Source: Penicillus capitatus
Lineage: Eukaryota > Plantae > Chlorophyta
NCBI GenBank assembly: GCA_965649825.1
Contig: OZ287700.1
Location: 1,426,001-1,490,000, forward strand
Reading direction: 5' to 3'
DNA: 64,000 nt
Shown: piece by piece, positions 1 through 64,000 of the stretch
How positions within the stretch are numbered: the first letter of the stretch is position 1
Layout of the letters: every line of letters begins with the position of its first letter
Made by a program: the position numbers and the translations under genes
The notes under the pieces: generated by a model
What the model was told of the DNA's origin: nothing
The model's input: only the letters and a program-made list of their open reading frames with translations
Databases searched by the model: none

Positions 1-420
1 CACGATGTGCCGAATTCGGTCGTTTGGGACTTCTTGGCCTAAACTCTACTCGTATTAATGAGTTGCTGTCTAGACGAAGTACTGCTGGTTCGCCAGCCCC
101 GAACGGTCTTTGATTTCAGTATCTGACACAGAACACCAAACGAATCGTGTTGAAAAGGACATACTCCTGGAAGGTCCACCAAGAGGTATGATGTTGGGTT
201 TTGTCACGTGCCTTTCAGATCGGGAGAGGCCGTCAAGGAGGAACGCTTAAGTACTGCGGAATGCATTTCTGACGGGTTAAATCAAACACACCGTATGACA
301 GGCAACACTCCGTCGATGGCTCTAGAGGTTTTAATGGACACGATGATTTGCGTTTGTCACAATCTATCGCGTGTTCTTTTACGCCGCGTTTTCACCTGCT
401 CTCCTCGTTCGATGACGACA

Positions 421-3400
421 ATGGGTCATTACGCCATTTCGATCGCTCAACCACTTTCCTCGATGCCGTGTGCGTTGCTCCTCTTGTTTCTCGCGAGCCT
501 TGTGAAATGCGACAACTCCACTTTTCGTTTCGGGGCTGTACTCAGCACAGAGGGCGATACGGCTGCGATGATAGAGGCTAAATTCGGATACGAACTTTTC
601 TTTGATACTCTAAACGCTCGCTCTGACGGTCGAGGCTTTTACCTGAGCGGCAAAAACGCGGTTGATGGATTCTACTTCAAATTCGACTTCCTCTGGCGCG
701 AAGACTCCAGCGACGCAGACATCCATGAGAGAGAAGTGAAAAGACTGATAGAAGAAGACAAAATCCATTTCTTGGGCGGCTCTCATCCAACATATGCAGA
801 AAAAGAAATGAGTATGGCGAATGATAGCGGCATCCTTAACTATCATTGTTGTGTCGGACCTGATGCGCTTTACGAGCGAGATCGACGTACCGTGTTTGGC
901 GTCCAGGCATCCAATAAGGAATATACCAAAACGATCATCCGAACGTTGGCTTTGGCAGAAGTGGGTGCTCTTGCGTTCGTATATGGAGAAGATAATGCAT
1001 TCACGCGGACAACGTGTGAAGCTGGCATCAAGTTTGCTGGCGAAATGGGGGCAGTGCATGTGGAGAACTCCACACATTTCATTCGCACATTCAACCAATC
1101 CGTGCCCGACTCAGATTTCTTAGACGATGTGGTGAGGGGAGTGAAGGAACAAGCCATTACAGCTGTGATCGCATGTGTCTTTCCGGATGCAGGGAAGCTC
1201 CTCGTTGATGCATTTCACGATAATGAGTACCCACTAAAGGCGTTTTTTCTCACAACGGGGCCCACAAGACAAAAGTGGGTAGATGGATTTGATCCCAAGT
1301 ACCGAGCACATGATCTCCTGAGTGCTGCCCAGTGGCATCATGATATGAAGTACACCGATAGCTTCTTCGGATCGGCTCTGGGATACACCGAATTGTACCA
1401 GGACAAATTCGACAATCATTTGCCAGCCTATACGTCCGCAGGCGCCTCAGCTGTTGGGTTGACACTTGTGGAAGCCATGAAGCACGCCTTTATGTCTTGT
1501 GACATATTGGCCACGGAAGGAAATGTGGAGAAGCTTCTCTACGATGCTGACGCTGTCGTGTGCGATGACGAGAAAGCGATACGCGGCTATGATCGTATAC
1601 TGGAAGCTCTGGCTGATTTAGACATGGACACGTTCTTCGGTGGAGTGAAGTTTAACTTCTACCGAAGGAACGTAGGGATGGATCCAGTGACAACCCAAGT
1701 CTTCAAGCGAACGTCGCAAGCTGGAAAAGAATACGCAGAAATCGAAGCTGTTCTGCCTTTGGGATACGCGACGGAGTTGATGAACTATCCCGCAGAGAAC
1801 CATTACAAAGAAGTCTGTGGGCCTGGTTACTACGTTGGAAGCGATTCCTTCTCACCATGTGTGATGTGTGAACCAGGAGAAATCTCCGATCAAAATAACG
1901 CCAAACATTGCGACAGCTGTCCAGTGGGTTATTGGACAAATAAACCTGGTCAGCACAAGTGTGAACTGTGTCCAGAAGGAACACATACAGAGATTCGAGG
2001 CGCCACAAAAATAACCGATTGCATTTGCAAGGAAGGATACTTTAATGCGGCCATGGAAAGTGGAGTCCCTTGCCAGCCATGTCCTGAAGGAGCGACGTGT
2101 GAAGGGGGGACAGAACCGCCAATTCCTGAAAAAGGTTATTGGGCGGTCGAGACAGGACGCACAGCAGTGTATCCTTGTGATCCCCCCACGAACTGCCTCG
2201 GCGGTGAAGATCTTCGCTGTGAAGAGGGGTACACCGGCAGGTGCGTGACATCTCTGTGACATCGACGCTCTTAATCTTTCCCGCAGGTTGTGTTCCGTTT
2301 GCGATGAAGGTTACTTCAGTGTGCTTCAAGAATGCCATCCATGCCGAAGCACGGCGCAGCTTGTGATCTTCTATCTCATGCTGTTGATTGGATGGTATGT
2401 CATTAACGTCATCGTGTCGAGGAATGTCGCTTCACTTGAAATGATCCTGGGATGGGCACAGCTTGCCAACATCATTGGTGATGTCAATCTCAATTGGACG
2501 AAGATGGTGCAAGACATGTTTGGAGTTGCCAACCTTCTCGATTTTGATGTTGACATCTTGGAGCCAACATGCATTCGGACCTGGGGATTCAAACAGAACT
2601 TTGTCACGCAGTTATTCCTGCCTTTCATCATGACGTTCATGGGCTGCAACGGCTACTTAGGATCTGCCATTACCTACTTCCTGGTAAAGAACAAATGGCT
2701 GAAACTGGATGGCCGCAGAAGAGAGATTCTCGCAATGTTTGTGAACATCCCGGAAAACGCAGATCAGCTCCGAGAGAAGTGGGACTCCACCATCGCCACC
2801 TTCCTCGCCTCTGTCGACATCATGTACGTCACCATTGCGAAGTACTGCTTCGACGTCTTCAAGTGCGAAACGATTGCTGGTGTTTCTGTCTTGCGAGTGG
2901 ATGCCAGTGTCGAATGCAACGAAGATCACATATTCTTGACCGTCTTGGCATCGATTGGAATCATTTTCTACGTCGTTGGGTATCTGATATACGTCGTATG
3001 GAAGCTGTTTGATCTACGCAATCGCCGTGCTTTCTCCGTTCCCCGAAACTTACGCCGTTATGGCTTCATCTATCAGAAGTACGAGCTGGATTACTATTAT
3101 ACGCCTGCTATTATGCTTGTACGAAAACTGCTCTTTGTGTTTGTTCTGGTGTACGTGAACAACCCTGCCTTCCAAGTTGGAGCGATTGCTGTGATCATCA
3201 ATACCTCTCTCATGATTCACGTTTACACAGCACCGTATGTCGATACCTATCTCGATGTGCTGTTCAATTTCTTGTTGCTGGCTTTGATGTTTGAGGCGTT
3301 TGGAGGATTGATGTTCTACAGCGAAAATCTCCCCGATGCCAATCGCGAAATTCTCGAATGGATCGTGATGGTCACACTTTTCCTGCTTATTGCTGTCTTC

Positions 3401-4480
3401 CTTGTTATTTTCGTAATGGAGATCTTTACCAAGTATTACATTCATTTCCTCAAAAGGGAACATCGAAAATTCGCACGGGAAAGAATGGGATCATCATCCG
3501 GTCAGAATTTCTTCAAGAAATTCTCAAGAGACACCGCTATGGAGAAGGCAAGATCTTTGGCATCTATTGGATCTCATGAAGAAGACAAGGACATCAGCTT
3601 TGAGCTTCTGGATACCTTTAAACCGAGCTTCATCTACAAATGTCTGCGCAAGAAGCCAGAGTTCATCGAAGACTGGGACAAACTGACGAATATGCTCAAA
3701 GATTTCATGTCGGACCAATCCGAAACGTCTTATCTTTCTATGGATCCTATGGCCAAGTTCTGGAGGAAGCTTGTGGATCGGTTCCCTGAGCTGGTGGATT
3801 TTCTGGCAGTGGCAGATGATGAAACGAGAGAGAAATTCAACAATTTTGCAACCAATTTGTACAGAAACTTCTACTTGACGAACAAAGTCACTCCATTGCC
3901 GCTGATGGACATCCTCAATTGGAGAGATTACGCACCAATGGCACAGTGGTTGGCAATTGCTCCGGATGGAGATCGGAAGTTTTTCATCGATTTTCTATCG
4001 GAGATGTTTCGCACAGCTGGCAATGTAAACGCCGCTGATATCCTCGAGTCCAAATTTCTCCAAGGCGGTCCCGATCCTCATCTCAAACGCCATGCCAGTC
4101 GAGAAAAGGGACTCTCCAACAAGAAGAAGCGCATTCTAGAAAGCATCGCCTCGGATGTAAATCCCTTCCAGCACTCCGCCGCCGAAAGGAAACTTGAGAT
4201 GACAACGACAGCGTTGTTGGCAGCCAGCAAATTCCGTCGAAGCAAAAAAGATGATGATGGTCCTCCTTCTCAAAGTCCACCTGGACCCAGCACACGGACA
4301 TCCCCGGAAGCGGTCAGTGAAGATGGAGGAGAATCGGCCCGTTCCGATACAAGAAAACCGCGCGCGACCACATTGAATAATCAAACGAGTTTTCAGTCTG
4401 AGATCTCGATCGAAAGCAAAAGATCTGTGAGCTTTGCAGTGGCTGAGAGGGAAAGATCAGATTCCACGGACTCTGGCTAA
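421..4480 (+). CDS. Receptor-like membrane protein: signal peptide, Venus-flytrap (type I periplasmic-binding) domain, GCC2/GCC3-like Cys-rich repeats, about 9 TM helices, cytosolic tail; 2 exons
   Basis: ORFs 208..2259 and 2288..4480 are joined by GT-AG intron 2241..2286, giving GYTGRLCSVCDEGY. Signal-like segment CALLLLFLASLVKC follows ATG 421. FRFGAVLSTEG...HFLGGS resembles LivJ/GABA-B-type ligand-binding domains. CPVGYWTNKPGQHKCELCPEGT repeats; multiple hydrophobic segments. Confidence 0.8.
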
Positions 4481-4780
4481 GCAATACGTATCCACATTTC
4501 ATGAATACTCTTCATAAGAGACATGCCGTATCTTCTGCAGGATTTCAAGTCGCAATGTCCTTGCTGAGGCAACCTGCTGTGTATTTCAACTGGGGCTTGT
4601 TTCGTACCGCCGAGGCTGTGTCTGGACATTCTTTCTTTCTTTAGTGTTCGCTTTACGTCTGACGTCTTTGAACCTTTTTGCCAATCTCACAATATTCTTT
4701 TGATTGTCGTTCTACCTGCTGGTGTTGTGGCTCAGCTATCCATCGAGATGGTCTAACGATGACCAAGGCAAGCAAGACAT

Positions 4781-5369
4781 CTACCATAATTGCCATAGGT
4801 TGTGCACAGAAGCTTGACAAGTGGCTGCTTTGTGTAAAGATGATGTGTTATATCTGGACTGCAGTGTACCAGTAAATCGGAAAGGTATCTTCTCTTTGTC
4901 AAAGATGCGTCCAGTATCTTCGATGACCTCTGACCGTCCACTCACGTATTGTCCTGAATTCCCATCTCTATTGGATCCCCTTGTGGAGTTGTCGCCGCAA
5001 AGGCAGAGGCGGATTGCTCTTTATGTTTGTCTACCCTTACCGCTTTGTCGTTCCAATGGACAAAAGACATGGCACATGTTTATCCTTCTGTTGCTTCAAA
5101 TTCGATTTTATGTCATGGAATTCAAAAGCTGACCATATCGTCAATGTCTTGCGCTTTACACGCATTGTGGTCCATCCTTCTTTTCTCGTTCAGACTGCAC
5201 ATGACAGCTAGGTGGGTTTCTGAAGACAAATACTCAACAGAATCTCGACCGACATTGTAAACACTCCTGGATCTTGGCTGCACGATCGAACATGTTTCCG
5301 CCGCATGAGTGGCGATGTCATCTAACGAACGCAAACGGGACTGACTCCCTTACTCGAAACACAGATCAT
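4781..5369 (-). CDS. Possible small multi-exon gene of unknown function
   Basis: An open frame can be threaded through several GTAAG/GTCAG...AG introns (MICVS|NDIATH...IDDM|QQKDK...TTKR|GSNRDG...FRFT). No recognisable homology. Confidence 0.25.
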
Positions 5370-5547
5370 CCATCCGTTGTCATCTTTCTGTCGTTGATAT
5401 GTTCACGATTGCTATCAGCGCACAACGAATGAAAACCCATCCCACCTTTGCAGACGGTGCGAAAAAGATGTTGTGTCATGTGCTAAACATTGTAGACATC
5501 CATCTGTCTATGGTAGTGGTTCTCTTTTCGATTCAGAGAACCCTGTT

Positions 5548-8500
5548 CTAGAGTGGAGGTAGGTGTTCGTTCTGTGTCCACGCTTCGATCCGATCGAGCT
5601 CACCTGGTGTCCTGTACACCTCCAGCTGTGATGTAAATCCATTCACGATGAGATCCATGCCATTCTTTGATCGACGTATCTCGAGGAACTGCACAGCAAA
5701 GCAGATGTACATCACATAGCTGAAAGGAAAGGCTTCACGTACTCTGCTCTTTTCTTTGCTGTCCAGCACATCGAAAAGGGCTTCGGCGTCTTTTCCCAGT
5801 TTCTTCATTGAATGGTGTTTTGGGCTCAGTGTGTTTTCGCCCTGATGAAGACCTGTCTCTGCGCAGATGAGGGCGGAAAGCAGATCGCCTTGTTTTCGGT
5901 ATCTCTGTGTCATTTCTTGGAGTATATCAACAATCTGTTCCCAGATGACGACGGAAACATCGACGTCTACTTTGTCGAGGACTTGAGCGTAGTCTCGCAG
6001 CGGACCTAACATGCCTGGATGAGCGGAAGAGCCCAAGTGTTTCTGTTGTAGTCTCAGGGCTTTCTTCAGGAGATCAATGGACCGATTCAAGGCGGACTCG
6101 GAAGGAGAGCCACTCATGACTAATGTCCGAGCAACATTGCGAAACGCCCAAACGCGTTCCGGAACGGGCGTCAATTCTTCCCTCTCTTTCAGCCTACAAG
6201 AACACGAACTGTTCGAGCATGCACAAGAACGAAAGTTAGAAGGGAACAACAGACCGTTCGGTTGAGCTCTGCTGTCGATCCGGCCATTCCTGTTCCAGGA
6301 CACGGGCCTTAAGAACGGCATCGATTCGACTCTTCTTTTCAGCCGCCTCTGCCTTTTTCTGCGGACTCATGTTTTGCCGAGCCAAATCTGCAAACCAGAT
6401 TCCGACGGGGTGTTCCCCACCTTAGAAAAGTCGACATTATGAAGCGTCTGTCCAACAGTGGATGTTACTGCCTCACCAAAGGCCGCAGACAAGGCAACAG
6501 ATTGTGGCATGAGAGAGTCCATCGGGGCGGATGCGCATGTTTCTTCGAGGAGGGATCGCAGCATCTCTGCCACGGCATCATAGATGTCACCATCGGCCGT
6601 TTTCGACATCCGATCGAAGACATGGCCTATGAGAGAAGCCCTTGTGGCCTGTTCGTGGCCACTCGTCCGATCTTCCATCTCCGATTCCAGAACCTCCTCT
6701 ATACGATGTCGAGCGTCACTTAACGGTATCTCTCTGGCTGCGACTCCTTGCAACAGCTTCTTCAGCTTTATGTCCAGCCTTTTCTCGTGGTCTTTTGGCA
6801 AAACGCCCCATTCCACTCGGACCTGGTCGTTTTACGCGAGTGGACCCCCGCACCTGTAGAGGAATCTGCACCTGGATGGATTGGTCGTGGGTCAGTGTAG
6901 CCGGTTTCGATTGAAACTCTGTAAGAAGTGTGTCGACGGTATTGGCCACCTCATGATGTGCAGAGAGACAGGCGTAACGTGCGAATAGGTCAAGCTCTAT
7001 ATCATCCATCTGCACAAGAGGCCCACTTCCGGCCATGGCCTGCAGCCTAGCATCGCTGACATACTGATCCATCACTCTTTGACACATGAAACCTTCCACC
7101 CACCACTCGACGACAGCTACTGCGCGAACAAGGGCTTGCCTATAGGTTTGTCCATGGCACCCCGTGCGTCTTTGGCACTTGCAAAGTGTTCTTCCATTCG
7201 GATCTCTTCTTCCGAGAGCGACGTCTTCATCGCAAAGGCGAGGGTACACACAGCTGCCTGTGACAAGGGACCAGCTGTCATCGCTGCGCCATCCGATATC
7301 TTCACCAAAGCATTTCCTTCGATGCGGACAGCAAACCTTCACATCAATGGTTGAGAGCACACCGTTCAAAATCAGGGTCACCTCGTTTTCAGTTGGTCCA
7401 GAGCTTCCTTTTCTTGCAATTTTCTCCGTCGCTCCTCTTCCAGTTGTCGTTGTCGCTCAGCTTCGGCAGCTGCTTGCCTCTCCTTCTCCCGTTGCTCCTG
7501 TTCCGCTTGGATCTGTCTCTGCCGTTCTTCTTCCTGAGCAAAAACGTCTTGTCACTGCCTGAATGGTTCAATGGTGTTGAACAGTGTTCATACAGCTTTC
7601 CGTTTCGCATCCATCTCTGCCTGGATCTGTCGTTCGATTTCCATGCGTTTTTCAAGCTCCTTCTGCATCACGTTTTCTTTTTCTTCAAACTCCTGCCCAC
7701 CGATATGGCTTCGTCCAGAGGTTGATAAAAGAGGAGTACCCACTTCTTTCTGCTTCTGCTTTAAAGATTGTAACCTCTTTGTTTCTCTTTCCTGTTCTTC
7801 CTTGTACTTCTTTTCGCGCTCGAGCTTCTCGGCAGCTTCGCGTTTCGCACGTTGTTCTGCCTGTTCCAATCTGGCAAACAGAAATCGGCGAACAGATTCG
7901 CGCACAAGACAGCAGAGGTACCGTTGTTTGGTTTCCTGTTCGATCATCAATGCTCTTCTCTGTTCAAACGCCTTTCGCCTGAGAGCCAATTCACGATTTG
8001 TGCCTAACAGTTCATCGCTATCCAACAATCCCTATAAGCGAACCATCGCCAATGTCTGAGGGACTGGTCGCCAAAACGGACGTGCGTTCCGAATCGACGC
8101 AGCTGTTTCTGTTCCGCAGTCCATCGACCCAATCGAATAGAGAGAACGAGCACGAACGCCAAGATGATATTGCTCGGTGTTCCAAACCACGTTGGACGAG
8201 GAATAGGTCGCATCTGCGGAAGACCTGCAGCACTTATGACCAAAACCTGCCAAACAGCACATCAACGGAAACAACAACGATACACGCACGCTCTCGTTCA
8301 CCTTCTGACGTGTCTGCTGATGCATCTGTTCCATCGGGGGCTTGGTATCAGTGCCTTCTGAAGCCTGCTGTGCTGTTGCTTCAGACACGACAGCATCGTG
8401 CGCCTCTTCACCCTCTTCCGAATGCTTCGGCGATGCTTGGCAATGCGCCTTGCCACAGCGTCCTCTCTTTGGAAAGACACGGATCACCACCCTTCCTGCA

Positions 8501-8613
8501 CTTCGATGCTTCAGAATTGGCAACGGAGGTGTCGATGTGGGTCGTCTTGGACGTCGCCATGGTCGGGGTAAAGGATCTATACGAAGGGAGACTCTTTGCG
8601 CTGGCGTCGTCAT
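5548..8613 (-). CDS. Uncharacterised multi-exon protein: transit-peptide-like N-terminus, one TM, long E/K/R/Q coiled coil, C-terminal TPR-like helices
   Basis: Exons from ORFs 8032..8739, 8004..8243, 7588..8028, 7117..7308, 6367..6816 and 5548..6321. The junctions checked (TRQK|VLVISAAG and FGTH|GLLDSDELL) splice in frame via GT-AG. TM segment IILAFVLVLSI. Confidence 0.6.
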
Positions 8614-8665
8614 TTCAACCGAATCGCAATTCGGTGTACGACGTTCGCCGCGTTCGATCGGCGTC

Positions 8666-9721
8666 ATGCGTGAAGCTGAAGAGCTCATCGTGCGTTGTCG
8701 TTCTCTAAGTATTCGCGTGGGCACCTTCATTCGTCGCACCGTTGCCGAAAACGATGCCTTTGCTCAAGACCTGACGTCTCTCATGCGTCAACTCGATGAC
8801 GTCGAGCGTCGAGCAACGGCGACGAACGACACGGAGGCGTTACGACAGGCGAAGAATGCCCGAGACATCCTTCATGGAAACGGACCAGGTGGCGATCTGC
8901 GCAAACTCTGTCAAAAACGCAATCCATGGTTGCTGCGATTTCTTCTGGGCGAGAAGTGCATGGTCCTCACACTAAGGGACGATTCAGGTCTGGCGCTGAA
9001 AGAAGAGTACCATGTCTTTCGTTCTAAGGCTGCCTGGTTCATGGCATTGGCCCCGACGTTTTTGCTTTATGGACTGCATCGAGCCGATCAGTCCCCATCT
9101 CTCTCTTTTCGACCGCTCATCATGTCTGGCATCCAGGTATTCCTGGCGTGGCTGTGTTACTGCTATATTGCTCTGGCTTTGCGTGAAAACGTGCTCTACG
9201 TCAATGGCAGCAACATCCGGAGTTGGTGGATCACCCATCACTACCTTTCGATGTTGACCTGTCTGCTGATGCTCTCATTGCCAGTCGATAGCCCTGCCTT
9301 TACCATGTTCTGTGGCAAGCTGCTGAGATGGAGTGCGTTTCAAGGGATTGTGATGTTGGTACAGAATCGATATCAGAAACGACGTATGTACACACGCATT
9401 GCTTTGGGGAAGAATTCTGCGATGGATGTGGTAACGGGGGAGAGTTCAGGCATGCAAGGACAGTTACTCTTACTCTATCCCATGCTGTTTCTCCTGCAGT
9501 TTTGGCAAATCGTTATCGGTTCGGAAGTGGCTGTCACGATGGCACCCGCTTTTGCCTCTGCCGAGGATTGGCTGGATCCAGGCGACAGAGAACTCGATCT
9601 CAAAGGCCGCCGTGGTGTTTTTGTGGCCGGTGTTCTGTTCTGTTGGATGGGACTGTTAAACTTTTTCCACACTGTTGTGACCATTCTTGACAAAAGTGCC
9701 ACCAAGAGGAAGAAAGTCTAG
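8666..9721 (+). CDS. TMEM120: TMEM120/TMPIT family membrane protein
   Basis: Family motifs KEEYHVFR, LALRENVLYVNGSNIRSWWITHHYLS and QNRYQKRRMYTRIALGK. ATG 8666 gives a family-typical length of about 350 aa. Confidence 0.9.
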   Translation: MREAEELIVRCRSLSIRVGTFIRRTVAENDAFAQDLTSLMRQLDDVERRATATNDTEALRQAKNARDILHGNGPGGDLRKLCQKRNPWLLRFLLGEKCMVLTLRDDSGLALKEEYHVFRSKAAWFMALAPTFLLYGLHRADQSPSLSFRPLIMSGIQVFLAWLCYCYIALALRENVLYVNGSNIRSWWITHHYLSMLTCLLMLSLPVDSPAFTMFCGKLLRWSAFQGIVMLVQNRYQKRRMYTRIALGKNSAMDVVTGESSGMQGQLLLLYPMLFLLQFWQIVIGSEVAVTMAPAFASAEDWLDPGDRELDLKGRRGVFVAGVLFCWMGLLNFFHTVVTILDKSATKRKKV

Positions 9722-10545
9722 GCATGGATGGGCAGTGTCCCCTTGTCTCTCAGAATCCCAAGGATCGACTGGATCAATCCTTCGTGCCCCGGTTTTTCGG
9801 CATAGTAGACATTCGTAAATCCCATCTGACGTGCCTTCTTGGCCGTTGTGCTGCCAATGCAGGCCACGGCTTGATTGAAAAGACATTTTTCTTGTGTCAC
9901 ATCGATCCACGCTCGCACGGCGGAGGGCGAAGCGAAGGTCACGACATCTGCCTGAAGGGCCTGTTCCATCGCCGAGGCATCGATCGTCTCGATATCGACT
10001 GTCGCTGTATCGTAGGTATCGAGGCGTGTCACGACAAAATGCCGTTCTCTCAGGCCGCGCTCGAGGATGTCATCTGCCTTGCTCGATGCTGGATAGAGCA
10101 CCTCCTCAATCCTGTCTTGTCTTCTCGGTAATTCTTGCACAAGTGTTTGGGCATTGGCAGTAGATGGGACGTAGCCAACGAGAAGAGAAGGACCCTCACG
10201 TGACAAGACGTCTAAACTGGCAGAAAATGAAGCGACACGTGCAGAGGGGCGTCCAGCTTCGCGCCACGCTTCGGTAAAGACACTGGTGGCTTGAGGGGAC
10301 GTCAACGTCACCCAGTCATACCGACGCTTTCTGAGCAGCTCCGTTAAGTACTGCGCTTCGGGACGCGTTCGGAATTCGACCAGAGGCAGTTCGATAGGCT
10401 CGACATCGTGCTGACGTAACGACTTCCGTGCTTTGTCGTTACTCCCGACGTGACGGGTCAGAACGACGCTTGCTGCCTGAACGGGACGAACGGAGCGTCG
10501 GACGACGTTGACGCGGAGAGACGATCGAAAAGAAAGGGGACACAT
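9718..10545 (-). CDS. UROS: Uroporphyrinogen-III synthase, plastid-type
   Basis: VVLTR, YDWVTLTSP, VLYPASSKA, RLDTYDT, VTFASPSAV and ACIGSTTA motifs; short transit-peptide-like N-terminus. Confidence 0.92.
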   Translation of the reverse strand: MCPLSFRSSLRVNVVRRSVRPVQAASVVLTRHVGSNDKARKSLRQHDVEPIELPLVEFRTRPEAQYLTELLRKRRYDWVTLTSPQATSVFTEAWREAGRPSARVASFSASLDVLSREGPSLLVGYVPSTANAQTLVQELPRRQDRIEEVLYPASSKADDILERGLRERHFVVTRLDTYDTATVDIETIDASAMEQALQADVVTFASPSAVRAWIDVTQEKCLFNQAVACIGSTTAKKARQMGFTNVYYAEKPGHEGLIQSILGILRDKGTLPIHA

Positions 10546-10568
10546 CGCATGGCAACTTCCATTTCATC

Positions 10569-11681
10569 ATGTCCATGATCATCTCTGCGACGCACCGAAC
10601 GTCCCTGAATCCGAATGCACGTGGCAGACAGCGTCGATCGTTGTCCTGTCGAGCGAAACGTCGCTCGATTACGCCACTTGAGGTTAGCGAACACGCGATC
10701 GTACTGTTGACGGTGACAGGGCTGTCTATGCAGGTGGCGGATTGTTATGTCTATAGCGGGGAAGGAACGGTAAAGGGCATCTGTCATTTCGTCGGCGGTG
10801 CTTTTCTTGGAGCCGTACCTCAGCTAATTTATCCTGTCTTTCTGAGAGGACTGGCAGAAAATGGCTACACAGTCATCGCCACGCCATTCTCTGTGTCCTT
10901 TAAACACAAAGAGAAAGCCAAAGAGCTGCGGGGGAAGTTTTCCTCGGCACTAGAAGAACTCCGATCGTCGCCGATTGCGGCAAGATTCCCGCTCGATGTG
11001 CCCGTGCACGGTATTGGACACAGTTTTGGCGCACTCGCCCATTCGTTGATCGGCTGTACGGAATGCGAAGATATTTCGACGAATGTCCTCATCTCATTCA
11101 ATAACAAAGAGGTGCAGGAAGCTATACCCATTCCAGGGTTTCTCCAAAGTGTGACCACTGCATTCGCGGCGTACGAGCAGAGTCCGATCAAAATCGTTCC
11201 GGATCCGTTGCCGATTGTCAAGGAAGTGACCAAGGTACTACTACCAGATATTCCCAATCCGACGGCTGGCATCTCGAGGAAAACAGTGGACGATGGACTG
11301 GACCAACTCGACGCGGTTTTTGCTGAAATTCGGGAGGGTGTTGTCGATTTCGATCCCGTTCCGACGGAATCGGCGCGGATGATCGAATCGAGCTATCGCA
11401 TTCCGGAGACACTGCTTGTTCAGTTCGCGAGCGATACGATCGACGAATCTCCGTTTCTTCGGCGATTGATGGAGGCATCGCCGAAGCAGAACATCTCCGT
11501 CGAGCAGCTAACTGGAACACACATCACGCCATGCATCGGCGATTTTCGATGGCTCGCGACGATCGGAGATTTCGATTACGATGACAATCTTGCGGAATTT
11601 CTACAACGGAATTCCGTGATCGATACGCGCCGATTGATTCGGACCATCGTCGATTGGCTCGATTCCCATTCCCGTTCATGA
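10569..11681 (+). CDS. DUF1350 family alpha/beta-hydrolase-like protein, probably plastidial
   Basis: HFVGGAFLGAVPQLIY, GIGHSFGA (nucleophile elbow), NVLISFNNK, LLVQFASDTIDE and GTHITP; R/S-rich N-terminus. Confidence 0.88.
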   Translation: MSMIISATHRTSLNPNARGRQRRSLSCRAKRRSITPLEVSEHAIVLLTVTGLSMQVADCYVYSGEGTVKGICHFVGGAFLGAVPQLIYPVFLRGLAENGYTVIATPFSVSFKHKEKAKELRGKFSSALEELRSSPIAARFPLDVPVHGIGHSFGALAHSLIGCTECEDISTNVLISFNNKEVQEAIPIPGFLQSVTTAFAAYEQSPIKIVPDPLPIVKEVTKVLLPDIPNPTAGISRKTVDDGLDQLDAVFAEIREGVVDFDPVPTESARMIESSYRIPETLLVQFASDTIDESPFLRRLMEASPKQNISVEQLTGTHITPCIGDFRWLATIGDFDYDDNLAEFLQRNSVIDTRRLIRTIVDWLDSHSRS

Positions 11682-11718
11682 TCAAGACACATCTCTTCAA
11701 TCGAACTGGCGATGTTTA

Positions 11719-12496
11719 ATGGACGTTCACCTACAAGTGAAGAAACTTCGTCGCACAATTGCGAGTCGCGTGATTCTCGCCGACATTAACTTCGACTTGC
11801 ACACCAAAGAAGTGCTTTTTATCGTCGGTCCCAGTGGCGTCGGGAAATCACTCTTGCTCCGTGCCCTCGCGTGTCTGGACCCAACCCAAGTCCAAACCAT
11901 GATACCGAACGCCGTCTAATGTCGCGCTGCAGGGTGGAACATTGACGCTAAACGGCAAAACTCCGTCGGAAATCGGCATCCCCAATTGGCGCGCCCAGGT
12001 TTCGTACGTCAACCAATCACGCGTGGGTCTGAAAGGAACTCCTGCCGAGCTCTACTTCTCCGCTCAGAAATTCGCTTCGCAAAAGGGACGTAAGCGAGGA
12101 GACCTGCCAGCCATCGTCTTTCAGCTCGGTCTCGAACAGACGGTACTTAATCAGAGGTGGGGTGATCTTTCTGACGGCCAAGCTCAACGCGTTGCTGTCG
12201 CCATCGCTGTCGCACTCAAGCCAACTGTTCTCCTTCTGGACGAACCCACGAGCAACTGCGACGCCCACTGTGCCAGACGCGTCGAAGAAGTCGTCAAGCG
12301 CTGCGATTCGGCTGTCATCTGGGCCACACATTCTCAGGAACAGGCCAATCGATTGGGCGGACGCATTCTTGAACTGCCATTCGGAACACACAGCTCACCC
12401 TCTGTCTACGTCGAAACGGCCAAAACCGAAACAGAATCCGATCAGCTGTCACATCCTCTCACGCAAAACGCAGATCTCTCATGGAACTCATCGTAA
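11719..12496 (+). CDS. ABC transporter ATP-binding subunit, FetA/YbbL/STAR1-like (possibly the N-terminal part of a fusion with the next gene)
   Basis: Walker A GPSGVGKS, signature-like LSDGQAQR, Walker B LLLDEPT, H-loop WATH; intron 11890..11932. Confidence 0.88.
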
Positions 12497-13841
12497 ACAA
12501 CAACAGGGAAGATGCCAATCAGGTGGTGTGTGAGAATCGATCGATCGACATCTCCTGGTTTAATCTCATGTTTGCCGTCGTGCTGTTCTCACTCAATGGC
12601 TGTCTCTCGGTCTACTTGGCACTGGGTCTGAATAAGAAACTCGGAGTGGCGGCGTTAAGATGCATGCTACAGTTACTGCTTTTGGGAATGTTGCTGCGTC
12701 CAGTCTTTCTCAGTGGTCAGTGGTACTGGGTACTGCTCCTCTCCTGCGCTATGTTGCTGATCTCTTCCCTCGAAGTGATGTCACGTCCTTCGTACTCTTA
12801 TACCGTCTGCTGCCATTCATCAACGGCGTTTGGTTTTTATAGAACGCGTGTTGTAGGGTATGTATCAACATATCCTGATCGGCATTGGAGGATCCTGCAC
12901 AGTCGTTTTGATCTATACGTATTTCTTGGTCATCACGTGGTACCGGGAATACAGATGGTACGATCCACAGTTCCTTATCCCCATTCTGGGCATGCTTCTG
13001 GGCAACACCATCTCTGGCGTCAGTCTTGGACTGACAACCGTTCTGGAAGAACTCTCAGCAGGTGATGTGACGTGCCTTGTGAATGCGTGGCGTGGCGGTA
13101 CTGACGATATGAATGCACCAGGGAGGGAAAGAGTGGAATGGTTGCTTGCTGTGGGGGCGACGCGGATAGAAGCCACACGAAATGTCGTCCAGCGATCCCT
13201 CCATGTCGCTCTCATTCCAATGATCAATCAAATGAGCGTTGTCGGTATCGTTTCGATTCCAGGTATGATGACAGGCGAAATCCTTGCCGGTGTCAATCCC
13301 ATACAAGTAGGATACCACCCACTGCTCTCACATACAAAACACATCCGCCATTTCTGCAGGCCTCTCGCTATCAGATCGCTATTCTTTTTCTCATTGGCAG
13401 TACTACGGCGTTAGGGTCTGTCATCACAGTACTCCTGACCATTCGCAGAGTGGTTGATAGCGACCATCGACTACGATATGAGCGACTCAATCTCCGCAAC
13501 CGTCCGGCTGGTGTGGAAGTATGGGTCATCGCGCACACCATGAAGGTCATCATCCTCATTCAAGACATCGTCACCTGGGTCATGACCCGCGCTTTCTGTT
13601 ACAGGCTATAGAACGCATTCGGCAGTTTGCGAAGAAGCTCTATCTCTTCGGCAGCGGTCAGAATCGCAGCGCCTGGTGTGACGATGTGCCGGTGTTGCGA
13701 CACTGGGGACTCTACGGTGCCATGACTGAAGATCATAGCCAGCCGACAATGTCCAGAGACAACATGGACGATATTCTCTCAGAAGATCTGCCGGTGCCAA
13801 CGGCCAGTTTCGAACGGGACGCCCTTCTTCCACACGCATAG
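12481..13841 (+). CDS. UPF0014 ABC permease, FetB/YbbM/ALS3/STAR2-like; multi-exon
   Basis: AALRCMLQLLLLG, QFLIPILGMLLGNTISG, ERVEWLLAVGAT, VVGIVSIPGMMTGEIL and SRYQIAILFLI motifs across ORFs 12481, 12860, 13138 and 13521. Confidence 0.88.
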
Positions 13842-13866
13842 TTTCCATGAAGCATAAAGCGTTCGT

Positions 13867-15222
13867 TTATAAGTAGATGTCATAGAGCGACAGATACGGA
13901 TCTGCCGTGCCGTTCATGAGATCATACAGTGAAGCCGTTGTTGTGTATGTCTGTGCTTCGACGGTTTCGACATGAAGCGGAAGATACTGATCATCATGAA
14001 TCAGCACATGCGCTTCCAGCGTCTCTGCTGGACCCGTTTCCGTACGAACCTCCATCTGTAAACGCAGCAACAACACGGCTTGCGAAACAGCTGTACGCAA
14101 CGTCAGAGATGCTTCTCTTGGATCCATCTGTGGCCGATGGAGACTCAAGACCTGTCTGAGCAGATTCTCGTAGGGTAACACATCCGATGCAGCAGCTTCG
14201 GCAAAGGGCCAGCACGTGGGCGACAACATCTGATGCTGATCAACAGACGATGCCTGAATCAGAAGATCCGTTAGGCGGCGGCGGCGGCGGCTTCGAACCA
14301 GGCTTGTTACTTTGTTAGGCAAGATGTGGATGACGCCTGGCGATGTTTGAACGACATGCACAGGATGGTGTGCGAGTTGTGAGAGGGTGATGCCTTGAGG
14401 TGACGGTTGTGCCCACAGCGCTAACGGTATCTGACGCTTTCTCACATCCTGTCGCAATGCAGCACTCATCTGCATCAGTCCAAGCATCGATTTTTGGTCC
14501 TTTCCTCGCCAGCCATCGATCTCATCCCCGTACTCGGTCGACACATCATGCAACTCTACAGAATCGCTGACGGGGGCAGACTCAGTTTCGAAGGGTGTCT
14601 GTCTATACATGCATATACTTCAATTTGAGGGATGCCAGTCCATGCAACTTCACATGAGCACCATCTTCGATCACCATACGGACCATATCGTTGATCACTT
14701 CGGCCTCGGGTGGGATCCGCAGGTGGACTCGACTCGAAAAGGCCCATTCGATTTCTAGCGGACCAGAGAGCGACACCTCCGGCAGCAAACAGGGCGATAT
14801 CTGCATTTCGGTCTCAACCTCAGCGCCAACCTGCCGCAGAGACGCAGCACTCTGCAGCACAAAGGCGCCTCAGCATCAGACCTGTCACATCATGAGTGAC
14901 CATCAATTCGGGCCGTACGAGTCGTTGCCATTCATCTTCTCTTCCGACATGTGCCTTGTAGAGGCGACGGTCGATTTCAAGGCCGAGCTGCAGCTGCCGG
15001 CCACAGTACACCTATACACAGGGACGTTCAATTTCGCGCTTTTCCGTCGTCGAAGCCAACTTCGAGGGAGTCATCGTCGATGGTCTGCAGCCGGACGGAG
15101 CCGGGGAGAGTATCGAGCACCGCCTCTGCCGCTTTCCACGGCTGCAACGGCGCAGTGATCGACGCTTCAATCCCGACAACGAAACAGAGAGTAACCCAGC
15201 TGTGCACAAAAACACGCCACAT
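13867..15222 (-). CDS. Uncharacterised protein with N-terminal signal/TM segment; 4 exons
   Basis: ORFs 15028..15255, 14820..15011, 14603..14860 and 13867..14610 are separated by about 50-nt GT-AG introns (e.g. DDSLE|VYCGRQ). MWRVFVHSWVTLCFVVGIEA is signal-like. Confidence 0.55.
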
Positions 15223-15318
15223 GAAATTGCGTCGGACGATGAAAGGGGACAACACGTCATCGTCATTCGGTAGACATCTTCATACGCCTTCCCTCATTCT
15301 CTCAACAATGCACCCATC

Positions 15319-16537
15319 ATGCGTTTCTTCGTTCAGGGATTCACTCGGCACCGTTGTATCGAAGTGCAGACGTCGTCTTCCGATGTGTTCTTGGTCGAGG
15401 CCATCTGTCACCAGCATCCCACATTGAAGGGCTTTCCCTGGGAACGTGTGGTGAGCGTCGAGCACGGTGTCCTGTGGAGATGGACACATGTGTGCGCAGT
15501 GGCTGTGTTGTGAAGGACAGAGTTTGGCGTTTGCCTCTAAGCGACTACAGGAGCTGCCTCTTCGCGAAGGCAGCACTGTACACGTCTCTGCGAAGCTTGT
15601 GGGAGGAGGAGGTGATGGCGGATCGACAGGAGCCGAATCTCGAGATGCCTTTCTGGAAATGTACAAGATTCCTAAAGCCGACAAAGTCCAGTGCACTCCT
15701 GCGCGACCTTCAGTGGTAGAGAGGGGAATGGATTCCAGGTCGATGCTCACGAAGAGAAGCTGGCGAAATGGACGTGCTGTCAGTTGTCTGGGCATAAACT
15801 GACGCCGCCTTGTGTCTGCGACGAACTGGGGACACTCTTCAACAAAGACGCCGTGATTCGGGCGCTGATTGACAAGACCATGCCAGAGAGTCTCTCTCAT
15901 ATCACTTCTTTGAAACATGTCATCGCACTCAAACTCACACCGAAGCCATCTTCCAAGTCAGATCTCTGGCAAGGGTGTGGGCTTTGAGTCAAGTGAGGTG
16001 TAGAGAAGGGGCTGAGTCTGTAAAAGACGCAGGGAATTATCAGATGATGCGCGGCGCCGAAGTGCAGTTTCATTGTCCACTGACACGTAAGGGACGCCTT
16101 TGCTTCGTGTCGTGACCGTTTAGGGAATGACCGATGCAGATTTGGAAATGAACGGCACGTTCCGTTTTTCGGTACATGTCAAGACGGGTCACGTCCTGAG
16201 CGATCGAGCGATCAAAGATGCGCCGAGGACCATCGCGGAGATTCTGGGAATGGAAGCAGAGGCAGCGGACTGGTTGCCCCTCAACGGCTCTGCAGATGTG
16301 GTCAAGGTTCTCAAGGACAAGCTCGTGGCCAAGCGCAAAATCTCGAAGAAGAGCAAGAAACGACATCCGATGTCATCCGACAGCAAACGCCCGAAGAAAA
16401 AGCGAACGGCTGTGGACTATGCCCCAGAAGAGGCATCGAAGCAGATCTACGCTTCCATCTTCTCTAGGGAGAGCGACCAAGGAGACGAGACATTTCTCTG
16501 TCGCAGCGTCGGTGCCAGAGGCATGAATTTGACATAG
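15319..16537 (+). CDS. RTF2: Replication termination factor 2 (Rtf2 RING-like) with N-terminal ubiquitin-like extension
   Basis: LVGGGGDGGSTGAESRD, WTCCQLS, CVCDELGTLFNKDAV, HITSLK, FHCPLT and KTGHVLSDRAI motifs. Confidence 0.9.
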
Positions 16538-16888
16538 GGCTGTGGCGCGATCGAGGAGAGGAGCCATGAAGTACATACACTGAGATTTAACAAATCTACT
16601 AGTGTCACACACATAGAATCAATCGAATACATCTTTAATTTCTAACATCGTCTGAGAGCCATTTGACAGTGGATTGATTACAAAGAAGTGCGTGGTACTG
16701 GAAATTGGGGTCAGCAAAATGAAGCAGTCAGACGCCATTCTTTTTAGAAATGTCCTCATATTAGGACGGCAAAAAAATCAATGAAGAGGAGAATTCATAA
16801 GAACTGTTCCCAGTGTCAACGACAACAACAACAACAACCAATCAATCAAATTACTCAAAACGGAGTCAAAGACACAGACAGAGGACCC

Positions 16889-19800
16889 TCAAGCTCTTGT
16901 CGTCCTTCCTCCACCCACTCTGGGGATTCCGGAGGTCGGCGCTAGAGAAGTCGAGCGATTTATTTTGCCAGATGGTTTCATGCTCGTTCGCACGTCTTGC
17001 CCATTGGGAGGAGACGCGATGGACGAAGCGACCGGGGCCAGGCTTCCGGTTCGGACAACCGGTTTCCGTCGGTAATCGCTCATCAAACGGAGCTTCATTC
17101 TTTCTTCCAGCGCCTCCGCTTCCATATCGTTGCTCAGCACTCTCAGTCTTCTCCTGTCCTTGGGACACATGTATCCACCGTTCTTTTTCTGAGTGCTGGC
17201 CACGAGGCTGGTTTCCTCTGGGAGGCCTGTCGTGCGAAGCTGCGTTAACTTCTCTTTGGCGATCATATTCTTTGGTCTCCATTCTGTGGCTTCGTACCTC
17301 CAATCCTCGTACGTGACGTCCAGCTCCTTCTTTGCCTTCTTCTTTTTCTTGGAGTTCGTTAGGTTGGGCGGTGAGCTCACCATCTGGTGTGCATACTTTA
17401 CGAAATCTGCTGGCTCAACAGCAAGCTCTTCAAACAGATCTCCTAACTCTACTAACTGATGACTAGCAACATACGCCTTTTCGGTCGCCCGCTTAGCAGA
17501 TTTATCGGAAGCCTTGTCCGCTGAGAACAACACCACGACAACATCGATCCGTGTTCTCGTCAGGAGAGCGTGAGCTACCTTCGAGTTTGTTGATGTATTT
17601 TCGCTCCGTGTCCACTTTTCTGGCTAACAGAGACCACAGGGAATTCAACTGCCGAATCACCTGGGTGTTCTCAGCCAGTTCTTGCTTGTGTCGAGAGATT
17701 TTCAACAAGGCACGGAAAACGGCGATGATCTCAGTGAAGATAACCTGTCGACCACGCCAGAGAACCACCATCAAATAACGGGAGCTGTGATATGACAGGG
17801 CTTACCGGACAATCTCTGTAGTATTGCAGACGTTCACTGAGAGTGTCAAGACACTCCGACGCTTTGAAAACCTTCATCGTGAGGCCCTTATACTTACAGA
17901 GATTCTTCAATATGAGGAGCCCCCTCTTGAAAGCCGCCTGATGGTCCGTACTTCTGTTACACTTGGCCATGACCCTCAACAGCGGAATCAAAGCATCGGA
18001 GGACACCAAATCCTCGCAACAGCGTTGACTGTACATCGTGCCCATTTCCAGCGATGCCAACGCAAGAAAAGTCTACCACAGAACATACCATCCTCATAAA
18101 GAGTGAGAATAGAGTGAGGGACCATACCTGCTCGACATTTGTGTTGTTCTTGACAGTATGACATGCAAGTCGGCATTTGGATGCCAGTGTCTTGGATGGA
18201 TCTTCTTGTGCTCTTTTCTTGGCGGATTTGAGGCGGTTGACAGCTCTCTTGACATTCTTGGATGCATTCGTCCGCGCATTGAATCCCTTCCATGCGCTCT
18301 GGATTTTAACAGCTGCTGTCTCCATACGTCGTTGCTGCCGATCTATTTTTGATGCTCTAAATGCTCTCTGGATCACGATGGCTGCCTGTTCCTTCCTCAT
18401 CTGATATCCTCGCCAGGTTCTCTGAATCAGAATTGCAGCATTCCGTTGCCTGAGAAATTGATGTCTCGCTTTCATTGTTGGCAGCCAGTTCTGCACAACA
18501 GCGGTCGCTGCTGCTCTCTTTGCAAGTTTCTGACGGAATTGATAGCCACGATATCCATTCATAATTTTCTGCACGGCCAGTCGTTCCTTGGCCACATTCC
18601 TTATTTCCGATGGCAACATACGGTTGTGCTTTCTAGCGAGTGCACCTCGGGCATAGGCTTGAATAACAATGGTCGCCTTTACCACGTCATGCGTATGTTC
18701 CATCGCATGCACAAAATCGACGAGAATTGTAGAGAGACGAGCTTCGACATCATCCAACCATTGCTGCGTCTGATGAAGCCGAACAGCCCGCTGGATAATC
18801 ACAGCGGACTGCTTGAGCTTCTGATAGTTCTGGTGCTCCCTGTAAGCCTTCCACGTGGATTGAATCTGCGCAGCAGCGCGATGCTGATGGCGCATATCAT
18901 CCCTATTGAAACTTCGGAACCATCGTTGGATCTGCACAGCAGCGGATTTCTGTGCTTGGAAATTGGAACGGGATTGGTGCATTCGGACAGCCGCCTGAAG
19001 GGTAAGGGCAGCGGCTTTCTGTTTACGGAACGTATTTTGGGCAATATGGGTGCGCCACTGGGACTGGATACGCGTGGCGGCATCATTTGCAATTTGATGG
19101 GACTTGTGTGCTATATATTGTCGATAGGCGGTCTGGATCGTGATGGCTGCTCTCTGCTGAGCAATGGATTCTTGTTTGGAAAGGCGGGCTCGGTATGCGG
19201 CTTGAATCGTTACGGCAGCGCGTTGCTTCTGTTGGAACTCCTTTCTCTGTAGCCACATGCGTGCCCAGCTTTGCAGACAGATCACAGCGGCGACCAAGCC
19301 CTGGAACTGCTTTCTAGCTATATGCATTCGATAAGTTGCCTGAATGCAGAGCACGGCATTTCTCTGGGCACAAAATCGCGAATGCCACAGATGTGCCCGA
19401 TACTGTGCCTGGATCTTGATGGCTGCCTGCTGCATCTCCTCGAACTCCTTTCTCTGTAGCCACATACGTGCCCAGCTCTGCAGACATCGTACTGCTGCCA
19501 GCACCGTTTCGTAGTGCTTCCTTGCGATGTGCATTCGATAAGCGGATTGAATGGCGACGGCGGCGTGATGGTGTTTGCGATCGGTGTAGTTTCTGAAGGC
19601 AGATTGAATGATGATGGCACCTGAACGCATCTTGAGAAAGTGATGGCGCTGAGCGAATCCTCGCCAAGCAGCTTGTATGCAGATGGCTGCCTGGGCAGCT
19701 CTCTCCGCTTCCTTCTTCTCTTTCATCTCCTTCATTTTTGCCTTCAAAACCTCCACCGCTTCCTTCATCTGTCGATAGCGTTTCTGCATCGCATGTCGTC

Positions 19801-22447
19801 TCCATTGCGACTGAATAACGACAGCCGCTGCGCGTTTGCGTTTGAAATCTTCACTGTGGACATGTCTTAAGTACTCGGCACGAATCCGATTGGCGGCTGT
19901 CTTGACAGATCTCAGGTTTCGTAGGTATCGAGTCCTGTCTCGGATCATAGGCTGGTGATTCTCAATCGTCTGCACTGCCTTCTTCAGTTGCAGAAACTGC
20001 CGTCGGACAATGGATCCTCTGGCGCGCGCCTGAAGTCGCACCACCGTCTCGACATCTTTGGGATCGATCTCGATATAAGTGGAATCGAATCCGGAGAACA
20101 TCGTTCCGCCGGAGCTGCTCGATGTCCGACTCCGCGAGTACTGCTGACGGTGATACTCAAAGGCCGTGAGCTGACTGCCGATGGAATCGCGGCTCTCTTT
20201 GGCCCTCTTCTTGTTCTTGCGTCTCTTCTTGGCTGCTTCGAGTTCGATCAGCTCAATCGGATCAGCATAGCCTTTGTAGATCTTCCACATTCTCTGAATC
20301 GTCAATGCAGCACGTTCCTCCCGCGACACTTGCAGAAGCCGTGCACACATGTGAGATACATAGAGTATGACTGCCGTTTCATCTGGGCCTTGCTCTTCAA
20401 AGTCCATAGCCGAGATCGTTTCAGGAATGCCGCCCAACGCACGCATGACGGAGAAAACGGCACCGAAGTTCTGTAAGATCCCAGCCCTGTGCTTCTTGAA
20501 AGTACCCTTGTCCATCCAGCCTTTACCACTGTACACGCCAAACTGCTTCAAATCCATATCGTCGTCATCCGATTCAAATTCCTCCACATCCGATTCAGAG
20601 TCGATTGAAGAACGACGCGAGATCTCTTCTTTGATAGCTTCTGTCGTGTCAGCAATGTATACTTGTTTCGGTTCCATATAGGATGGCAGATAATGACAGA
20701 TCAAGTAGCAGAGGACACTGCCGTCTGCAAATGAAGAGTGGTAGTTCTTAACAGATGCTCCATACTGATTAACGACCGTCTGGACCCACGTTAACAGCAA
20801 AGCCAGACGCCGGTCATAACCAGTCGGAAAACAAATTTTTGTCGTGTCCACCTGAGCGGAATGTGCACGACTGCGGACTTTCACTTGGATGATTTCAAAT
20901 ACCAATGCACTAACGGTGACTAATTTTGGAATCTACACAGATCGCATGTATTGGTAAGAGAATGCGAGGCAGTGGAGATAGACTTGGAAAACGAGGGCGA
21001 CGTTCCAGAGGTAACCAACAGTGGTATCGCCGAGGCCATCCACGATATCTTGCGGAGGGATGGGGCGTCCGTTGAGCAAAGCGGCCGTCTAGACAACACA
21101 GCTGAATCAGCATGAGTACAATTTCCCCATCGGAGTGACCTTTTCGTGATGCGCGAATGTTTGAAGTGCCAGTTTCACGTTGTACACCTTGACAGCATTG
21201 GATGACGTGTTAAAGTTCGCGCGTTTCAGAACTGGAACCCCTAGACGGCACCACACAGTGCATCCATGTCTCGGCGTCCTCTGTGTTTACCGAGCAGGAT
21301 TTCAGCGAGCTTGCAAGAACGGATTCCGTCTCGAAAATCAATAGAGAGGTCCGTCGAGCGGTAATCGAACTCGTTGACGACTCCTTGCTGATAACGAAGG
21401 GAGTATCCCATATACTCAAGTTGTTTCACGGTATCTCCTTCTCCGAAGAGACTGCCCTTCAAGAAGAGTCGGACCATGTCGGCCGATGTCTTGATTTTGG
21501 CCGTCGGTTCAAAGAGAAGCGGCAAACATTCAGGCAATTCAGCAGTAGTCAATGTTCTATCCAACAACATCACCAGCAATAAAAAGCGCTTAAGGACCAG
21601 GGCGGCTAGCTCTTCCCGTAAAGTCGCCTGTCGTTTGACGTTTTTCTTAATCTTCTTCTTCAGTTCAGGCGAAGAAAAAAATTGCTCTTCGATAAAAGAT
21701 ACCAATTGTGATTTGAGTGAGGATGGACCATCTTCCTCCGTGGCAGTTGTCATCGACGGTGCTGCGCTGCTTTGGCCTAGAATAAGAGTGAGAAAGAGTG
21801 AGAAATCATGGACACATGCCTTTGACTTTCTGCTTAGCGGAGATGGTCATGCGGAAAACCGTCTCCAGTCCAATTTTGAGCCAGAAAGCATCGTACCCCA
21901 TCAGTGTTTTCATGGCTTTCTTTTTCATTCTGGGGTTGACCATAAAACCACCCTAAACACAGCAACGTCTGCTTAGATTTTTCTCACACTTGGGGAAAAG
22001 AGTGAGAACGTCTTTGAGTAGCTTTAGTCGGCCATTCGAGATACTCGCTTCCACTTTGAGCATGGCGGCTTGGACCGTCGGGTCTTTGTGATACACTTTT
22101 GCGACGCATCCTCGCACTTTGGCGAAAAGACGTTTCGAGTTAAGTGACGCCGGGTTTGCTGAGCTGGTCGGCGAAAGAACGTAACTAAGCCACGCTTGGT
22201 ACGCGCGCTGTTTCTTTTCTATCCAAATTCTGCGTACATCACAACGAAGACGCCGTCAAACGACGACCGGTGACGCGCCGAGGCGGACCCTTTTGTGTAG
22301 TAAGTGTAGTCTTTTGTCGTCCTCGAATCTTTGGAAGCCATGTTGTGGTCGACAATGAACGTCTTTGCAGCAACGAAGCGGGATGGATGCACGCACGTAA
22401 CGGACAGTACTGCTGACGCAGCAGGTGATGATGTGACAGCTCAGCAC
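16889..22447 (-). CDS. ASPM: Abnormal spindle-like microcephaly-associated protein homolog (CH domains, many IQ motifs, ARM-like C-terminus); 5' end unresolved near 22.3-22.45 kb
   Basis: WIEKKQRAYQAWLSYVLSP (~22.2 kb), GYDAFWLKIGLETVF (~21.9 kb), LKRFLLLVMLLDR, DFRDGIRSCKL, SFADGSVLCYLICHYLP, and more than 20 IQxxxRxxxxR motifs in 17957..20905. Confidence 0.9.
19235..19545 (-). repeat. Recent internal duplication of a three-IQ unit in ASPM (207-bp period)
   Basis: gaactcctttctctgtagccacat occurs at 19235 and 19442; the protein repeats YRMHIARK...AAVxCLQSWARMWLQRKEF 69 aa apart. Confidence 0.85.
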
Positions 22448-22504
22448 AGATCATCCCCCATCAACGTCGCTGTCAAAACCGTATCCATCAGAGAGCAAAG
22501 AAGT

Positions 22505-24691
22505 TTAGAAGCCCATTCGACCAAGCAGCTGCCAGTGATCAAAAACGGAGACGAGTGTGTTGGCCGCGATGGCTCCGCTGGCGGCGACGGCGGGTAGTCC
22601 GATGCCTGGAAAGGTCGAATCGCCGCAGCAGATGAGACGATCGATCGATGTGCTTTGGCTTGGAAACATGGCATCTCCAGCCGAAATAGCTGGTCCGTAT
22701 GTGCCTCGATGACGTCGAAGAAAGCGCTCGTGGGTCAGAGGCGTCCCGATGAAAGAAATCTCGGCGCGTTCACGGATATCTGGCACGACTCGCTCGACGC
22801 CTTTCCACAAGACCTCGCCTCTTTCGCGCTTCATCTCTTCGTATGCATCACTGATCCGTCCGTACACATAAAGATAAATTGCATTGCTTGTGAGCGAACT
22901 GGCCATTACCTCTTGGGATCGATGTTGGCCCAGATGGCGTAGGGCTCTGTGGCTGGAAGATAAGCGTGGAGGGAATGTTTACCAGGTGGGGCGAAGGAGG
23001 CGTCCACGACGGAAGGGATCGAAATCAGAACGACGTTCTGCTCGCAGTCCACACGAGGACGCCACTTGTTCACGATGATGTGATGCAGATCCACGTCCAA
23101 GTCTAGAATCGCCCCGTCCTGCAAAAGTGTGAGAAAAATGAGGGGCACCTGTCGCGTCGAATCCGACGTGAAGGTGCATGAAACTCGGATTCATAGGCAT
23201 GTCTTTGTTGCGTTTCTGCATGTCTGCGGGGACGTGCTCCTTGGCAATGAGCTTGACGGTATCCCAAAGACTGGCATTAGAAACGACGGCCTTCTTTGCC
23301 CGAATGATGTGACCGTTGCGTAGTCGCACGGCCGTTGCCTTACCGCCATCGATCATAATCTCATCAACATGTGCTCGCGTCAATACTCGCCCTCCATTCT
23401 TCTCGATGGACCTGATGAACGCGTTAGCAACGAAGAAGGCGGCGGCGAATGTACCGGACGAGGGTATCCACCATGGCCTGACTCCCTCCCTTTGGAAATT
23501 CCAAGCAGCAGTTGGGCTTGTACCATTCATTGAACATGACGGCCATCTCGGCAGCGATGGTGCCGTCTGCCGTGAGACCCGAGAGAAGAAAACTCAACAG
23601 ATCCAGATAGTCCAAGATGAATGGGTCCGTCACGACACCCTCGATCAACTGATCGCCACCGACAACACTCACCATCACTGAGCATAGCAAGAGATCTTGC
23701 GCAACCTTTGAGAACGGAACGAGAAGTTTCGAGAATTTGGGGCCGGATGCGAGGAGTGATGGCAGGTAACGGGCGCCGACTGTCAACAAGGCTCCTGGAT
23801 CATTGCGAATCGCAATGGGCGGCACAGAGGCGGCAACCGGGGCATAGTCCTGAATGGAACGGTGTCTGGTCAGACGGAAAAGGGCCATGAAATGTGTGAC
23901 CTGCATAAAAGCTTCCAGTCTATTCCACTCTCTCACTGCATTGCTGTCCGGTCCCTTAACATCTGACAAGATCTTCAAGAATTCTCCCCTGCCGACCTGC
24001 ACATCCGTTTCATCCCTGCCTTCCATCGTGCTGTCGTTGGGATCTTGCCTTAGCTCTCCATTCTCCTTCTGGAAAATAGATCTTCCATGCGTCATACTCA
24101 ATCCATTCCAACTCTTCTCCGATCGCCTGAGAGATCCCCTGCATTAGAGAATACCCGTCTCTATAGGGGGAACCGGACTTGGAAAATATGTCCCAATGGA
24201 TTGCCATCGATCGTGCGAGAGCGCATCCCGGAGTAAAGACTGGGGCCCGATTCAAAATGATAGATGCCGCTCTTGCCGCGAGCCGACCATCCATGTGCCG
24301 CACCTCCCACCTGATAATGCGATTCCAATACCACCACCTGTATGGTGTCCGTCACCCTCCCGTCTTTCTCAGAGATAGCGCGCACATTGACGCCATAGTT
24401 GGCCAGAATTGCTGCACATGAGAGGCCACCTACTCCTGATCCGATCACAACGACGTCTGCCTCTCGAATCGACCGAGCAGCATCTGCGGATGGCATCTCT
24501 GGTACAAGGACATCCATTTCCTGTTCTTTCACGGCATCGCACGGGGGCGCCATCCGTCTCTCACTCCACCGCCTTCCTTGAAACCCTGTCCTTTTGGCCG
24601 ATCCCCGTTGTCTACCCACATGCTGTCGTTCTGTGCGGCCATCCAATCGCCCAGCCTGCCGACTGATGTCTGGTGTTCTCAGTGTGAGCAT
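22505..24691 (-). CDS. Carotenoid isomerase-like (CRTISO/CrtH-like) FAD-dependent oxidoreductase; multi-exon
   Basis: VVVIGSGVGGLSCAAIL dinucleotide-binding motif, HFESGPSLYSG, EFPKGGSQAMV, SFMHLHVGFD, GTPLTHERFL and CGDSTFPGIGLPAVAASG. Confidence 0.85.
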
Positions 24692-24796
24692 CTCGTTGCG
24701 TGTAGACTTGTGGTGGTGGTGGAAACGTCACGTCATCAACGCTGTGTATTCAGCTATTCGAGTTCGACGCTTTCTTGTGCTCAATCACACGTCGGC

Positions 24797-27700
24797 ATGT
24801 CGACGGAAGAGTTTCAGGACTTCAGTTATGCCACCCATTGGGAAAGGTCACCATATCCACCATCTTCTTTGCTGGAAGATGTCTCTCGTTGGCAGATTCG
24901 CCGGAGAAATCGAGCAAGTGCTGCGGCGATGGCTCTGGACGCAAAAAGAAAACCTTACCGAAGAGCACTGCGTCGTCGAACTGAAACAGAAACTGCATTT
25001 TCGAAAAGAACCCTACATCCTCTCATTGCAGATCCCGGGGGAGCTGCATCTCACTCCTCCGACAACAATGCCAGAGACGGCTGCCAATCTCTCTGCCAAT
25101 ACTCCAGAGTCTATCGGAAGCTACTCGAGTCCCTCCGGTTCGGATCCAGATGAAGATTTCGAATTTCTGCCTCAGGAAGAGACAAAGACGGACATTGCCG
25201 ATGCCAGACCCGAGAGAACACGCATGCGCTCCAATCCCGTCTTTTCCAAAGGACTCTTTGTGCCGCCCATGACACACTTTGCTGTGGAGGATGCATCTCT
25301 GCAGCGATGGTTTGGCCTGTCGCGTTTTGTTCTGTTACGCGCTGGGAGTCCATCGGGTCGCATTCTTGACGCCCAAGAGGCCAACACATTGCTCAGTGCC
25401 GCCTCTGTGGCGCTCTCTGAGTTCCTGAGACCCCTCGCCATCCTCATTCCCATACAAAATGCATTCCGTGATGCTTACAAAGGTGTGGCTGTCGTCGATG
25501 GCCGCAGTGTCTTCTTCGATATCGACAGCTCTCATCTCATCCAGCAATCGGATCACTTGAGATCGGTGGCAGGACAGCTTCAGGTGTTGGCCAAACAGAT
25601 AGAGCGATACAGTCCCAGAGGTGCCCGTCTGTGTGAAGATATCGCCTGTGGGGTAGATAGCGCGGTCGAAGGATACGAGGTGCAGGTGTCTTCATGTGTG
25701 ACCTACAAACTGCCGCTTCCAACCACTTCCGAACGACTGAGGCATTCCACTGGCGATCCGAATCTGGAACAGATCGAGGCGGAAGCGGCGGCTCAGTGGA
25801 GTGAGGATTGGGATGATGGATGTGTTTGGCAGCCATGGGGTGCTGAGAAGGATCCAGTCGCGTCATTGGAGCTGGATCTGGTATGGGGTGATGTGGAACT
25901 GACCCCCGACAATCCAACCCCTGTCCTCTCGGCCATGAACGCCGCCATATGGCGCATCAGTGCTCTCTCCGAAGAACGACAAGTCTATGAGAGCTGGGCC
26001 ATCTTCTCGAGTAAAAATTCCTTCAATCGTCGCCATCTGCGTTTCCCTTCTGTCGGAGAGATGCCTGTCGATGCCGCGGTGACAGAATTTGACGAAGATA
26101 ACTTCCGGAGCCTTTCGGCACGTCTCAATGCTCTACTGCAAGCGCGGTTCATGTCCGAGGCAGCACGGTCCGTCGGCGAGCTGGCTTCGGAAGACTGGTG
26201 GGAAGAGACAGGAACACGAGGGCCGTCGATTCCACCAGAAGATGTTTTCAAAGAGAGCATCGAAGATATGTTCGGCGAGGAATACAGTGGCCGAAATCTC
26301 TGGTCGATGACAAAGCATGTGGACGACAATCAGCCGCTGGCGCATAACGACAAGACATCGATCCAAGGCCTCCAGCGATGTACACTGAACCGGATGTTGC
26401 CATTGGACTCGTTGACGGCCAGACTGGGATTGCATGCTGTCGTCTATCGCAATGCCAGGGCGGTGGCATTGCTCTGGAGTCATTTCATCCAGGCCATCCG
26501 TCTGCATTACTGGGAGAAGCTCAAGCACATCCCGCTCTTCCCCCTTCGTGCCTGACCCTCCGCCATTCGGCTGCGATAAGAATGCGATGCGTGTCTGTAG
26601 AGAAAGCCAATCGAGATGAGGAACCGGAGTCTCCAGACTTTAACGCCAGTCTAATTCATCAGAAACTCCAAATTCTGAACGTCTGCATTCACAGGTCGCC
26701 ATTTCACTCTCCTATTCACGTCGCATGTGTGTCCAACGACAGACTCGTGCGAAAGAGAAGAACAAAATCTGTGGATCAGACGGCTGTGGAAGAGAACTTT
26801 GTTGATGTTAGGGGAAGTCCAGAGGAGAACTCGACCGACGTCGGTTCGCAGGACAATCCAGGGATCAAGCCGCGAGGCGTTGCTGGCGTTTTGGCGGGGG
26901 CCTTCCTTGAGCACCACCCCGATACACCTATCAACATTCCTATCACACAGGTGCGTCGTCCTTCCTTGACTCTGCCTGAGGCAAATCGCACGGACTGTTG
27001 TGATCAGTTGATGCCAGTTCACACATCGGATTCGTTAATGGAGGAAGCGACTCTGCTCTCTGCACTGCACGATTCGCCTGACGATCGTGAACGCGCTGCC
27101 AAAGAACAGGCAAAAGTGCTCCTGTCTGATATGGCAGCCTTCAAAGCGGCAAATCCAGAGGCGCAGCTGAGTGACTTCATCAAGTGGCACTCGCCTAAAG
27201 ACTGGGTCAAGCGAGAGAATGGCGAAGGATGTCTCTCTGTCAGAATGTCACACGAGGCAGACAATCAGTGGATGCGATACTGGTCTGAGGTCGAAGCTTG
27301 CCCGGCTATTGAGCAAATTCCTCTCTTCGATCCAGCACTGGCTGGCGAACGGGCACTGTACTCTCTGGAAACGATGGAGCCTGTCAAGCTCTTCACTCAG
27401 CTTTTTCAGATAGGTCTGCTTGCCTGTTTTGGCAGTCTTCAACGGGGACTCTCTGCTAAACTGCCATCCATACAACATCAAAGCGGTCTCTTTCGCAAAG
27501 ACCTCAAAGAGAAGATTCCGCACTTGGAGGATCAACCTGAATGCGCCACAGAGCTGCTCGACGCCTTCAAAGTCTGTCCTGTTAGAATCCGGAACCTTCT
27601 GTGGTATAGGATGTGGTCGCTAGGCACTGGAGAGAGGCGTCGTGGCGGGTGAGAGTCTGTTGCGGCATCTTCCTGGGTGTCATAAGACAGTCTCGCTATT

Positions 27701-28028
27701 GCTGGATCGTGTTCTCGACCACTCGACGGATCGAGATGATTTTGCCCCCGATCTTCGGAATTCGGGTATCTGCGTGCCCGATGCAGAAAAAGAGCATATT
27801 CTGCGTCTCTTGCTGAAAACCTCTTCATCTAGCAGTACGAGCGACAGTTCACAGATGGGCGATGGTCCCAGAAAGCCACTCATCAGCACTGCTCTGCAGC
27901 ACGAATGGGTCGTGTCCTGTCATCGGAAGGGATGTGACGGCGATGAAGGACATCTCTGTCACCGTCTATACTTCAAGGATGCTGTCAATGAAGTGCGATT
28001 GGGAACAGTCCTTGTATCAGAACTGTAG
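24797..28028 (+). CDS. RAB3GAP1: Rab3 GTPase-activating protein catalytic subunit; multi-exon
   Basis: N-terminal DFSYATHWER|FAGEIEQVLRRW; C-terminal LLSDMAAFKAANPEAQLSDFIKWHSPKDW and PLFDPALAGERAL. Confidence 0.9.
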
Positions 28029-28465
28029 AGTCCAACAATTACTGAGAGACCGCTGTTGAACGACGGACGATCTGTTCGCTATGCAAATACTGTTCTATGA
28101 ATTAAAGATGATGCATCGGATAGAATGCTGTCGCCTGTGTTCGCATGAGAGTGATCGGTCTGTGTTGTTTTGTTACCCTAAAGCGCGCATGTTTGCAGCC
28201 TGTGTTCGATTTGCGGATTCTTTCCGTTTCGTCGATATTGAGTACTGCGGGCACAGGTAACAAAGAATCTTCTTATCAAATGAACATATTGTTGGCAGTG
28301 TTGACGGACACATTTGCAAGTTTGATGTTTGACAAAACGATGTTGTCGTCGTCGGCGCCGCTCATTAACATAAAAGTTCATTCAGAAGGACACCGTTGCA
28401 CGATACGGTCGTGAAGAAACATGCAGATCACCCACACCTCCGCAAAAAGACGATCGGTCCTGGTC

Positions 28466-29951
28466 TCAGACAGTGAGTTGCTGCTCGTTCTGGTGAAGGC
28501 GAGCGACGAAGTCCCGCGCCCACAGATCTGCGTCTATGATGTCTTGCAGGTTCGGCTTCAGCTTCAAGTCATTCTGGTGCTCTGCGCACGTCTGTTCGAT
28601 CAGACGCGTGATGTCCATGTATCCGATCTTCTCGTCCAGGAACAACTCCACCGCCTTCTCGTTCGCGGCACTGAAGACGCCCGTCATGGTTCCCCCCGCC
28701 CTCCCTGCTGCGTAGGCCAGGTTCAGGGCAGGGTACTTCTTTCGATCCGGTTCGCGGAATGTCAGGTCTCCCATCTTGATGAAGTCCAATCGAGGCCAGG
28801 TCTCCTCGGAGGTGAGGATCCTCCGCGGCCAGGACAGGGTGTACAGAATGGGCAACCGCATGTCCGGCCATCCAAGCTGGGCAATGACGGAGGAATCGGC
28901 CGTTTCCACCATGGAGTGGATGATGCTCTGGGGATGGATCACCACGTCGACGTGGTCGTAGTCTGCCCCGAAGAGGTAGTGCGCTTCGATGACTTCCAGA
29001 CCCTTGTTCATCAGCGTCGCCGAATCGACCGTGATCTTGCGTCCCATGCTCCAGTTGGGATGCTTCAGGGCGTCTGCCACCTTGGCGTCCCTCAACCTCT
29101 CGACGGGCCAGTCGCGAAACGCCCCGCCCGAGGCGGTCAGGATGATTCTCCGCATTCCTCCCTCGGGCAGACCTGTCACATCACTCTCGCACGTTGCACA
29201 GACGGACCGCTCGCGCGTGACCGCACCCTGGATGCACTGGAAGATGGCAGAGTGTTCCGAATCGGCTGGCAGGATCTTGACGCCGTACTTGTCGGCCAGC
29301 GGCAGGACGTACGGACCACCGGCGATCAGGGTCTCTTTGTTGGCCAGACAGATGTCCTTTCCCGCCTCGATGGCCGCCACCGTCGGTCCGAGTCCAGCAC
29401 ATCCAACGATGCCTGTCACCACGGCCTCAATGTCTGGATGTCGTGCAGCTTCGATCGCGCCCTCTGCTCCTCCCAGAATCTCCGGCTGCGCATCCACGTC
29501 CCGAATGAGCTCCTTCAGCTCGGGGATTCGACGAGCATCCTGCAGTCCCACGAGCTTCGGCTTGAACTGTCGAACCTGCTCGGCAAGCAACTCGACGTTC
29601 GAACCAGCACTGAGCGCGACGACGGTGAATTCCTCGGGATGCTCGGCGCAGATGTCGAGCGTCTGCGTGCCGATCGAACCCGTCGACCCGAGCAGAGCAA
29701 TCGGCTACGTCACGTCGCCACACCGTGAAACTCCACTGGAATTCCGGGGCATGCACCTTCGGATCTTCCGGTTTGGGCGTGTGTTCGGGCACGATGGCGC
29801 GCTTGGGCCAGGCAGCAGGGGGTTCATCCGCTGTCGACGTCGCTCGGAGAGCCGCACAGCGTCGAGTGCTGTTGGCGCGTGCGGAGAGACTCGTCCTGGT
29901 GGAGGACGTCCTCGCGAACGTCGTCTTCGAAGATGGACCACACGAAAGCAT
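28466..29951 (-). CDS. DXR: 1-deoxy-D-xylulose 5-phosphate reductoisomerase, plastid-targeted
   Basis: Transit peptide, green-lineage PPAAWPKRA motif, [51 protein letters not shown]; two introns including an in-frame 54-nt one. Confidence 0.97.
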
Positions 29952-29964
29952 GATGACTCGCTCC

Positions 29965-29999
29965 GCGATCGGCGAATGGCACGTCACATCACGCGGTGC
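29965..29999. promoter_or_regulatory. 35-bp block identical to 54246..54280; candidate (bidirectional) promoter element containing CACGTCAC
   Basis: gcgatcggcgaatggcacgtcacatcacgcggtgc is identical at both loci, while the flanking paralogous sequence has many mismatches. It lies 13 bp from the DXR ATG and 65 bp upstream of the XRN1-like ATG. Confidence 0.5.
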
Positions 30000-30326
30000 G
30001 ATTGCTGGCCTTCGAATTTGACGACCGCTCAGAACTCCCGTTCTCTTTCGCGTTTTGTCCAGTAGAACAACGTCGTTCCGGTTGGATGCCTGGCGCTGTT
30101 CAGTTAAACTGGAGAAGGGGCCAGCCTCGAGCCGATTGGACTACCTCCTGTGCGTCATCCCCGGTATGGACGCTTCTTTTCTGACGGAAACGCACCAGTG
30201 CATAGTCACAGACGACGAGTCCTGCTATAAGAAGCTCTACAAGGACACCCCTGTCGTCGACAGTGTCTCTGTTGCATGTTCCCTGACGCGTGTGGCTTTC
30301 AGGTCGAAGCTGGACTTCTCCGTCGA

Positions 30327-30339
30327 CATCGAGGGGGCG
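30327..30339 (+). repeat. 5' target-site duplication CATCGAGGGGGCG
   Basis: Identical 13-mer at 35565..35577; single copy at the empty paralogous site 56422..56434. Confidence 0.95.
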
Positions 30340-30349
30340 GATCAACATA

Positions 30350-32071
30350 ATGCAATCATCTACGCCTCCCACTGGAGGCAGCGGGAGTTTTGCGGCGGCA
30401 GCGCAAAACGCGACCCCGACCGAAAACGCACAACAACCGGCACAAACGACGCGCTTTGGACGACCAACGACGGCCTCGGACTGGGCAGACCAAACGGACG
30501 CGGACGAAAAACTCGGCAGATCGGACAAGCGAGGGTTTTACAGAACGACGATGAGGCGCATACACGGATGTCTCTCGACCCTTGAGCAAGCCGGCGTCGA
30601 CCACCACGCCCTGAAAACGGCCCTCTACCTAATCGAAGCCATGGAGGGAGGCTACGGCATTGGCCAGAGCGACATGTCCCGCGAAGCGCAACAAACCGCA
30701 AGGCCAGCAACAGTCCAGGCGAACCCCCTCTATCAAACGACCATGCCCTCTCTCCTACAACAACAACGAGCGCCAACCGGAGCCGAGACGACCACCCAGC
30801 AAATGCAGCAGACAACCAGAACAGCGTCGTACGCAGAAGTGGCCAAATCCAATTACTTCCCGAGCAGCCCAACAGACCAAGTACCCTGGACAATGGTCGC
30901 AAGACAGCAAAGACCCAAGCCAGCATACGAAACACAAACCCCAGAGCAACAAGCAAGAAGAAGAATCATGAGCGAGATGTGGAAACGCAGCTCACCAGAG
31001 GACCAGAACATGGCCAGACAAGTCTTCATCTCGCCTGTCATCGAGGCGGCCTCGATCAAGCGTCCTACCTACAACATGATGAAGGACGCCCTAACGATTT
31101 GGGCCAAGAACCACGGCGGCCAGGTGCAATACCTTAGGGGGCTCACCTCCGGAGATATGCTACTCCAGCTAGACCAGAACGTGATGACCTATCTCAGGGA
31201 CAACTTTTTCCCTGAGATAGACCTTCACCTACTGGGCTGCTGGCAGCCCAAACCTAGCCATCAAGATACATCGATCCCCAGCGTTGTAGTCGAGGGAGTA
31301 GACCGCTTCCTGTCACACAGAGCGGTCGTGGAAAAACTAAAAGACCCGGAAAATGCGACATGGCTGGGAGTCCAGCCAGAAACATTACAAACGGCGACAC
31401 TCACTTTTGTGAGATTTCACAGAAAAGTGGATGGCAGTGCTCCCGAACCTACCTCCACCGGAAGATTGGTTGGCCCACCAGAAATCATCACCCGCATGGC
31501 CCAGAAGACCGGAATATACGTGGGCTACCCCTGCTATGTCAGAGAATTCGCCCAACAAGAGAAATGGAAGACGGGTAACCGAACCATGGAAGTCGACTCC
31601 ACGAATAGAGGAGCCAAAAGAAACACACAGGAACGAGAAAGGGAAGAGGCAGACGAAATGATCACTCCCAGCAGAGAAGCGGAGCAGCCTCCCGAACCAA
31701 GCACCTCGCGCCGTCGGACAGAGACCCCGCCGCCCATCGATCTGACAACCGAAGAGAACAATCCAACATCAGAAGCTCCCCCGGATAAAACAGCAGAGAC
31801 CCCAACTCAGACAGCGAACCCTCCTGACCGGTCGGCAACGCTCCCACCAACCTTCCAAGCAGAAGAAGAGAACCTCGACCAAATAGCCCGAGCAATCAAC
31901 GATAATCTCTCGGAACTGACGGCCCAGTTCGACCAAGGCGAGCCAAAAACACAGCGCCCAGAGGCGGACCAGCCCCCACCAGAAGGATCAAAACAGCAGA
32001 GCTTGGAACCAGAGAAACGAAGATTCAGCGAGCGCCTAAGAAGGAAGCGCCAAGAAAAAGAAAAACAATGA
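30350..32071 (+). CDS. LINE ORF1 (gag-like nucleic-acid chaperone; no CCHC knuckle visible)
   Basis: First ATG inside the element is at 30350. SYAEV motif, central PSVVVEGVD..VVEKL segment, long acidic/Pro-rich C-terminus; directly precedes ORF2. Confidence 0.8.
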   Translation: MQSSTPPTGGSGSFAAAAQNATPTENAQQPAQTTRFGRPTTASDWADQTDADEKLGRSDKRGFYRTTMRRIHGCLSTLEQAGVDHHALKTALYLIEAMEGGYGIGQSDMSREAQQTARPATVQANPLYQTTMPSLLQQQRAPTGAETTTQQMQQTTRTASYAEVAKSNYFPSSPTDQVPWTMVARQQRPKPAYETQTPEQQARRRIMSEMWKRSSPEDQNMARQVFISPVIEAASIKRPTYNMMKDALTIWAKNHGGQVQYLRGLTSGDMLLQLDQNVMTYLRDNFFPEIDLHLLGCWQPKPSHQDTSIPSVVVEGVDRFLSHRAVVEKLKDPENATWLGVQPETLQTATLTFVRFHRKVDGSAPEPTSTGRLVGPPEIITRMAQKTGIYVGYPCYVREFAQQEKWKTGNRTMEVDSTNRGAKRNTQEREREEADEMITPSREAEQPPEPSTSRRRTETPPPIDLTTEENNPTSEAPPDKTAETPTQTANPPDRSATLPPTFQAEEENLDQIARAINDNLSELTAQFDQGEPKTQRPEADQPPPEGSKQQSLEPEKRRFSERLRRKRQEKEKQ

Positions 32072-35000
32072 TGCCGCGGGCATCCCACCGCGATCACCCA
32101 TACGACTGCCAACCAAGGACAAACACACAAAAAAGCAAAAAGACAATTCGAATCAACCAAATCAACCTGGCCAAGTCCCCTCTGGCATGGGAAGATCTCA
32201 AGATCCAACTCGATCGAGACGAGATTGACGCAGTACTAATCAGTGAACCGCCAAAATGCCTCCAACTGGGACGCACAATCCCCTCGGAATACACATGGAC
32301 GTACCAACAGAACGAATGCACGTGCGGAGCAGGGATTTTGTACAGGAAAAACCTCCGAGTCACGAAGCCGATCGAAGACACCCCACGGATAAACACCATA
32401 GCGGTGAAGAGGGAGAACAATTCAGCTCTGTGGATCTCTTCCTTCTACCTTCAGCCGGAGACACTGGAAGGCCTACACGATGTACAAAAGGTCAGCACAG
32501 AAGTGATCAAGACCGACTCCCAGTGGATACTGGGAGGAGATGCGAATGCACACTCCAGCCAATGGAGTCAATCTGACAACAACGAGTGCGGAAACAGAAT
32601 GGAGGACTGGATACTCGAGAACAACCTCTTGGTGATCAACGACCCGGACAGTGAAGCAACGTTCTCACGAAAGTCCACTCAAGACCAATGGCTCGACATC
32701 ACCCTCTCGACGCAAGGAATCTCGAGGCAGATCACTGAGTGGCAAGTCAAGAAAGAAGCCATCCCCAACTCCGATCACACCCTCATCCACTGGGAGATCG
32801 ATGGCCAAGACGCAAAACTCACCGATCTCAAGCAGAGGAGTTGGGCAAAGACGAACTGGGAAGAATACCGTGATCTTGTACAAGCCTTCCTACCAACTCT
32901 GCCGCTCTCTATAGACTCGGTTGCCCGGCTCGAGGAACAGACGAACCTCCTGACCAAGGCTCTCAGCACCGCCATGAAACTTACCACAAAAATGGTGGAA
33001 CCAAAGAAAATCCCAAGGAACTGGTTCGATCAGGAAGCCCAGAAACTACATAATCGTCTCCGGGCAAGCAAAAAAGGAACCAGTGAACACAACGCCATTC
33101 GGTCTGAATGGAAGGAACTCGTCAGAAACAAGAAACTACTATCCTTCCAGAAGTTCACAGAAAGCACCGACGACCATAACTGTTGGGAGGCATTGCGAAG
33201 ACTCTCCGACCCCAAGAAGCTGAAACCGATCCACTCACTCACCGACCAGAACGGAAGAACAAACGACCCGAAACAAATGGCAGACCTCCTTGCGCAGAGA
33301 TATTTCCCAGAGCTCGAACCGGGAAGAAGAACGGACGAATTCAGACAACAATCAAGTAAAACAAGAGACAAATACTCCCCGACGGACGGCAAACCAAAGA
33401 GAAACACCTGGTCCCACAGAGAGATCTGGGAAGAACTCCAGAGAGGCCGAAGGAAAACAAGCCCTGGACCTGATGACATCCCTTATCAAGCCACCCGAGC
33501 ATGTGCTGACATCCTAACCCCTTGGCTAACCGCAATATACAACGCCATCATCGACACCGGTCACGTACCTCGACAATGGAAGGTTGGCAAGGTATGCAAC
33601 ATCCCTAAACCGGGTAAGAGCGGGGAAGAAGCCAAACATTACAGACCAATCACCCTACTCAATTGTGTCTCGAAGATCTTTGAAACCCTGGTGACCAAGA
33701 AAATCAGTACATGGGCAGAGGACAAAGGGGTCTTGCCAGACAGCCAATATGGCTTCAGGAAAAACCGCACCACAAGTATGCCGCTGGGCAACCTTACCTC
33801 GAAAATCTGGAACTCCCTCAACCGCCGTCAAAAACTGACCTCGGTCAGCGTCGACCTAGAAGGTGCATATGACCGAGTAGTGCCGTCGATCCTGATCGAA
33901 CGACTAGAAGAAGCAGGGCTCGACGAAGACATCGTCAGAGTCGTATGGAACCTGTTGACAGACAGGGAAGCTAACATCACCATAGAGGAAGAGAACTTCT
34001 CCTACCGACCAGAAAGAGGCCTCCCCCAAGGATCGCCCGTGAGTCCGATACTCTATATCTTATACTCTGCGAGCATTCCAAAATACATACCAAACAGCGT
34101 ACACATAAATATGTACGCTGACGACATCGTAATCTACAAAGAAATGACATCCGAGAAAGACGAGACACAACTACAAGAAGCCCTAGACGGACTCCTGAGA
34201 TGGTGTGACGACTCTGGAATGAAGATAAATCCCGATAAAACCCAAACCATAACCTTCCGAAGGAACAGAGACCAGACGCAGCCACATCTCCGACTTGGTC
34301 AACACTCCCTTCAACACACCGAGACAATGAAATACCTCGGCATCACCTTCGATGAGCGAATGTCCTTCGAACACCACTTGAAAGAGAAGACCAGGCAGGC
34401 CACCCAACGAATACATGGCATCAGAAGAATGGCACGAGCCCTATGGGGCGCCTCATCCCACATAACGCGAAGACTATACCAGATGTGCATACAACCACTG
34501 ATGTTGTATGGAAGCGAGATATGGATCACCCGACTAAACACGATTAGAGCGAGCAAGATGTTGGAAAGAATCGGAAGACTTGGTGCCCTTACCATTACGG
34601 GGCTCGATCAAACTACATCAGCGGAAACTGCAATGACACTCGCCTACCTCCAGCCCCTCAGCACCCTCGCTACCGCACAACTACTCAAGTCGGCCCCACA
34701 AACTTACAAAGACCCTAAGAACCTAATACGGCCTCTATCACCGCCGACCCACTGCACCCCAGAAGCAACGCTCCGCTCAGAACTGGAGAGAGTATGGCAG
34801 CACCACCACCAAGAGAAGAACAGAAGACAACGCCCGACAGAGGACGAACTGCATCAAATGCTCAAAAACAGGGATCTATTTGAGCAATGGTATACAGAAT
34901 ACCTAGAAGAGCAAACAAACAGACAATGGATACTGTCAAACAAGAGCCAAAGTCTCAAAAACATAGGATGGCGAAGGATAAACAAAGAAAAGCCCTGGTT

Positions 35001-35352
35001 CGACCACCCGCTGTGGACTAAAAGAAAGACAACTCAAATCAACAGAATGCTCTCAGGACACATCCCGACCCTCACCTACCTGCAATCCCGAGGACGAGAA
35101 GTAGACGATGTCCACTGCCGCCTCTGCAGAGAAGCTCCAGAAACCAGAGACCACCTCCTTCGGTGCCCGGCTCTCAGAAAAACAAGAAGGATGTTATTCA
35201 TGGAAGAAGAGCTCACGATCGAAAAATTCGGACCGCTCCTCCAAGAAGCAAAACTCTTCTACTCATTCGACCAATACTGTTCCCACTGCCACCAATACAT
35301 ATTGCAAGAAACAGGGGGTAAGAACAAAACCCCAAACACCAAACACCAATAA
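32068..35352 (+). CDS. LINE ORF2: apurinic-like endonuclease, reverse transcriptase, C-terminal CCHC finger; no RNase H
   Basis: QINL, ISEP, GGDANAH..W, DITL and SDH (APE); YRPITLLNCVSKIFE, QYGFR, DLEGAYD, PQGSPVSP, YADD and KYLGITFD (RT); CRLCREAPETRDHLLRCP. Confidence 0.97.
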   Translation: MMPRASHRDHPYDCQPRTNTQKSKKTIRINQINLAKSPLAWEDLKIQLDRDEIDAVLISEPPKCLQLGRTIPSEYTWTYQQNECTCGAGILYRKNLRVTKPIEDTPRINTIAVKRENNSALWISSFYLQPETLEGLHDVQKVSTEVIKTDSQWILGGDANAHSSQWSQSDNNECGNRMEDWILENNLLVINDPDSEATFSRKSTQDQWLDITLSTQGISRQITEWQVKKEAIPNSDHTLIHWEIDGQDAKLTDLKQRSWAKTNWEEYRDLVQAFLPTLPLSIDSVARLEEQTNLLTKALSTAMKLTTKMVEPKKIPRNWFDQEAQKLHNRLRASKKGTSEHNAIRSEWKELVRNKKLLSFQKFTESTDDHNCWEALRRLSDPKKLKPIHSLTDQNGRTNDPKQMADLLAQRYFPELEPGRRTDEFRQQSSKTRDKYSPTDGKPKRNTWSHREIWEELQRGRRKTSPGPDDIPYQATRACADILTPWLTAIYNAIIDTGHVPRQWKVGKVCNIPKPGKSGEEAKHYRPITLLNCVSKIFETLVTKKISTWAEDKGVLPDSQYGFRKNRTTSMPLGNLTSKIWNSLNRRQKLTSVSVDLEGAYDRVVPSILIERLEEAGLDEDIVRVVWNLLTDREANITIEEENFSYRPERGLPQGSPVSPILYILYSASIPKYIPNSVHINMYADDIVIYKEMTSEKDETQLQEALDGLLRWCDDSGMKINPDKTQTITFRRNRDQTQPHLRLGQHSLQHTETMKYLGITFDERMSFEHHLKEKTRQATQRIHGIRRMARALWGASSHITRRLYQMCIQPLMLYGSEIWITRLNTIRASKMLERIGRLGALTITGLDQTTSAETAMTLAYLQPLSTLATAQLLKSAPQTYKDPKNLIRPLSPPTHCTPEATLRSELERVWQHHHQEKNRRQRPTEDELHQMLKNRDLFEQWYTEYLEEQTNRQWILSNKSQSLKNIGWRRINKEKPWFDHPLWTKRKTTQINRMLSGHIPTLTYLQSRGREVDDVHCRLCREAPETRDHLLRCPALRKTRRMLFMEEELTIEKFGPLLQEAKLFYSFDQYCSHCHQYILQETGGKNKTPNTKHQ

Positions 35353-35564
35353 AAGAAAGAGCATGCAAACAGCAGCCTCGTTAGACCATCGGACTATGAA
35401 AGAGCACCCACAGCGGGAACGAGCAATCTCGGACAAATCAACAATTCTAGTTCTACAAACAATCCCCAATTGACAAAGACACTTCCCTTGTAGCTCCTCA
35501 CAGGAACCGGGTCATATGCCCCAGGCGGTACCCCCTGTGTTGTAACCCAATTCATCATCATCAT

Positions 35565-35577
35565 CATCGAGGGGGCG
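35565..35577 (+). repeat. 3' target-site duplication CATCGAGGGGGCG, preceded by (CAT)4 tail
   Basis: Sequence reads ...aacccaatt-catcatcatcat-catcgagggggcg-tggaac. Confidence 0.95.
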
Positions 35578-37130
35578 TGGAACGACCAGGAGAACAAGCT
35601 CCTGATCCGTCCTTTCAACTACTATCGGATCACGAAGACGATCGGCAGGTTCAAGGGCGTGCAGAAAGAGATCTGACCGGATCAGGCCCTCATCGACGAC
35701 GACTTCAATCACAACTTCGTCCCGAATCACCGTCGCGCTCCGCAGCAGCACCTCTCGTGTGAAACGTGCGATTTCGTGCAGAGAGCAAAGCGAAGAGCTA
35801 CTGCACGTCGACGATCAACAACTACCAGGATGTGAAGTGCTCCTGCGGATCGACAGTCCTGTGGTCACGGCCTGTTCGCGAAAGGACATCCCCTTGGCAG
35901 AAAGGTTCCGCACTGTCGAGCACCATGTCCTGAACTTCGACCGTCGATTGCATCAGGTCCTTCGCTGCCGTTCCCGCCCGGTTTCCCGACACTCGATACC
36001 GTCCTGCAAGTCAGATGGCCGTTCCAACGGCGCGCGACTCAGTGTTCTGTGCAGTTGAAGTGCTGCATGATGCAAATGAAGTGCGACCGCTACGCTCGAC
36101 AGAGTGAGCGCGAGAGTCTTGTCATCGAAGTGTCCGGAGACAGCTACAACTGGCCCGGGGGTGCCAAGAAGGCGATTCTGCGACCAACCGACGGATGAAC
36201 AGATCCCCTGTTCCCTGCGACAGGTGTTTGACAGTCTCAAGGAGCAGGTGGTGTACATCGGCTACCCCTGCAAGACACGTGCCACCGTCATCGGAACCAC
36301 CGATCCATGGGCGACGTGCTACGTCCCTGGCAAGTCCCAGAGATCTCTGTACGGCGGAAACCACACGCGGGAGCATCAGATTCTCTCCACGCAGATGAAG
36401 CAGGACCTCTGGGTCGAAAGCGCGATCAACCCTGGTCGATGTGGTATCCTTCTGCACGTCATCGTCCAAGGAGACCTGAAGGAACGCGAGGTGCACTATC
36501 CTCTCCAGATTCGTCTGGAACGCCTTCGCTCGTTCGATGGTCGTGGAAATTGCTACGCAGCTGACGTTGATTTCGTCCGACGGGGGATTTCTCTCCGCCT
36601 ACCAGTGCTACTTCCCGCCCGAACAGATCGACACGATCTCCGTCGCCCAGACCTACACACGTTTTCGCTTTGGTCCCTTGGCATTGCAGTAATGTCTGTG
36701 CGGGTGTTGGAAATGAGAGCGTGCAGAACGAGATCCAGTCGTCTGTTCTGGGTCCCGTGGTTTCGGAAATGATGCTTTTGCCCGCGGACTCGGTAACTGT
36801 CAATGCCGCCTCGGCCTTGGATTCGAGCTAGACGACGTATATGGAGCTGACTCTACGCACATCCTGTAGTCTCTGCATTGACTCAGGTCTGTCTCCTACG
36901 TCTGTCTTTCCGCGTGTGCGCGGCCGCGGCGCACGTTTGTCTGAGCATCCCCGTCAATTCACGTGGCAACAGGACCATCGTCTGAAGACGTTCTCGCTTT
37001 CGTACTGCATCGTCCTGTCTTTCTTGCTCGATTAGGAATAGCACCTACGATGCCATTTCCCGACTAAAGCTTTACTTCGAAAAGACCGTCGTCATCTTAC
37101 CGTGTACGGTATTTCATCCGAGCGTGCACT

Positions 37131-37590
37131 ATGGCGCAGGCCGACGTGAGTAGACATGTGGCAAGAAGCCAAGAGAGTCGAACTCGTCGCACAGCATTCG
37201 AGATCACACCTGCAGACAACGAAGTCGTGGAAGAACGACATGAAGACAGTAGCGCTGAACCTGAACCTGAACAACCTTACACACTTCGAGCCGACAAACT
37301 GTAAAATTATTTGGGATGGTTAATACCTCGTGAGAGTTTTTAGCTTGCTCGTGACTCTGGAAGAGGAAGTCACAGAACAGGATATCGCAGAGATGTTCTC
37401 AATGGTCGGCCGAGTGAAGAATGTACACATCGACAGAGATGCAAGGTAAAAAACTCCATTCAACTTAGTATCCTGTTTGATTTGTAGTGGGAGATCATAT
37501 GGAACGGGTGCGGTGACATTCGATTGTGTCGCGGATGCGATGGCGGCCGAACGTCGTTTCTTCGGTTCCAAGTCGACTCCGAGCTTTTGA
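37131..37590 (+). CDS. Small RRM protein, ALY/REF (THOC4)-like RRM; 3' end unresolved; absent from the ORF track because its exons are short
   Basis: Splicing intron 37301..37343 and the next GTAAAA...TAG intron gives DKLLLVTLEEEVTEQDIAEMFSMVGRVKNVHIDRDASGRSYGTGAVTFDCVADAMAAERRF, which matches the ALY-type RNP1 pattern DRSGRSxGTAxVxF. Confidence 0.65.
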
Positions 37591-38225
37591 TTATGAAGAA
37601 AGCCTTTTCACAAAACTGTGTTCGAAGAACAACCGATTTCACATTATCGAGTGGAACAAGGGTAAGTAAGGTTCCTCTTTTATTTCTTGATTCTAATGAT
37701 GATTATGGAGGTCACCTTGGGAGGAGAAGCACCCATCTTTGCAGGCAGTGGTGGAAGCAGTGAATACGATAGCTACAATCTTCGAAGTAGAGATATGCTC
37801 GACGGCATGCCAGCAGATCACACTAACGACGGATCGAATAAACACCTTTGTGAGACAATATTTTTAGTAGGCTCTGTGATGTGCACTTTAATCATCACCA
37901 GAGAAATGCGGTTCCCGTGATTCTGTATTGGAGATGACGCCGTGGAAATCGTTCTCCCATAAGCAACGCGCCTCATCTTCCGTGCGGTGTTTCCGGCTGG
38001 AAGGCTCTGGGCCTCGTGGCATTGACAGATGCAGATGTTAACAAATGGTTGCGTATGAGTTCTGAGTTCAAAACGATAAGATAGCGATGTGCGAATTCCT
38101 GAATCAAAACTAAACAAATGGCACGTTGGACAAAAGATCAATAAATGTTTCCCTTGATCCACTCTCCGCAAAGAATGAATCTCCAACAGCAGACATTGTG
38201 CATCAAATCGAATTCCTTTCATACA

Positions 38226-38960
38226 TTAAGCAATGAATACGTTCGGCTGTTCTGTGTCGAAGTAGACTTGCAGAGTATCGGATTTCTCGCATTCAGAATG
38301 GTCGTCAGCGTCATCGGACGCACACGTGACGTCGCCACCAAAAACATAGACAACTCCGTCCGCATAGGCACACGTTGTTCTGAAAGTGGCGGAGAGCAGC
38401 GGAGCTCGATCAATCCAGACATCTTCAGACATACTGTACTCTTCGACATGATGTGTCGCAACTCCTGTGCGAAGCCCTGCGAACAGCAACCACATACAGA
38501 ACGACATCTCTGCCAGAAAATCGACCTCTGTTATGTGTCTCGCCCCCGACGACGAGGAGACGTTCACGTGGAAGGACGACAATGGCCTTGTCTCCACGGG
38601 TGATTTTCAGCGGAGCTCTCTCCGCCCAGACATCATCCCCCTACACAGAATTCACCAAGGTGTGTGATCGGATCTGTCGGTTGGCACTTAATGGAGAATA
38701 GAATTCGACTTCATCTCTAAAGGCTTCATTGTTCCAAGCTCCAGTCGGATCGTAGTATCCTCCCACCACGATCACTCCTCCGCCAAACGGTGCCGCTTTG
38801 CAATCGCCTCGGCGATATCGCATTGGGAAGCTTCAATTTCACCGTCAAATACATCTTTCTAATGTCATTTTATCACCTCGTATGTCCCACCTGTCTATAT
38901 CAGTCAAATCATCGGCTTCATAAATCCATCGTTTGTGTTCATCCGTGTGCGCATCGTGTG
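38226..38960 (-). CDS. Kelch-repeat protein, only about 3 C-terminal repeats found (5'-truncated or short form)
   Basis: Spliced product RRGDCKAAPFGGGVIVVGGY...DDVWAERAPLKITRGDKAIVVL...LLVVGGE...DVWIDRAPLLSATFR...VYVFGG. No upstream kelch exons or ATG found. Confidence 0.65.
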
Positions 38961-38999
38961 CTATGAGCTGACACGACCGACGCACCCAACGATGCTATC

Positions 39000-41797
39000 A
39001 TGATCTACAGTTCTCTCTTGTCGACGGATCGTCGCTTTTTCTACAGGGACGGTACTGTTCTGCCATCTCTCTGGCCGAGTCAGTGGCGTTGTCGTTCCGT
39101 GAAGAGAACAGGACCTCTGTGTCTCAACAGGACCTCTCCTACCCGACCGCTCTGCGCCACGCTCACGGCAACGTCTGGATGGACCGAGCGGACGGTGCAG
39201 ACCATCAAGACACTGGTTTCTGACGCCCTGAGTTGGTGTCAGCTGTTTCTGCCTTTGGCTCTCTACGCCGGTTTCGCATTACTCTTTCGCCCAGTCTTTG
39301 CGCGTTGTGTTCCCCCGAGTCCGTACGTTCACCAGCATCATGCTGTCTACGCCAGTGTCTCTTCATCCACCAACAGACATCAGCACAGTTGGACAGAGAT
39401 CATGCAGTATCGATTTCAAAAGGTCCGTTCCTAGGAAAGTAAAAGCAGCTTCGAGGCATGTGTGCTGGTGGTTTTTAGATCATGTCCATGCAGATGTTTG
39501 GAAAGCTCTGTGCCGTTGTTCTAGCGGCAACGCCCATTGTGGTGTTTGGAGGCATCGGTTATAAACTCGTCACAGGCCGAAAACTAAATGCAGCTCTCTT
39601 CAAGGCCTACTCCGTCATGAGCGCCATTCCAGGTTGGGAAACGCTTGTTCGTCGGCGAAATAGATGCATCGTGTGCGATGTGACAGGTGCAAGTGCTGTC
39701 GAAGCAGATAACTCGGCAGGATTGTTCCTGTGCAGTCTGATCTTCTTTGCCGGGACGTTTACCGTTGCGGTTACGCTAGGAATCATCTGCAAGGATGTCT
39801 CAACCGCCGTCGACACGGTGCGCAATGGAAACTACCAGATCATTGAGGAAGGACACATGGTCATTCTGAACATCAACGAACGCCTCAGGCCCGTTCTCTC
39901 CCAGGTCATCTTCCTTCACTTGTGCTGTCTGTTCTTATGCAGATCTTTGAGGACAGATCGCGGAGGTTTGTAAGGAACGAGGCAGTTTCCGATGTCCCAT
40001 TGTCATTTTGGATGACAAGGCAAAGGAAGAACTCGATACCATCGTCTCCCATGCCGCAGAAGGCCTCGAGCTTAACATTCTGACCCGCCATGGATGCACA
40101 CACGATATCGCAGATCTCAAAAGAGTGGCTGCCGGGAAAGCGAAATGCGTCATATGGCTCGAACCTGAAGACGACGAGGCAGATCCTTATCATCTTGTCG
40201 CCTCTCATCTGCTCGTGTAGATATCCGTTGCTGCCAGAAGAGCGGCGGCGATTGCCACTTTGAAAGCCCTTGGCTCCGGAGACGATCGTCCTGTGCGTGT
40301 GATCGTGCAGACATCCCAAGATTCGGCAAAGTCCAAGAAACAGTTAACAGACGTCTCCGTCGCTTTCCGCTACCCGCCACTCAAGGAGACAAACAAGCTC
40401 CGTGTGGTGGAAGTCTATGAGGAAGAGAATCTGGATCGGTTTCTTGCACAGTGCGCTCTGCAACCACATCTGAGCGGCATCCTGTCCGATATCTTCCAAC
40501 AGAACGAAGGAAAAGAATTCTACATCACAGCGAAGACAGACTTTGGAGGTCAGACCTACGGCAGCGCACGTCGGCATTTCTACAAAGCTGTCGTGTGCGG
40601 GATCTATTCGCCTGGGCCGAAAACCGGTCGTCTGCACGGCAGCGTCCGTCTGAATCCTCCCGACGATACCGTTCTGCGAAACGATGATGAGCTGGTTGTC
40701 TTGTGCAGTGATCTGTGGCATGCAGAGCCGGAATCCACTCCGTTGCCATCTCCCTCCCCGTGGACTGAGAATGTAGAACGGCATCACAGTGCGTGCTGCC
40801 CCGAGAACGTGGTGGTCCTGTGCTTCGGCGAAGAGGACTTCGCGGACAGCGGATTGGTCGACGCCATCGGCAGATTCGCATCGACGTCCACAAGGGTGAC
40901 CGTCGTGGCTAAGTAAAGCACCGCCCACAATGCTCGTCTTCTCCAGAGAGCACGCGCTTTAGTTCCATCGTTGAGAGGCAAGGGACCAATGGAAGATGTC
41001 ATCTGTCGTACATCGAAGGCAATCCGGCATCCTACAGGACACTGCAGCAACTCAAGAGGAAGAAGATCGATTCCGTCGTGCTGGCAGGACTCGAAGATCT
41101 GCCTCCGAAGGTCGCCGATGCTCAGGTAGACAGTCCATCTCTCTGCGAGGGAGACGAGACGCCTTCTCTGTCGTGCAGCTTCTCTCGACGCTGATTCAGA
41201 TTCAGGAAATGGCGAACGAGTGTTGGGAAGACAAGACGGGCTTCAATGTCGTCAGTCCTGTCAACTTCTCCGAAACGCAGCTCGTCGCGAAGCATCTGAT
41301 CGAAGAAGGCAACAGAACACTGCAAGTGCCCATGCATCTCGACATGATTCTGCCGAAGAATCTCTCGAGCGGCGTCCTTGTGCAAGTAAGTCCGTCAGAA
41401 CCACGGGCGCTGTCCTTCTGAGATTCCTATCAGGTTGCGGGCTATCCTCAATTGGACCTCGTTTTCAAAGAACTCCTCTGCGCAGCTGGCAGCGAAATCT
41501 ACATTCGAAACATGGATGCGTTCCAGCTCGTCGGCAGAGGTCCTGTGAAATGCTACGAAGTCGCCGACATTGCCCGACGACACAACGAGACATTCCTAGG
41601 GTACGTGCGTGCGCCGTTTTCCTCTATGGCCACTCCTTTGCCATGTCTCGTTGCGGCTTGTTGTGTGCAGTGTGCTCAAGAAGGACAATACATTCATAAC
41701 CGCCCCCGACGCCTTCAGCGAACGCGAGTACGCGGCAGATGAGAAACTCGTGGTGCTCGCCGAGAGCATGCATCCGGAGAAGCTCTCTGAAGATTGA
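39000..41797 (+). CDS. CASTOR/POLLUX-like (PEC1/2-type) cation channel with transit-peptide-like N-terminus; multi-exon
   Basis: TM-pore-TM segment (VVFGGIGY...AYSVMSAIPG...FTVAVTLGII), then RCK-like HMVILNIN and DLKRVAAGKA, FLAQCALQPHLSGIL, VCGI, LVFKELLCAAGSEIYIR and KLVVLAE. Confidence 0.82.
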
Positions 41798-42152
41798 CGG
41801 TTTCCCGATGGTTCCCTGTCCAACGATTTCTTCGATGCTTTCAGTACTATGACCCCTCGCCAACCATCATGATCGGTGCATCGTTCCATCTCGCTTTGAA
41901 AATAGACGATCTCGAGCTGCGATACAAGCCTGACCCCTGCAGCCATTGGTTGCGTGGGGGGATCAAGACGGTTACACTAGACGCCGATAACACGCCATGG
42001 CATGAGGTCCATCTATCCATCCAATCCCGTATAACCCTGAAAATCTCTGTTCTGTTAACTATCATATTTCTTTCAACCGTGTTGTCGCTTCAAGAATTTT
42101 GACGCGCTCCGTCACCGTTTAACAAGTGGAGGCTGAATCTCATCAGCATCAA

Positions 42153-44064
42153 ATGTCATTCGCGAAGTCTTTGCCCTTTTTGGTGCTCTTCGCCGTTGCC
42201 TCGGCGATGTGTGCACGCGAGGCACCAGAGGATATCGAACACGGGTTTGCTCACCACGGGAGGACAGACTCCCTTCCCGTTTCCAGGATGGACAACGGAC
42301 GTGATGCTCTTCTGGTCGTGTTCTCCTCGTCCCCGAGCAGTCGGCGACTATTACGTGAAGAAGCAAAGGTAGAGAGACATCCATCACACGTGTCGTCGAG
42401 AGAAGGAACCATCCCTGTGTGCCATGCAGACCTTGATTGAAGCGACGCTCTCAGGAGATGTCAAAGCTGTAGAGTCTGCGCTCAGAAATGAGGACACAGA
42501 CATCGAAATGGAAGAAGATAATGGAGTGCGACCGTTGATGGTTGCGGCTCTGGGAGGGAACCTAGCCATCGTTCGACTGCTGATCGAGGCCGGTGCAGAT
42601 ATGGAAGCCAGGGATGATCGGGGGTGGCGAGCACTGCATTTTGCTGCCGGCCGAGGACATGCTTACATTGCCGAGTACCTGGCAGAGCAGAAGGCAAGAA
42701 TAAACGCCAGGAACGACGAGAAGCGCACGCCTCTGATGCTGGCATCGCAGTACGGCCATCTGGCAGTCGTCGGCGCTTTGGTAGGGGCGGGAGCAGATCC
42801 AAACTTAGCGTCAGAAACAGGATTCACGGCGCTTCATCACGCCGCCTTTCGAGGACACAGGAATGTTGTGGAGTTTCTCCTGACGCTCGAGAGCGTCGTC
42901 GTCGATTCGAAGGAGGAGAACGGAGCGACGCCCCTGTACTTGGCGAGCCAAGAAGGGTTTCCGGAAATCGTCCGCCTGTTGGCCAAAGCTGGAGCGAATG
43001 TCAACAAGGCGAGAGGAGACGGATCCACCCCTCTGTTCATTGCTTCGCAGCTGGGACACCTCTCCGTCGTTCACAGCCTGATCGACGCAAAAGCGGACAT
43101 CGAAAAGAGTGAACGTCGCACTGGGGCGACGCCACTCTACATTGCATCGTACGAAGGGCACGGGTCGATCGTGGTTGCCCTCACGGAAGCCGGCGCGGAT
43201 CTCGAAGCGAAGACGTCTCGTGGAATGACACCTCTGCTCGCGGCGATTCAGCAGGGTGCTACGAACGTCGTGGTGCATCTCCTGGAGAGCGGCGCCAGTA
43301 TTGAAGCGCGTTCGAAGAACGGATGGGGTGCTTTGCATGTCGCTGCTGCGAATGGATACATCAGCATTGCGAAGCTCCTTGTCAAACGAGAGATCGACCT
43401 GGAGGCCAAAGAGAACACCGGCCGCACGGCATTGCACTTGGCAGCATCGGCCAACTGGCATCGAATGATTGCTCTGTTGCTGGACAACGGCGCTCAGATT
43501 CACGCCAGGACCGAAAAGGGAGCAACGGCCTTGCACCTCGCTGCCGTCGAAGGGAACACCGAAACGATCGACACGCTCATCGAATTCGGCGCCGATCTCG
43601 AGGCTCGGTCGGGAGATCTCCGCACGACGCCTCTCTTTCTGGCAGTGTATAACAACAACACGGCGGCCGTCAGGCTGCTGATTAAGAAGGGGGCAGATAT
43701 CGATGCCAAGAGACGCAATCGGCAGACGGCCCTCCATCTTGGCATGCTTCGTTCGATCGACGTGGATATCATCAAACTGTTGACGGACCGTGTGCTGGAT
43801 ATAGATCCCAGAGACGAAGAAGGGGATACTCCGTTGGCATACGCAGCAATTTATGGAAATGTCAAAGCGATCAAACTGTTGCTGAAACGAGGAAGTGATC
43901 CTCATCTAGTCAATAAACGAAGATTGGCACCGCGTGACCAAATCTGTGCCTGTCGCAATTTCTCAGAGAACTACGTGGCTTGCGTTGAAGAGAATTGTTC
44001 TTCGGCGGCATCGCGACGACAGATCAGACTTCTTTTTTTGAAAGCGAAGACAAGGACCGAGTAG
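42153..44064 (+). CDS. Ankyrin-repeat protein (~15 repeats) with N-terminal signal peptide and C-terminal Cys motif; 2 exons
   Basis: MSFAKSLPFLVLFAVASAMCA; in-frame intron 42369..42429 joins LLREEAK|TLIEATLSG; repeated GxTPLxxA/LH motifs; ICACRNFSENYVACVEENC. Confidence 0.88.
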
Positions 44065-44691
44065 AACACTAGAACCGCGATGCCCGGCAGATATGCATGC
44101 ACATCTGATAAACTCCTAGTCCAGTTACCGTCCAATATGAATAGCTTACTGTCGGCATGCGCTTCGGTCACTCTTGTTTTATTTATTCGACAGTCAACAA
44201 TACACGCCAAGCAATAAAATGAGAAGTTGTTCTTGTATGCAGTCTGATCCATCGATTCTCACGATGTGTTGTTTGGGACCACCACTCTTCTCTTTTCTCG
44301 AGCATCAGCTCTCGGGCTGGGCGCAGTGTGTTTCTCTATATTAGTCTTGCAGCCTTGGTGGTTTTGTTCTTAGTCTTGTTACGGTAACTGCAGGAAATAC
44401 TGAACCTTGCCTGCTCTTGATTCGACCCCGTTTTCAAATCGATCACTGTTGCTATGTAATGGCAATCGATCACCCTGACAGCGACGGCCATGTAATATCG
44501 TGGAACAAACTAGACATTGTTTTCGACGCAGACATCTCATTTCTTACATTCTTGACGTCGGCAGCCACACATTCATTAATCTTTGCTTTTCGAATTTGTA
44601 TCGTTCAAGATGGACGCAGTCGATTCTGTTGATCGCTGGCCCATTCACATACCACACAGGTGAGCGAGCACGTCTCTCACACGGATCTCGT

Positions 44692-47600
44692 TCAGAGCTT
44701 CGAGCGTTTCTGAATGGTGTAGGGCGGATCGAAGACAAGGAGGAGAACATCCTCGAGTGTGCCGGCTCTGCGGATGTCGACGGCTTTCTTGACTTCTTCC
44801 GGGATATCATGCTCGAGCTCCCCGTTGTTTCCTTCGGGTATGATGACTCTCTTGAGTCCTGCCTGCTGCGCTGCAATAAGCTTCTCCTTGAGACCACCGA
44901 TAGGCAAGACCAGGCCTCTCAGACTCAGCTCACCAGTCATTGCAGTGTCCGACCGGACGCATCGATCCGAGAACAAAGAAATCAATGCCACGGCCAAGGT
45001 AATACCTAACAGAAGAGATGGTCATCGACGAAGCATCTCGTCTAAAACGTGAAGGAACCTGCCGATGGTCCGTCTTTCTGAACGCCGCCTGATGGAAGGT
45101 GGATGTGGACGTCGCAGTTCTGAAACGCGTTTACCTCTGGGAACTTCAGTTCGGTGGCATGGGACTTTATCCATGACATCGCGATCTGGGCAGATTCCTC
45201 AAGCACTTCTCCTAGTTGTCCAGTAAGTGTCAACCTCCCTTGGTGTTCGGTATCGTGTTTTCGCGTCGTGCAGCATTCGATGTACTGAACGGAACCGCCG
45301 ACCGGAGTCCAGACCAGTCCGGCGGCGACACCTGGTTGCTCACTTGTCCATCAAATGCGAATAATGAACACCACAAACCTGCTCCCTGGAGGTGGTCTTC
45401 CGGGGAGTGAATCTGATGCTTTGGATGTCCAAGGACTGTATCGATGAGCCGTTCGTTAACAATGATTCTGTCGACGGCGCGTATCACAGCATTCGTCATT
45501 GAGATTTCATTTTCTCTCTCTTTTGGTTCACGATCAGCTGTAGAATCGTGGTTTGCCCCTCTCGTAGCTTCAGTGGCAAACATCGAGCTGAAATGCATAA
45601 CGGGAGAAAAGTTCCACTGGATGTTCGTCTCCTTTCCGAATGCTGAAATCTGTATGTAACACAGCAACGAAGTTGAATTGCGGAAACGTCCGAGTCACTC
45701 ACTCCACTCGTTGATCTTGACGACGGCGGAAGCGTTGAGACAGAACTGCTCGATGGGAGCGCCCTTTCCATCTTCTGAACGACGGCGGTCGCACAGTATC
45801 GACAGATGGAAGAGAGGCACCGTTCCAGTCCTCGGACGCCGACTTCCCTACACTGCCCAAGGTGAGCAACTCATCGGCAGCAGCGCTCGGTCAGCAGACA
45901 TGGTGTGGTTCTTGATGATGTATGCCAATCCGCTCGCTGGAAACTCTAGCTTCCCTGCCTCCACAAGTGGCTTCAGTCCATTTTCCCGGGTGACCTACGC
46001 AGAGCAGTCGAATGCGCGTTTCTTGTTCGTCGATGGAACTTTTGGAATGAGATGCTTCTCTGCGATGTCGATTTTTTCGTGAAGGGTGTAGCCACTCAAC
46101 CGTATGACCTCTAAACGATCCAACAGAGCGGCAGGGAGTTCGTTCAGCATGTTAGCCGTCGCCAGAAAAACCACACGAGACAGGTCCACAGGGACACCTG
46201 ATTGATCGGACAGTCTCCGCAAACATACATCTGCACAAGTGCGTACCCAAATAGGTGTCGGTGAAGGCATGGTTCTGCTCTGGATCCAGCACTTCGAGCA
46301 ATGCGGCGGCGGGATTGCCACGAAGATCGTGTCCCATCTTGTCCAACTCATCCAGCAGCATCACACAATCGGCAACTCCAATCTGGCACAGGCCCTAGAA
46401 TAGCCACCGTTGAGCTTCGGCTGTACACACAGGAGTCGTGAACCGATATAATGCGCCCCGGCATGGCTCCAATGTAGGTGCGCCGATGTCCACGGATCTC
46501 CGCTTCGTCGCGTACGCCGCCCAGACTCACTCGAACGTACTTCCGCCCGAGGACCTTCGCCATTCCTTGTGCCAACGAGGTCTTGCCTGAAAGGAGAGGG
46601 GTTCAGGTGACAGACATGATAGATGGTGGATATGTCACCGACTCCTGGAGGGCCAACGAAGCAGAGGATGGGACCTCGGACAGTTCCTCGACTGATTTTC
46701 TGCACGGCAACATATTCCAAGATTCTTCGTTTGGCGTTCTGCAGTCCAGAGTGTCCAGCATCGAGCTCTGTCCGTGCCCGTTCCACGTTCTCTTGGGCCT
46801 CTGGTGTCCATTGGTTGAAAGGAACGGACGCCAACGTCTCCAGATACGTCCGAGACATACCGTACGCTGGATGCACTTCGCTTGTCCTCTGGAGTTTCTT
46901 CGCCTCCTTCTGGGCAACGTCCAAAACCTAAATCCATATCCTCAATAATGCGGCTGTAGTTCACGCGGTATTCCACAATCGACAGACCTCCTTTGGAGGA
47001 TTCTTCTTCACAATCCTCTCCAGCAGTTCGGAGATGTCATCAGCGGACTGGAGCTCGAGAGAAGACACAGGCTAGATGCACACATTGCTATTTCCATTGG
47101 ACAGTACATCGGATGGTGCCTTTCTTGGTTGTTTCCGGACGGATAGTGCCTTCTCCACCAGTTCGATGGACTTCTCCACCATCTTCAAGACCATCTCCAC
47201 GCGATTCGAGACGTCCATCTCGTTCAGCAGAGATTCCTTCTCCTGCCGAGAACACGGGCATCGAGAATCTGGAGTGCTGTTTGAAAGGGCATGCTTGGAA
47301 ACTTGTGGCCAATACAGAGCCTATCGCATCGGCTGCATCATTAGCCGTCATCTGTTCTATCGTCTCCAGCATCTTGTTGGCCACCCCCTCTCTCCCTCTC
47401 ATGGACATCAGCTCCATCAACTTCCGCGTCCTTTGTCATTGAAGCCGTCTCGAGCAATGGACCGTGCGTGCTCAGAATGACACACTTTGAGATGAGTTCT
47501 TGTTTTAAGCTGTCCTTCGGAGCTTTGTTCTCGTGAGAGATTGTTCGTATTTCAGCTTTCAGGATACGGTCCTCTTCGTAGACTTGTTGCAAAGCGACCC

Positions 47601-48046
47601 GCGATTTGCCTTCCAACAGCAACGTGGCTTTCCGCATCTGCGACCAGAACGTCATTTCAACAGAACGAGCGTTCTCTTTCACGAACTCCAGGCAATCTTG
47701 AAATCTGCAGGACTTGTCCCAGCACGCCGATGCTCCCCAGGTATGGCAGAGATCTCTGCAAAGGACGAAAACGGTGAATTTAAAGACAGGCAAAGGGCAG
47801 GTAACCGTGTCCGTATTGTCGGTCTTGACTGGAAACACGGCGACAAATACGTCTTCCTGATTCTCTTGACTCAAGTGAGAGAGCAGTGCCTTGCTGAGGA
47901 TCCGCGAGAGAAGACATGATGATGGTTGGAAGGCGGAAGGATGTGCACCACCTGTGCCTCTGATCGAGGTCCAGCTGGACCGTGAGCACGGCAAAGGGCA
48001 GCAGAATATCGTCGTGCAGTGGCAACAGACAATAGCGCTCCATCAT
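44692..48046 (-). CDS. LONP2: Peroxisomal Lon protease 2; multi-exon
   Basis: Lon N-domain ([10 protein letters not shown]), [53 protein letters not shown] and C-terminal PTS1 SKL. Confidence 0.93.
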
Positions 48047-48576
48047 TGCGCTTCGCGTGGTGGCAGCGATCGCGGTACGGCGATTGACGCGCATGCACAG
48101 CTAAACGCTCTGATTGCACAATTGACAATCGCGATCAATTAAACGTCGGTTGTCGGCCACAACAAACGACAGTCGCATGCCTCTTGTCAAGAAGAGCAGA
48201 CACATGGATCGCGAAAAATAGCCGGCACAAAACCTCCGTCTTCGAGGACGTGGTCGTCATCGCTGGAGAAAGAATCCTCTTGAGAATTCCGAGCAGTATG
48301 AATGCGTGTTACGACTTGTACCTCGCATGTCGTCACAAGGCCGGCGTCAGTTCGCGTACAATCAATAGGATAGGCAAATGTCACGCCGAAGCAAAAGGCC
48401 GCAATCACGGTCAAAGGGCTTTGCTGAGCGTGCTTCGTTCCAAAAGGCGAGGAAGAAGAAAGAGCCGGCGTTGACGAAACGTGGCCCTCGCTAGACGACC
48501 CGTTGACCTGTCTTCCAGCCTCGTAGGACTCTTTTCGCCTTTCGGCACTGTCCGGTCGTCGTGTTGCGGATCGAGT

Positions 48577-49935
48577 ATGGTCGACAGCGTCAACAAACCG
48601 CAGATACTCGAACACCTTTCGAAATCGCTGAACGTCACCATCTACGACTGCAAGTAATCTGAAGACTGACCGCGACAGCAAATGCATCGGCACTCTGCAG
48701 ATGGATCCCTTGCAGCGCGCGTTTCGTCGTTCTGGGCTCATATCCGAAAGGAACAGGATCCATCCAGGTCACTAACCGCAAACGCCCTTGTCAAAACTGG
48801 AAGTCTAGGTCTTCGAACTTGACGGCGCCGACGTGAAGCGACTTGCAGAATACCAGAAACCGGTCGCTCTAAGGTGCGGCACGTTTGGGGCCTCTTCGCT
48901 CGCGAACCGGTGGATGGCCACGGGCGACTTCGATGGCACACTCAGCTTGTGGGATCTCGACGCCGCCAAGGACGCCGTCTCAAACGTGCGCGCGCATTCC
49001 AGCTCCATCAACGCCATAGACGGGTGTGGCGGCAAATGCGACGGACACGGACCTCCCGAAGTCGCAACGTGCGGTCGCGATGGCTGTGTGCATGTCTTCG
49101 ACGTGCGTCAATTGCATTCCCCAGTCGCCTCCTTCGAGCCGATCGCCGGATCCGCCAAAAGGCACTTCCAGCGCGCACAAACAGCTTCTCTCGAACACTG
49201 TCTTGGAGGGAGTGCTGGACAGTGGCATTTGGAAACTCTTTCAACGACGAAGAACGTTGTCTGCTAGCAGGCTACGACAACGGAGACGTTAAACTATTCG
49301 ACCTGAGAATGAATCAGGCATGCCTCGGACGTCCACAGGACAAAGAGCTTGTGTTTTCACAGGTGCGCTGGGAGACGCACGTGCCAAATGCCGTTTGCGG
49401 CGTGCAGTTCGATCGACCGGACATTCGGATGAACAAATTCGCCGTTGCTTGTCTCGAATCTCAGTTGCATGTCTTCGATGCCAGAACACGGCACCCGCAG
49501 GAGGTCACAGATGCATCCCTCGTCGCTTTGGCAACTTCTCTTTCAGGGATTGGCCCGGTTAACAGTGACTACGGATTTCAAGAGCACGTGCTGGTCCGCT
49601 CAACATCTACCCCAAAACCGCGAGATCTGGATGGTCACACACGGAGACGGCACCGTGGCTCTGTACAAATACCGGTACCCGCCGAAACGGACGCGAAAGG
49701 TAAGAGATCTCGATGGGACGTCTCATTGATCGATTAAGTGCGGCTTTGACTCGAGGCGGAAGACGGAAAGCTCAAGGGTGTGGTCGGTACCGCAGAGAAC
49801 CTGAGTCACTGCAACCTCTCCTCTCAACCGATCAGCTGCTTCGACTGGAGTCCTGACCGAGAAGGACTCTTCGTTTGCGGTGCCCTCGATCAGCGTGTGC
49901 GAATTGGCATCGTGACCAAGCTGCACAAAATTTGA
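48577..49935 (+). CDS. WDR92: WD-repeat protein 92 (DNAAF10), dynein assembly factor; multi-exon
   Basis: KPQILEHLSKSLNVTIYDCK|WIPCSARFVVLG, CGTFGASSL, GYDNGDVKLFDLR, QPISCFDWSPDREGL and RVRIGIVTKL. Confidence 0.93.
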
Positions 49936-50325
49936 GCTCGAATGACGCGTCACTCGCGGCGTTTCAATCTCTCTCTCTTCTTGATCGTCTCTCTTTTGCA
50001 AGTGTTTCAGAATCCTCGTCCTTCAGCCTGGATCTGGACTCGTACGTTGAACGTGTTGAGCATCTGCGAATTCAGTCGAACTCAGAGCGGCGCATTTCTC
50101 GCCGACTGTTTGCTTTGCACGACTTCGAGATCCACGAAGGAGTGTAAACGCCATGAACTGAGTTGGTTTGACATCGCCATCGGCTCTGCTTTCTGGAGTC
50201 TTCAGCGGCCTTCGTTCCGATCGCGTCTCCGCGAAAGATGTCTATACGTGTCTACGGTGTCCGTATCGTGTGCAACGGGTGCGACGCAGACTGCCGTATC
50301 TGACGATTGCTCTGGACGGTTCTCC

Positions 50326-53282
50326 ATGCAGGTCTTCAACAAGTTAGCAAAAGGTCCGGCGTCTGCAGGCGTCGATAGAGAACAACAGCATCTGTGTTCT
50401 GCCAGGTGCTGCAACTTTGGGAGCTGGAGAAAATGCCTCCGTTCTCGAGCAGCTGATGCACCGGGTGAAAGAGACGTCTTCTCTCGAGGAGAAGCGGATG
50501 GCGCTGAACGACATCAAAGAACTTCTGCAGAGCCATTCAGAAGTCTCATTGTGTCCATTCCTGCTCGTTCTCGATCGAATCCTGTCCATCAGGTCAAGGC
50601 AGATTTCGGATCTCTGGGCGGCATCTCTCTAGTGGTCGAGATTTTGGCCGAAAGAGAAGACCTCGAGCTCATTCAGATGACACTTGAGCTGCTGGCGATC
50701 GCACTCGCGGAAGAAGACACGAAGGCAATCACTGTCACTCACTGCACGGCAGGCACAACAAGGAGTCTGTGTGTGAAGACAGACAACTGCGACGCCTTCT
50801 GCAAACTGCGAATTGTTCGTTCAGTCGCTCGACCATCTGACCATTGTGCTTTCCCTGTTGGATCCGGAACCAACCGGCGTGCACGATTTCTATGTCTACT
50901 ACCACGCCGTCCAGATCCTGAACTGCTGCTTGAAAACCGGCCTCTATAAGCTCCAAGTGAAGCCCGCCAATTCGCGGGATGCTTCTTGGGACAGACACGG
51001 TCCAGGAAGTGGTGCACAGACGAGAGGACGGATTGAAGGGTCTACTAAGTTTGCTATCTGAACGCGAGGCGATAAGAAACGAAGTTCTGCTGATTCTGAT
51101 TCAACTGACCGCCAATCATCCTTCTCTGCAAGGATCTGCCGCCAGAGGCGGAATCTTTGCGAAGCTCTTTGACATCGTGAAGGGAGAAGGCGGCCCAGAG
51201 GGCAGCATCGTTGTTCGGGATTGTCTGGAGCTGATGGCGCAAGTTCTCCGAGACAACGAAACGACGCACCAGATTTTCAGGTTCGTCTGTCGACAAGCCT
51301 CCCACGAGACGACTTCCCACAGGGAAGAAGGCATGGTGGAGCCCCTGTTGAGATTCCTGGAACTTGTGAATGTCAGCTCTTCGGGCGTCGAATCGCTGAA
51401 GAGCGCGAACCAGAACGTGACCCAGCAACGCATCGATCATCTCAGAATGGCACTGAAGCTCGCCGAGATACTGGTTTCTGCCTGTTCTCTACCGGCGTCC
51501 CCTCATTCCGCCTCAGGTTCATGAGAATGAGACCGACATGCAGGAGGCTCACATAGCAAACTGCCAATGGATGAATCAATCCGACTGTCTTCCTGTTCTC
51601 TCGCAACTGTGCCTCAACCAAGGAGGCGAGTCGAAGTGTGTCTCTCTGCTTCAGTGGCTGTGGGATGTCGTAGGCGTGAGAGATGTGGAAGTGCGCGTCA
51701 TGTCCTTGCGATGCATGAGCCGTGTTGTTCGATTCGTCCCCGATGCCAAGAAGCTCCTTGTCAAACTCAGAGTTTTCCTCGACGGTCAACCCGTCGAAGC
51801 ACTCTTGGTCAGCGAGAGATTCCATTCCGTCTGCGTGCGTCTTCGCGAGCAGCTGTGTTGGATAGGCGCTGCTAAGGATGGCCCTCGTTGCTCATGAGCG
51901 GCAAGAGTCTCTAGCAGCGTACGGCGTGCTCCAAAGCTTCTACGATTCCAACCGAGAGGCGCAGGAGCGTACCTTCTCTTCTCAGATCTCCTTCGAGGGA
52001 CGCCAACCCACGGATCATGCTTTTCTGACTGAGCTGCTGAATGCACTGGACACATGCCGCGAAGGATCAGAATCGGGCAGACGTGCCGCACAAGTGATGA
52101 ACGGTTCTATTGGCGGCCAAGTGCACGGTGTCGTCTGCCTTTCAGATCCTATCCTGCATCCTTCGCGACAACCACGTCCTGCAAACGGCTTGCGTCACCC
52201 AGCAGGTGACTCTGCCCCATGGACAAAAATCGGGTCGAGTGCTTTTCTGGTACAAATGGCTGTTCGGGGATAGACGCTGAGTGACAGATTTGGTTAGGCT
52301 GATGGATCTGCTCTCGGAGAGTGTCCGCTTTAATTCCAATCCTGGAATCTGCGATGCTTTGAGCCTGTGCGTCATGAATACGCTGGAGGGATGTCCTGCT
52401 GCCGTAGAAGCACTTCTGCAGATCGAATCCTGCGTGTCCCTCTTGGTCACACATCTTCAGAAGACGGTAGAGGATACCATCGACACACCGAGCTGGAGAC
52501 TCTCGGGGATCCATTTCGTTTCGCTCATATTTGTCGCATGTCTCACGACTGTCATTGAGTGTCCCAGTTATGCAAGTGAAGCAAGCATAGCGTTGGGTGA
52601 TAAGTGCTGCAGTGCGTTTCTTTGTTAGATTCTCAGGCGATGCGTGAGTATCTGAAGAACGTGGTGATGGGATCCGTGGGCGTGGACAATTTCATCCTTT
52701 TCTTGAAGGCAGCCCATGACAAGACCAAAGGTCCAGCACACGTGGATCTGCATCGGAAGCTCGCCCACATGTCGGCCGTTCTGCACTCTTACCTGCAACC
52801 CAGCCAAAGCCGTACAGCCGGGGAGGCACTTCAGCCAGCAGCGCCCGTTGTCCAGCAGGGAATAGCCGGTTCGGAAAAACAGGCAGGAGCAGAGGAAGAC
52901 ACGACGGTGCAGAAACTGCAGATCGAGTTGAATGCTACGAAGACAAGGCTTCAGCAAGTGACGGAAGAGCTTTCATCCTTTAAGCAGCAACGGCCACAGG
53001 AAGGCCCACTCCAAGAAGGACTCACCCAACAGGAAGCCCTCATTCAACAACTCCGTCTCCAGGCACGAGAAAAGAATAATCGTCTTCTCCTCAGTCCATT
53101 CTTTACAGATTTCGGATCTCAAGGGACAATTGGAGGCGTCAGTGGATAGCGAGACAAAGAACGAGATGTTGGTTTGTTTGGGCATTGAACATACCAAAGT
53201 TCAAGTCCTTTCTGCTAAACTCTTTGAACTTGGCTACGATCCTGATGCACTTCTCGCAGCAGAAATGCAGAAACAGTTGTGA
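50326..53282 (+). CDS. USO1: USO1/p115 (golgin candidate 6) vesicle tethering factor; multi-exon
   Basis: Head domain DFYVYYHAVQIL, REAIRNEVLLILIQLT, IFAKLFDIVKGEGGPEGSIVVRDCL; coiled coil; C-terminal MLVCLGIEHTKVQVLSAKL. Confidence 0.85.
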
Positions 53283-53457
53283 TTCACAGTTCCCCAGACG
53301 GCGACTGTCTTTCCATCTTAAAGTCCCATTCGATGGATATCGCGCGCGTGTCCATCGATAGCCATCGGAACGCTCATCATTTTTTTACTCGACCCAATTC
53401 TGGAGCAACGCCTTTGCCAAAGCATCCACATTCCGCCTTGATGCCACCATTATAGCC

Positions 53458-54202
53458 ATGTTCGCGATCAGCACACCATGTAGACGTCCTGTGGCGCGAG
53501 GCCACTGGCGTCGCCCTTCGAGACGTGTCGTCCGCCTGCGGGCCGAGAACCTGAAAGATGTTCTGCAGAGAGGTGCGGCGTGAGAATTGTCTGCGTTGCT
53601 CGGTTGAGATGTGGGTGGATGAAGGAGACTTCGACCCCGATCCTGCTTACGTGGAGGGCGGAGACTTTCTCAGAAGCATCGGGATGCGAAACCAGGCAGA
53701 GATCAGTCGGATACTGGACGTGGCGATGAATCCAGATTCCCTCTTTCTCCCTCCAGTCCAACGCCGCCGATCGACGGCCAGCGTTCGATCATCCCCGCTC
53801 TATCTGCGATGCGTCATCTCTGTCCTCCAGGCGCGGAGACTGAGCGTCGAGGACGACATGAAGCCGGTCGTGGATTACCTCCGTGGCCTGGGCATCGAAG
53901 ACGATCAAATCATCAAGGCATGACATGGGATGGATTGACATGCGTGGTACGGTTCGTGTCTGTGGTTTTAGATGATCGAGCAGGTTCCCTATTTGCTGGG
54001 GTACAGTCCTGAGGAGCGCATTCGCCCCGTTTTGGACTACCTCAGCTCCGTCGGTATTGAAGACCCTGCCCAGATCATCGCCAAACGACCGTCTCTCTTG
54101 GGATTGGACGTCGATCGGAATCTCAGGAAGATGGTGGATTACCTGAAATCCAATGATTACGAAATGGATCAGATCGTGAAATGGTTAGAGACATCTCTTT
54201 AA
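53458..54202 (+). CDS. Small organellar mTERF-repeat protein; multi-exon
   Basis: R-rich transit peptide from ATG 53458; mTERF-like repeats MKPVVDYLRGLGI, PYLLGYSPEERIRPVLDYLSSVGI and PSLLGLDVDRNLRKMVDYL. Confidence 0.8.
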
Positions 54203-54345
54203 AAACACCAATTCCACTTTTTATCGACAGACTGTCAGCGCATCAGCGATCGGCGAATGGCACGTCACATCACGCGGTGCTTCATCAACTGGCCCTCGGA
54301 TTTGACGACCGCTCAGAACTCCCGTTCGGTTTCGCGTTTCGTCCA

Positions 54346-57300
54346 ATGGGTACGACGTCGTTTCGGCGAAGTGCCCATCGCAATTGTGTTCTCCGTAGAC
54401 GCTCGTTTTGACAGATGGATGTGCGACCGATACCGCACGACGCTTCAGCAGGTGGATCCTGTCGGATACCCTCCAACGGATCACCTGTACGTCAATCTGG
54501 ACGACGTTCTTGCCAGGTCCGTCTCCGCGGCAAGCGCCCTCGATACATTCCCGTCCCGCAGCTACGTCAATTGGACGGAGGCGGCGTTGAAGCAGTCGGA
54601 AGACGCATTGCTCCTCTCCGTTTCGAAGCACATCGAGTTTCTCGTCGAAACGATCAGGCCGCAGTCGCAGCTATTTATCGCTGTCAGCGGTATGTCCATC
54701 AACGGCACCGACTGTCCCATCACCGCAAGATCTTGCGCGATGTGACGAGCAGGCGTGTTGCCTGTTGCTTTCCTGAATACCCAGCGAAGGCAGTGCATCT
54801 ACAACAAGGGAAAGGCAAGGTCTTGCGATTGCGATGACGGCAGCCTGAGAGTGTGCGGTGTCAGATCATGGACGATGCGTTTCGCCAGTCGGTGCACGCG
54901 GAGAGCACGGAGGATCTGTTCAACATGAATGCTTTGATGCCGGGGACGCCGTTCATGGAGAGACTGGACGCCCACCTGCTGTTCTTGATCCGACACAACA
55001 TGGCATACGTCTTCGAGTGGCAGGAACTGAAGGTCATCTACTCAGGTTCGTCTGTCGCGTGGGAGACGGCGACCGCAAAGAGTGAGACTGACTCAGGGTC
55101 TTCGATCGCGGGGGACGCTTCGTTCAAGATCTTCGAAGAGATGCGCTGCGCGCGCCAGGAAAAAGGAGCGACAGATGTGCTCACGCACGGGGTGTACACA
55201 ACGCAGCACGACGCTCCCTTGCACGCGTTGGCCACGAGGGAGCCGTACATCTACCTCGTCAAGGAGAAACGCTGTCTGCAGCCGTCGTACCTTCTCTGAT
55301 GCACCCTTTCGATTCTGTGCGGTAATCTCGTAGAGAGCGAGATGCGCAGACCACTCGGGACGAGCTCAAGGAGGAAGACTTCGTCATCCAGTACATGAAG
55401 TGCGCGTCTCCGAAGAGGCCGTTCACCGATCCGGCCATTGCTGTGCTACTAGTCTGTTCAGGGAGTGCTGGGAACAGGAGCTCCAGCATCTGAACGCAGA
55501 GGTGGATGCGGAACGCAGTCTGGACGATTTCCTGCTCTTCTGCACGTTCCTTGGAAACAGGGCCATTCCCCGTATCCCTCTCCGATCCACCGTCTCGCTC
55601 TCACCGCGATGGTGTCGCAGGCATTCCGACGCTGCATCTGCTGGAGGGGAGTCTGGATGAGCTGCTGGACTGTTACAAGGAGTTTCTGCGTCCCACGCTC
55701 TGCTCGCAGGGCTACAGCGGAACGGAATGCGGGCAGTCGGCCGTGCCCTATCTCACGAACGCAGACCGAGCGATCAATCTGATCAACTTCGAGGCATTCA
55801 TCCACCTCATCGGCGCAGAGAACAGGGAACTCGACCGTCTTCGGTTCCGGGAGAAGCTGCAGGTGTCCGGAAAAGCCCCCAGGAATCTCACTCTCATTCT
55901 CCCCGGCGCCGCCGGCTTGATCTACTACCACGACGGTCCGTACGAGTGGTGGAAGAACTGGTACTACACGATGAAGCTCAAGATCGAGGAGCAACACAAA
56001 GAGGCGATAAAGGAGGCGGCGTCCTACTTCTCGAGTGCCCTGATCTGGTACTACGAATACCTGACGAAGCAGACTGTGGATTGGGATTGCGCGTACCACG
56101 AGCTCTATGCACCCACGCTGTCTGACCTGGCATCCATCTCGGAGCACGAAGGTCGAGTCCTCTCTTGCTTCTCTTGTCGACGACGCGATCGCTGTCCAGT
56201 TAAACTGGAGAAGGAGCCGGCCATGAGCCGATTGGAGTATCTCCTGTGCGTCCTCCCCGGCGTGGACGCTTCTTTTCTGCCCGAAACGCACCAGTGCATA
56301 GTCACAGACGACGAGTCCTGCTATAGGAAGCTCTACAAGGACACCCTGTCGTCGATACTGTCTCTGTTGCATGTTCCCTGACGCGTGTGGCTTCCAGGTC
56401 GAAGCTGGACTTCTCCGTCGACATCGAGGGGGCGTGGAACGACCAGGAGAACAAGCTCCTGATCCGTCCTTTCAACTACTATCGGATCACGAAGACGATC
56501 GGCAGGTTCAAGGGCGTGCAGAAAGAGATCTGGCCGGATCAGACCCTACTCGACGACGGCTTCCAGCACATCTTCGTCCCGAATCACCGTCGCGCTCCGC
56601 AGCAGCCATTCTCGTGTGAAACGTGCGATTTCGTGCAGAGAGCAAAGCGAAGAGCTACTGCACGTCGACGATCAACAACTACCAGGATGTGAAGTGCTCC
56701 TGCGGATCGACAGTCCTGTGGTCACGGCCTGTTCGCGAAAGGACATCTCCCTGGCAGAAAGGTTCCGCACTGTCAAGCACCATGTCGTGAACTTCGACCA
56801 TCGATTGCATCAGGTCCTTCGCTGCCGTTCCCGCCCAGTTTCCCGACACTCGATACCGTCCTGCAAGTCAGATGGCAGTACCAACGGCGCGCGACTCAGT
56901 GTTCTGTGCAGTTGAAGTGCTGCATGATGCAAATGAAGTGTGACCGCTACGCTCGACAGAGTGAGCGCGAGAGTCTTGTCATCGAAGTGTCCGGAGACAG
57001 CTACAACTGGCCTGGGGGTGCCAAGAAGGTCGATTCTGCGACCAACCGACGGATGAGCAGTTCCCATGTTTCCTGCGACAGGTGTTTGACAGTCTCAAGG
57101 AGCAGGTGGTGTACATCGGCTACCCCTGCAAGACACGTGCCACCGTCATCGGAACCACCGATCCATGGGCGACGTACTACGTCCCTGGCAAGTCCCAGAG
57201 ATCTCTGTACGGCGGAAACCACACGCGGGAGCATCAGATTCTCTCCACACAGATGAAGCAGGACCTCTGGGTCGAAAGCGCGATCAACCCTGGTCGATGC

Positions 57301-58789
57301 GGCATCCTTCTGCACGTCATCGTTCAAGGAGACCTGAAGGAACGCGAGGTGCACTATCCTCTCCAGGTTCGTCTGGAACGCCTTCGCTCGTTCGATGGTC
57401 GTGGAGATTGCTGCGCAGCTGACGTTGATTTCGTCCGACGGGGGATTTCTCTCCGCCTACCAGTGCTACTTTCCGCCCGAACAGATCGACACGATCTCCG
57501 TCGCCCAGACCTACACACGTTTTCGCTTTGGTCCCTTGGCATTGCAGTAATGTCTGTGCGGGTGTAGGAAACGAGAGCGTGCAGAATGAGATCCAGCCGT
57601 CTGTTCTGGGTCCCGTGGTTTCGGAAATGATGCTCTCGCCTGCTGACTCGGAAACTGTCAATGCCGCCTCGGCCTTAGATTCGAGTTACTCGACGTATAT
57701 GGAGCATCAGATCTACGACGACGAACCGGGTCAGGAAGGAGATCTGGCAGCGACGCCTGCTGAACCAGTGCCCTTGGCACCGGCCGCTGCCTCCGAATTG
57801 CCGCCAAGCACGGCTGTTAACAATGAGGAACAGAAGCGGGACGAGCTTGCAGAAGACGAGGCCATACAGCGCGCATACGAAGAAGAGATCCGACTGGAGC
57901 TGAACAACTTCTCGGAGCGCACCGCCTTAGGTCTCCCTCGAAGAATGTCGGTCGAAAGAAACATCCCGTTTGTGTCTCTCTAGAGCCCTGGCAGCCGAGC
58001 GGTCTTTCAGATGCCTTCGTTCCGGCAGCAGCTGTCGTTCCGGCTCCCTTGGAGCCAGAGACCGAAGAAAAGGTAGAGGAGGAGGAGGAGAAGGCAGAAG
58101 ATGAAGTCGAAGAAGAGAAGACAGAAGAGCCAGAAGCGTCTCGAGCGGAGATCCCAGACGACACACAAGATTTCCTTCAGGCTGTGGACGTCGTCCGCGA
58201 GTTGGACATCTCTGAGGATGCATTCGTGAAGATCTTGGGCCATTGTTCGTTGAAGACCCTATCAGGTCAGCATCGGCTCTCCTTCCTGCAATCAACCATC
58301 TTCCGTCCAGGCGATTCAGTGGAGATCGGTCTGGGACTAGAGACTGGAGGGTTTCCGGTACTCTGGATCGCTCCGGAACTGAAGACGGTTCTGGAGAACT
58401 ATGCATCGGAGCATCCGTGGGTCTTCTGCATGTTGGATGATCCTTCACTTCCAGATGGCCGCTACGCCATTGATGGCGTCACAAACAACTCTAAGCTGGA
58501 AGCACGATACCTACGAGCTGTTCAACAGTTTCTCCAGAGCATCGATCCGACGCATCTTCGAACGGTAAATGGCTTGATCTCACTGTGGCTTTCAAGGTGT
58601 ACTGCCTCCCAGGTTGAACGATCTAACGAATTGGCGGATAACAAGCCGGAGCAGACAATTCAGGAAAGTGTGAAAGATCAGGCGCCCAGCGAGGCCCAGC
58701 CTGCGCAAATGAAGGTCATTCATTCCATTAGTTTCCTGTTCTGTTGTTCAAGGAAGGTGTGTCTGCAGTTTGCTCCTTTCGACGATTAG
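54346..58789 (+). CDS. XRN1: XRN1-like 5'-3' exoribonuclease homolog lacking catalytic residues (pseudonuclease); multi-exon; 3' end approximate
   Basis: A 4-nt first exon (ATGG, intron 54350..54398) gives MDARFDRW. Aligned blocks: NALMPGTPFMERL, YAPTLSDL, EYLLCVLP, VYIGYP and the XRN1 C-terminal EIGLGL...LENY...PWVF region. Confidence 0.85.
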
Positions 58790-60000
58790 GAATAACGAAT
58801 GTGGCGATATCATTATCGCTACGATTGCTGTTGTTATGCATCTTACCTTTTGCAGTGGATGTGCGTTCTTGTGTGGTTTGGTCTCGAATGTTGTGAAGGA
58901 ATGGATGAACGCTCGTTGATACAGTTGGATCGTCTTGTGTGGTTTCAACTGGACCGTTTGAAAAGAATTTGCGAATCTTTCGCTGAACAGTCAACCGACG
59001 TCATCCGGGTATCCGAGCGAAGCACTCATGCAGGTGCTGAAGTTGGGAGAGTTGAAGTTGGACGTTAAATACTCTGCCACGTCGTAATTCGTTCTCCTTT
59101 CGTGGCGCCGGGCGAACCCGAACCGGGAATCTTCGCAGATCGCGGCAAACTGATTCCGTGCCCCTTCCGGCGGGGTCTGGTAACGTCCGGAGGAGCTAAG
59201 ATCTGTGTTTCAAGACGGATCCCCTTTCGTCGCGGGAGGTCGCAACACGTGCCCCTGCAAAAGAACACAAACAGATGCTCAACTAACGAAATTGCACACA
59301 GCCAAGCATCTGCCTCCGAACTTTACAAGCTGCTCGTTTCTCTTGTCGAAGAGTTCGAGGTCCAGATTGGACACTCCACCGACGCTCGACCATTTCTTCA
59401 ACTTCTTCTCAGCTGCATCGCGTTAGATAAGCCTCCGGCGTCTGCTCAATCGCTTCCACTGTCACAAACCAGTCACAGCGTTTTAGGAGCCTGCTTGCTG
59501 CTATCTTCGAAGACATGTTAACGGCTGAAGACCAGTAGAACTCGATTCCCCAATTCGAGTCGAAGTGCCTGTGTCGATGGAATCCAAGCTGGTTTCCTAA
59601 TCGGAACGAAGCCTCCCAAAGAACCCACAATTGCTGTTTGCTTGCTCACTCTGAAAGAGTCTGCAGAGAATTGGACGCCGGATAAATCCGAGAAGATTGC
59701 TCCCATACGGACGACGCCTCGCTGCATTCGTAATCAGTCACTTGTTGAAGAACAGACGCGAAAAAAAGGATAGCCCAGAAACCTGACAAACATTTCAGTT
59801 TCATGCATCACCTCGTCAGGTTCGCGCCCTAACGCTGACTGTCCATGTCTGTTTTGTGAAACCATCGTGAAGCCGATGACGAGGACGTTCTCTTCGACGG
59901 GCGTCCTGATATTGAACTTCACGGTGATGTTGATTGCTTCCAGCTAAGCGCATTCGTTGTGCGCGTTCAAGGCGCGTATTTAAACGCACTACCAACAAGA
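58728..60000 (-). CDS. Possible multi-exon gene of unknown function
   Basis: Short coding-looking segments bounded by splice-like sites (e.g. DAAEKKLKKWSSVGGVSNLDLELFDKRNEQL|gtaaag; WEAINITVKFNIRTP). No model could be completed. Confidence 0.2.
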
Positions 60001-60062
60001 GAGAAGCGTCATCAACAACACTTTCTGTGTCGGTGCGCATGTTTCTATCGGCATCGTTTCCA

Positions 60063-61573
60063 ATGAACAATACATTGTCTTCCCAGAGCGTCGCTGTGGC
60101 ACTAAGGAATTTCATAATCCTGATTGTATTCCTTATCCGCCCTGCTGTCTCTCAGAACGAATGCCTCTGTTCAACGACTGGTCGGAGCAACGGTGTCGAA
60201 GTCGATAAGCCGGGATGCATGTTACAGTCCGAGTCTGCAACGGAGCCAACCTGCTATGCCCAGAATTCAACCAACTGCAAAGAACACATGGAATCCATTG
60301 AGTATCCTGGTGCTGCTCTCATTCCGTGTTCCGTCGAAGACGCCTTGTACACGGCGGCTGAATTGAATGATGTCGATTCGATTGTCCGATTTCGCGAGCT
60401 CGGAGTTTCACTTGATACTAAGAGAAACGTTTCTTACGGCCCTTTCGGATATGAAGTCTTCTCGGTTATCGAGTATGCCGTTGTCTGGGGCAGCTTTGAT
60501 GTCATCGAAGATATGATTGTCAATGATGATTACAATTGCAACGACCACGTTTCTCTTTTCAACAGACTTTGTCGTCTGTCGAATGAGAAACACTGTCATG
60601 AAGACGACGAAAGAAGGAAAGCAATGCAGGGTTTCCTCAATATGTTTGCCGGACTAAGTTGTGATGGTGGGGTAAGCGATTCGCATACAAGGAACAGAAT
60701 CGATTACTCTGCTGCAGGCCATTGCTGACATTTTTGTGGAACCAGCACCGGGCGGGAAGCTAATGGAAATACTGGCAATGGCTGAATCTGTAGGTGTAGA
60801 TGCTCCCTGCACTGAATACACCTATTTTGCTTCATTGCGCACATCACAAGATAACGGGTATCATCACATTTGCGGCGGCGTGCTCGTTTCGAAGAACGCG
60901 GTACTTACTGCTGCACATTGTGTGGATGGAACCGGAGGTTTGAACGTCCGACTTCTTGTGCTGAATGCACGCTCCAGTGCAGGCAACGGGGGTTCATGTA
61001 CTCCGGATTTCGAAGTGCGCCTTTCTTTCTAACGACAATCAAAGTGAATCCGTTGTTCTGCAGAGCCGAAGCGTGGCATCAATCGAGATCCATCCAGATT
61101 GGTATAAGGGAAAAAATCCCCAGGCCCTAGGCAATGGATATGATTTAGCCCTGATCAAGCTGAATAAACCATCTGGTAAGAAGCCGGTCAAGCTTCAGAA
61201 AAAGAACGCCAGAACGGGGAATACCTTGAATTTCGTCGGACTCGGAAGGCAAAGCTCTCGTGGCGGTTTTTCGTCTACCTTGCAAGTGGGCAGCGTGTCT
61301 GTTCTCGACAAGGACAACTGCGAAGAAGCGTACAACACAGTCTTCCCAAAGAGTGTCCTCTGCAGTGACAGTGCATCAGAGTTCTGTGACGGAGATCAAG
61401 GAGGACCGTTGATTGATACGACATCGAAGAAAGACAAACTGGTGGCCATTGCACATTTGAGAGATCCATCAGATGACTGCGGCACGTCGGACTTCCCTGG
61501 ATTATACGCCGACATAAGGCAGTCGGGGAGCTGGATTAAGAAGACGTTGAAGAAGTTCTCCAAAAAATCTTGA
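60063..61573 (+). CDS. Secreted fusion protein: signal peptide, Cys-rich module, degenerate ankyrin-like segment, trypsin-fold domain with catalytic Ser replaced by Gln
   Basis: Introns 60672..60717 and 61015..61063 join ORFs 59934, 60736 and 60965 in frame. ICGGVLVSKNAVLTAAHC, YDLALIKL and DGDQGGPL. Confidence 0.8.
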
Positions 61574-63318
61574 AGATCAGCGCTTTCGTTTGCACCTTTG
61601 AATCAAGCCATACTGTAAAGTCCTCTTTTAGCTTTTATCATGTCTGCCTGTCTGACTGCCTTTATGAAATTCTGAACACGCGCAAACTACATTTCTGAGT
61701 GTCACTGTACCAGTTTCACTTCCATTAATCTTTCATCATTGTGAGTGAACGTTCTCGTTCGTGCGCTATTGGATGAAGCCTTTGGTGTGTCTCCTCTGCT
61801 TGAGGCAGAACAGATAGTCCTCGTCGGACGTTTCTAACACCTCCAAGAAAGACTCCGCTTGACACGATCCCTAACATTCGGATGCAGAGCTCAGGTGTAG
61901 CTGAGTGTTGCAGTCGTCGAGAGTGGCCTGCGAGTCAACATGCCTTCGTTCGACCTTGCTGGCCCCATTAGATTGCCATGGTGCGGAAATCGACGACGCG
62001 ATCATCCACGTCGAGACGTGTGCATAACGGCCACCTGCGGACGCGCATGGCATTGAAAACTGGGCAAGTTCTGAGCCTATATAAACAGAACGTCTGTTAG
62101 ATGAGGACCAAGGAACACCTTATCGGTTGTGGTGTTTCATCGACGGCGTCGTTCGGCGACAAACCAAATTACTGAACTAACTTCAAAGGAGCACGAAGAA
62201 GACAAGTGTTTGACTGCAGAGTAGTGACCTACCGCACTCCTATCCCTTGCGCAGAGAATCGCTGGATCGTCTTTTAGGGATGTTTTGATCTTTGGCCGTG
62301 AAGGAGAATAGCAATGCGGGTTGATAAAACACTTACAGAAGGAAGCATTGACCGATTTCGTGACGGAGGTTGAACCCAATGGTTTCACAGTGTCGAGTCA
62401 GCAGAATAAGCGTCGGAGACATTTTCCAGTCAGTGAGATCGATCTCTTTTCTGTCGCCGATCACACACACATTCTGATTCGGAGAATGAACAATATTGTA
62501 CAGGTATGATTCAACGGGACAACGAATTCTGGATTTGCATCCTACTCGGAACTAAACAGCTTAGGGACCCTCTGTCGTTCGGATGGCTCGATAGAGATGG
62601 CACAGCAGCGTTGGCAGCTTCACCAAAACAGTTGATTGACGCTCATCATATGATAAAGCGTTTGTGTCAGTGATTTGTAAGTGCACTTGGGATTCGATCC
62701 GTCGTTTCGGCAACGAACTTACTCTGTTCTTTCATCACTTTCACGAGGCTCCCTAGATAATCGGTCCAGCGTTGCAAGAAGATTCTAGATTTGGCCATTC
62801 GCTGAAATCTCGCCAGTTTTTCGCACGGGCTGCTTTTGTCGATGCTCTTGTTCTCTTTATGTCCGTTTCTTCGCAAGGACGTTTATTTTCTCTCACTCCA
62901 GTAAAACAGAGGATATTTAGAAAACGATCAAACCCCCTTCTGTGGGCTGCTGCTGAGGTGAGGAAAGCCTCCTGGTTTGTGACCGAGGCTGCGAAGGAGA
63001 TGAATGGATGTCAACCACGGAATACTCTGTTTGATGTGGGGTTTAGCGAGTAGCCTTTGATCAGCACATGGTGGAAACAGCGCTATCCTTCTTCGCGTCT
63101 ATCATCGCAAGACGTCTGTTGGTTAAGAGAGACAGGGATATCCATCAGATTCGTTATTCTGTTGCAGATAGACGCACAAGCGATATCAGCAAAAATCGGA
63201 GATCTCTCTAATAATTGAAAGGGTCTTTTGCAGCTGATAGATTCCATGCGCAAATTCCGAGCCATCATTTGCAGTCCTTTTCGTTTGTAGCCCTCGGTGT
63301 CGTCGACCCGTTTCAAAA

Positions 63319-63644
63319 ATGGCAGACAAAACTCTTGTTCTTCTACTGATCTTCTGTGTTGGCTTCATGCTCTCTGTGCCACATACGGAAGGGCGAAACA
63401 TGCAACCAGGCGATTTTTCCGACTTCGGTCTACAGGCCGCGGTTGCCGAATCAAATGCCGGACCTCCCCTCCCGGCAACGGAGACGGTGGTGACGAAACC
63501 GCTACCGAAACCTTCGTGTACGCCTTCGGTAAGACGCAAACGCCGCGTGATCGGCGTGAGTCATCTTGTTCGATTCAGGGATTCGAGTGCTCTTCGTCGG
63601 TGGAATGTTGCAGCAATGAGTGTGTCTATTATATCTGTAGCTGA
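63319..63644 (+). CDS. Secreted 91-aa precursor ending in an inhibitor-cystine-knot-like peptide; join(63319..63528,63579..63644)
   Basis: Signal MADKTLVLLLIFCVGFMLSVPHTEG; phase-0 intron GTAAG...TTCAG (50 nt); spliced C-terminus CTPSGFECSSSVECCSNECVYYICS-stop. Confidence 0.8.
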
Positions 63645-64000
63645 GTTCGAAGGCACTCATGTCTTTCGCCGTTGTCGACTTGAACCCTTTTTGCACAAAG
63701 TCTACCGACGCTCTCTGTTAAACGCGTGGATGATGCTCGGCGTTAGATAGAGCGAATGCAATACGTCGTCTTCAAGCGGATCATCGAAAGGCTCTTCGTG
63801 GCCACGCGCCGTTCATCGTGAGCAGACCCTCGATCATTGTCCGACGAAAAAATCGTCTCCAGAGCGTCCTGGTATCGAAGTGTCACGACGAGATTCTGCG
63901 ATCTGCGGCCTCTGTCCTCCCCGGATGAGTCATGCCGTTGCATACACAGAGCGTTGGTTGGCAGTTTTGTCATGATCGATGGAAAACGATGTTCGTCAGA

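Follow-up and report, generated by a model that had tools for sequence, protein, structure and literature searches.

The stretch of DNA analysed here, called the window below and 64,000 nucleotides long, carries a non-LTR retrotransposon (LINE) with two intact open reading frames. The element has landed in an exon-like segment of an XRN exonuclease gene that is a duplicated, truncated copy, and an intact paralog of that gene, with XRN_N and XRN_M domains upstream of the corresponding unoccupied position, lies on the same contig. A gene for DXR is found only 750 bp from the insertion, and genes for DUF1350, TMEM120 and Rab3GAP are also present within the window. The coordinates of the element and its parts are collected in Table 1.

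Table 1. Features of the LINE and of its target site, in window coordinates.
Feature	Position	Strand	Remarks
5′ target-site duplication CATCGAGGGGGCG	30327–30339	+	identical to 35565–35577 and to 56422–56434
Whole LINE element	30340–35564	+	5,225 bp; sense strand strongly A-rich
5′ leader, 10 nt, GATCAACATA	30340–30349	+	same start point in three independent copies
ORF1, 573 aa	30350–32071	+	ATG at 30350; dN/dS 0.16 vs L001 copy
Edge of 5′ module shared with L002 sister family	31740–31939	+	200 nt, breakpoint ~31,790; identity falls from 90–95% to 46–63%
ORF2, 1,094 aa: AP endonuclease, RT, CCHC knuckle	32068–35352	+	dN/dS 0.14
AP-endonuclease core, Exo_endo_phos_2, aa 123–240	32434–32787	+	Pfam 7e-18; full domain ~aa 25–245
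RT domain, RVT_1, aa 512–761	33601–34350	+	Pfam 3.5e-36; YADD at aa 683–686
C-terminal zinc knuckle CRLCREAPETRDHLLRC, CX2CX8HX3C	35116–35166	+	within weak zf-RVT match, aa 977–1034, 8.6e-5
3′UTR, 199 nt	35353–35551	+	only 6% diverged from L001 copy, although dS 0.16–0.20
Three-tier 3′ stem-loop	35499–35539	+	conserved in L001 and in L002 sister family
(TCA)n tail, microsatellite not poly(A)	35552–35564	+	L001 tail (TCA)3, L002 tail (TC)n
3′ target-site duplication CATCGAGGGGGCG	35565–35577	+	perfect 13-bp match to 5′ copy
Empty target site in intact paralog, XRN-family exonuclease gene, open frame SKLDFSVDIEGAWNDQENK	56422–56434	+	

Both reading frames are uninterrupted, as a preliminary description of this DNA had stated, and the ORF1 stop and the ORF2 start overlap in the sequence ATGA. 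The motifs quoted in that description (QINL, GGDANAHSSQW, YRPITLL, KYLGITFD, LYQMCIQPLMLYGSEIWI and CRLCREAPETRDHLLRCP) are all found in the translation. The AT skew is +0.31 to +0.38 in the three 2-kb intervals across 30001–36000, as compared to −0.17 to +0.07 elsewhere in the window. No LTR-like repeats were detected in a self-BLAST of the window, and an Rfam search of the window gave no match. With an AP-like endonuclease, a YxDD reverse transcriptase (RT), a target-site duplication (TSD), a simple-repeat tail and no terminal repeats, the element is an APE-type LINE.

The 13-bp sequence CATCGAGGGGGCG occurs three times in the window, while 0.13 occurrences are expected by chance and none of 100 shuffled sequences reached three. 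The left flank of the element (30094–30339) is 93% identical to 56190–56434, and the right flank (35565–36848) is 96% identical to 56422–57705. These two matches overlap by exactly 13 bp, and the empty site therefore sits in the paralog, so that both the perfect duplication and the empty site described earlier are confirmed. The three copies known to us (see below) are located in three unrelated targets and show no site specificity. An in-frame fusion of ORF1 with the host exon was also considered, but was rejected since ORF1 and the host exon are read in different frames.

The 5′UTR is nearly absent, with a leader of only 9–10 nt before ORF1. The initial 8 nt vary among the copies, and the conserved element sequence runs from TAATGCAATCATC onward. 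It can be noted that such a leader offers no obvious space for a promoter. The ORF1 protein has low-complexity thirds, the N-terminal one being T/A/Q-rich and the C-terminal one P/E-rich, and it contains just three cysteines, with no CCHC knuckle. Searches against Pfam and PDB gave no match at E≤10, Transposase_22 included, and the N-terminally extended parts of related gene models likewise showed no similarity to ORF1. The AF2 single-sequence model has a pLDDT of 37. Neither of the L1-type arrangements (coiled coil/RRM/CTD, or RRM and CCHC as in plants) is seen in ORF1, and it also lacks the RRM and CCHC organisation that has been described in I, R1, Jockey and Tad1 (PMC4120745).

For ORF2, the Pfam search returns Exo_endo_phos_2, RVT_1 and a weak zf-RVT match only, and finds no RNase H, in agreement with what had been noted from the sequence before. 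The invariant RT residues D596, D685 and D686 are retained. In an alignment of 41 sequences, consisting of relatives and the window LINE, the knuckle residues C1017, H1029 and C1033 are invariant (41/41), and every residue that is invariant over the whole alignment, as well as the catalytic motifs, is found in ORF2. When a profile of the endonuclease (EN) was compared with PDB, the matches were TRAS1 (3.8e-20) and R1Bm (2e-14), with no L1 endonuclease at E≤10.

A second full-length copy is present on another contig (L001, 6152–11450). It is 94% identical to the window LINE at the nucleotide level, ends in a (TCA)n tail and is flanked by a TSD of its own of 11–12 bp; a lone 1-bp frameshift constitutes its coding difference. 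The dS between the two copies is 0.16–0.20, and from the dN/dS of ca 0.15 in both ORFs it follows that the family is under purifying selection and, therefore, presumably active now or until recently. The window LINE is thus apparently still mobile, judging from its intactness and from this selection. A sister family is represented on a third contig, L002; the related contigs come from ENA metagenome assemblies. The ORF2 of the sister family is just 43% identical to that of the window LINE, and yet the 5′ module common to the two families is 92% identical and the 3′ hairpin is conserved. An exact-protein look-up of the window ORF2 gave no match, and a scan of JGI metagenomes for further copies found relatives at ≤31% identity only.

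At the 3′ end, the predicted fold of the stem-loop is identical in these three sequences, with 14 consensus pairs of which 3 show compensatory changes. Its free energy is no better than that of shuffled sequence (z=+0.3 to −1.4), and it is the conservation in the three sequences that suggests a functional hairpin. A second LINE copy or a SINE-like partner with the hairpin was looked for in the window, and none was found; a scan of viral contigs for the motif gave 7 matches that are chance-like in appearance. The tail is part of a (TCA)5.7 repeat at 35552–35568 with 100% matches, which reaches 4 nt into the TSD. Because the tail and the TSD have CATC in common, there is an uncertainty of as much as 4 nt in the 3′ boundary of the element.

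The green-algal host proposed in the preliminary description agrees with the placement of the DXR gene. Its closest sequences are those of Ostreobium, Bryopsis and a EukProt green alga, with 76–81% identity to Ostreobium and the EukProt alga. In the tree, DXR and its EukProt counterpart form a group with 89% bootstrap, the value for the group that also takes in Ostreobium being 64%, and all named proteins among the 120 best matches listed are from Viridiplantae, with Bryopsidales at the top. This one marker gene assigns the host to the chlorophyte green algae, with a probable affinity to Bryopsidales. That the DNA instead comes from another eukaryote with a green-type DXR, or from a chimeric metagenome assembly, is a reading that draws on the single-gene placement, on the weak support for monophyly of the chlorophyte DXR sequences (37%) and on the metagenomic origin of the related contigs. 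We consider it quite unlikely in view of the DXR matches and the 89% grouping, and also because host sequence flanks the LINE on both sides, with DXR so close to the insertion, and the same contig also contains the empty site, 21 kb further downstream.

The word-index homology searches with ORF2 matched almost exclusively metagenome proteins, and the search with the alignment of 41 sequences returned 12 proteins at E≤1e-20 and nothing further. The relatives with names, as looked up, are all arthropod gene models, the nearest of them at 200–330 bits pairwise, and the aligned relatives beyond the core family are 19–27% identical. All 41 aligned sequences have Exo_endo_phos_2, while an RNase_H domain (PF00075) is located between RT and CCHC in 19 of them. 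The distance from RT to CCHC is bimodal (111–144 aa vs 271–317 aa), and the window LINE belongs to the short class, with C1017 ca 139 aa beyond aa 878, the end of the RT match. In a neighbor-joining (NJ) tree of the RTs, in which the named I, Nimb, Tad1, LOA, Jockey, CR1 and RTE reference RTs are not represented, all nodes basal to the core family have a support of 6–40%. A lepidopteran R1 cluster, labelled by the TRAS1 EN from PDB, has 76% bootstrap and leaves out the window LINE. By sequence comparison, the element is thus placed in an RNase H-less lineage that is otherwise known from metagenome contigs only and lies outside the R1 cluster. The relatives looked up in the RNase H-less cluster and in those next to it are all environmental proteins.

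It is instructive to compare the element with known systems. The R1-clade LINEs of Bombyx (R1Bm, TRAS1 and SART1) share with it an ORF2 that has APE, RT and a C-terminal CCHC but no RNase H, a detectable EN homology, and an overlap of ORF stop and start, which in SART1 takes the form of UAAUG stop-start coupling. The window LINE differs from them in that its RT falls outside the TRAS1-labelled cluster, its ORF1 has no knuckles and its targets are not specific. Vingi elements, which are animal relatives of Ingi, constitute an I-group lineage in which RNase H has been lost, and they may provide a precedent for the present case. The layout of the RNase H-bearing I group itself (I factor, Nimb, LOA, Ingi, Tad1 and Outcast), i.e. 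APE, RT, RNase H and CCHC, is found in many of the nearest relatives (PMC4640811). Further likenesses are the A-rich sense strand and the trinucleotide tail, (TAA)n in the I factor (PMC3747384). In contrast to this group, the window LINE has no RNase H of ca 150 aa downstream of the RT, no RRM and CCHC ORF1 (PMC4120745) and scarcely any 5′UTR. According to a review, RNase H occurs in the I group, in plant L1 and in Proto1 and Dualen (PMC4640811).

The L1 clade is the commonest LINE type in Viridiplantae, and its algal members Zepp and L1-x_CR also have APE, RT and a C-terminal CCHC, often with tails other than poly(A). An assignment of the element to this clade would be in line with the weak zf-RVT match, and also with human L1 ORF2p being the top PDB match for the RT (1e-22) when no I-group or Jockey-group RT structure was matched. 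Tails of (CA)n, (CAA)n or (TAA)n are also on record in algal L1 families (PMC3747384). However, human ORF2p reaches 82 bits over the RT region alone (aa 333–778), whereas arthropod R1-like LINEs reach 200–262 bits in single stretches spanning EN plus RT. A Coccomyxa protein annotated as LINE-1 ORF2 scores 114 bits with the profile and has no pairwise match to ORF2. Together with the R1-clade matches of the EN and the missing Transposase_22 match in ORF1, this makes an L1 origin extremely improbable. The element is thus not closest to L1 in either EN or RT, and its similarity to the algal L1 families is far lower than to the R1-like LINEs, although the host kingdom is the same and microsatellite tails are common there (PMC3747384, Table 3). 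The host kingdom and the frequent microsatellite tails are likewise shared with the other algal groups, RTEX and Dualen/RandI. Dualen combines APE with a restriction-like endonuclease and RNase H, and the window LINE has APE, RT and CCHC only.

The RTE/RTEX group and the Jockey superfamily (Jockey, CR1, L2 and Rex1) also do without RNase H, and membership in one of these rather than in the I/R1 assemblage would account for its absence here. The microsatellite tail with a 3′ stem-loop resembles the stringent LINEs of CR1/L2 and RTE type, and the deep NJ nodes are without support. On the other hand, RTE/RTEX elements have a single long ORF without a substantial ORF1 or C-terminal CCHC, so that the 573-aa ORF1 and the knuckle at aa 1017–1033 fit them poorly. 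RNase H together with CCHC is present in almost half of the aligned relatives, and the EN resembles those of the R1 clade. P0005, a relative with an ALKBH8_N domain after the RT, which may be CR1-like, scores far lower (116 bits pairwise, 309 bits with the profile). Membership in RTE/RTEX or the Jockey superfamily is therefore judged unlikely. The original suggestion that the element is I/R1-like rather than L1 or RTE accordingly stands with respect to L1, while RTE/RTEX is set apart by architecture alone. The I/R1-like assignment is supported at the group level, in a sequence comparison that does not include the named I, Tad1, Nimb, LOA and Jockey RTs.

A horizontal acquisition of the family had also been suggested. 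A recent transfer from an animal would be in keeping with the arthropod origin of all named relatives and with the lack of I-group LINEs in the 2013 green-algal catalogue (PMC3747384). However, those relatives are distant, as seen from the scores and identities given above, and closer relatives of the lineage sit on large eukaryotic metagenome contigs of up to 4 Mb. Moreover, a 5′ module that is 92% identical in families with 43% ORF2 identity, taken together with a copy dS of ca 0.2, suggests that the families have resided and diversified for a long time within a single host lineage. No evidence for a recent transfer was thus obtained, and we regard it as very unlikely.

The best overall explanation, which we consider likely, is that the element is a full-length, apparently retrotransposition-competent LINE in a chlorophyte nuclear genome, belonging to an RNase H-less lineage that is I/R1-like and not L1. 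More tentatively, and with somewhat less than even confidence, the LINE and its metagenomic relatives might form an undescribed RNase H-less I/R1-like clade in ulvophycean green algae, with a new knuckle-less type of ORF1, transcription from about the first ORF1 nucleotides, and recent swaps of the 5′/ORF1 module. The notion of a new clade is in itself plausible. The I/R1-like group is known mainly in animals and fungi. As for the green lineage, green algae are represented by L1, RandI/Dualen and RTEX only in the 2013 table of LINE families, and flowering plants by L1 and RTE, in accord with the premise of the preliminary description (PMC3747384); details of LINE clades were not found in the genome literature on Ostreobium and Halimeda. 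The element is modestly important because its group is known mainly outside plants and falls outside this catalogue of L1, RTE and Dualen.

An intact I/R1-like family under selection in a siphonous-type green alga would broaden the host range of the supergroup, which would then be older or more widely retained than the sampling centred on animals and fungi suggests. An undescribed clade, if real, would carry the supergroup into Viridiplantae. The LINE could also serve as a seed for annotation of transposable elements, as the family would probably be overlooked or wrongly labelled with the libraries now in use. Finally, the 5′ module common to divergent families represents a clean natural case of modular (reticulate) LINE evolution.

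The mechanism of the element is otherwise ordinary. A bicistronic RNA would start ca 10 nt ahead of ORF1, whose product, an unclassified protein, is presumably RNA-binding or a chaperone. ORF2 would probably be translated by termination-reinitiation at the overlapping ATGA, providing the endonuclease, the RT and the knuckle. By analogy with stringent LINEs, the ORF2 protein probably recognises the conserved 3′ stem-loop. The endonuclease would nick the bottom strand at GTCGA^CATCG, and the released 3′ end ...GATG could then pair with the (CAU)n tail and prime reverse transcription. The 13-bp duplication that is observed at the insertion would be produced by another nick, located 13 bp downstream.

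The element under study is a LINE with two ORFs (see the table), in which the ORF2 ATG overlaps the ORF1 stop (ATGA). Pfam places Exo_endo_phos_2 at aa 123-240 (7e-18) and RVT_1 at aa 512-761 (3.5e-36) of ORF2, with a sub-threshold zf-RVT surrounding the knuckle CRLCREAPETRDHLLRC. The 3' tail is (TCA)5.7. The target-site duplication (TSD), CATCGAGGGGGCG, recurs in the window only at 56422-56434, giving three matches versus 0.13 expected by chance, and at that site the left and right flanks are 93% and 96% identical to the LINE flanks. Since the flanks join there with a single 13-mer, this is a true empty site. ORFs, 13-mer and flank identities thus agree with the preliminary description of an intact LINE with a TSD and an empty paralogous site, and all of the motifs it quoted were found. 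With 0 stops and 0 frameshifts across 5 kb of coding sequence, and with all residues invariant across the 41-sequence alignment of relatives and element retained, the window copy can be inferred to be young and potentially active. Its sense strand is strongly A-rich, which the rest of the window is not. ORF1 contains a weak palindrome (31165-31243, ~80 nt, 77.5% self-reverse-complementary).

Positions of the LINE, its termini and the neighboring XRN domains (window coordinates unless a contig is named)
Feature	Position	Strand	Remark
Whole LINE	30340-35564	+	two ORFs, neither interrupted
ORF1	30350 (ATG)-32071	+	573 aa
ORF2	32068-35352	+	1,094 aa
TSD	30327-30339 and 35565-35577		perfect 13-mer, both sides of element
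Copy start, window	30340-30352		~6-10 nt before ORF1 ATG
Copy start, L001	6152-6163		~6-10 nt before ORF1 ATG
Copy start, L002	~7005-7018		~6-10 nt before ORF1 ATG
Three-tier 3' hairpin	35499-35539	+	within last 70 nt of window copy
XRN_N	54257-55299		XRN-family gene, upstream of empty site
XRN_M	55506-56381		XRN-family gene, upstream of empty site

When 1.84 billion representative proteins were scanned in full with HMMER, 184,955 relatives came up at E<=0.001. All close relatives whose clusters were looked up are metagenome proteins, and the named ones found are arthropod gene models (Artemia, Ephemera, Cordylochernes, Galleria, Bacillus rossius, Pieris). The Galleria and Pieris models score 200-262 bits in single stretches over the endonuclease (EN) and reverse transcriptase (RT), versus 82 bits, confined to aa 333-778, for human L1 ORF2p. 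A Coccomyxa 'LINE-1 ORF2' protein reaches 114 bits by profile and has no pairwise match to the element. Against the PDB, the EN-domain profile finds R1-clade structures only (TRAS1 3.8e-20, R1Bm 2e-14), and no L1 endonuclease at E<=10. L1 membership is rejected on these scores, in line with the I/R1-like rather than L1 affinity proposed earlier, and RTE/RTEX is ruled out by architecture alone (long ORF1, CCHC knuckle). In a bootstrapped neighbor-joining (NJ) tree rooted on human L1, where the TRAS1 EN sequence as probe marks a lepidopteran cluster as R1, the core family (the window element with the relatives P0001, P0129, P0002 and P0130) has 100% support and falls outside both the R1 cluster (76%) and two large RNase H-bearing clusters (92%, 94%), the support at deeper nodes being 6-40%. 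Exo_endo_phos_2 is present in 41/41 aligned sequences, RNase_H (PF00075) in 19/41 and zf-RVT in 16/41. The RT-to-CCHC distance is bimodal, 111-144 versus 271-317 aa, and the element belongs to the short class, its CCHC starting ~139 aa past the RT match end, which indicates that it lacks the ~150-aa RNase H. Among LINEs, RNase H is described from the I group, plant L1, Proto1 and Dualen (PMC4640811). Pfam likewise finds no RNase H in the element, as the preliminary description had stated. We conclude that the element is best regarded as an I/R1-like APE LINE from a lineage lacking RNase H, distinct from L1 and placed outside R1.

A 2013 LINE-family table (PMC3747384) has just L1, RandI/Dualen and RTEX under green algae, so the literature premise of the earlier proposal stands, and an I/R1-like family in this group extends the host range. 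In mechanism and ORF2 layout the element is canonical. Horizontal acquisition, which had also been suggested, finds no support as a recent event among the relatives compared, because pairwise scores of 200-330 bits show even the nearest named relatives to be distant, and the lineage looks to have diversified inside one apparent host lineage. Beyond the core family, identity to the aligned relatives is 19-27%.

Neither Pfam nor the PDB yields a match to ORF1 at E<=10; the ORF has three cysteines in total and no zinc knuckle, and its single-sequence AF2 model was uninformative. ORF1 therefore matches neither the L1 type nor the RRM+CCHC type described in I, R1, Jockey and Tad1 (PMC4120745), and counts as unclassified.

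The empty site falls in an open reading frame belonging to a gene for an XRN-family 5'-3' exonuclease. The LINE-bearing copy of this gene is rearranged, 85-96% identical to 54243-57705, and retains only 29962-30339 and 35565-36848; it has no equivalent of 54367-56189, the segment coding for the greater part of XRN_N and XRN_M. This marks it as a truncated duplicate, in which the insertion was probably neutral. The duplicate adjoins the 5' end of a DXR gene, located 750 bp upstream of the insertion on the minus strand. All named proteins among the 120 best DXR homologues listed are Viridiplantae, and the top matches listed are a EukProt alga, Ostreobium and Bryopsis (73-76% identity). In an NJ tree, DXR and the EukProt alga form a pair with 89% bootstrap support, which becomes 64% once Ostreobium is added. 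By this single marker the host is most likely a chlorophyte near Bryopsidales, consistent with the green-algal origin assumed at the outset. Host genes in the window are long ORFs with few introns (208-4480, 8342-11681, 17957-20905, 26378-27652, 42424-44064), the types being a periplasmic-binding/NCD3G/ephrin-receptor-like receptor, a TRP-like channel, TMEM120, DUF1350, an IQ/CH-domain protein, a Rab3GAP catalytic subunit and an ankyrin-repeat protein.

A second full-length copy, 94% identical in nucleotides, is found on an 895-kb ENA metagenome contig (L001). It occupies another target site, is flanked by a separate TSD, (T)CCTGCGTCCGC, and ends in (TCA)3. Relative to the window copy it carries 311 substitutions, 3 bp inserted in frame within ORF1, a 1-bp deletion in the endonuclease region and, in the 3'UTR, an 87-bp insertion plus two 1-bp deletions. 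The 87-bp insertion (~11250-11340; window 35432) is apparently a duplication and lies upstream of the conserved hairpin. The dN/dS values for the pair are 0.16 for ORF1 and 0.14 for ORF2 (dS 0.16-0.20), and the 3'UTR diverges by only 6%; most of the divergence therefore accrued in functional lineages, and this pattern indicates that ORF1, ORF2 and the 3'UTR are all under constraint. LTR-retrotransposon ORFs (aspartic protease, RT, integrase) occur 1.5 kb downstream of this LINE (L001 12921-17962, minus strand).

A sister family is present on ENA metagenome contig ERZ25074695 ctg274441 (L002, 1-11583). Up to ~31,790 it matches the window element at 90-95% identity, over a 1.45-kb module that takes in the 5' end plus the larger part of ORF1, and is only 46-63% identical in nucleotides beyond this point, with 43% amino-acid identity in ORF2. 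The 5'/ORF1 module thus looks to have been swapped recently between the two families. At L002 475-2856 and 6976-11284, the LINE is split exactly at the equivalent of window 30928 by LTR-retrotransposon pol sequence: protease, RT and RNase H flank one side of the break, and on the other is integrase, which continues in frame into the LINE ORF1. The contig's layout looks like a circular permutation or a tandem arrangement. Three copies of a ~245-bp satellite (L002 6270-7005) extend from a (TC)n-tailed LINE 3' end to the next LINE 5' end, and both junctions fall at the identical point of the satellite unit, GAAGTC|GTCGGC.

All three copies begin at the same place. The conserved sequence starts at TAATGCAATCATC, inside which the ORF1 ATG is located, and the preceding 6-8 nt vary among copies, which implies a leader of 9-10 nt and virtually no 5'UTR. 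Possible sources of transcription are an internal downstream promoter, host-gene read-through, or longer unsampled master copies. At the 3' end, the same three-tier fold is present in 3/3 elements, including the sister family, whose 3'UTR is unalignable beyond the hairpin. The consensus has 14 pairs, 3 of them with compensatory changes; the free energy is no better than that of shuffled sequence, and the support is conservation across the three sequences. Together, hairpin and microsatellite tail fit an RT that recognizes its 3' end in the 'stringent' manner. The TSD starts with CATC, in register with the (TCA)n tail, which is what would be seen were the nicked bottom strand (...GATG-3') to anneal to (CAU)n and prime reverse transcription.

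Follow-up and report, generated by a model that had tools for sequence, protein, structure and literature searches.

A probable XRN1-family pseudonuclease maintained in a bryopsidalean nuclear genome

Introduction

XRN1 is among the most conserved RNA-decay enzymes of eukaryotes. It has long been suggested to act non-catalytically as well, in transcription buffering, translation and microtubule function, roles that mutagenesis hardly separates from catalysis. A 64,000-nt stretch of the Penicillus capitatus contig OZ287700.1 (positions 1,426,001 to 1,490,000; here termed the window) encodes an XRN1 homolog that was noted, in a preliminary description, to combine a dismantled active site with a long open frame.

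Gene structure

The gene model combines manual construction with a dynamic-programming script based on codon usage and splice signals, and was then mended against the ortholog of a sister species (L001; 84% amino acid identity, 17% DNA divergence). The coordinates first given for the gene proved exact, with an ATG at 54346 and a stop codon ending at 58789. The gene features are as follows.

54346..58789, + strand: putative XRN1-like pseudonuclease gene, 19 exons, 1171-aa product, stop codon 58787-89
54346-54349, 54399-54689, 54753-54814, 54865-55045, 55097-55283, + strand: exons 1-5
55334-55399, 55453-55571, 55621-56151, 56200-56347, 56398-56588, + strand: exons 6-10
56639-56761, 56814-57028, 57082-57366, 57419-57518, 57568-57930, + strand: exons 11-15
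57984-58265, 58320-58564, 58613-58714, 58769-58789, + strand: exons 16-19
54815..54864, + strand: GC-AG intron, 50 nt (AAG/GCAAGG...GTGTCAG)
54243..54345, + strand: conserved 5' leader or promoter-proximal segment, common to the truncated copy (see below) and the sister species

The 18 introns measure 48-63 nt each, and exon 1 consists of ATGG alone, followed by a 49-nt intron. The single GC-AG intron represents the sole boundary pair that joins exons 3 and 4 in frame, and the same pair is present in L001 (GCAAGT...GATGTCAG); GT-AG introns at 54793-54851 or 54820-54905 were accordingly rejected for this junction. The intron between exons 5 and 6 is ambiguous (55284-55333 or 55288-55349), affecting about five residues. 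Among the other candidates discarded, an acceptor at 55461 is not conserved, and 55452 was taken instead; a 120-nt intron (56694-56813) was shortened to 56762-56813, as its first 68 nt (56694-56761) were shown to be coding by synonymous-site analysis; and 80- and 75-nt introns near 57931 and 58245 were replaced by introns of 53 and 54 nt, respectively. An apparent hydrophobic C-terminal tail (VIHSISFLFCC...) was found to be a 54-nt intron, the acceptor of which constitutes the apparent stop in L001. The 5' leader displays 85% identity to window positions 29962-30081 and can be aligned to L001 8741-8843; an upstream ATG within it (54257) reads CTG in L001 and is therefore not the start codon. 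An Rfam search of the window returned no match.

Sequence conservation and selection

To this comparison a second individual was added (L004; 99.1% DNA identity, 0.9% divergence). Neither frameshifts nor premature stops were found in any of the three independent genomic copies (window, L004 and L001), and divergences of 17% (L001) and 0.9% (L004) exclude assembly duplicates of one sequence. The projected L001 coding sequence is open (1185 aa), all indels between the window and L001 that are not multiples of three lie inside introns, and the splice-site pairs are common to both at 18 of 18 introns, a degree of conservation that suggests a spliced and expressed gene. Against L001, dN/dS was 0.19 (dN 0.082, dS 0.439), far from the value near 1 expected in the absence of maintenance, with regional values of 0.18 for XRN_N, 0.14 for XRN_M and 0.14 for D1. 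The substitution pattern shows the gene to be under purifying selection and, together with the conserved frame and splice sites and with losses that fall at the active site (see below), supports the earlier proposal of a maintained, non-catalytic protein.

Domain organization

The spliced product matches the Pfam families of the two conserved XRN regions (CR1/CR2), PF03159 (XRN_N; 105.8 bits, cut-off 22.9, E 3.2e-30, profile positions 5-241 of 241) and PF17846 (XRN_M; 96.6 bits, cut-off 23.8, E 2.1e-27), as well as 14 XRN structures (E 4e-40 to 8e-26), including yeast Xrn1 (6q8y) at 4e-40. Given these Pfam and 6q8y E-values, the resemblance to Xrn1 is not due to chance. The best PDB matches of the protein are Xrn1 structures, ranking above Xrn2/Rat1, and a profile of the family described below reaches 9e-106 with Xrn1, compared with about 1e-80 with Xrn2, the Xrn1 alignment extending through D1.

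54404..55269, + strand: XRN_N (catalytic, PIN-like) domain, residues 4-237; Pfam, alignment to 6q8y, 3pie and 9e70
55508..56431, + strand: XRN_M (Xrn1 helical) region, residues about 283-541; Pfam, PDB alignments
56828..57644, + strand: D1-like (PAZ/Tudor) region, XRN1-specific; alignment of family profile A1 to Xrn1
58040..58153, + strand: Glu-rich low-complexity linker of differing length among species; 36-nt in-frame repeat expansion in L001
58151..58561, + strand: D2/D3-like (winged-helix zone) segment (LDISEDAF...VEIGLGLE...LENYASEHPWVFCML); hhalign

D1 is a PAZ/Tudor-type domain (PMC10590902). The corresponding region of the window protein carries the motifs FPSFPTLDTV, SERESLVIEV and KEQVVYIGYPCKTRATVIGTTD, and family profile A1 aligns through D1 to yeast Xrn1 481-868 and K. 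lactis Xrn1 486-800; for Drosophila Xrn1, the family-profile alignment spans 1-758 as one block. Pfam XRN1_D1 was not detected in the window protein alone, and matches weakly in the homologs from Bryopsis (E 5e-4) and Ostreobium (8e-5). The Glu-rich linker exhibits the highest dN/dS (0.28) and the most within-species nonsynonymous differences.

For the C-terminal segment, hhalign matched family profile A2 to residues 839-1004 of a canonical XRN1 (P0009) at a probability of 95.4% and E 1.7e-8 over about 123 columns, a stretch that falls between P0009's own Pfam matches to XRN1_D2_D3 and SH3_12. Pfam XRN1_D2_D3 itself gave sub-threshold matches, in relatives only, and PDB searches with the C-terminal half sequence and its family profile returned no XRN1 match. 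SH3_12 (the SH3-like D4) had no match in the window protein, compared with 2.6e-13 for the P0009 control; since the protein stops about 40 residues past the D2/D3-like segment, there is no room for such a domain. The designation 'full-length' was consequently overstated: D1 and a D2/D3-like segment are detectable, and D4 is missing. The core has a pI of 5.1 (canonical cores, 6.1-7.6) and a net charge of -26, the whole protein a pI of 4.8 and a net charge of -71, while D1 is basic (pI 8.7).

Active site and 5'-phosphate pocket

In XRN enzymes, seven conserved acids (D35, D86, E176, E178, D206, D208 and D291) coordinate the two metal ions (Mg2+), K93, Q97, R100 and R101 form a basic pocket for the 5' monophosphate, and the first nucleotides are stacked by an invariant His/Trp pair (PMC10590902). 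The spliced product contains every motif quoted in the preliminary description, and each aligns as reported there with Xrn1 of yeast, K. lactis and human. The changes, in yeast numbering, are located as follows.

54494-96, + strand: D35N (product N34), in DHLYVNLDD
54512-14, + strand: stacking His41 to Ala (product A40)
54686-88, + strand: D86S (product S98), in AVSGVLPVAFLNTQRRQC
54770-72, + strand: K93F (product F105), same motif
54791-93 and 54794-96, + strand: R100Q and R101C (product Q112/C113), same motif
55114-16 and 55120-22, + strand: E176D and E178S (product D186/S188), in GDASFK
55204-06, + strand: D206Q (product Q216), in YTTQHD
55210-12, + strand: D208, kept (product D218), same motif
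55559-61, + strand: D291R (product R300), in GNRAIP
56046-48, + strand: Trp aligned with yeast W541 (GLQW motif), kept (product W446)

D208 is the only one of the seven acids that is identical, in agreement with the earlier count; the other six read N, S, D, S, Q and R, such that five of the seven are now non-acidic, E176D remaining acidic. The 5'-phosphate pocket had been described as gone, which holds for K93, R100 and R101 (F, Q and C), while Q97 is retained. Judged from the numbering, the retained W446 would correspond to Drosophila Trp540. Among the columns invariant in canonical XRNs, loss was shown to be centred on the active site, where 2 of 12 columns are kept, compared with 36 of 58 elsewhere (p = 0.005). 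The core motifs PGTxFM, LATxEP, W..YY..K and YAP..SDL are all kept.

Homologs in siphonous green algae

Relatives were searched exhaustively with one exon-plus-intron stretch of the window as the query. Homologs with overlapping disabling substitutions were identified in Bryopsis sp. KO-2023 (GMH42531.1, 'hypothetical protein BSKO_10450'), Ostreobium quekettii (CAD7697866.1 / EukProt EP00803_P000997, 'unnamed protein product') and one further relative, at about 31-45% identity (31-32% to the window protein for Bryopsis and Ostreobium), bearing out the suspicion of a family. A JGI metagenome scan for more relatives found none, a word-indexed search with a draft N-terminal protein gave no match at E <= 1e-3, and a profile search (8000-candidate prefilter) returned close fragments only.

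K93F/L, E176D and the loss of E178, D206 and His41 are common to the clade. The Bryopsis and Ostreobium members are collinear with the window protein through N, M, D1 and D2/D3 and carry E178K, D206A and His41 to Arg; unlike the window protein, they retain D35, D86 and D291. Both also probably possess an SH3-like segment, and disordered inserts of great length bring them to 1630 and 2440 aa, respectively. Across lineages, D86 is replaced by S or G, E178 by S, V or K, and D206 by Q or A. A structural model predicted for the Ostreobium member most resembles Drosophila Xrn1 (2y35, E 5e-40) and human XRN1 (TM score 0.82). These shared changes indicate that catalysis was probably lost before the Bryopsis, Ostreobium and window lineages split.

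Comparison with known nucleases and proposed role

Taken as a whole, the locus likely represents an XRN1-family pseudonuclease, inactive and maintained, in a bryopsidalean nuclear genome. Like XRN1/Pacman/Kem1 (2y35, 3pie, 6q8y and 9e70), the window protein has the same fold and the order XRN_N, XRN_M, D1 and an apparent D2/D3-like segment; unlike XRN1, it has five of the seven catalytic acids non-acidic, K93, R100, R101 and the stacking His replaced, an acidic core, and neither an SH3-like D4 nor a long disordered C-terminal partner-binding tail. With XRN2/Rat1 and plant XRN2-4 it shares the XRN_N and XRN_M core (structural matches at a TM of about 0.7), whereas XRN2-type proteins are active enzymes and are not known to carry the D1 region to which this family aligns. 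Fungal Ssd1, an RNase II-family pseudonuclease, is an analogue rather than a relative: in it a processive exoribonuclease fold is no longer catalytic and survives as a regulator that binds RNA, as experiments have demonstrated, but its RNB, 3'-5' fold family is unrelated. The papers found on pseudonucleases and XRN1 concern Ssd1, and the literature searched contained no XRN1 pseudoenzyme, in line with the preliminary description, which knew of no such family.

The common ancestor of the clade would have lost catalysis and 5'-monophosphate recognition, and the window lineage may later have lost D35, D86 and D291 as well, because constraint on them had gone. The protein may act as a non-enzymatic binding module through its preserved XRN1 fold and D1-D3 surfaces. 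Since the phosphate pocket and His are lost and the core is acidic, its partners would more likely be proteins or RNPs involved in 5'-3' decay and translation than RNA 5' ends, and it could serve as an adaptor, or else as a competitor of active XRN enzymes. This adaptor or competitor mechanism, which is drawn from the lost features and the net charge, is offered tentatively. As the SH3-like domain, essential in yeast, is absent, the protein may not offer its partners the same surfaces as XRN1.

In land plants, XRN2-type enzymes handle 5'-3' decay in the cytoplasm as well as in the nucleus. A broader and rather speculative scenario is that Bryopsidales possess an ancient XRN1-derived pseudonuclease clade as their sole XRN1-type gene, with cytoplasmic 5'-3' decay performed by XRN2-type enzymes. 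The dead protein would then influence mRNA fate in a newly acquired, selected way that needs no catalysis, possibly by binding ribosomes or RNPs, or by protecting or storing mRNAs that must last in giant single cells. If so, the clade would constitute the first pseudoenzyme in the XRN family, and XRN1 would have a naturally occurring separation-of-function allele. A clade that is dead yet under purifying selection would imply that selection can act on the XRN1 scaffold for a function independent of catalysis, for which the core fold, D1 and D2/D3 are needed, but not the pocket or the SH3-like domain, and a major exonuclease family would join those with pseudoenzyme members. It also flags the 'hypothetical' and 'unnamed' Bryopsis and Ostreobium proteins, to which automated annotation, going by domains alone, would probably give the name '5'-3' exoribonuclease'.

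Two other functional readings were considered. The protein could be a non-catalytic RNA binder whose former substrate channel still threads or holds single-stranded RNA irrespective of a 5' phosphate, so that mRNAs in a giant coenocytic cell are shielded or stored away from active 5'-3' exonucleases. The kept residue aligned with the stacking Trp, the many retained channel-forming core motifs and the basic PAZ/Tudor-type D1 are consistent with such a role, which is nevertheless unlikely given the loss of the stacking His and of all pocket residues but Q97, and given that the net charges of the core and the whole protein argue against strong nucleic-acid binding. Alternatively, a remodelled metal site (D186, D218 and new acids D36/D37) could support a nuclease or phosphoesterase of altered substrate specificity: D208 is kept in four of five lineages (Glu in Ostreobium), the conservative E176D occurs in five of five, and the window, L001 and L002 lineages have two acids (NLDD/VDVDD) at positions 37-38, which are N-G in canonical enzymes. 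Such retained hydrolysis is very improbable, as five of the seven acid positions are non-acidic in the window protein and the additional losses differ by lineage, a pattern of relaxed constraint rather than of a redesigned site. Moreover, the crystallized K. lactis Xrn1 (3pie) is catalogued as an E178Q mutant, and single substitutions of metal-binding acids abolish yeast Xrn1 activity.

A truncated paralog in the same window

Self-BLAST of the window revealed a second, decaying copy adjacent to the gene for 1-deoxy-D-xylulose 5-phosphate reductoisomerase (DXR).

29962..36847, + strand: truncated decaying paralog, next to the DXR gene; segments at 85%, 93% and 96% identity
29962-30081, + strand: matches 54243-54366, start codon lost
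30094-30339, + strand: matches 56190-56434
35565-36847, + strand: matches 56422-57705

This copy lacks the entire nuclease domain. In L001, DXR is immediately followed by the intact gene, indicating that the locus beside DXR is ancestral. Since the recent duplication, the intact copy has acquired seven synonymous and two nonsynonymous changes, compared with six synonymous and 13 nonsynonymous changes plus two stops in the truncated copy (p = 0.04). The marks of a pseudogene (frameshifts or stops, lost splice sites, dN/dS near 1) apply to the copy at 29962-36847 and not to the gene at 54346-58789. The notion that the latter is itself a recently inactivated, decaying pseudogene whose frame is open by chance draws on the fact that the family sheds dead copies (the truncated one and a third fragment, L003, in the same species), but is already effectively refuted by a 3.5-kb coding sequence with 18 introns intact in three genomes, by the low dN/dS at a dS of 0.44, by the contrasting decay of the true pseudogene over the same period and by disabling substitutions common to relatives at about 31-45% identity. 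The truncated paralog is split by a LINE at 30340-35564, and inspection of the sequence directly shows both the target-site duplication of 13 bp (CATCGAGGGGGCG) and the mutated ATG.

Gene structure and splicing

The window DNA is eukaryotic nuclear in character (~52% G+C; GT-AG introns very short), and three-frame translation between 54346 and 58789 (+) revealed a run of open segments similar to XRN_N and XRN_M. A splice model, built by hand and with a dynamic programme using codon usage and splice sites, was then corrected on the orthologous locus of a sister species (L001; ENA ERZ26696514, 1.68-Mb contig). The final XRN1-like gene is split into 19 exons by 18 introns and has a product of 1171 aa, the exon 5/6 boundary being uncertain by ~5 residues. 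The ATG at 54346, which had been proposed as start codon, was upheld, with the protein start aligning to the canonical MGxPKFFRWxSERYP; exon 1 consists of ATGG only and is followed by a 49-nt intron, after which the protein reads MDARFDRWMCDRYR.

The 18 introns (window 54350-58768) are strikingly uniform in length (48-63 nt, mean 51.6), probably a genome-wide trait of this alga, and their acceptors are nearly always CAG or TAG. A single intron has GC-AG borders, as it also does in L001:
54815-54864 (+): GC-AG intron, the sole one among the 18

When the exons were projected onto L001, 18/18 donor/acceptor pairs were present, the GC-AG pair among them, all indels that are not a multiple of three were intronic, and the projected CDS was open (1185 aa). 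This comparison set the exon 3/4 junction as a GC-AG intron and one acceptor at 55452, while intron 56762-56813 was placed by the excess of synonymous differences between the window and L001 in the correct frame. An apparent premature stop in L001 proved to be the acceptor of the final 54-nt intron and not a true stop.

Active-site residues

Among all PDB chains (phmmer), the window protein was best matched by yeast Xrn1 (6q8y, E 4e-40), followed by K. lactis Xrn1 (3pie, 1e-36) and human XRN1 (9e70, 2e-35); Xrn2/Rat1 structures were matched at 1e-28 to 1e-32. Pfam assigned XRN_N (3e-30, entire profile covered) and XRN_M (2e-27) to the spliced protein. In XRN enzymes, seven conserved acids coordinate metal, the 5' monophosphate is recognised by a strictly conserved Arg/Lys/Gln/Arg pocket, and an invariant His and Trp stack nucleotides and are required for processivity (PMC10590902). 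Residue correspondences, in yeast numbering, were read from the phmmer alignments to PDB chains.

Active-site residues of the window protein and of its orthologs in L001, a more distant relative (L002), Bryopsis and Ostreobium
Yeast Xrn1: window; L001; L002; Bryopsis; Ostreobium
D35: N34; N; D; D; D
H41: A40; A; S; R; R
D86: S98; S; G; D; D
K93: F105; F; F; F; L
Q97: Q109 (kept); E; E; E; E
R100: Q112; Q; R; K; K
R101: C113; C; K; R; R
E176: D186; D; D; D; D
E178: S188; S; V; K; K
D206: Q216; Q; Q; A; A
D208: D218 (kept); D; D; D; E
D291: R300; R; R; D; D

The dismantled XRN1 active site of the preliminary description was borne out by the PDB-chain alignments: the protein has the fold and domain order of XRN1 and lacks its catalytic and pocket residues. 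At the position of yeast W541 the protein retains its Trp (W446). L001 is identical to the window protein at the ten substituted sites and the retained D208, the sole active-site difference being at Q97 (Glu in L001).

Domain completeness

A profile of the predicted pseudonuclease family matched Xrn1 structures (6q8y, 9e-106; 3pie, 1e-100; 9e70, 7e-97), with Xrn2/Rat1 structures being far weaker (~1e-78 to 1e-84). On Drosophila Xrn1 (2y35), profile positions 1-737 aligned to 1-758 in a single stretch. Profile alignments extend through the PAZ/Tudor domain D1, where 'VIYTRWPYLRESKL' of yeast Xrn1 aligns with 'vvyvgyPfkrkarv' of the family, and weak Pfam XRN1_D1 and XRN1_D2_D3 matches were found in the Bryopsis and Ostreobium members. 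The conserved C-terminal block at 58151-58561 had no PDB match, by sequence or profile, and was aligned by hhalign to residues 839-1004 of one canonical XRN1 (95.4% probability, E 1.7e-8).

The earlier designation as a 'full-length' XRN1 homolog holds for the core, D1 and probably a D2/D3-like block, but not for the SH3-like D4, as only ~40 residues follow the D2/D3-like block in the window protein. The Bryopsis and Ostreobium members, in contrast, apparently possess an SH3-like segment. The Ostreobium member was modelled with AlphaFold2 from a 23-row alignment (pLDDT 80-95 over the core, pTM 0.66); the model had Drosophila Xrn1 2y35 as its nearest structure (E 5e-40) and superposed on human XRN1 at TM 0.82.

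Selection on the intact gene

Window 21180-30060 has a collinear counterpart (87% identity) on the L001 contig, whose full-length ortholog aligns to window 54246-58879 at 82.6%. The two proteins are 84.5% identical, with dN 0.082, dS 0.439 and a dN/dS ratio of 0.19 (Nei-Gojobori), the check on selection that had been proposed earlier.

dN/dS between the window and L001 by region
XRN_N: 0.18
XRN_M: 0.14
D1-like: 0.14
Acidic linker: 0.28
C-terminal part: 0.25

A second individual (L004, ENA ERZ25074695) matches window 44257-64000 at 99.1% and has the same mTERF gene upstream, and is on both grounds assigned to the same species. Its gene differs from the window gene by 24 synonymous and 27 nonsynonymous codons, only two of the latter lying within the first 600 residues. 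Frameshifts, likewise suggested as a check, were absent from the genomic L004 copy, in keeping with the open L001 CDS. Most within-species amino-acid differences fall in a Glu-rich linker (window 58040-58153; L001 12579-12680), a repeat of species-variable length; in L001 a VVEKAEE-like unit has been expanded in frame by 36 nt.

Relatives and probable age of the loss

The query of an exhaustive HMMER search was window 55623-56345, which runs from exon 8 into exon 9 and was translated across the in-frame intron between them; it matched 12 proteins in all, including an ENA-contig fragment at 88% identity, other fragments at ~47%, Ostreobium quekettii CAD7697866.1 and Bryopsis sp. KO-2023 GMH42531.1. 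The latter two are deposited only as 'hypothetical' or 'unnamed'. The L002 ortholog (Logan SRR33785045, 42.5% G+C), read from its exons, is ~45% identical. The gene is under purifying selection and is distributed across the clade, and the family envisaged earlier does exist, as homologs in Bryopsis, Ostreobium, L001 and L002 share disabling substitutions. Core and D1 are collinear among the window protein, L001, Bryopsis and Ostreobium.

Loss of K93, E178, D206 and His41, together with E176D, is common to 5/5 members, while the remaining active-site losses and their replacement residues differ by lineage. This is the pattern expected if activity was lost once and early, after which the remaining catalytic residues were free to drift and constraint persisted elsewhere in the protein. 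Of 70 alignment columns that do not vary among six diverse canonical XRNs, the window protein retains 2/12 in the active site versus 36/58 outside it (p = 0.005), which is consistent with the same course of events.

Full-text literature searches with XRN1 pseudoenzyme terms and green algae returned no described XRN-family pseudoenzyme; 'pseudonuclease' matches concerned Ssd1, an RNase II-family protein. By descent and fold the window protein belongs to the XRN1 lineage, and it lacks the catalytic features that define the family; we rate it as a new form given this literature and the labels of its deposited relatives.

Duplicated copies and locus history

The following features bear on the history of the locus:
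28466-29590 (-): DXR (1-deoxy-D-xylulose 5-phosphate reductoisomerase)
29962-36847 (+): truncated XRN1-like copy, keeping ~120 bp that comprise leader and first exon, ATG mutated
30340-35564 (+): LINE (non-LTR retrotransposon) inside the truncated copy
53558-54202 (+): mTERF-domain gene, ending ~140 bp 5' of the XRN1-like start codon
ENA ERZ25074695 ctg340425, record 20006-40659, locus 9559-11482: third partial copy (L003), same species

The truncated copy lacks the equivalent of 54367-56189, the entire nuclease domain, and stops at the equivalent of 57705. As the intact L001 gene directly follows DXR, the truncated copy marks the ancestral site, and the intact window copy adjoining mTERF is the relocated duplicate. 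Among named sequences, the window DXR is matched best by those of Ostreobium (76%) and Bryopsis (73%), with other green algae and plants scoring lower; together with the XRN homologs this puts the source, a green alga, within Bryopsidales or near it. Although the upstream neighbour is mTERF in the window and DXR in the sister species, ~100 bp at 54243-54345 are 85-91% conserved in the truncated copy and the sister species; the duplication therefore brought its own short leader or promoter. L003 is 96.4% identical to its equivalent, window 55283-57210. It has lost 1 nt from a G run in exon 8 and lies between an LRR-kinase-like and a starch-synthase-like gene; with the truncated copy, it indicates that the XRN1-like gene was recently copied at least twice.

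Differences between the intact and truncated copies were polarised with L001 as outgroup. The intact copy had accumulated 7 synonymous and 2 nonsynonymous changes and no stops, versus 6 synonymous and 13 nonsynonymous (two stops counted among the 13) in the truncated copy (p = 0.04, Fisher's exact test). The truncated copy displays neutral decay over this span, unlike the intact gene. That the intact gene is a pseudogene is effectively excluded.

The 5.2-kb LINE that splits the truncated copy is flanked by a 13 bp target-site duplication (CATCGAGGGGGCG). It has an intact ORF2 (1094 aa; APE-type endonuclease, RVT_1 and zf-RVT domains) and an open ORF1 of 593 aa that matches nothing in Pfam. Adenine is strongly enriched on the coding strand (AT skew +0.31 to +0.38), and a (CAT)n run takes the place of poly(A) at the 3' end. 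The element looks recently active. Synteny with L001 resumes at 38018-38811 (L001 13667-14461); the intervening ~1.2 kb (36848-38017) matched neither the 3' part of the intact gene nor L001.

Possible function

Given its residues, the window protein is predicted to be incapable of hydrolysing RNA by the two-metal mechanism and of selecting 5'-monophosphate ends. Its core is acidic (pI 5.1, net -26; canonical cores pI 6.1-7.6), as is the entire protein (pI 4.8). It might serve as a protein- or RNP-binding adaptor or as a competitor, a role that the acidic core, lost pocket and lost stacking His lead us to prefer to that of a 5'-end RNA clamp, with rather low confidence. Rival readings are that the protein is an RNA shield or a remodelled hydrolase.

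Other genes in the window

Five further gene regions have no bearing on the XRN1-like gene:
208-4480: receptor-like protein with periplasmic-binding, NCD3G and ephrin-receptor-like cysteine-rich region, then a TRP-like channel ORF
8342-11681: TMEM120 and DUF1350 genes
17957-20905: CH-domain protein with a long IQ-motif array
24594-27652: Rab3GAP catalytic-subunit-like gene
42424-44064: ankyrin-repeat ORF, 546 aa

Follow-up and report, generated by a model that had tools for sequence, protein, structure and literature searches.

Knottins of arthropod venoms, e.g., aptotoxin VII (1wqb) and omega-atracotoxin-Hv1 (1axh), carry their six cysteines in the order C-C-CC-C-C and have a C-terminal beta-hairpin and a precursor with a signal-pro-mature layout. 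The loop-length consensus of the inhibitor cystine knot includes 6, 5, 0, 3, and 4 residues. The O-superfamily conotoxins are characterized by framework VI/VII, and the conotoxin-like (ctl) peptides of baculoviruses have the same nominal cysteine framework. Land-plant knottin-type peptides, e.g., bleogen pB1 (5xbd), are secreted six-cysteine peptides with a CC doublet, and most of them are cationic. A report about stand-alone knottins in algae was not found in the literature searched.

The locus described here is situated in a 64-kb stretch of DNA, which as a whole is called the window in the following. Its spliced product is a precursor of 91 amino acids, the last 25 residues of which have the pattern C-x6-C-x5-CC-x3-C-x4-C-S-stop. 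We think it rather probable that the locus represents a functional nuclear gene that is restricted to the lineage of its host, an alga with plastids and probably a green one, and that has a secreted knottin-like product. The algal peptide shares the order of the cysteines, the predicted C-terminal beta-hairpin, and the signal-pro-mature layout with the arthropod-venom knottins. However, it lacks significant sequence similarity to them, it is acidic and not basic, its precursor is devoid of a dibasic pro-peptide site, its Cys1 is encoded on a separate exon, and its host is not venomous. The O-superfamily conotoxins have the same cysteine framework, nearly the same loops according to the framework description, and a similar precursor length, but their signal and pro regions are unrelated to those of the algal precursor and their gene structure is different. 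Compared to conotoxin-type precursors in general, the algal precursor is acidic, has no basic processing site, and has Cys1 on a different exon from the other cysteines. The land-plant knottin-type peptides resemble the algal peptide in being secreted, in their six cysteines, and in the CC doublet, and, provided that the host alga is a green one, they would belong to the same kingdom-level lineage. In contrast to them, the algal peptide has shorter loops after the CC doublet and before the last cysteine, and its 25-residue domain is not cationic.

The gene is composed of two exons that are separated by a short intron (Table 1). The preliminary description had proposed that two open reading frames (ORFs) in unrelated frames are joined by a 50-nt intron. 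Re-deriving the frame arithmetic gave an exact agreement of frames and junction, and the same gene model is kept in a sister genome. The two listed ORFs, a 143-aa ORF with an ATG start (63319-63750) and a 115-aa ORF with a GTG start, are indeed in different frames. The frame of exon 2 is free of stop codons from 63297 to 63644 (+), i.e., over 115 codons (119 in the sister genome), and spans exon 1. It does not contain an ATG in either species, and therefore it can be reached only by splicing. Over the stretch of exon 1 this frame has the substitution pattern of non-coding DNA, with a ratio of synonymous to non-synonymous changes of 6:24. A Cys codon within the intron (63567-63569) also generates a C-x6-C spacing in the unspliced sequence, but only in the window, because the sister genome does not have that cysteine; this second C-x6-C is probably a coincidence. 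The 91-aa precursor is built from three parts, MADKTLVLLLIFCVGFMLSVPHTEG, RNMQPGDFSDFGLQAAVAESNAGPPLPATETVVTKPLPKPS, and CTPSGFECSSSVECCSNECVYYICS, and has the C-terminus ...PSCTPSGFECSSSVECCSNECVYYICS. When the window was shuffled 100 times and translated in all six frames, the strict six-cysteine pattern was never found, and the five-cysteine pattern encoded by exon 2 was found with a mean of 0.01 per shuffle.

Table 1. Features of the peptide gene, its flanks, and the introns used for comparison (positions in the window).
Feature	Position	Strand	Remarks
5' flank (promoter/5'UTR)	63194-63318	+	78.5% identical to sister, with 1-nt indel
Exon 1	63319-63528	+	210 nt, starts with ATG, ends in phase 0
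Predicted signal peptide MADKTLVLLLIFCVGFMLSVPHTEG	63319-63393	+	exon 1 codons 1-25
Acidic, then Pro-rich region	63394-63516	+	exon 1 codons 26-66; omega 0.35
Cys1 and T-P-S (end of exon 1)	63517-63528	+	Cys1 at 63517-63519; CTPS invariant in 4/4 copies
Intron	63529-63578	+	50 nt, GT-AG, GTAAGA...TTCAG
Exon 2	63579-63644	+	66 nt including TGA; encodes GFECSSSVECCSNECVYYICS (Cys2 to Cys6)
3' flank / probable 3'UTR	63645-64000	+	partly conserved; cut by the window end
Benchmark intron, family-C-GPCR-like/TRP gene	2241-2286	+	46 nt, GTGCGT...CGCAG
Benchmark intron, DXP reductoisomerase (DXR)	29173-29226	-	54 nt, junction located with a DXR homologue by tblastn
Benchmark intron, trypsin-like protease	61015-61063	+	49 nt, GTGCGC...CTGCAG, internal CTAAC

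When 5.8 billion proteins were searched by means of a word index, only the read-through ORF of the window itself and one cluster (P0002) were retrieved; the cluster has three near-identical members, all of which are contained in the ENA assembly ERZ26696514. Two of these sister copies are located on a 1.68-Mb contig (ctg303812), at 458.6 kb (L002) and 478.3 kb (L001). The distance between them is 19.7 kb, and they are part of a tandem duplication of recent origin that has about the same size. The third copy is found at 215.8 kb of a 704-kb contig (ctg303731; L003/L004). As the three copies are near-identical, they represent one independent comparison, and the counts given below are small. The ATG, the donor GT (GTAAAA in the sister), the acceptor AG (TTCAG), the intron length of 50 nt, all six cysteines, and the position of the stop codon are kept in the sister genome. 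The stop codon itself is TGA in the window and TAA in the sister, and two Cys codons have been exchanged synonymously between TGC and TGT. The identity to the sister is 82% in exon 1, 70% in the intron, and 86% in exon 2; indels are present in both flanks but not in the coding sequence. The idea that the locus is unusually conserved or has been recently transferred was rejected, because the values of 70-86% at the peptide locus are ordinary in comparison with the 82-84% of the DXR intron and its flanks. The impression of an unusual conservation had come from a blastn comparison against the duplicated copy L001.

The distribution of the substitutions is frame-specific in both exons. In exon 1 the ratio of synonymous to non-synonymous changes is 11:18 in the frame of the ATG, compared to 3:27 and 6:24 in the two other frames. 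In exon 2 the spliced frame has a ratio of 5:3 and the read-through frame one of 0:8 (Fisher p = 0.026). The two exons thus have different coding frames, and therefore a number of nucleotides that equals 2 mod 3 must be removed between them. Omega values according to Nei-Gojobori are 0.29 for the coding sequence, 0.55 for the signal peptide, 0.35 for the middle region, and only 0.09 for the Cys domain (codons 67-91), while dS, at 0.43, is close to the intron divergence of 0.38. At the level of the two genomes compared, gene structure, conservation, selection, and cysteine spacing are established.

Two alternative explanations can be judged by these numbers. If the intron were retained, the product would be the 143-aa read-through ORF, which does exist and has been called by a prokaryote-style gene caller in both genomes (P0001, P0002). 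However, beyond 63528 the read-through frame has accumulated no synonymous but eight non-synonymous changes in the exon 2 stretch, 13 of the 15 changes in the intron stretch affect codon positions 1 or 2 of that frame (5/8/2 at positions 1/2/3), and the C-termini are unequal, with total lengths of 143 and 125 aa. Intron retention is therefore very unlikely, and both public gene calls are wrong, as they represent the unspliced read-through ORF. Still less credence can be given to the view that the locus is a chance combination of ORFs or a decaying pseudogene without any product. The small size of the gene and the confinement of its homologues to a single sister lineage would fit, but purifying selection is frame-specific, the Cys codons have changed exclusively synonymously, the position of the stop is preserved, indels do not occur, and the pattern was never seen in shuffled sequences.

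The credibility of the intron was evaluated with three introns of the window that had been verified by homology (Table 1), because joining ORFs by brute force was too noisy for this purpose. The intron in the GPCR-like gene has a 45-nt counterpart at the same place in the sister genome, which cannot be aligned while the exons are conserved, and which starts with GTAAGA, the donor hexamer of the peptide-gene intron. The DXR intron is 55 nt long in the sister, about 82% identical, and contains indels; an additional sister intron has a length of 56 nt. Splicing of the trypsin-like gene yields one continuous match to Pfam Trypsin (HMM positions 6-220) with 110.9 bits, compared to 68.6 bits when the 3' ORF is taken by itself. 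The verified introns of the window are thus 46, 49, and 54 nt long and those of the sister 45, 55, and 56 nt, so that an intron of 50 nt is typical for this genome. The peptide-gene intron has further characteristics of a spliceosomal intron, i.e., GT-AG ends and a lower identity than the exons (70% versus 82-86%), and a conserved GTGATCG inside it is a possible branch site. It is thus presumably spliced out in vivo. The spliced form was not found in database searches of 5.8 and 1.84 billion proteins, which covered run assemblies.

All GT-AG pairs that restore the frame were enumerated. Among the conserved alternatives, just two retain Cys2 to Cys6 together with almost the entire exon 1. Both are introns of 32 nt, which are too short and would add residues that are not conserved. 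One of them (63547-63578, donor GTGATC) deserves mention, because it would place VRRKRR in front of GFEC and would thereby create, in the window, the "missing" site for cleavage at basic residues, a polybasic site from which a 21-residue peptide with five cysteines would be released. Its GT and AG are conserved in both genomes and its frame works. Nevertheless, this is a highly improbable gene model: at 32 nt it is much shorter than any verified intron (45-56 nt), the inserted residues differ between the two genomes (VRRKRR versus VKRENH), and the released peptide would have an odd number of cysteines.

The N-terminus of the precursor had been described as a signal peptide, and this view has gained support. 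It contains a hydrophobic core of 16 residues with a Kyte-Doolittle peak of 3.1, which is conserved in the sister, and AlphaFold predicts a helix for residues 3-19 with a pLDDT of about 85. According to the -3/-1 rule, cleavage would occur after TEG, and the remainder of the precursor would be secreted. Bipartite plastid targeting by a signal peptide plus spacer was considered and rejected, because the transit peptide of DXR is a plain one and the spacer has an acidic character.

The middle region, which the preliminary description had regarded as a Pro/Thr-rich spacer, is indeed rich in proline, but it is more than a spacer, because it harbors a motif of 16 invariant residues, DFGLQAAVAESNAGPP (63421-63468, +). 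The motif has three synonymous and no non-synonymous changes, and it is a constrained element, possibly with a role in sorting or folding, or possibly a second active part. The Pro-rich linker that follows the motif varies between the species. The middle region as a whole is predicted to be disordered (AlphaFold pLDDT 50-55). A dibasic site ahead of Cys1 had been reported to be lacking, and this is borne out by the sequence.

The motif and the Cys domain are both under strong constraint and are joined by a variable linker. This would also be expected if the product were not a defense molecule but a secreted signalling peptide, e.g., a mating, density, or developmental cue, in which both conserved elements are read by receptors of the alga itself. 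The occurrence of a single copy in the window, the restriction to one lineage, and the non-cationic nature of the peptide are in accordance with such a function. However, a gene for a receptor or another partner is not linked to the locus, and we regard a signalling function as rather improbable.

The spacing of the cysteines, C-x6-C-x5-CC-x3-C-x4-C in the window and in the sister, fits the consensus of the inhibitor cystine knot, as had been noted before. AlphaFold predicts a beta-hairpin for the last 33 residues (pLDDT 77), and the two strands are at positions 79-81 and 84-86 (pLDDT 67-86). In a Foldseek search of the PDB, the sole match of both models was aptotoxin VII (1wqb), with TM values of 0.56-0.57 and an rmsd of 1.3-1.5 A over 23 columns; the E-values of 6-8 are not significant for so small a domain. 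The product is probably shaped like a knottin. In solved knottins, which are compact, the hairpin bears Cys V and VI, and a knot would require the disulfides I-IV, II-V, and III-VI, the last of which passes through the ring.

The resemblance does not extend to a family assignment. The cysteine framework had been likened to that of conotoxins, spider toxins, and baculovirus peptides, but a relationship to these families is not supported, and all Pfam scores are below the curated cut-offs. For the Conotoxin family (PF02950) the scores are 11.8 bits for the window and 18.4 bits for the sister, compared to a gathering threshold of 25.1, and only HMM positions 41-74, at the mature-peptide end of the model, were matched. 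Omega-atracotoxin (PF06357; 12.1 versus 22 bits) and the I2 conotoxins (PF17557; 12.0 versus 27 bits) were missed as well. As to the baculovirus ctl peptides, the algal peptide had no Foldseek match in BFVD, and a relative was not found in IMG/VR. A phmmer search of the PDB retrieved mostly knottins with non-significant E-values of at least 0.06; the best of the weak matches in the PDB and in Pfam were to arthropod-venom knottins, and a profile search of the PDB with the two-species alignment did not bring an improvement. The peptide therefore has no demonstrable membership in any named toxin or antimicrobial family, as every curated threshold tested was missed.

It has to be considered that the disulfide-rich end might not be a true knot, but a knob with a structural or carbohydrate-binding function, carried by a Pro-rich stalk that is glycosylated at hydroxyprolines and anchored in the wall or matrix. 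Such a protein would resemble a miniature algal hydroxyproline-rich glycoprotein, or its Cys domain would resemble a six-cysteine hevein-like or other carbohydrate-binding module. The Pro-rich PPLPATETVVTKPLPKPS directly before Cys1, which is not followed by a processing site, is in line with this architecture, and so are the acidic nature of the domain, its CCS motif, its YY aromatic pair, and the presence of the cactus six-cysteine peptide pB1 (5xbd, E = 0.28) among the weak PDB matches. However, the loop after the CC doublet comprises three residues, which is too short for a hevein-type sugar-binding loop. In addition, an hmmscan of Pfam did not reveal any plant family or carbohydrate-binding family even at E <= 10, and the linker is short and varies between the species. 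Therefore, both the stalked knob and its likeness to these glycoproteins or modules appear unlikely to us.

Further relatives of the peptide are scarce. The JGI metagenomes, which were searched with a protein pattern and with a degenerate DNA pattern of exon 2, and IMG/VR did not contain any, and a third ortholog was not found beside the DXR gene of a more distant relative (L006). Judging from these results, the peptide family seems to be young or fast-evolving. Scanning the window and the sister loci with loose knottin patterns for paralogs revealed the peptide gene alone. In a full HMMER scan of 1.84 billion representatives, a single protein besides the ortholog (P0025) matched the Cys domain; three additional matches were rejected, because they were low-complexity artefacts of repetitive bacterial surface proteins. 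P0025 is an unannotated protein of 176 aa that is encoded on a 1.4-kb Tara Oceans scaffold with 32% GC (L005, 386-916, +). It is identical to the Cys domain at 13 of 27 positions, which include C-P-x4-C-x3-ECCSN-x-CV (library-wide E = 8e-5), and it passes the Pfam cut-offs for Conotoxin and UPF0506. It contains three tandem repeats of C-x6-C-x5-CC-x3-C-x9-C, and its last loop thus comprises nine residues compared to four in the algal peptide. Furthermore, P0025 is tandem, intronless, and basic, and it stems from a genome of very different composition, whereas the algal gene is split by an intron and its product is acidic. Because the overlap of 27 residues is short and dominated by cysteines, homology and convergence are inseparable in this comparison.

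The window is eukaryotic and contains, in addition to the peptide gene, a family-C-GPCR-like gene, TRP, IQ/CH, ankyrin, TMEM120, and Rab3-GAP genes, a LINE-like element, and genes for DUF1350 and DXR. Matches were not obtained when the window was scanned with Rfam and for tRNAs. The preliminary description had taken the host to be an alga, and the neighboring genes speak for this assignment. DXR is of the plastid/cyanobacterial type, the sister DXR has a Ser/Thr/Arg-rich transit peptide without a signal peptide, and the best named relatives of both DXR and DUF1350 are from land plants and a trebouxiophyte, i.e., from Viridiplantae. We therefore take the host to be an alga with a primary plastid, which is probably a green one.

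The neighborhood of the gene differs between the two genomes. A stretch of about 24 kb (30060-54246) between DXR and the peptide gene is missing in the sister contig. Within it lies a LINE-like non-LTR retroelement (30290-35352, +), whose ORF2 comprises an endonuclease, a reverse transcriptase, and a zf-RVT domain, in a region with a strong AT skew. A second window-specific stretch (54871-62205) contains a gene for a trypsin-like serine protease (about 60760-61573, +). The possibility that the peptide is an inhibitor of the neighboring trypsin was considered and is unsupported, because the protease gene resides in this 7-kb stretch, which is absent from the sister locus. The gene with family-C-GPCR-like and TRP-like parts (208-4480, +) is 64% identical to its sister counterpart (L004, 1-3006, -), compared to 84% for DXR, and the two genomes differ, by a relocation and an inversion, in its position and orientation with respect to the peptide gene. 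The value of 64% reflects uneven divergence or a paralogous comparison.

The 5' flank is non-coding, because its 1-nt indel breaks any upstream frame. It contains a conserved TAATAATTG box at about 63209-63217, and the context of the start codon has A/G at -3 and G at +4. An additional ATG in weak context (63246-63248, +) is conserved about 73 nt upstream of the main ATG (about 9927 in L001). It is part of a highly conserved block (GATAGATTCCATGCGCAAA) and could represent a short uORF or a regulatory element, if it is transcribed; its presence counts against the favored reading of the locus. The identity of the 3' flank to the sister is 55-69% just past the stop codon, with indels, and it is higher from about 63745 onward. 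In the sister, the gene that follows downstream (L001 11562-12347, +; L004 11575-12342, +) codes for a protein of 255 aa with scattered cysteines. With its internal signal-peptide-like start (MKQTCVFLALLAAVFV...), this protein may be secreted as well. The equivalent position is beyond the end of the window.

Taken together, the favored reading of the locus as an algal gene for a secreted knottin-like peptide leads to the following model. A GT-AG intron with the typical length of 50 nt would be removed from the pre-mRNA, whereby the frame is shifted, and the resulting 91-aa precursor would enter the ER via its N-terminal signal peptide, which would then be removed. The remaining approximately 66 amino acids would consist of the conserved acidic motif, the Pro-rich linker, which is probably extended and possibly glycosylated, and the C-terminal domain of 25 residues. 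Most likely, the six cysteines are oxidized to three disulfides and a knottin-like fold is formed around the beta-hairpin, and the product of about 66 residues would then be exported.

The surface properties give a hint to the possible function. The preliminary description had taken the peptide for a candidate in defense, against grazers, or against microbes, but a defense or toxin role is not supported. The 25-residue domain has a pI of 4.05 and a charge of -3.3 (-1.3 in the sister), and neither cationic antimicrobial peptides nor basic channel blockers typically have a net charge of -3. An acidic, Ser-rich surface with aromatic (Tyr) residues points to specific binding, e.g., of an enzyme, a receptor, or a polysaccharide, rather than to membrane lysis. 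A likely role of the peptide would be that of a very stable extracellular binding module, with a target that is a matter of speculation. An inhibitor or a ligand are candidates, which might act on another organism or on the surface or matrix of the alga itself.

The locus might represent the first stand-alone family of cystine-knot peptides that is native to a unicellular green alga, either as an early relative of the land-plant knottins or as an independently evolved acidic knottin directed against grazers, parasites, or competing microbes. This is at present a tentative proposal with a rather low probability. With either origin of the knottin, the conserved motif in the pro-region may serve to guide folding or sorting. 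Scaffolds of this class are common and have convergent origins, and therefore the finding is incremental unless a function is shown. The locus also exemplifies that small, intron-split genes for Cys-rich peptides escape prokaryote-style gene callers and most eukaryotic ones. If the peptide were an early relative of the land-plant knottins, the defense scaffold would be older than the land plants. And if it is indeed knotted and secreted, it would add an algal, acidic branch to a scaffold that is prized for its stability and for engineering, and it would offer a handle on the chemical interactions of the host alga.
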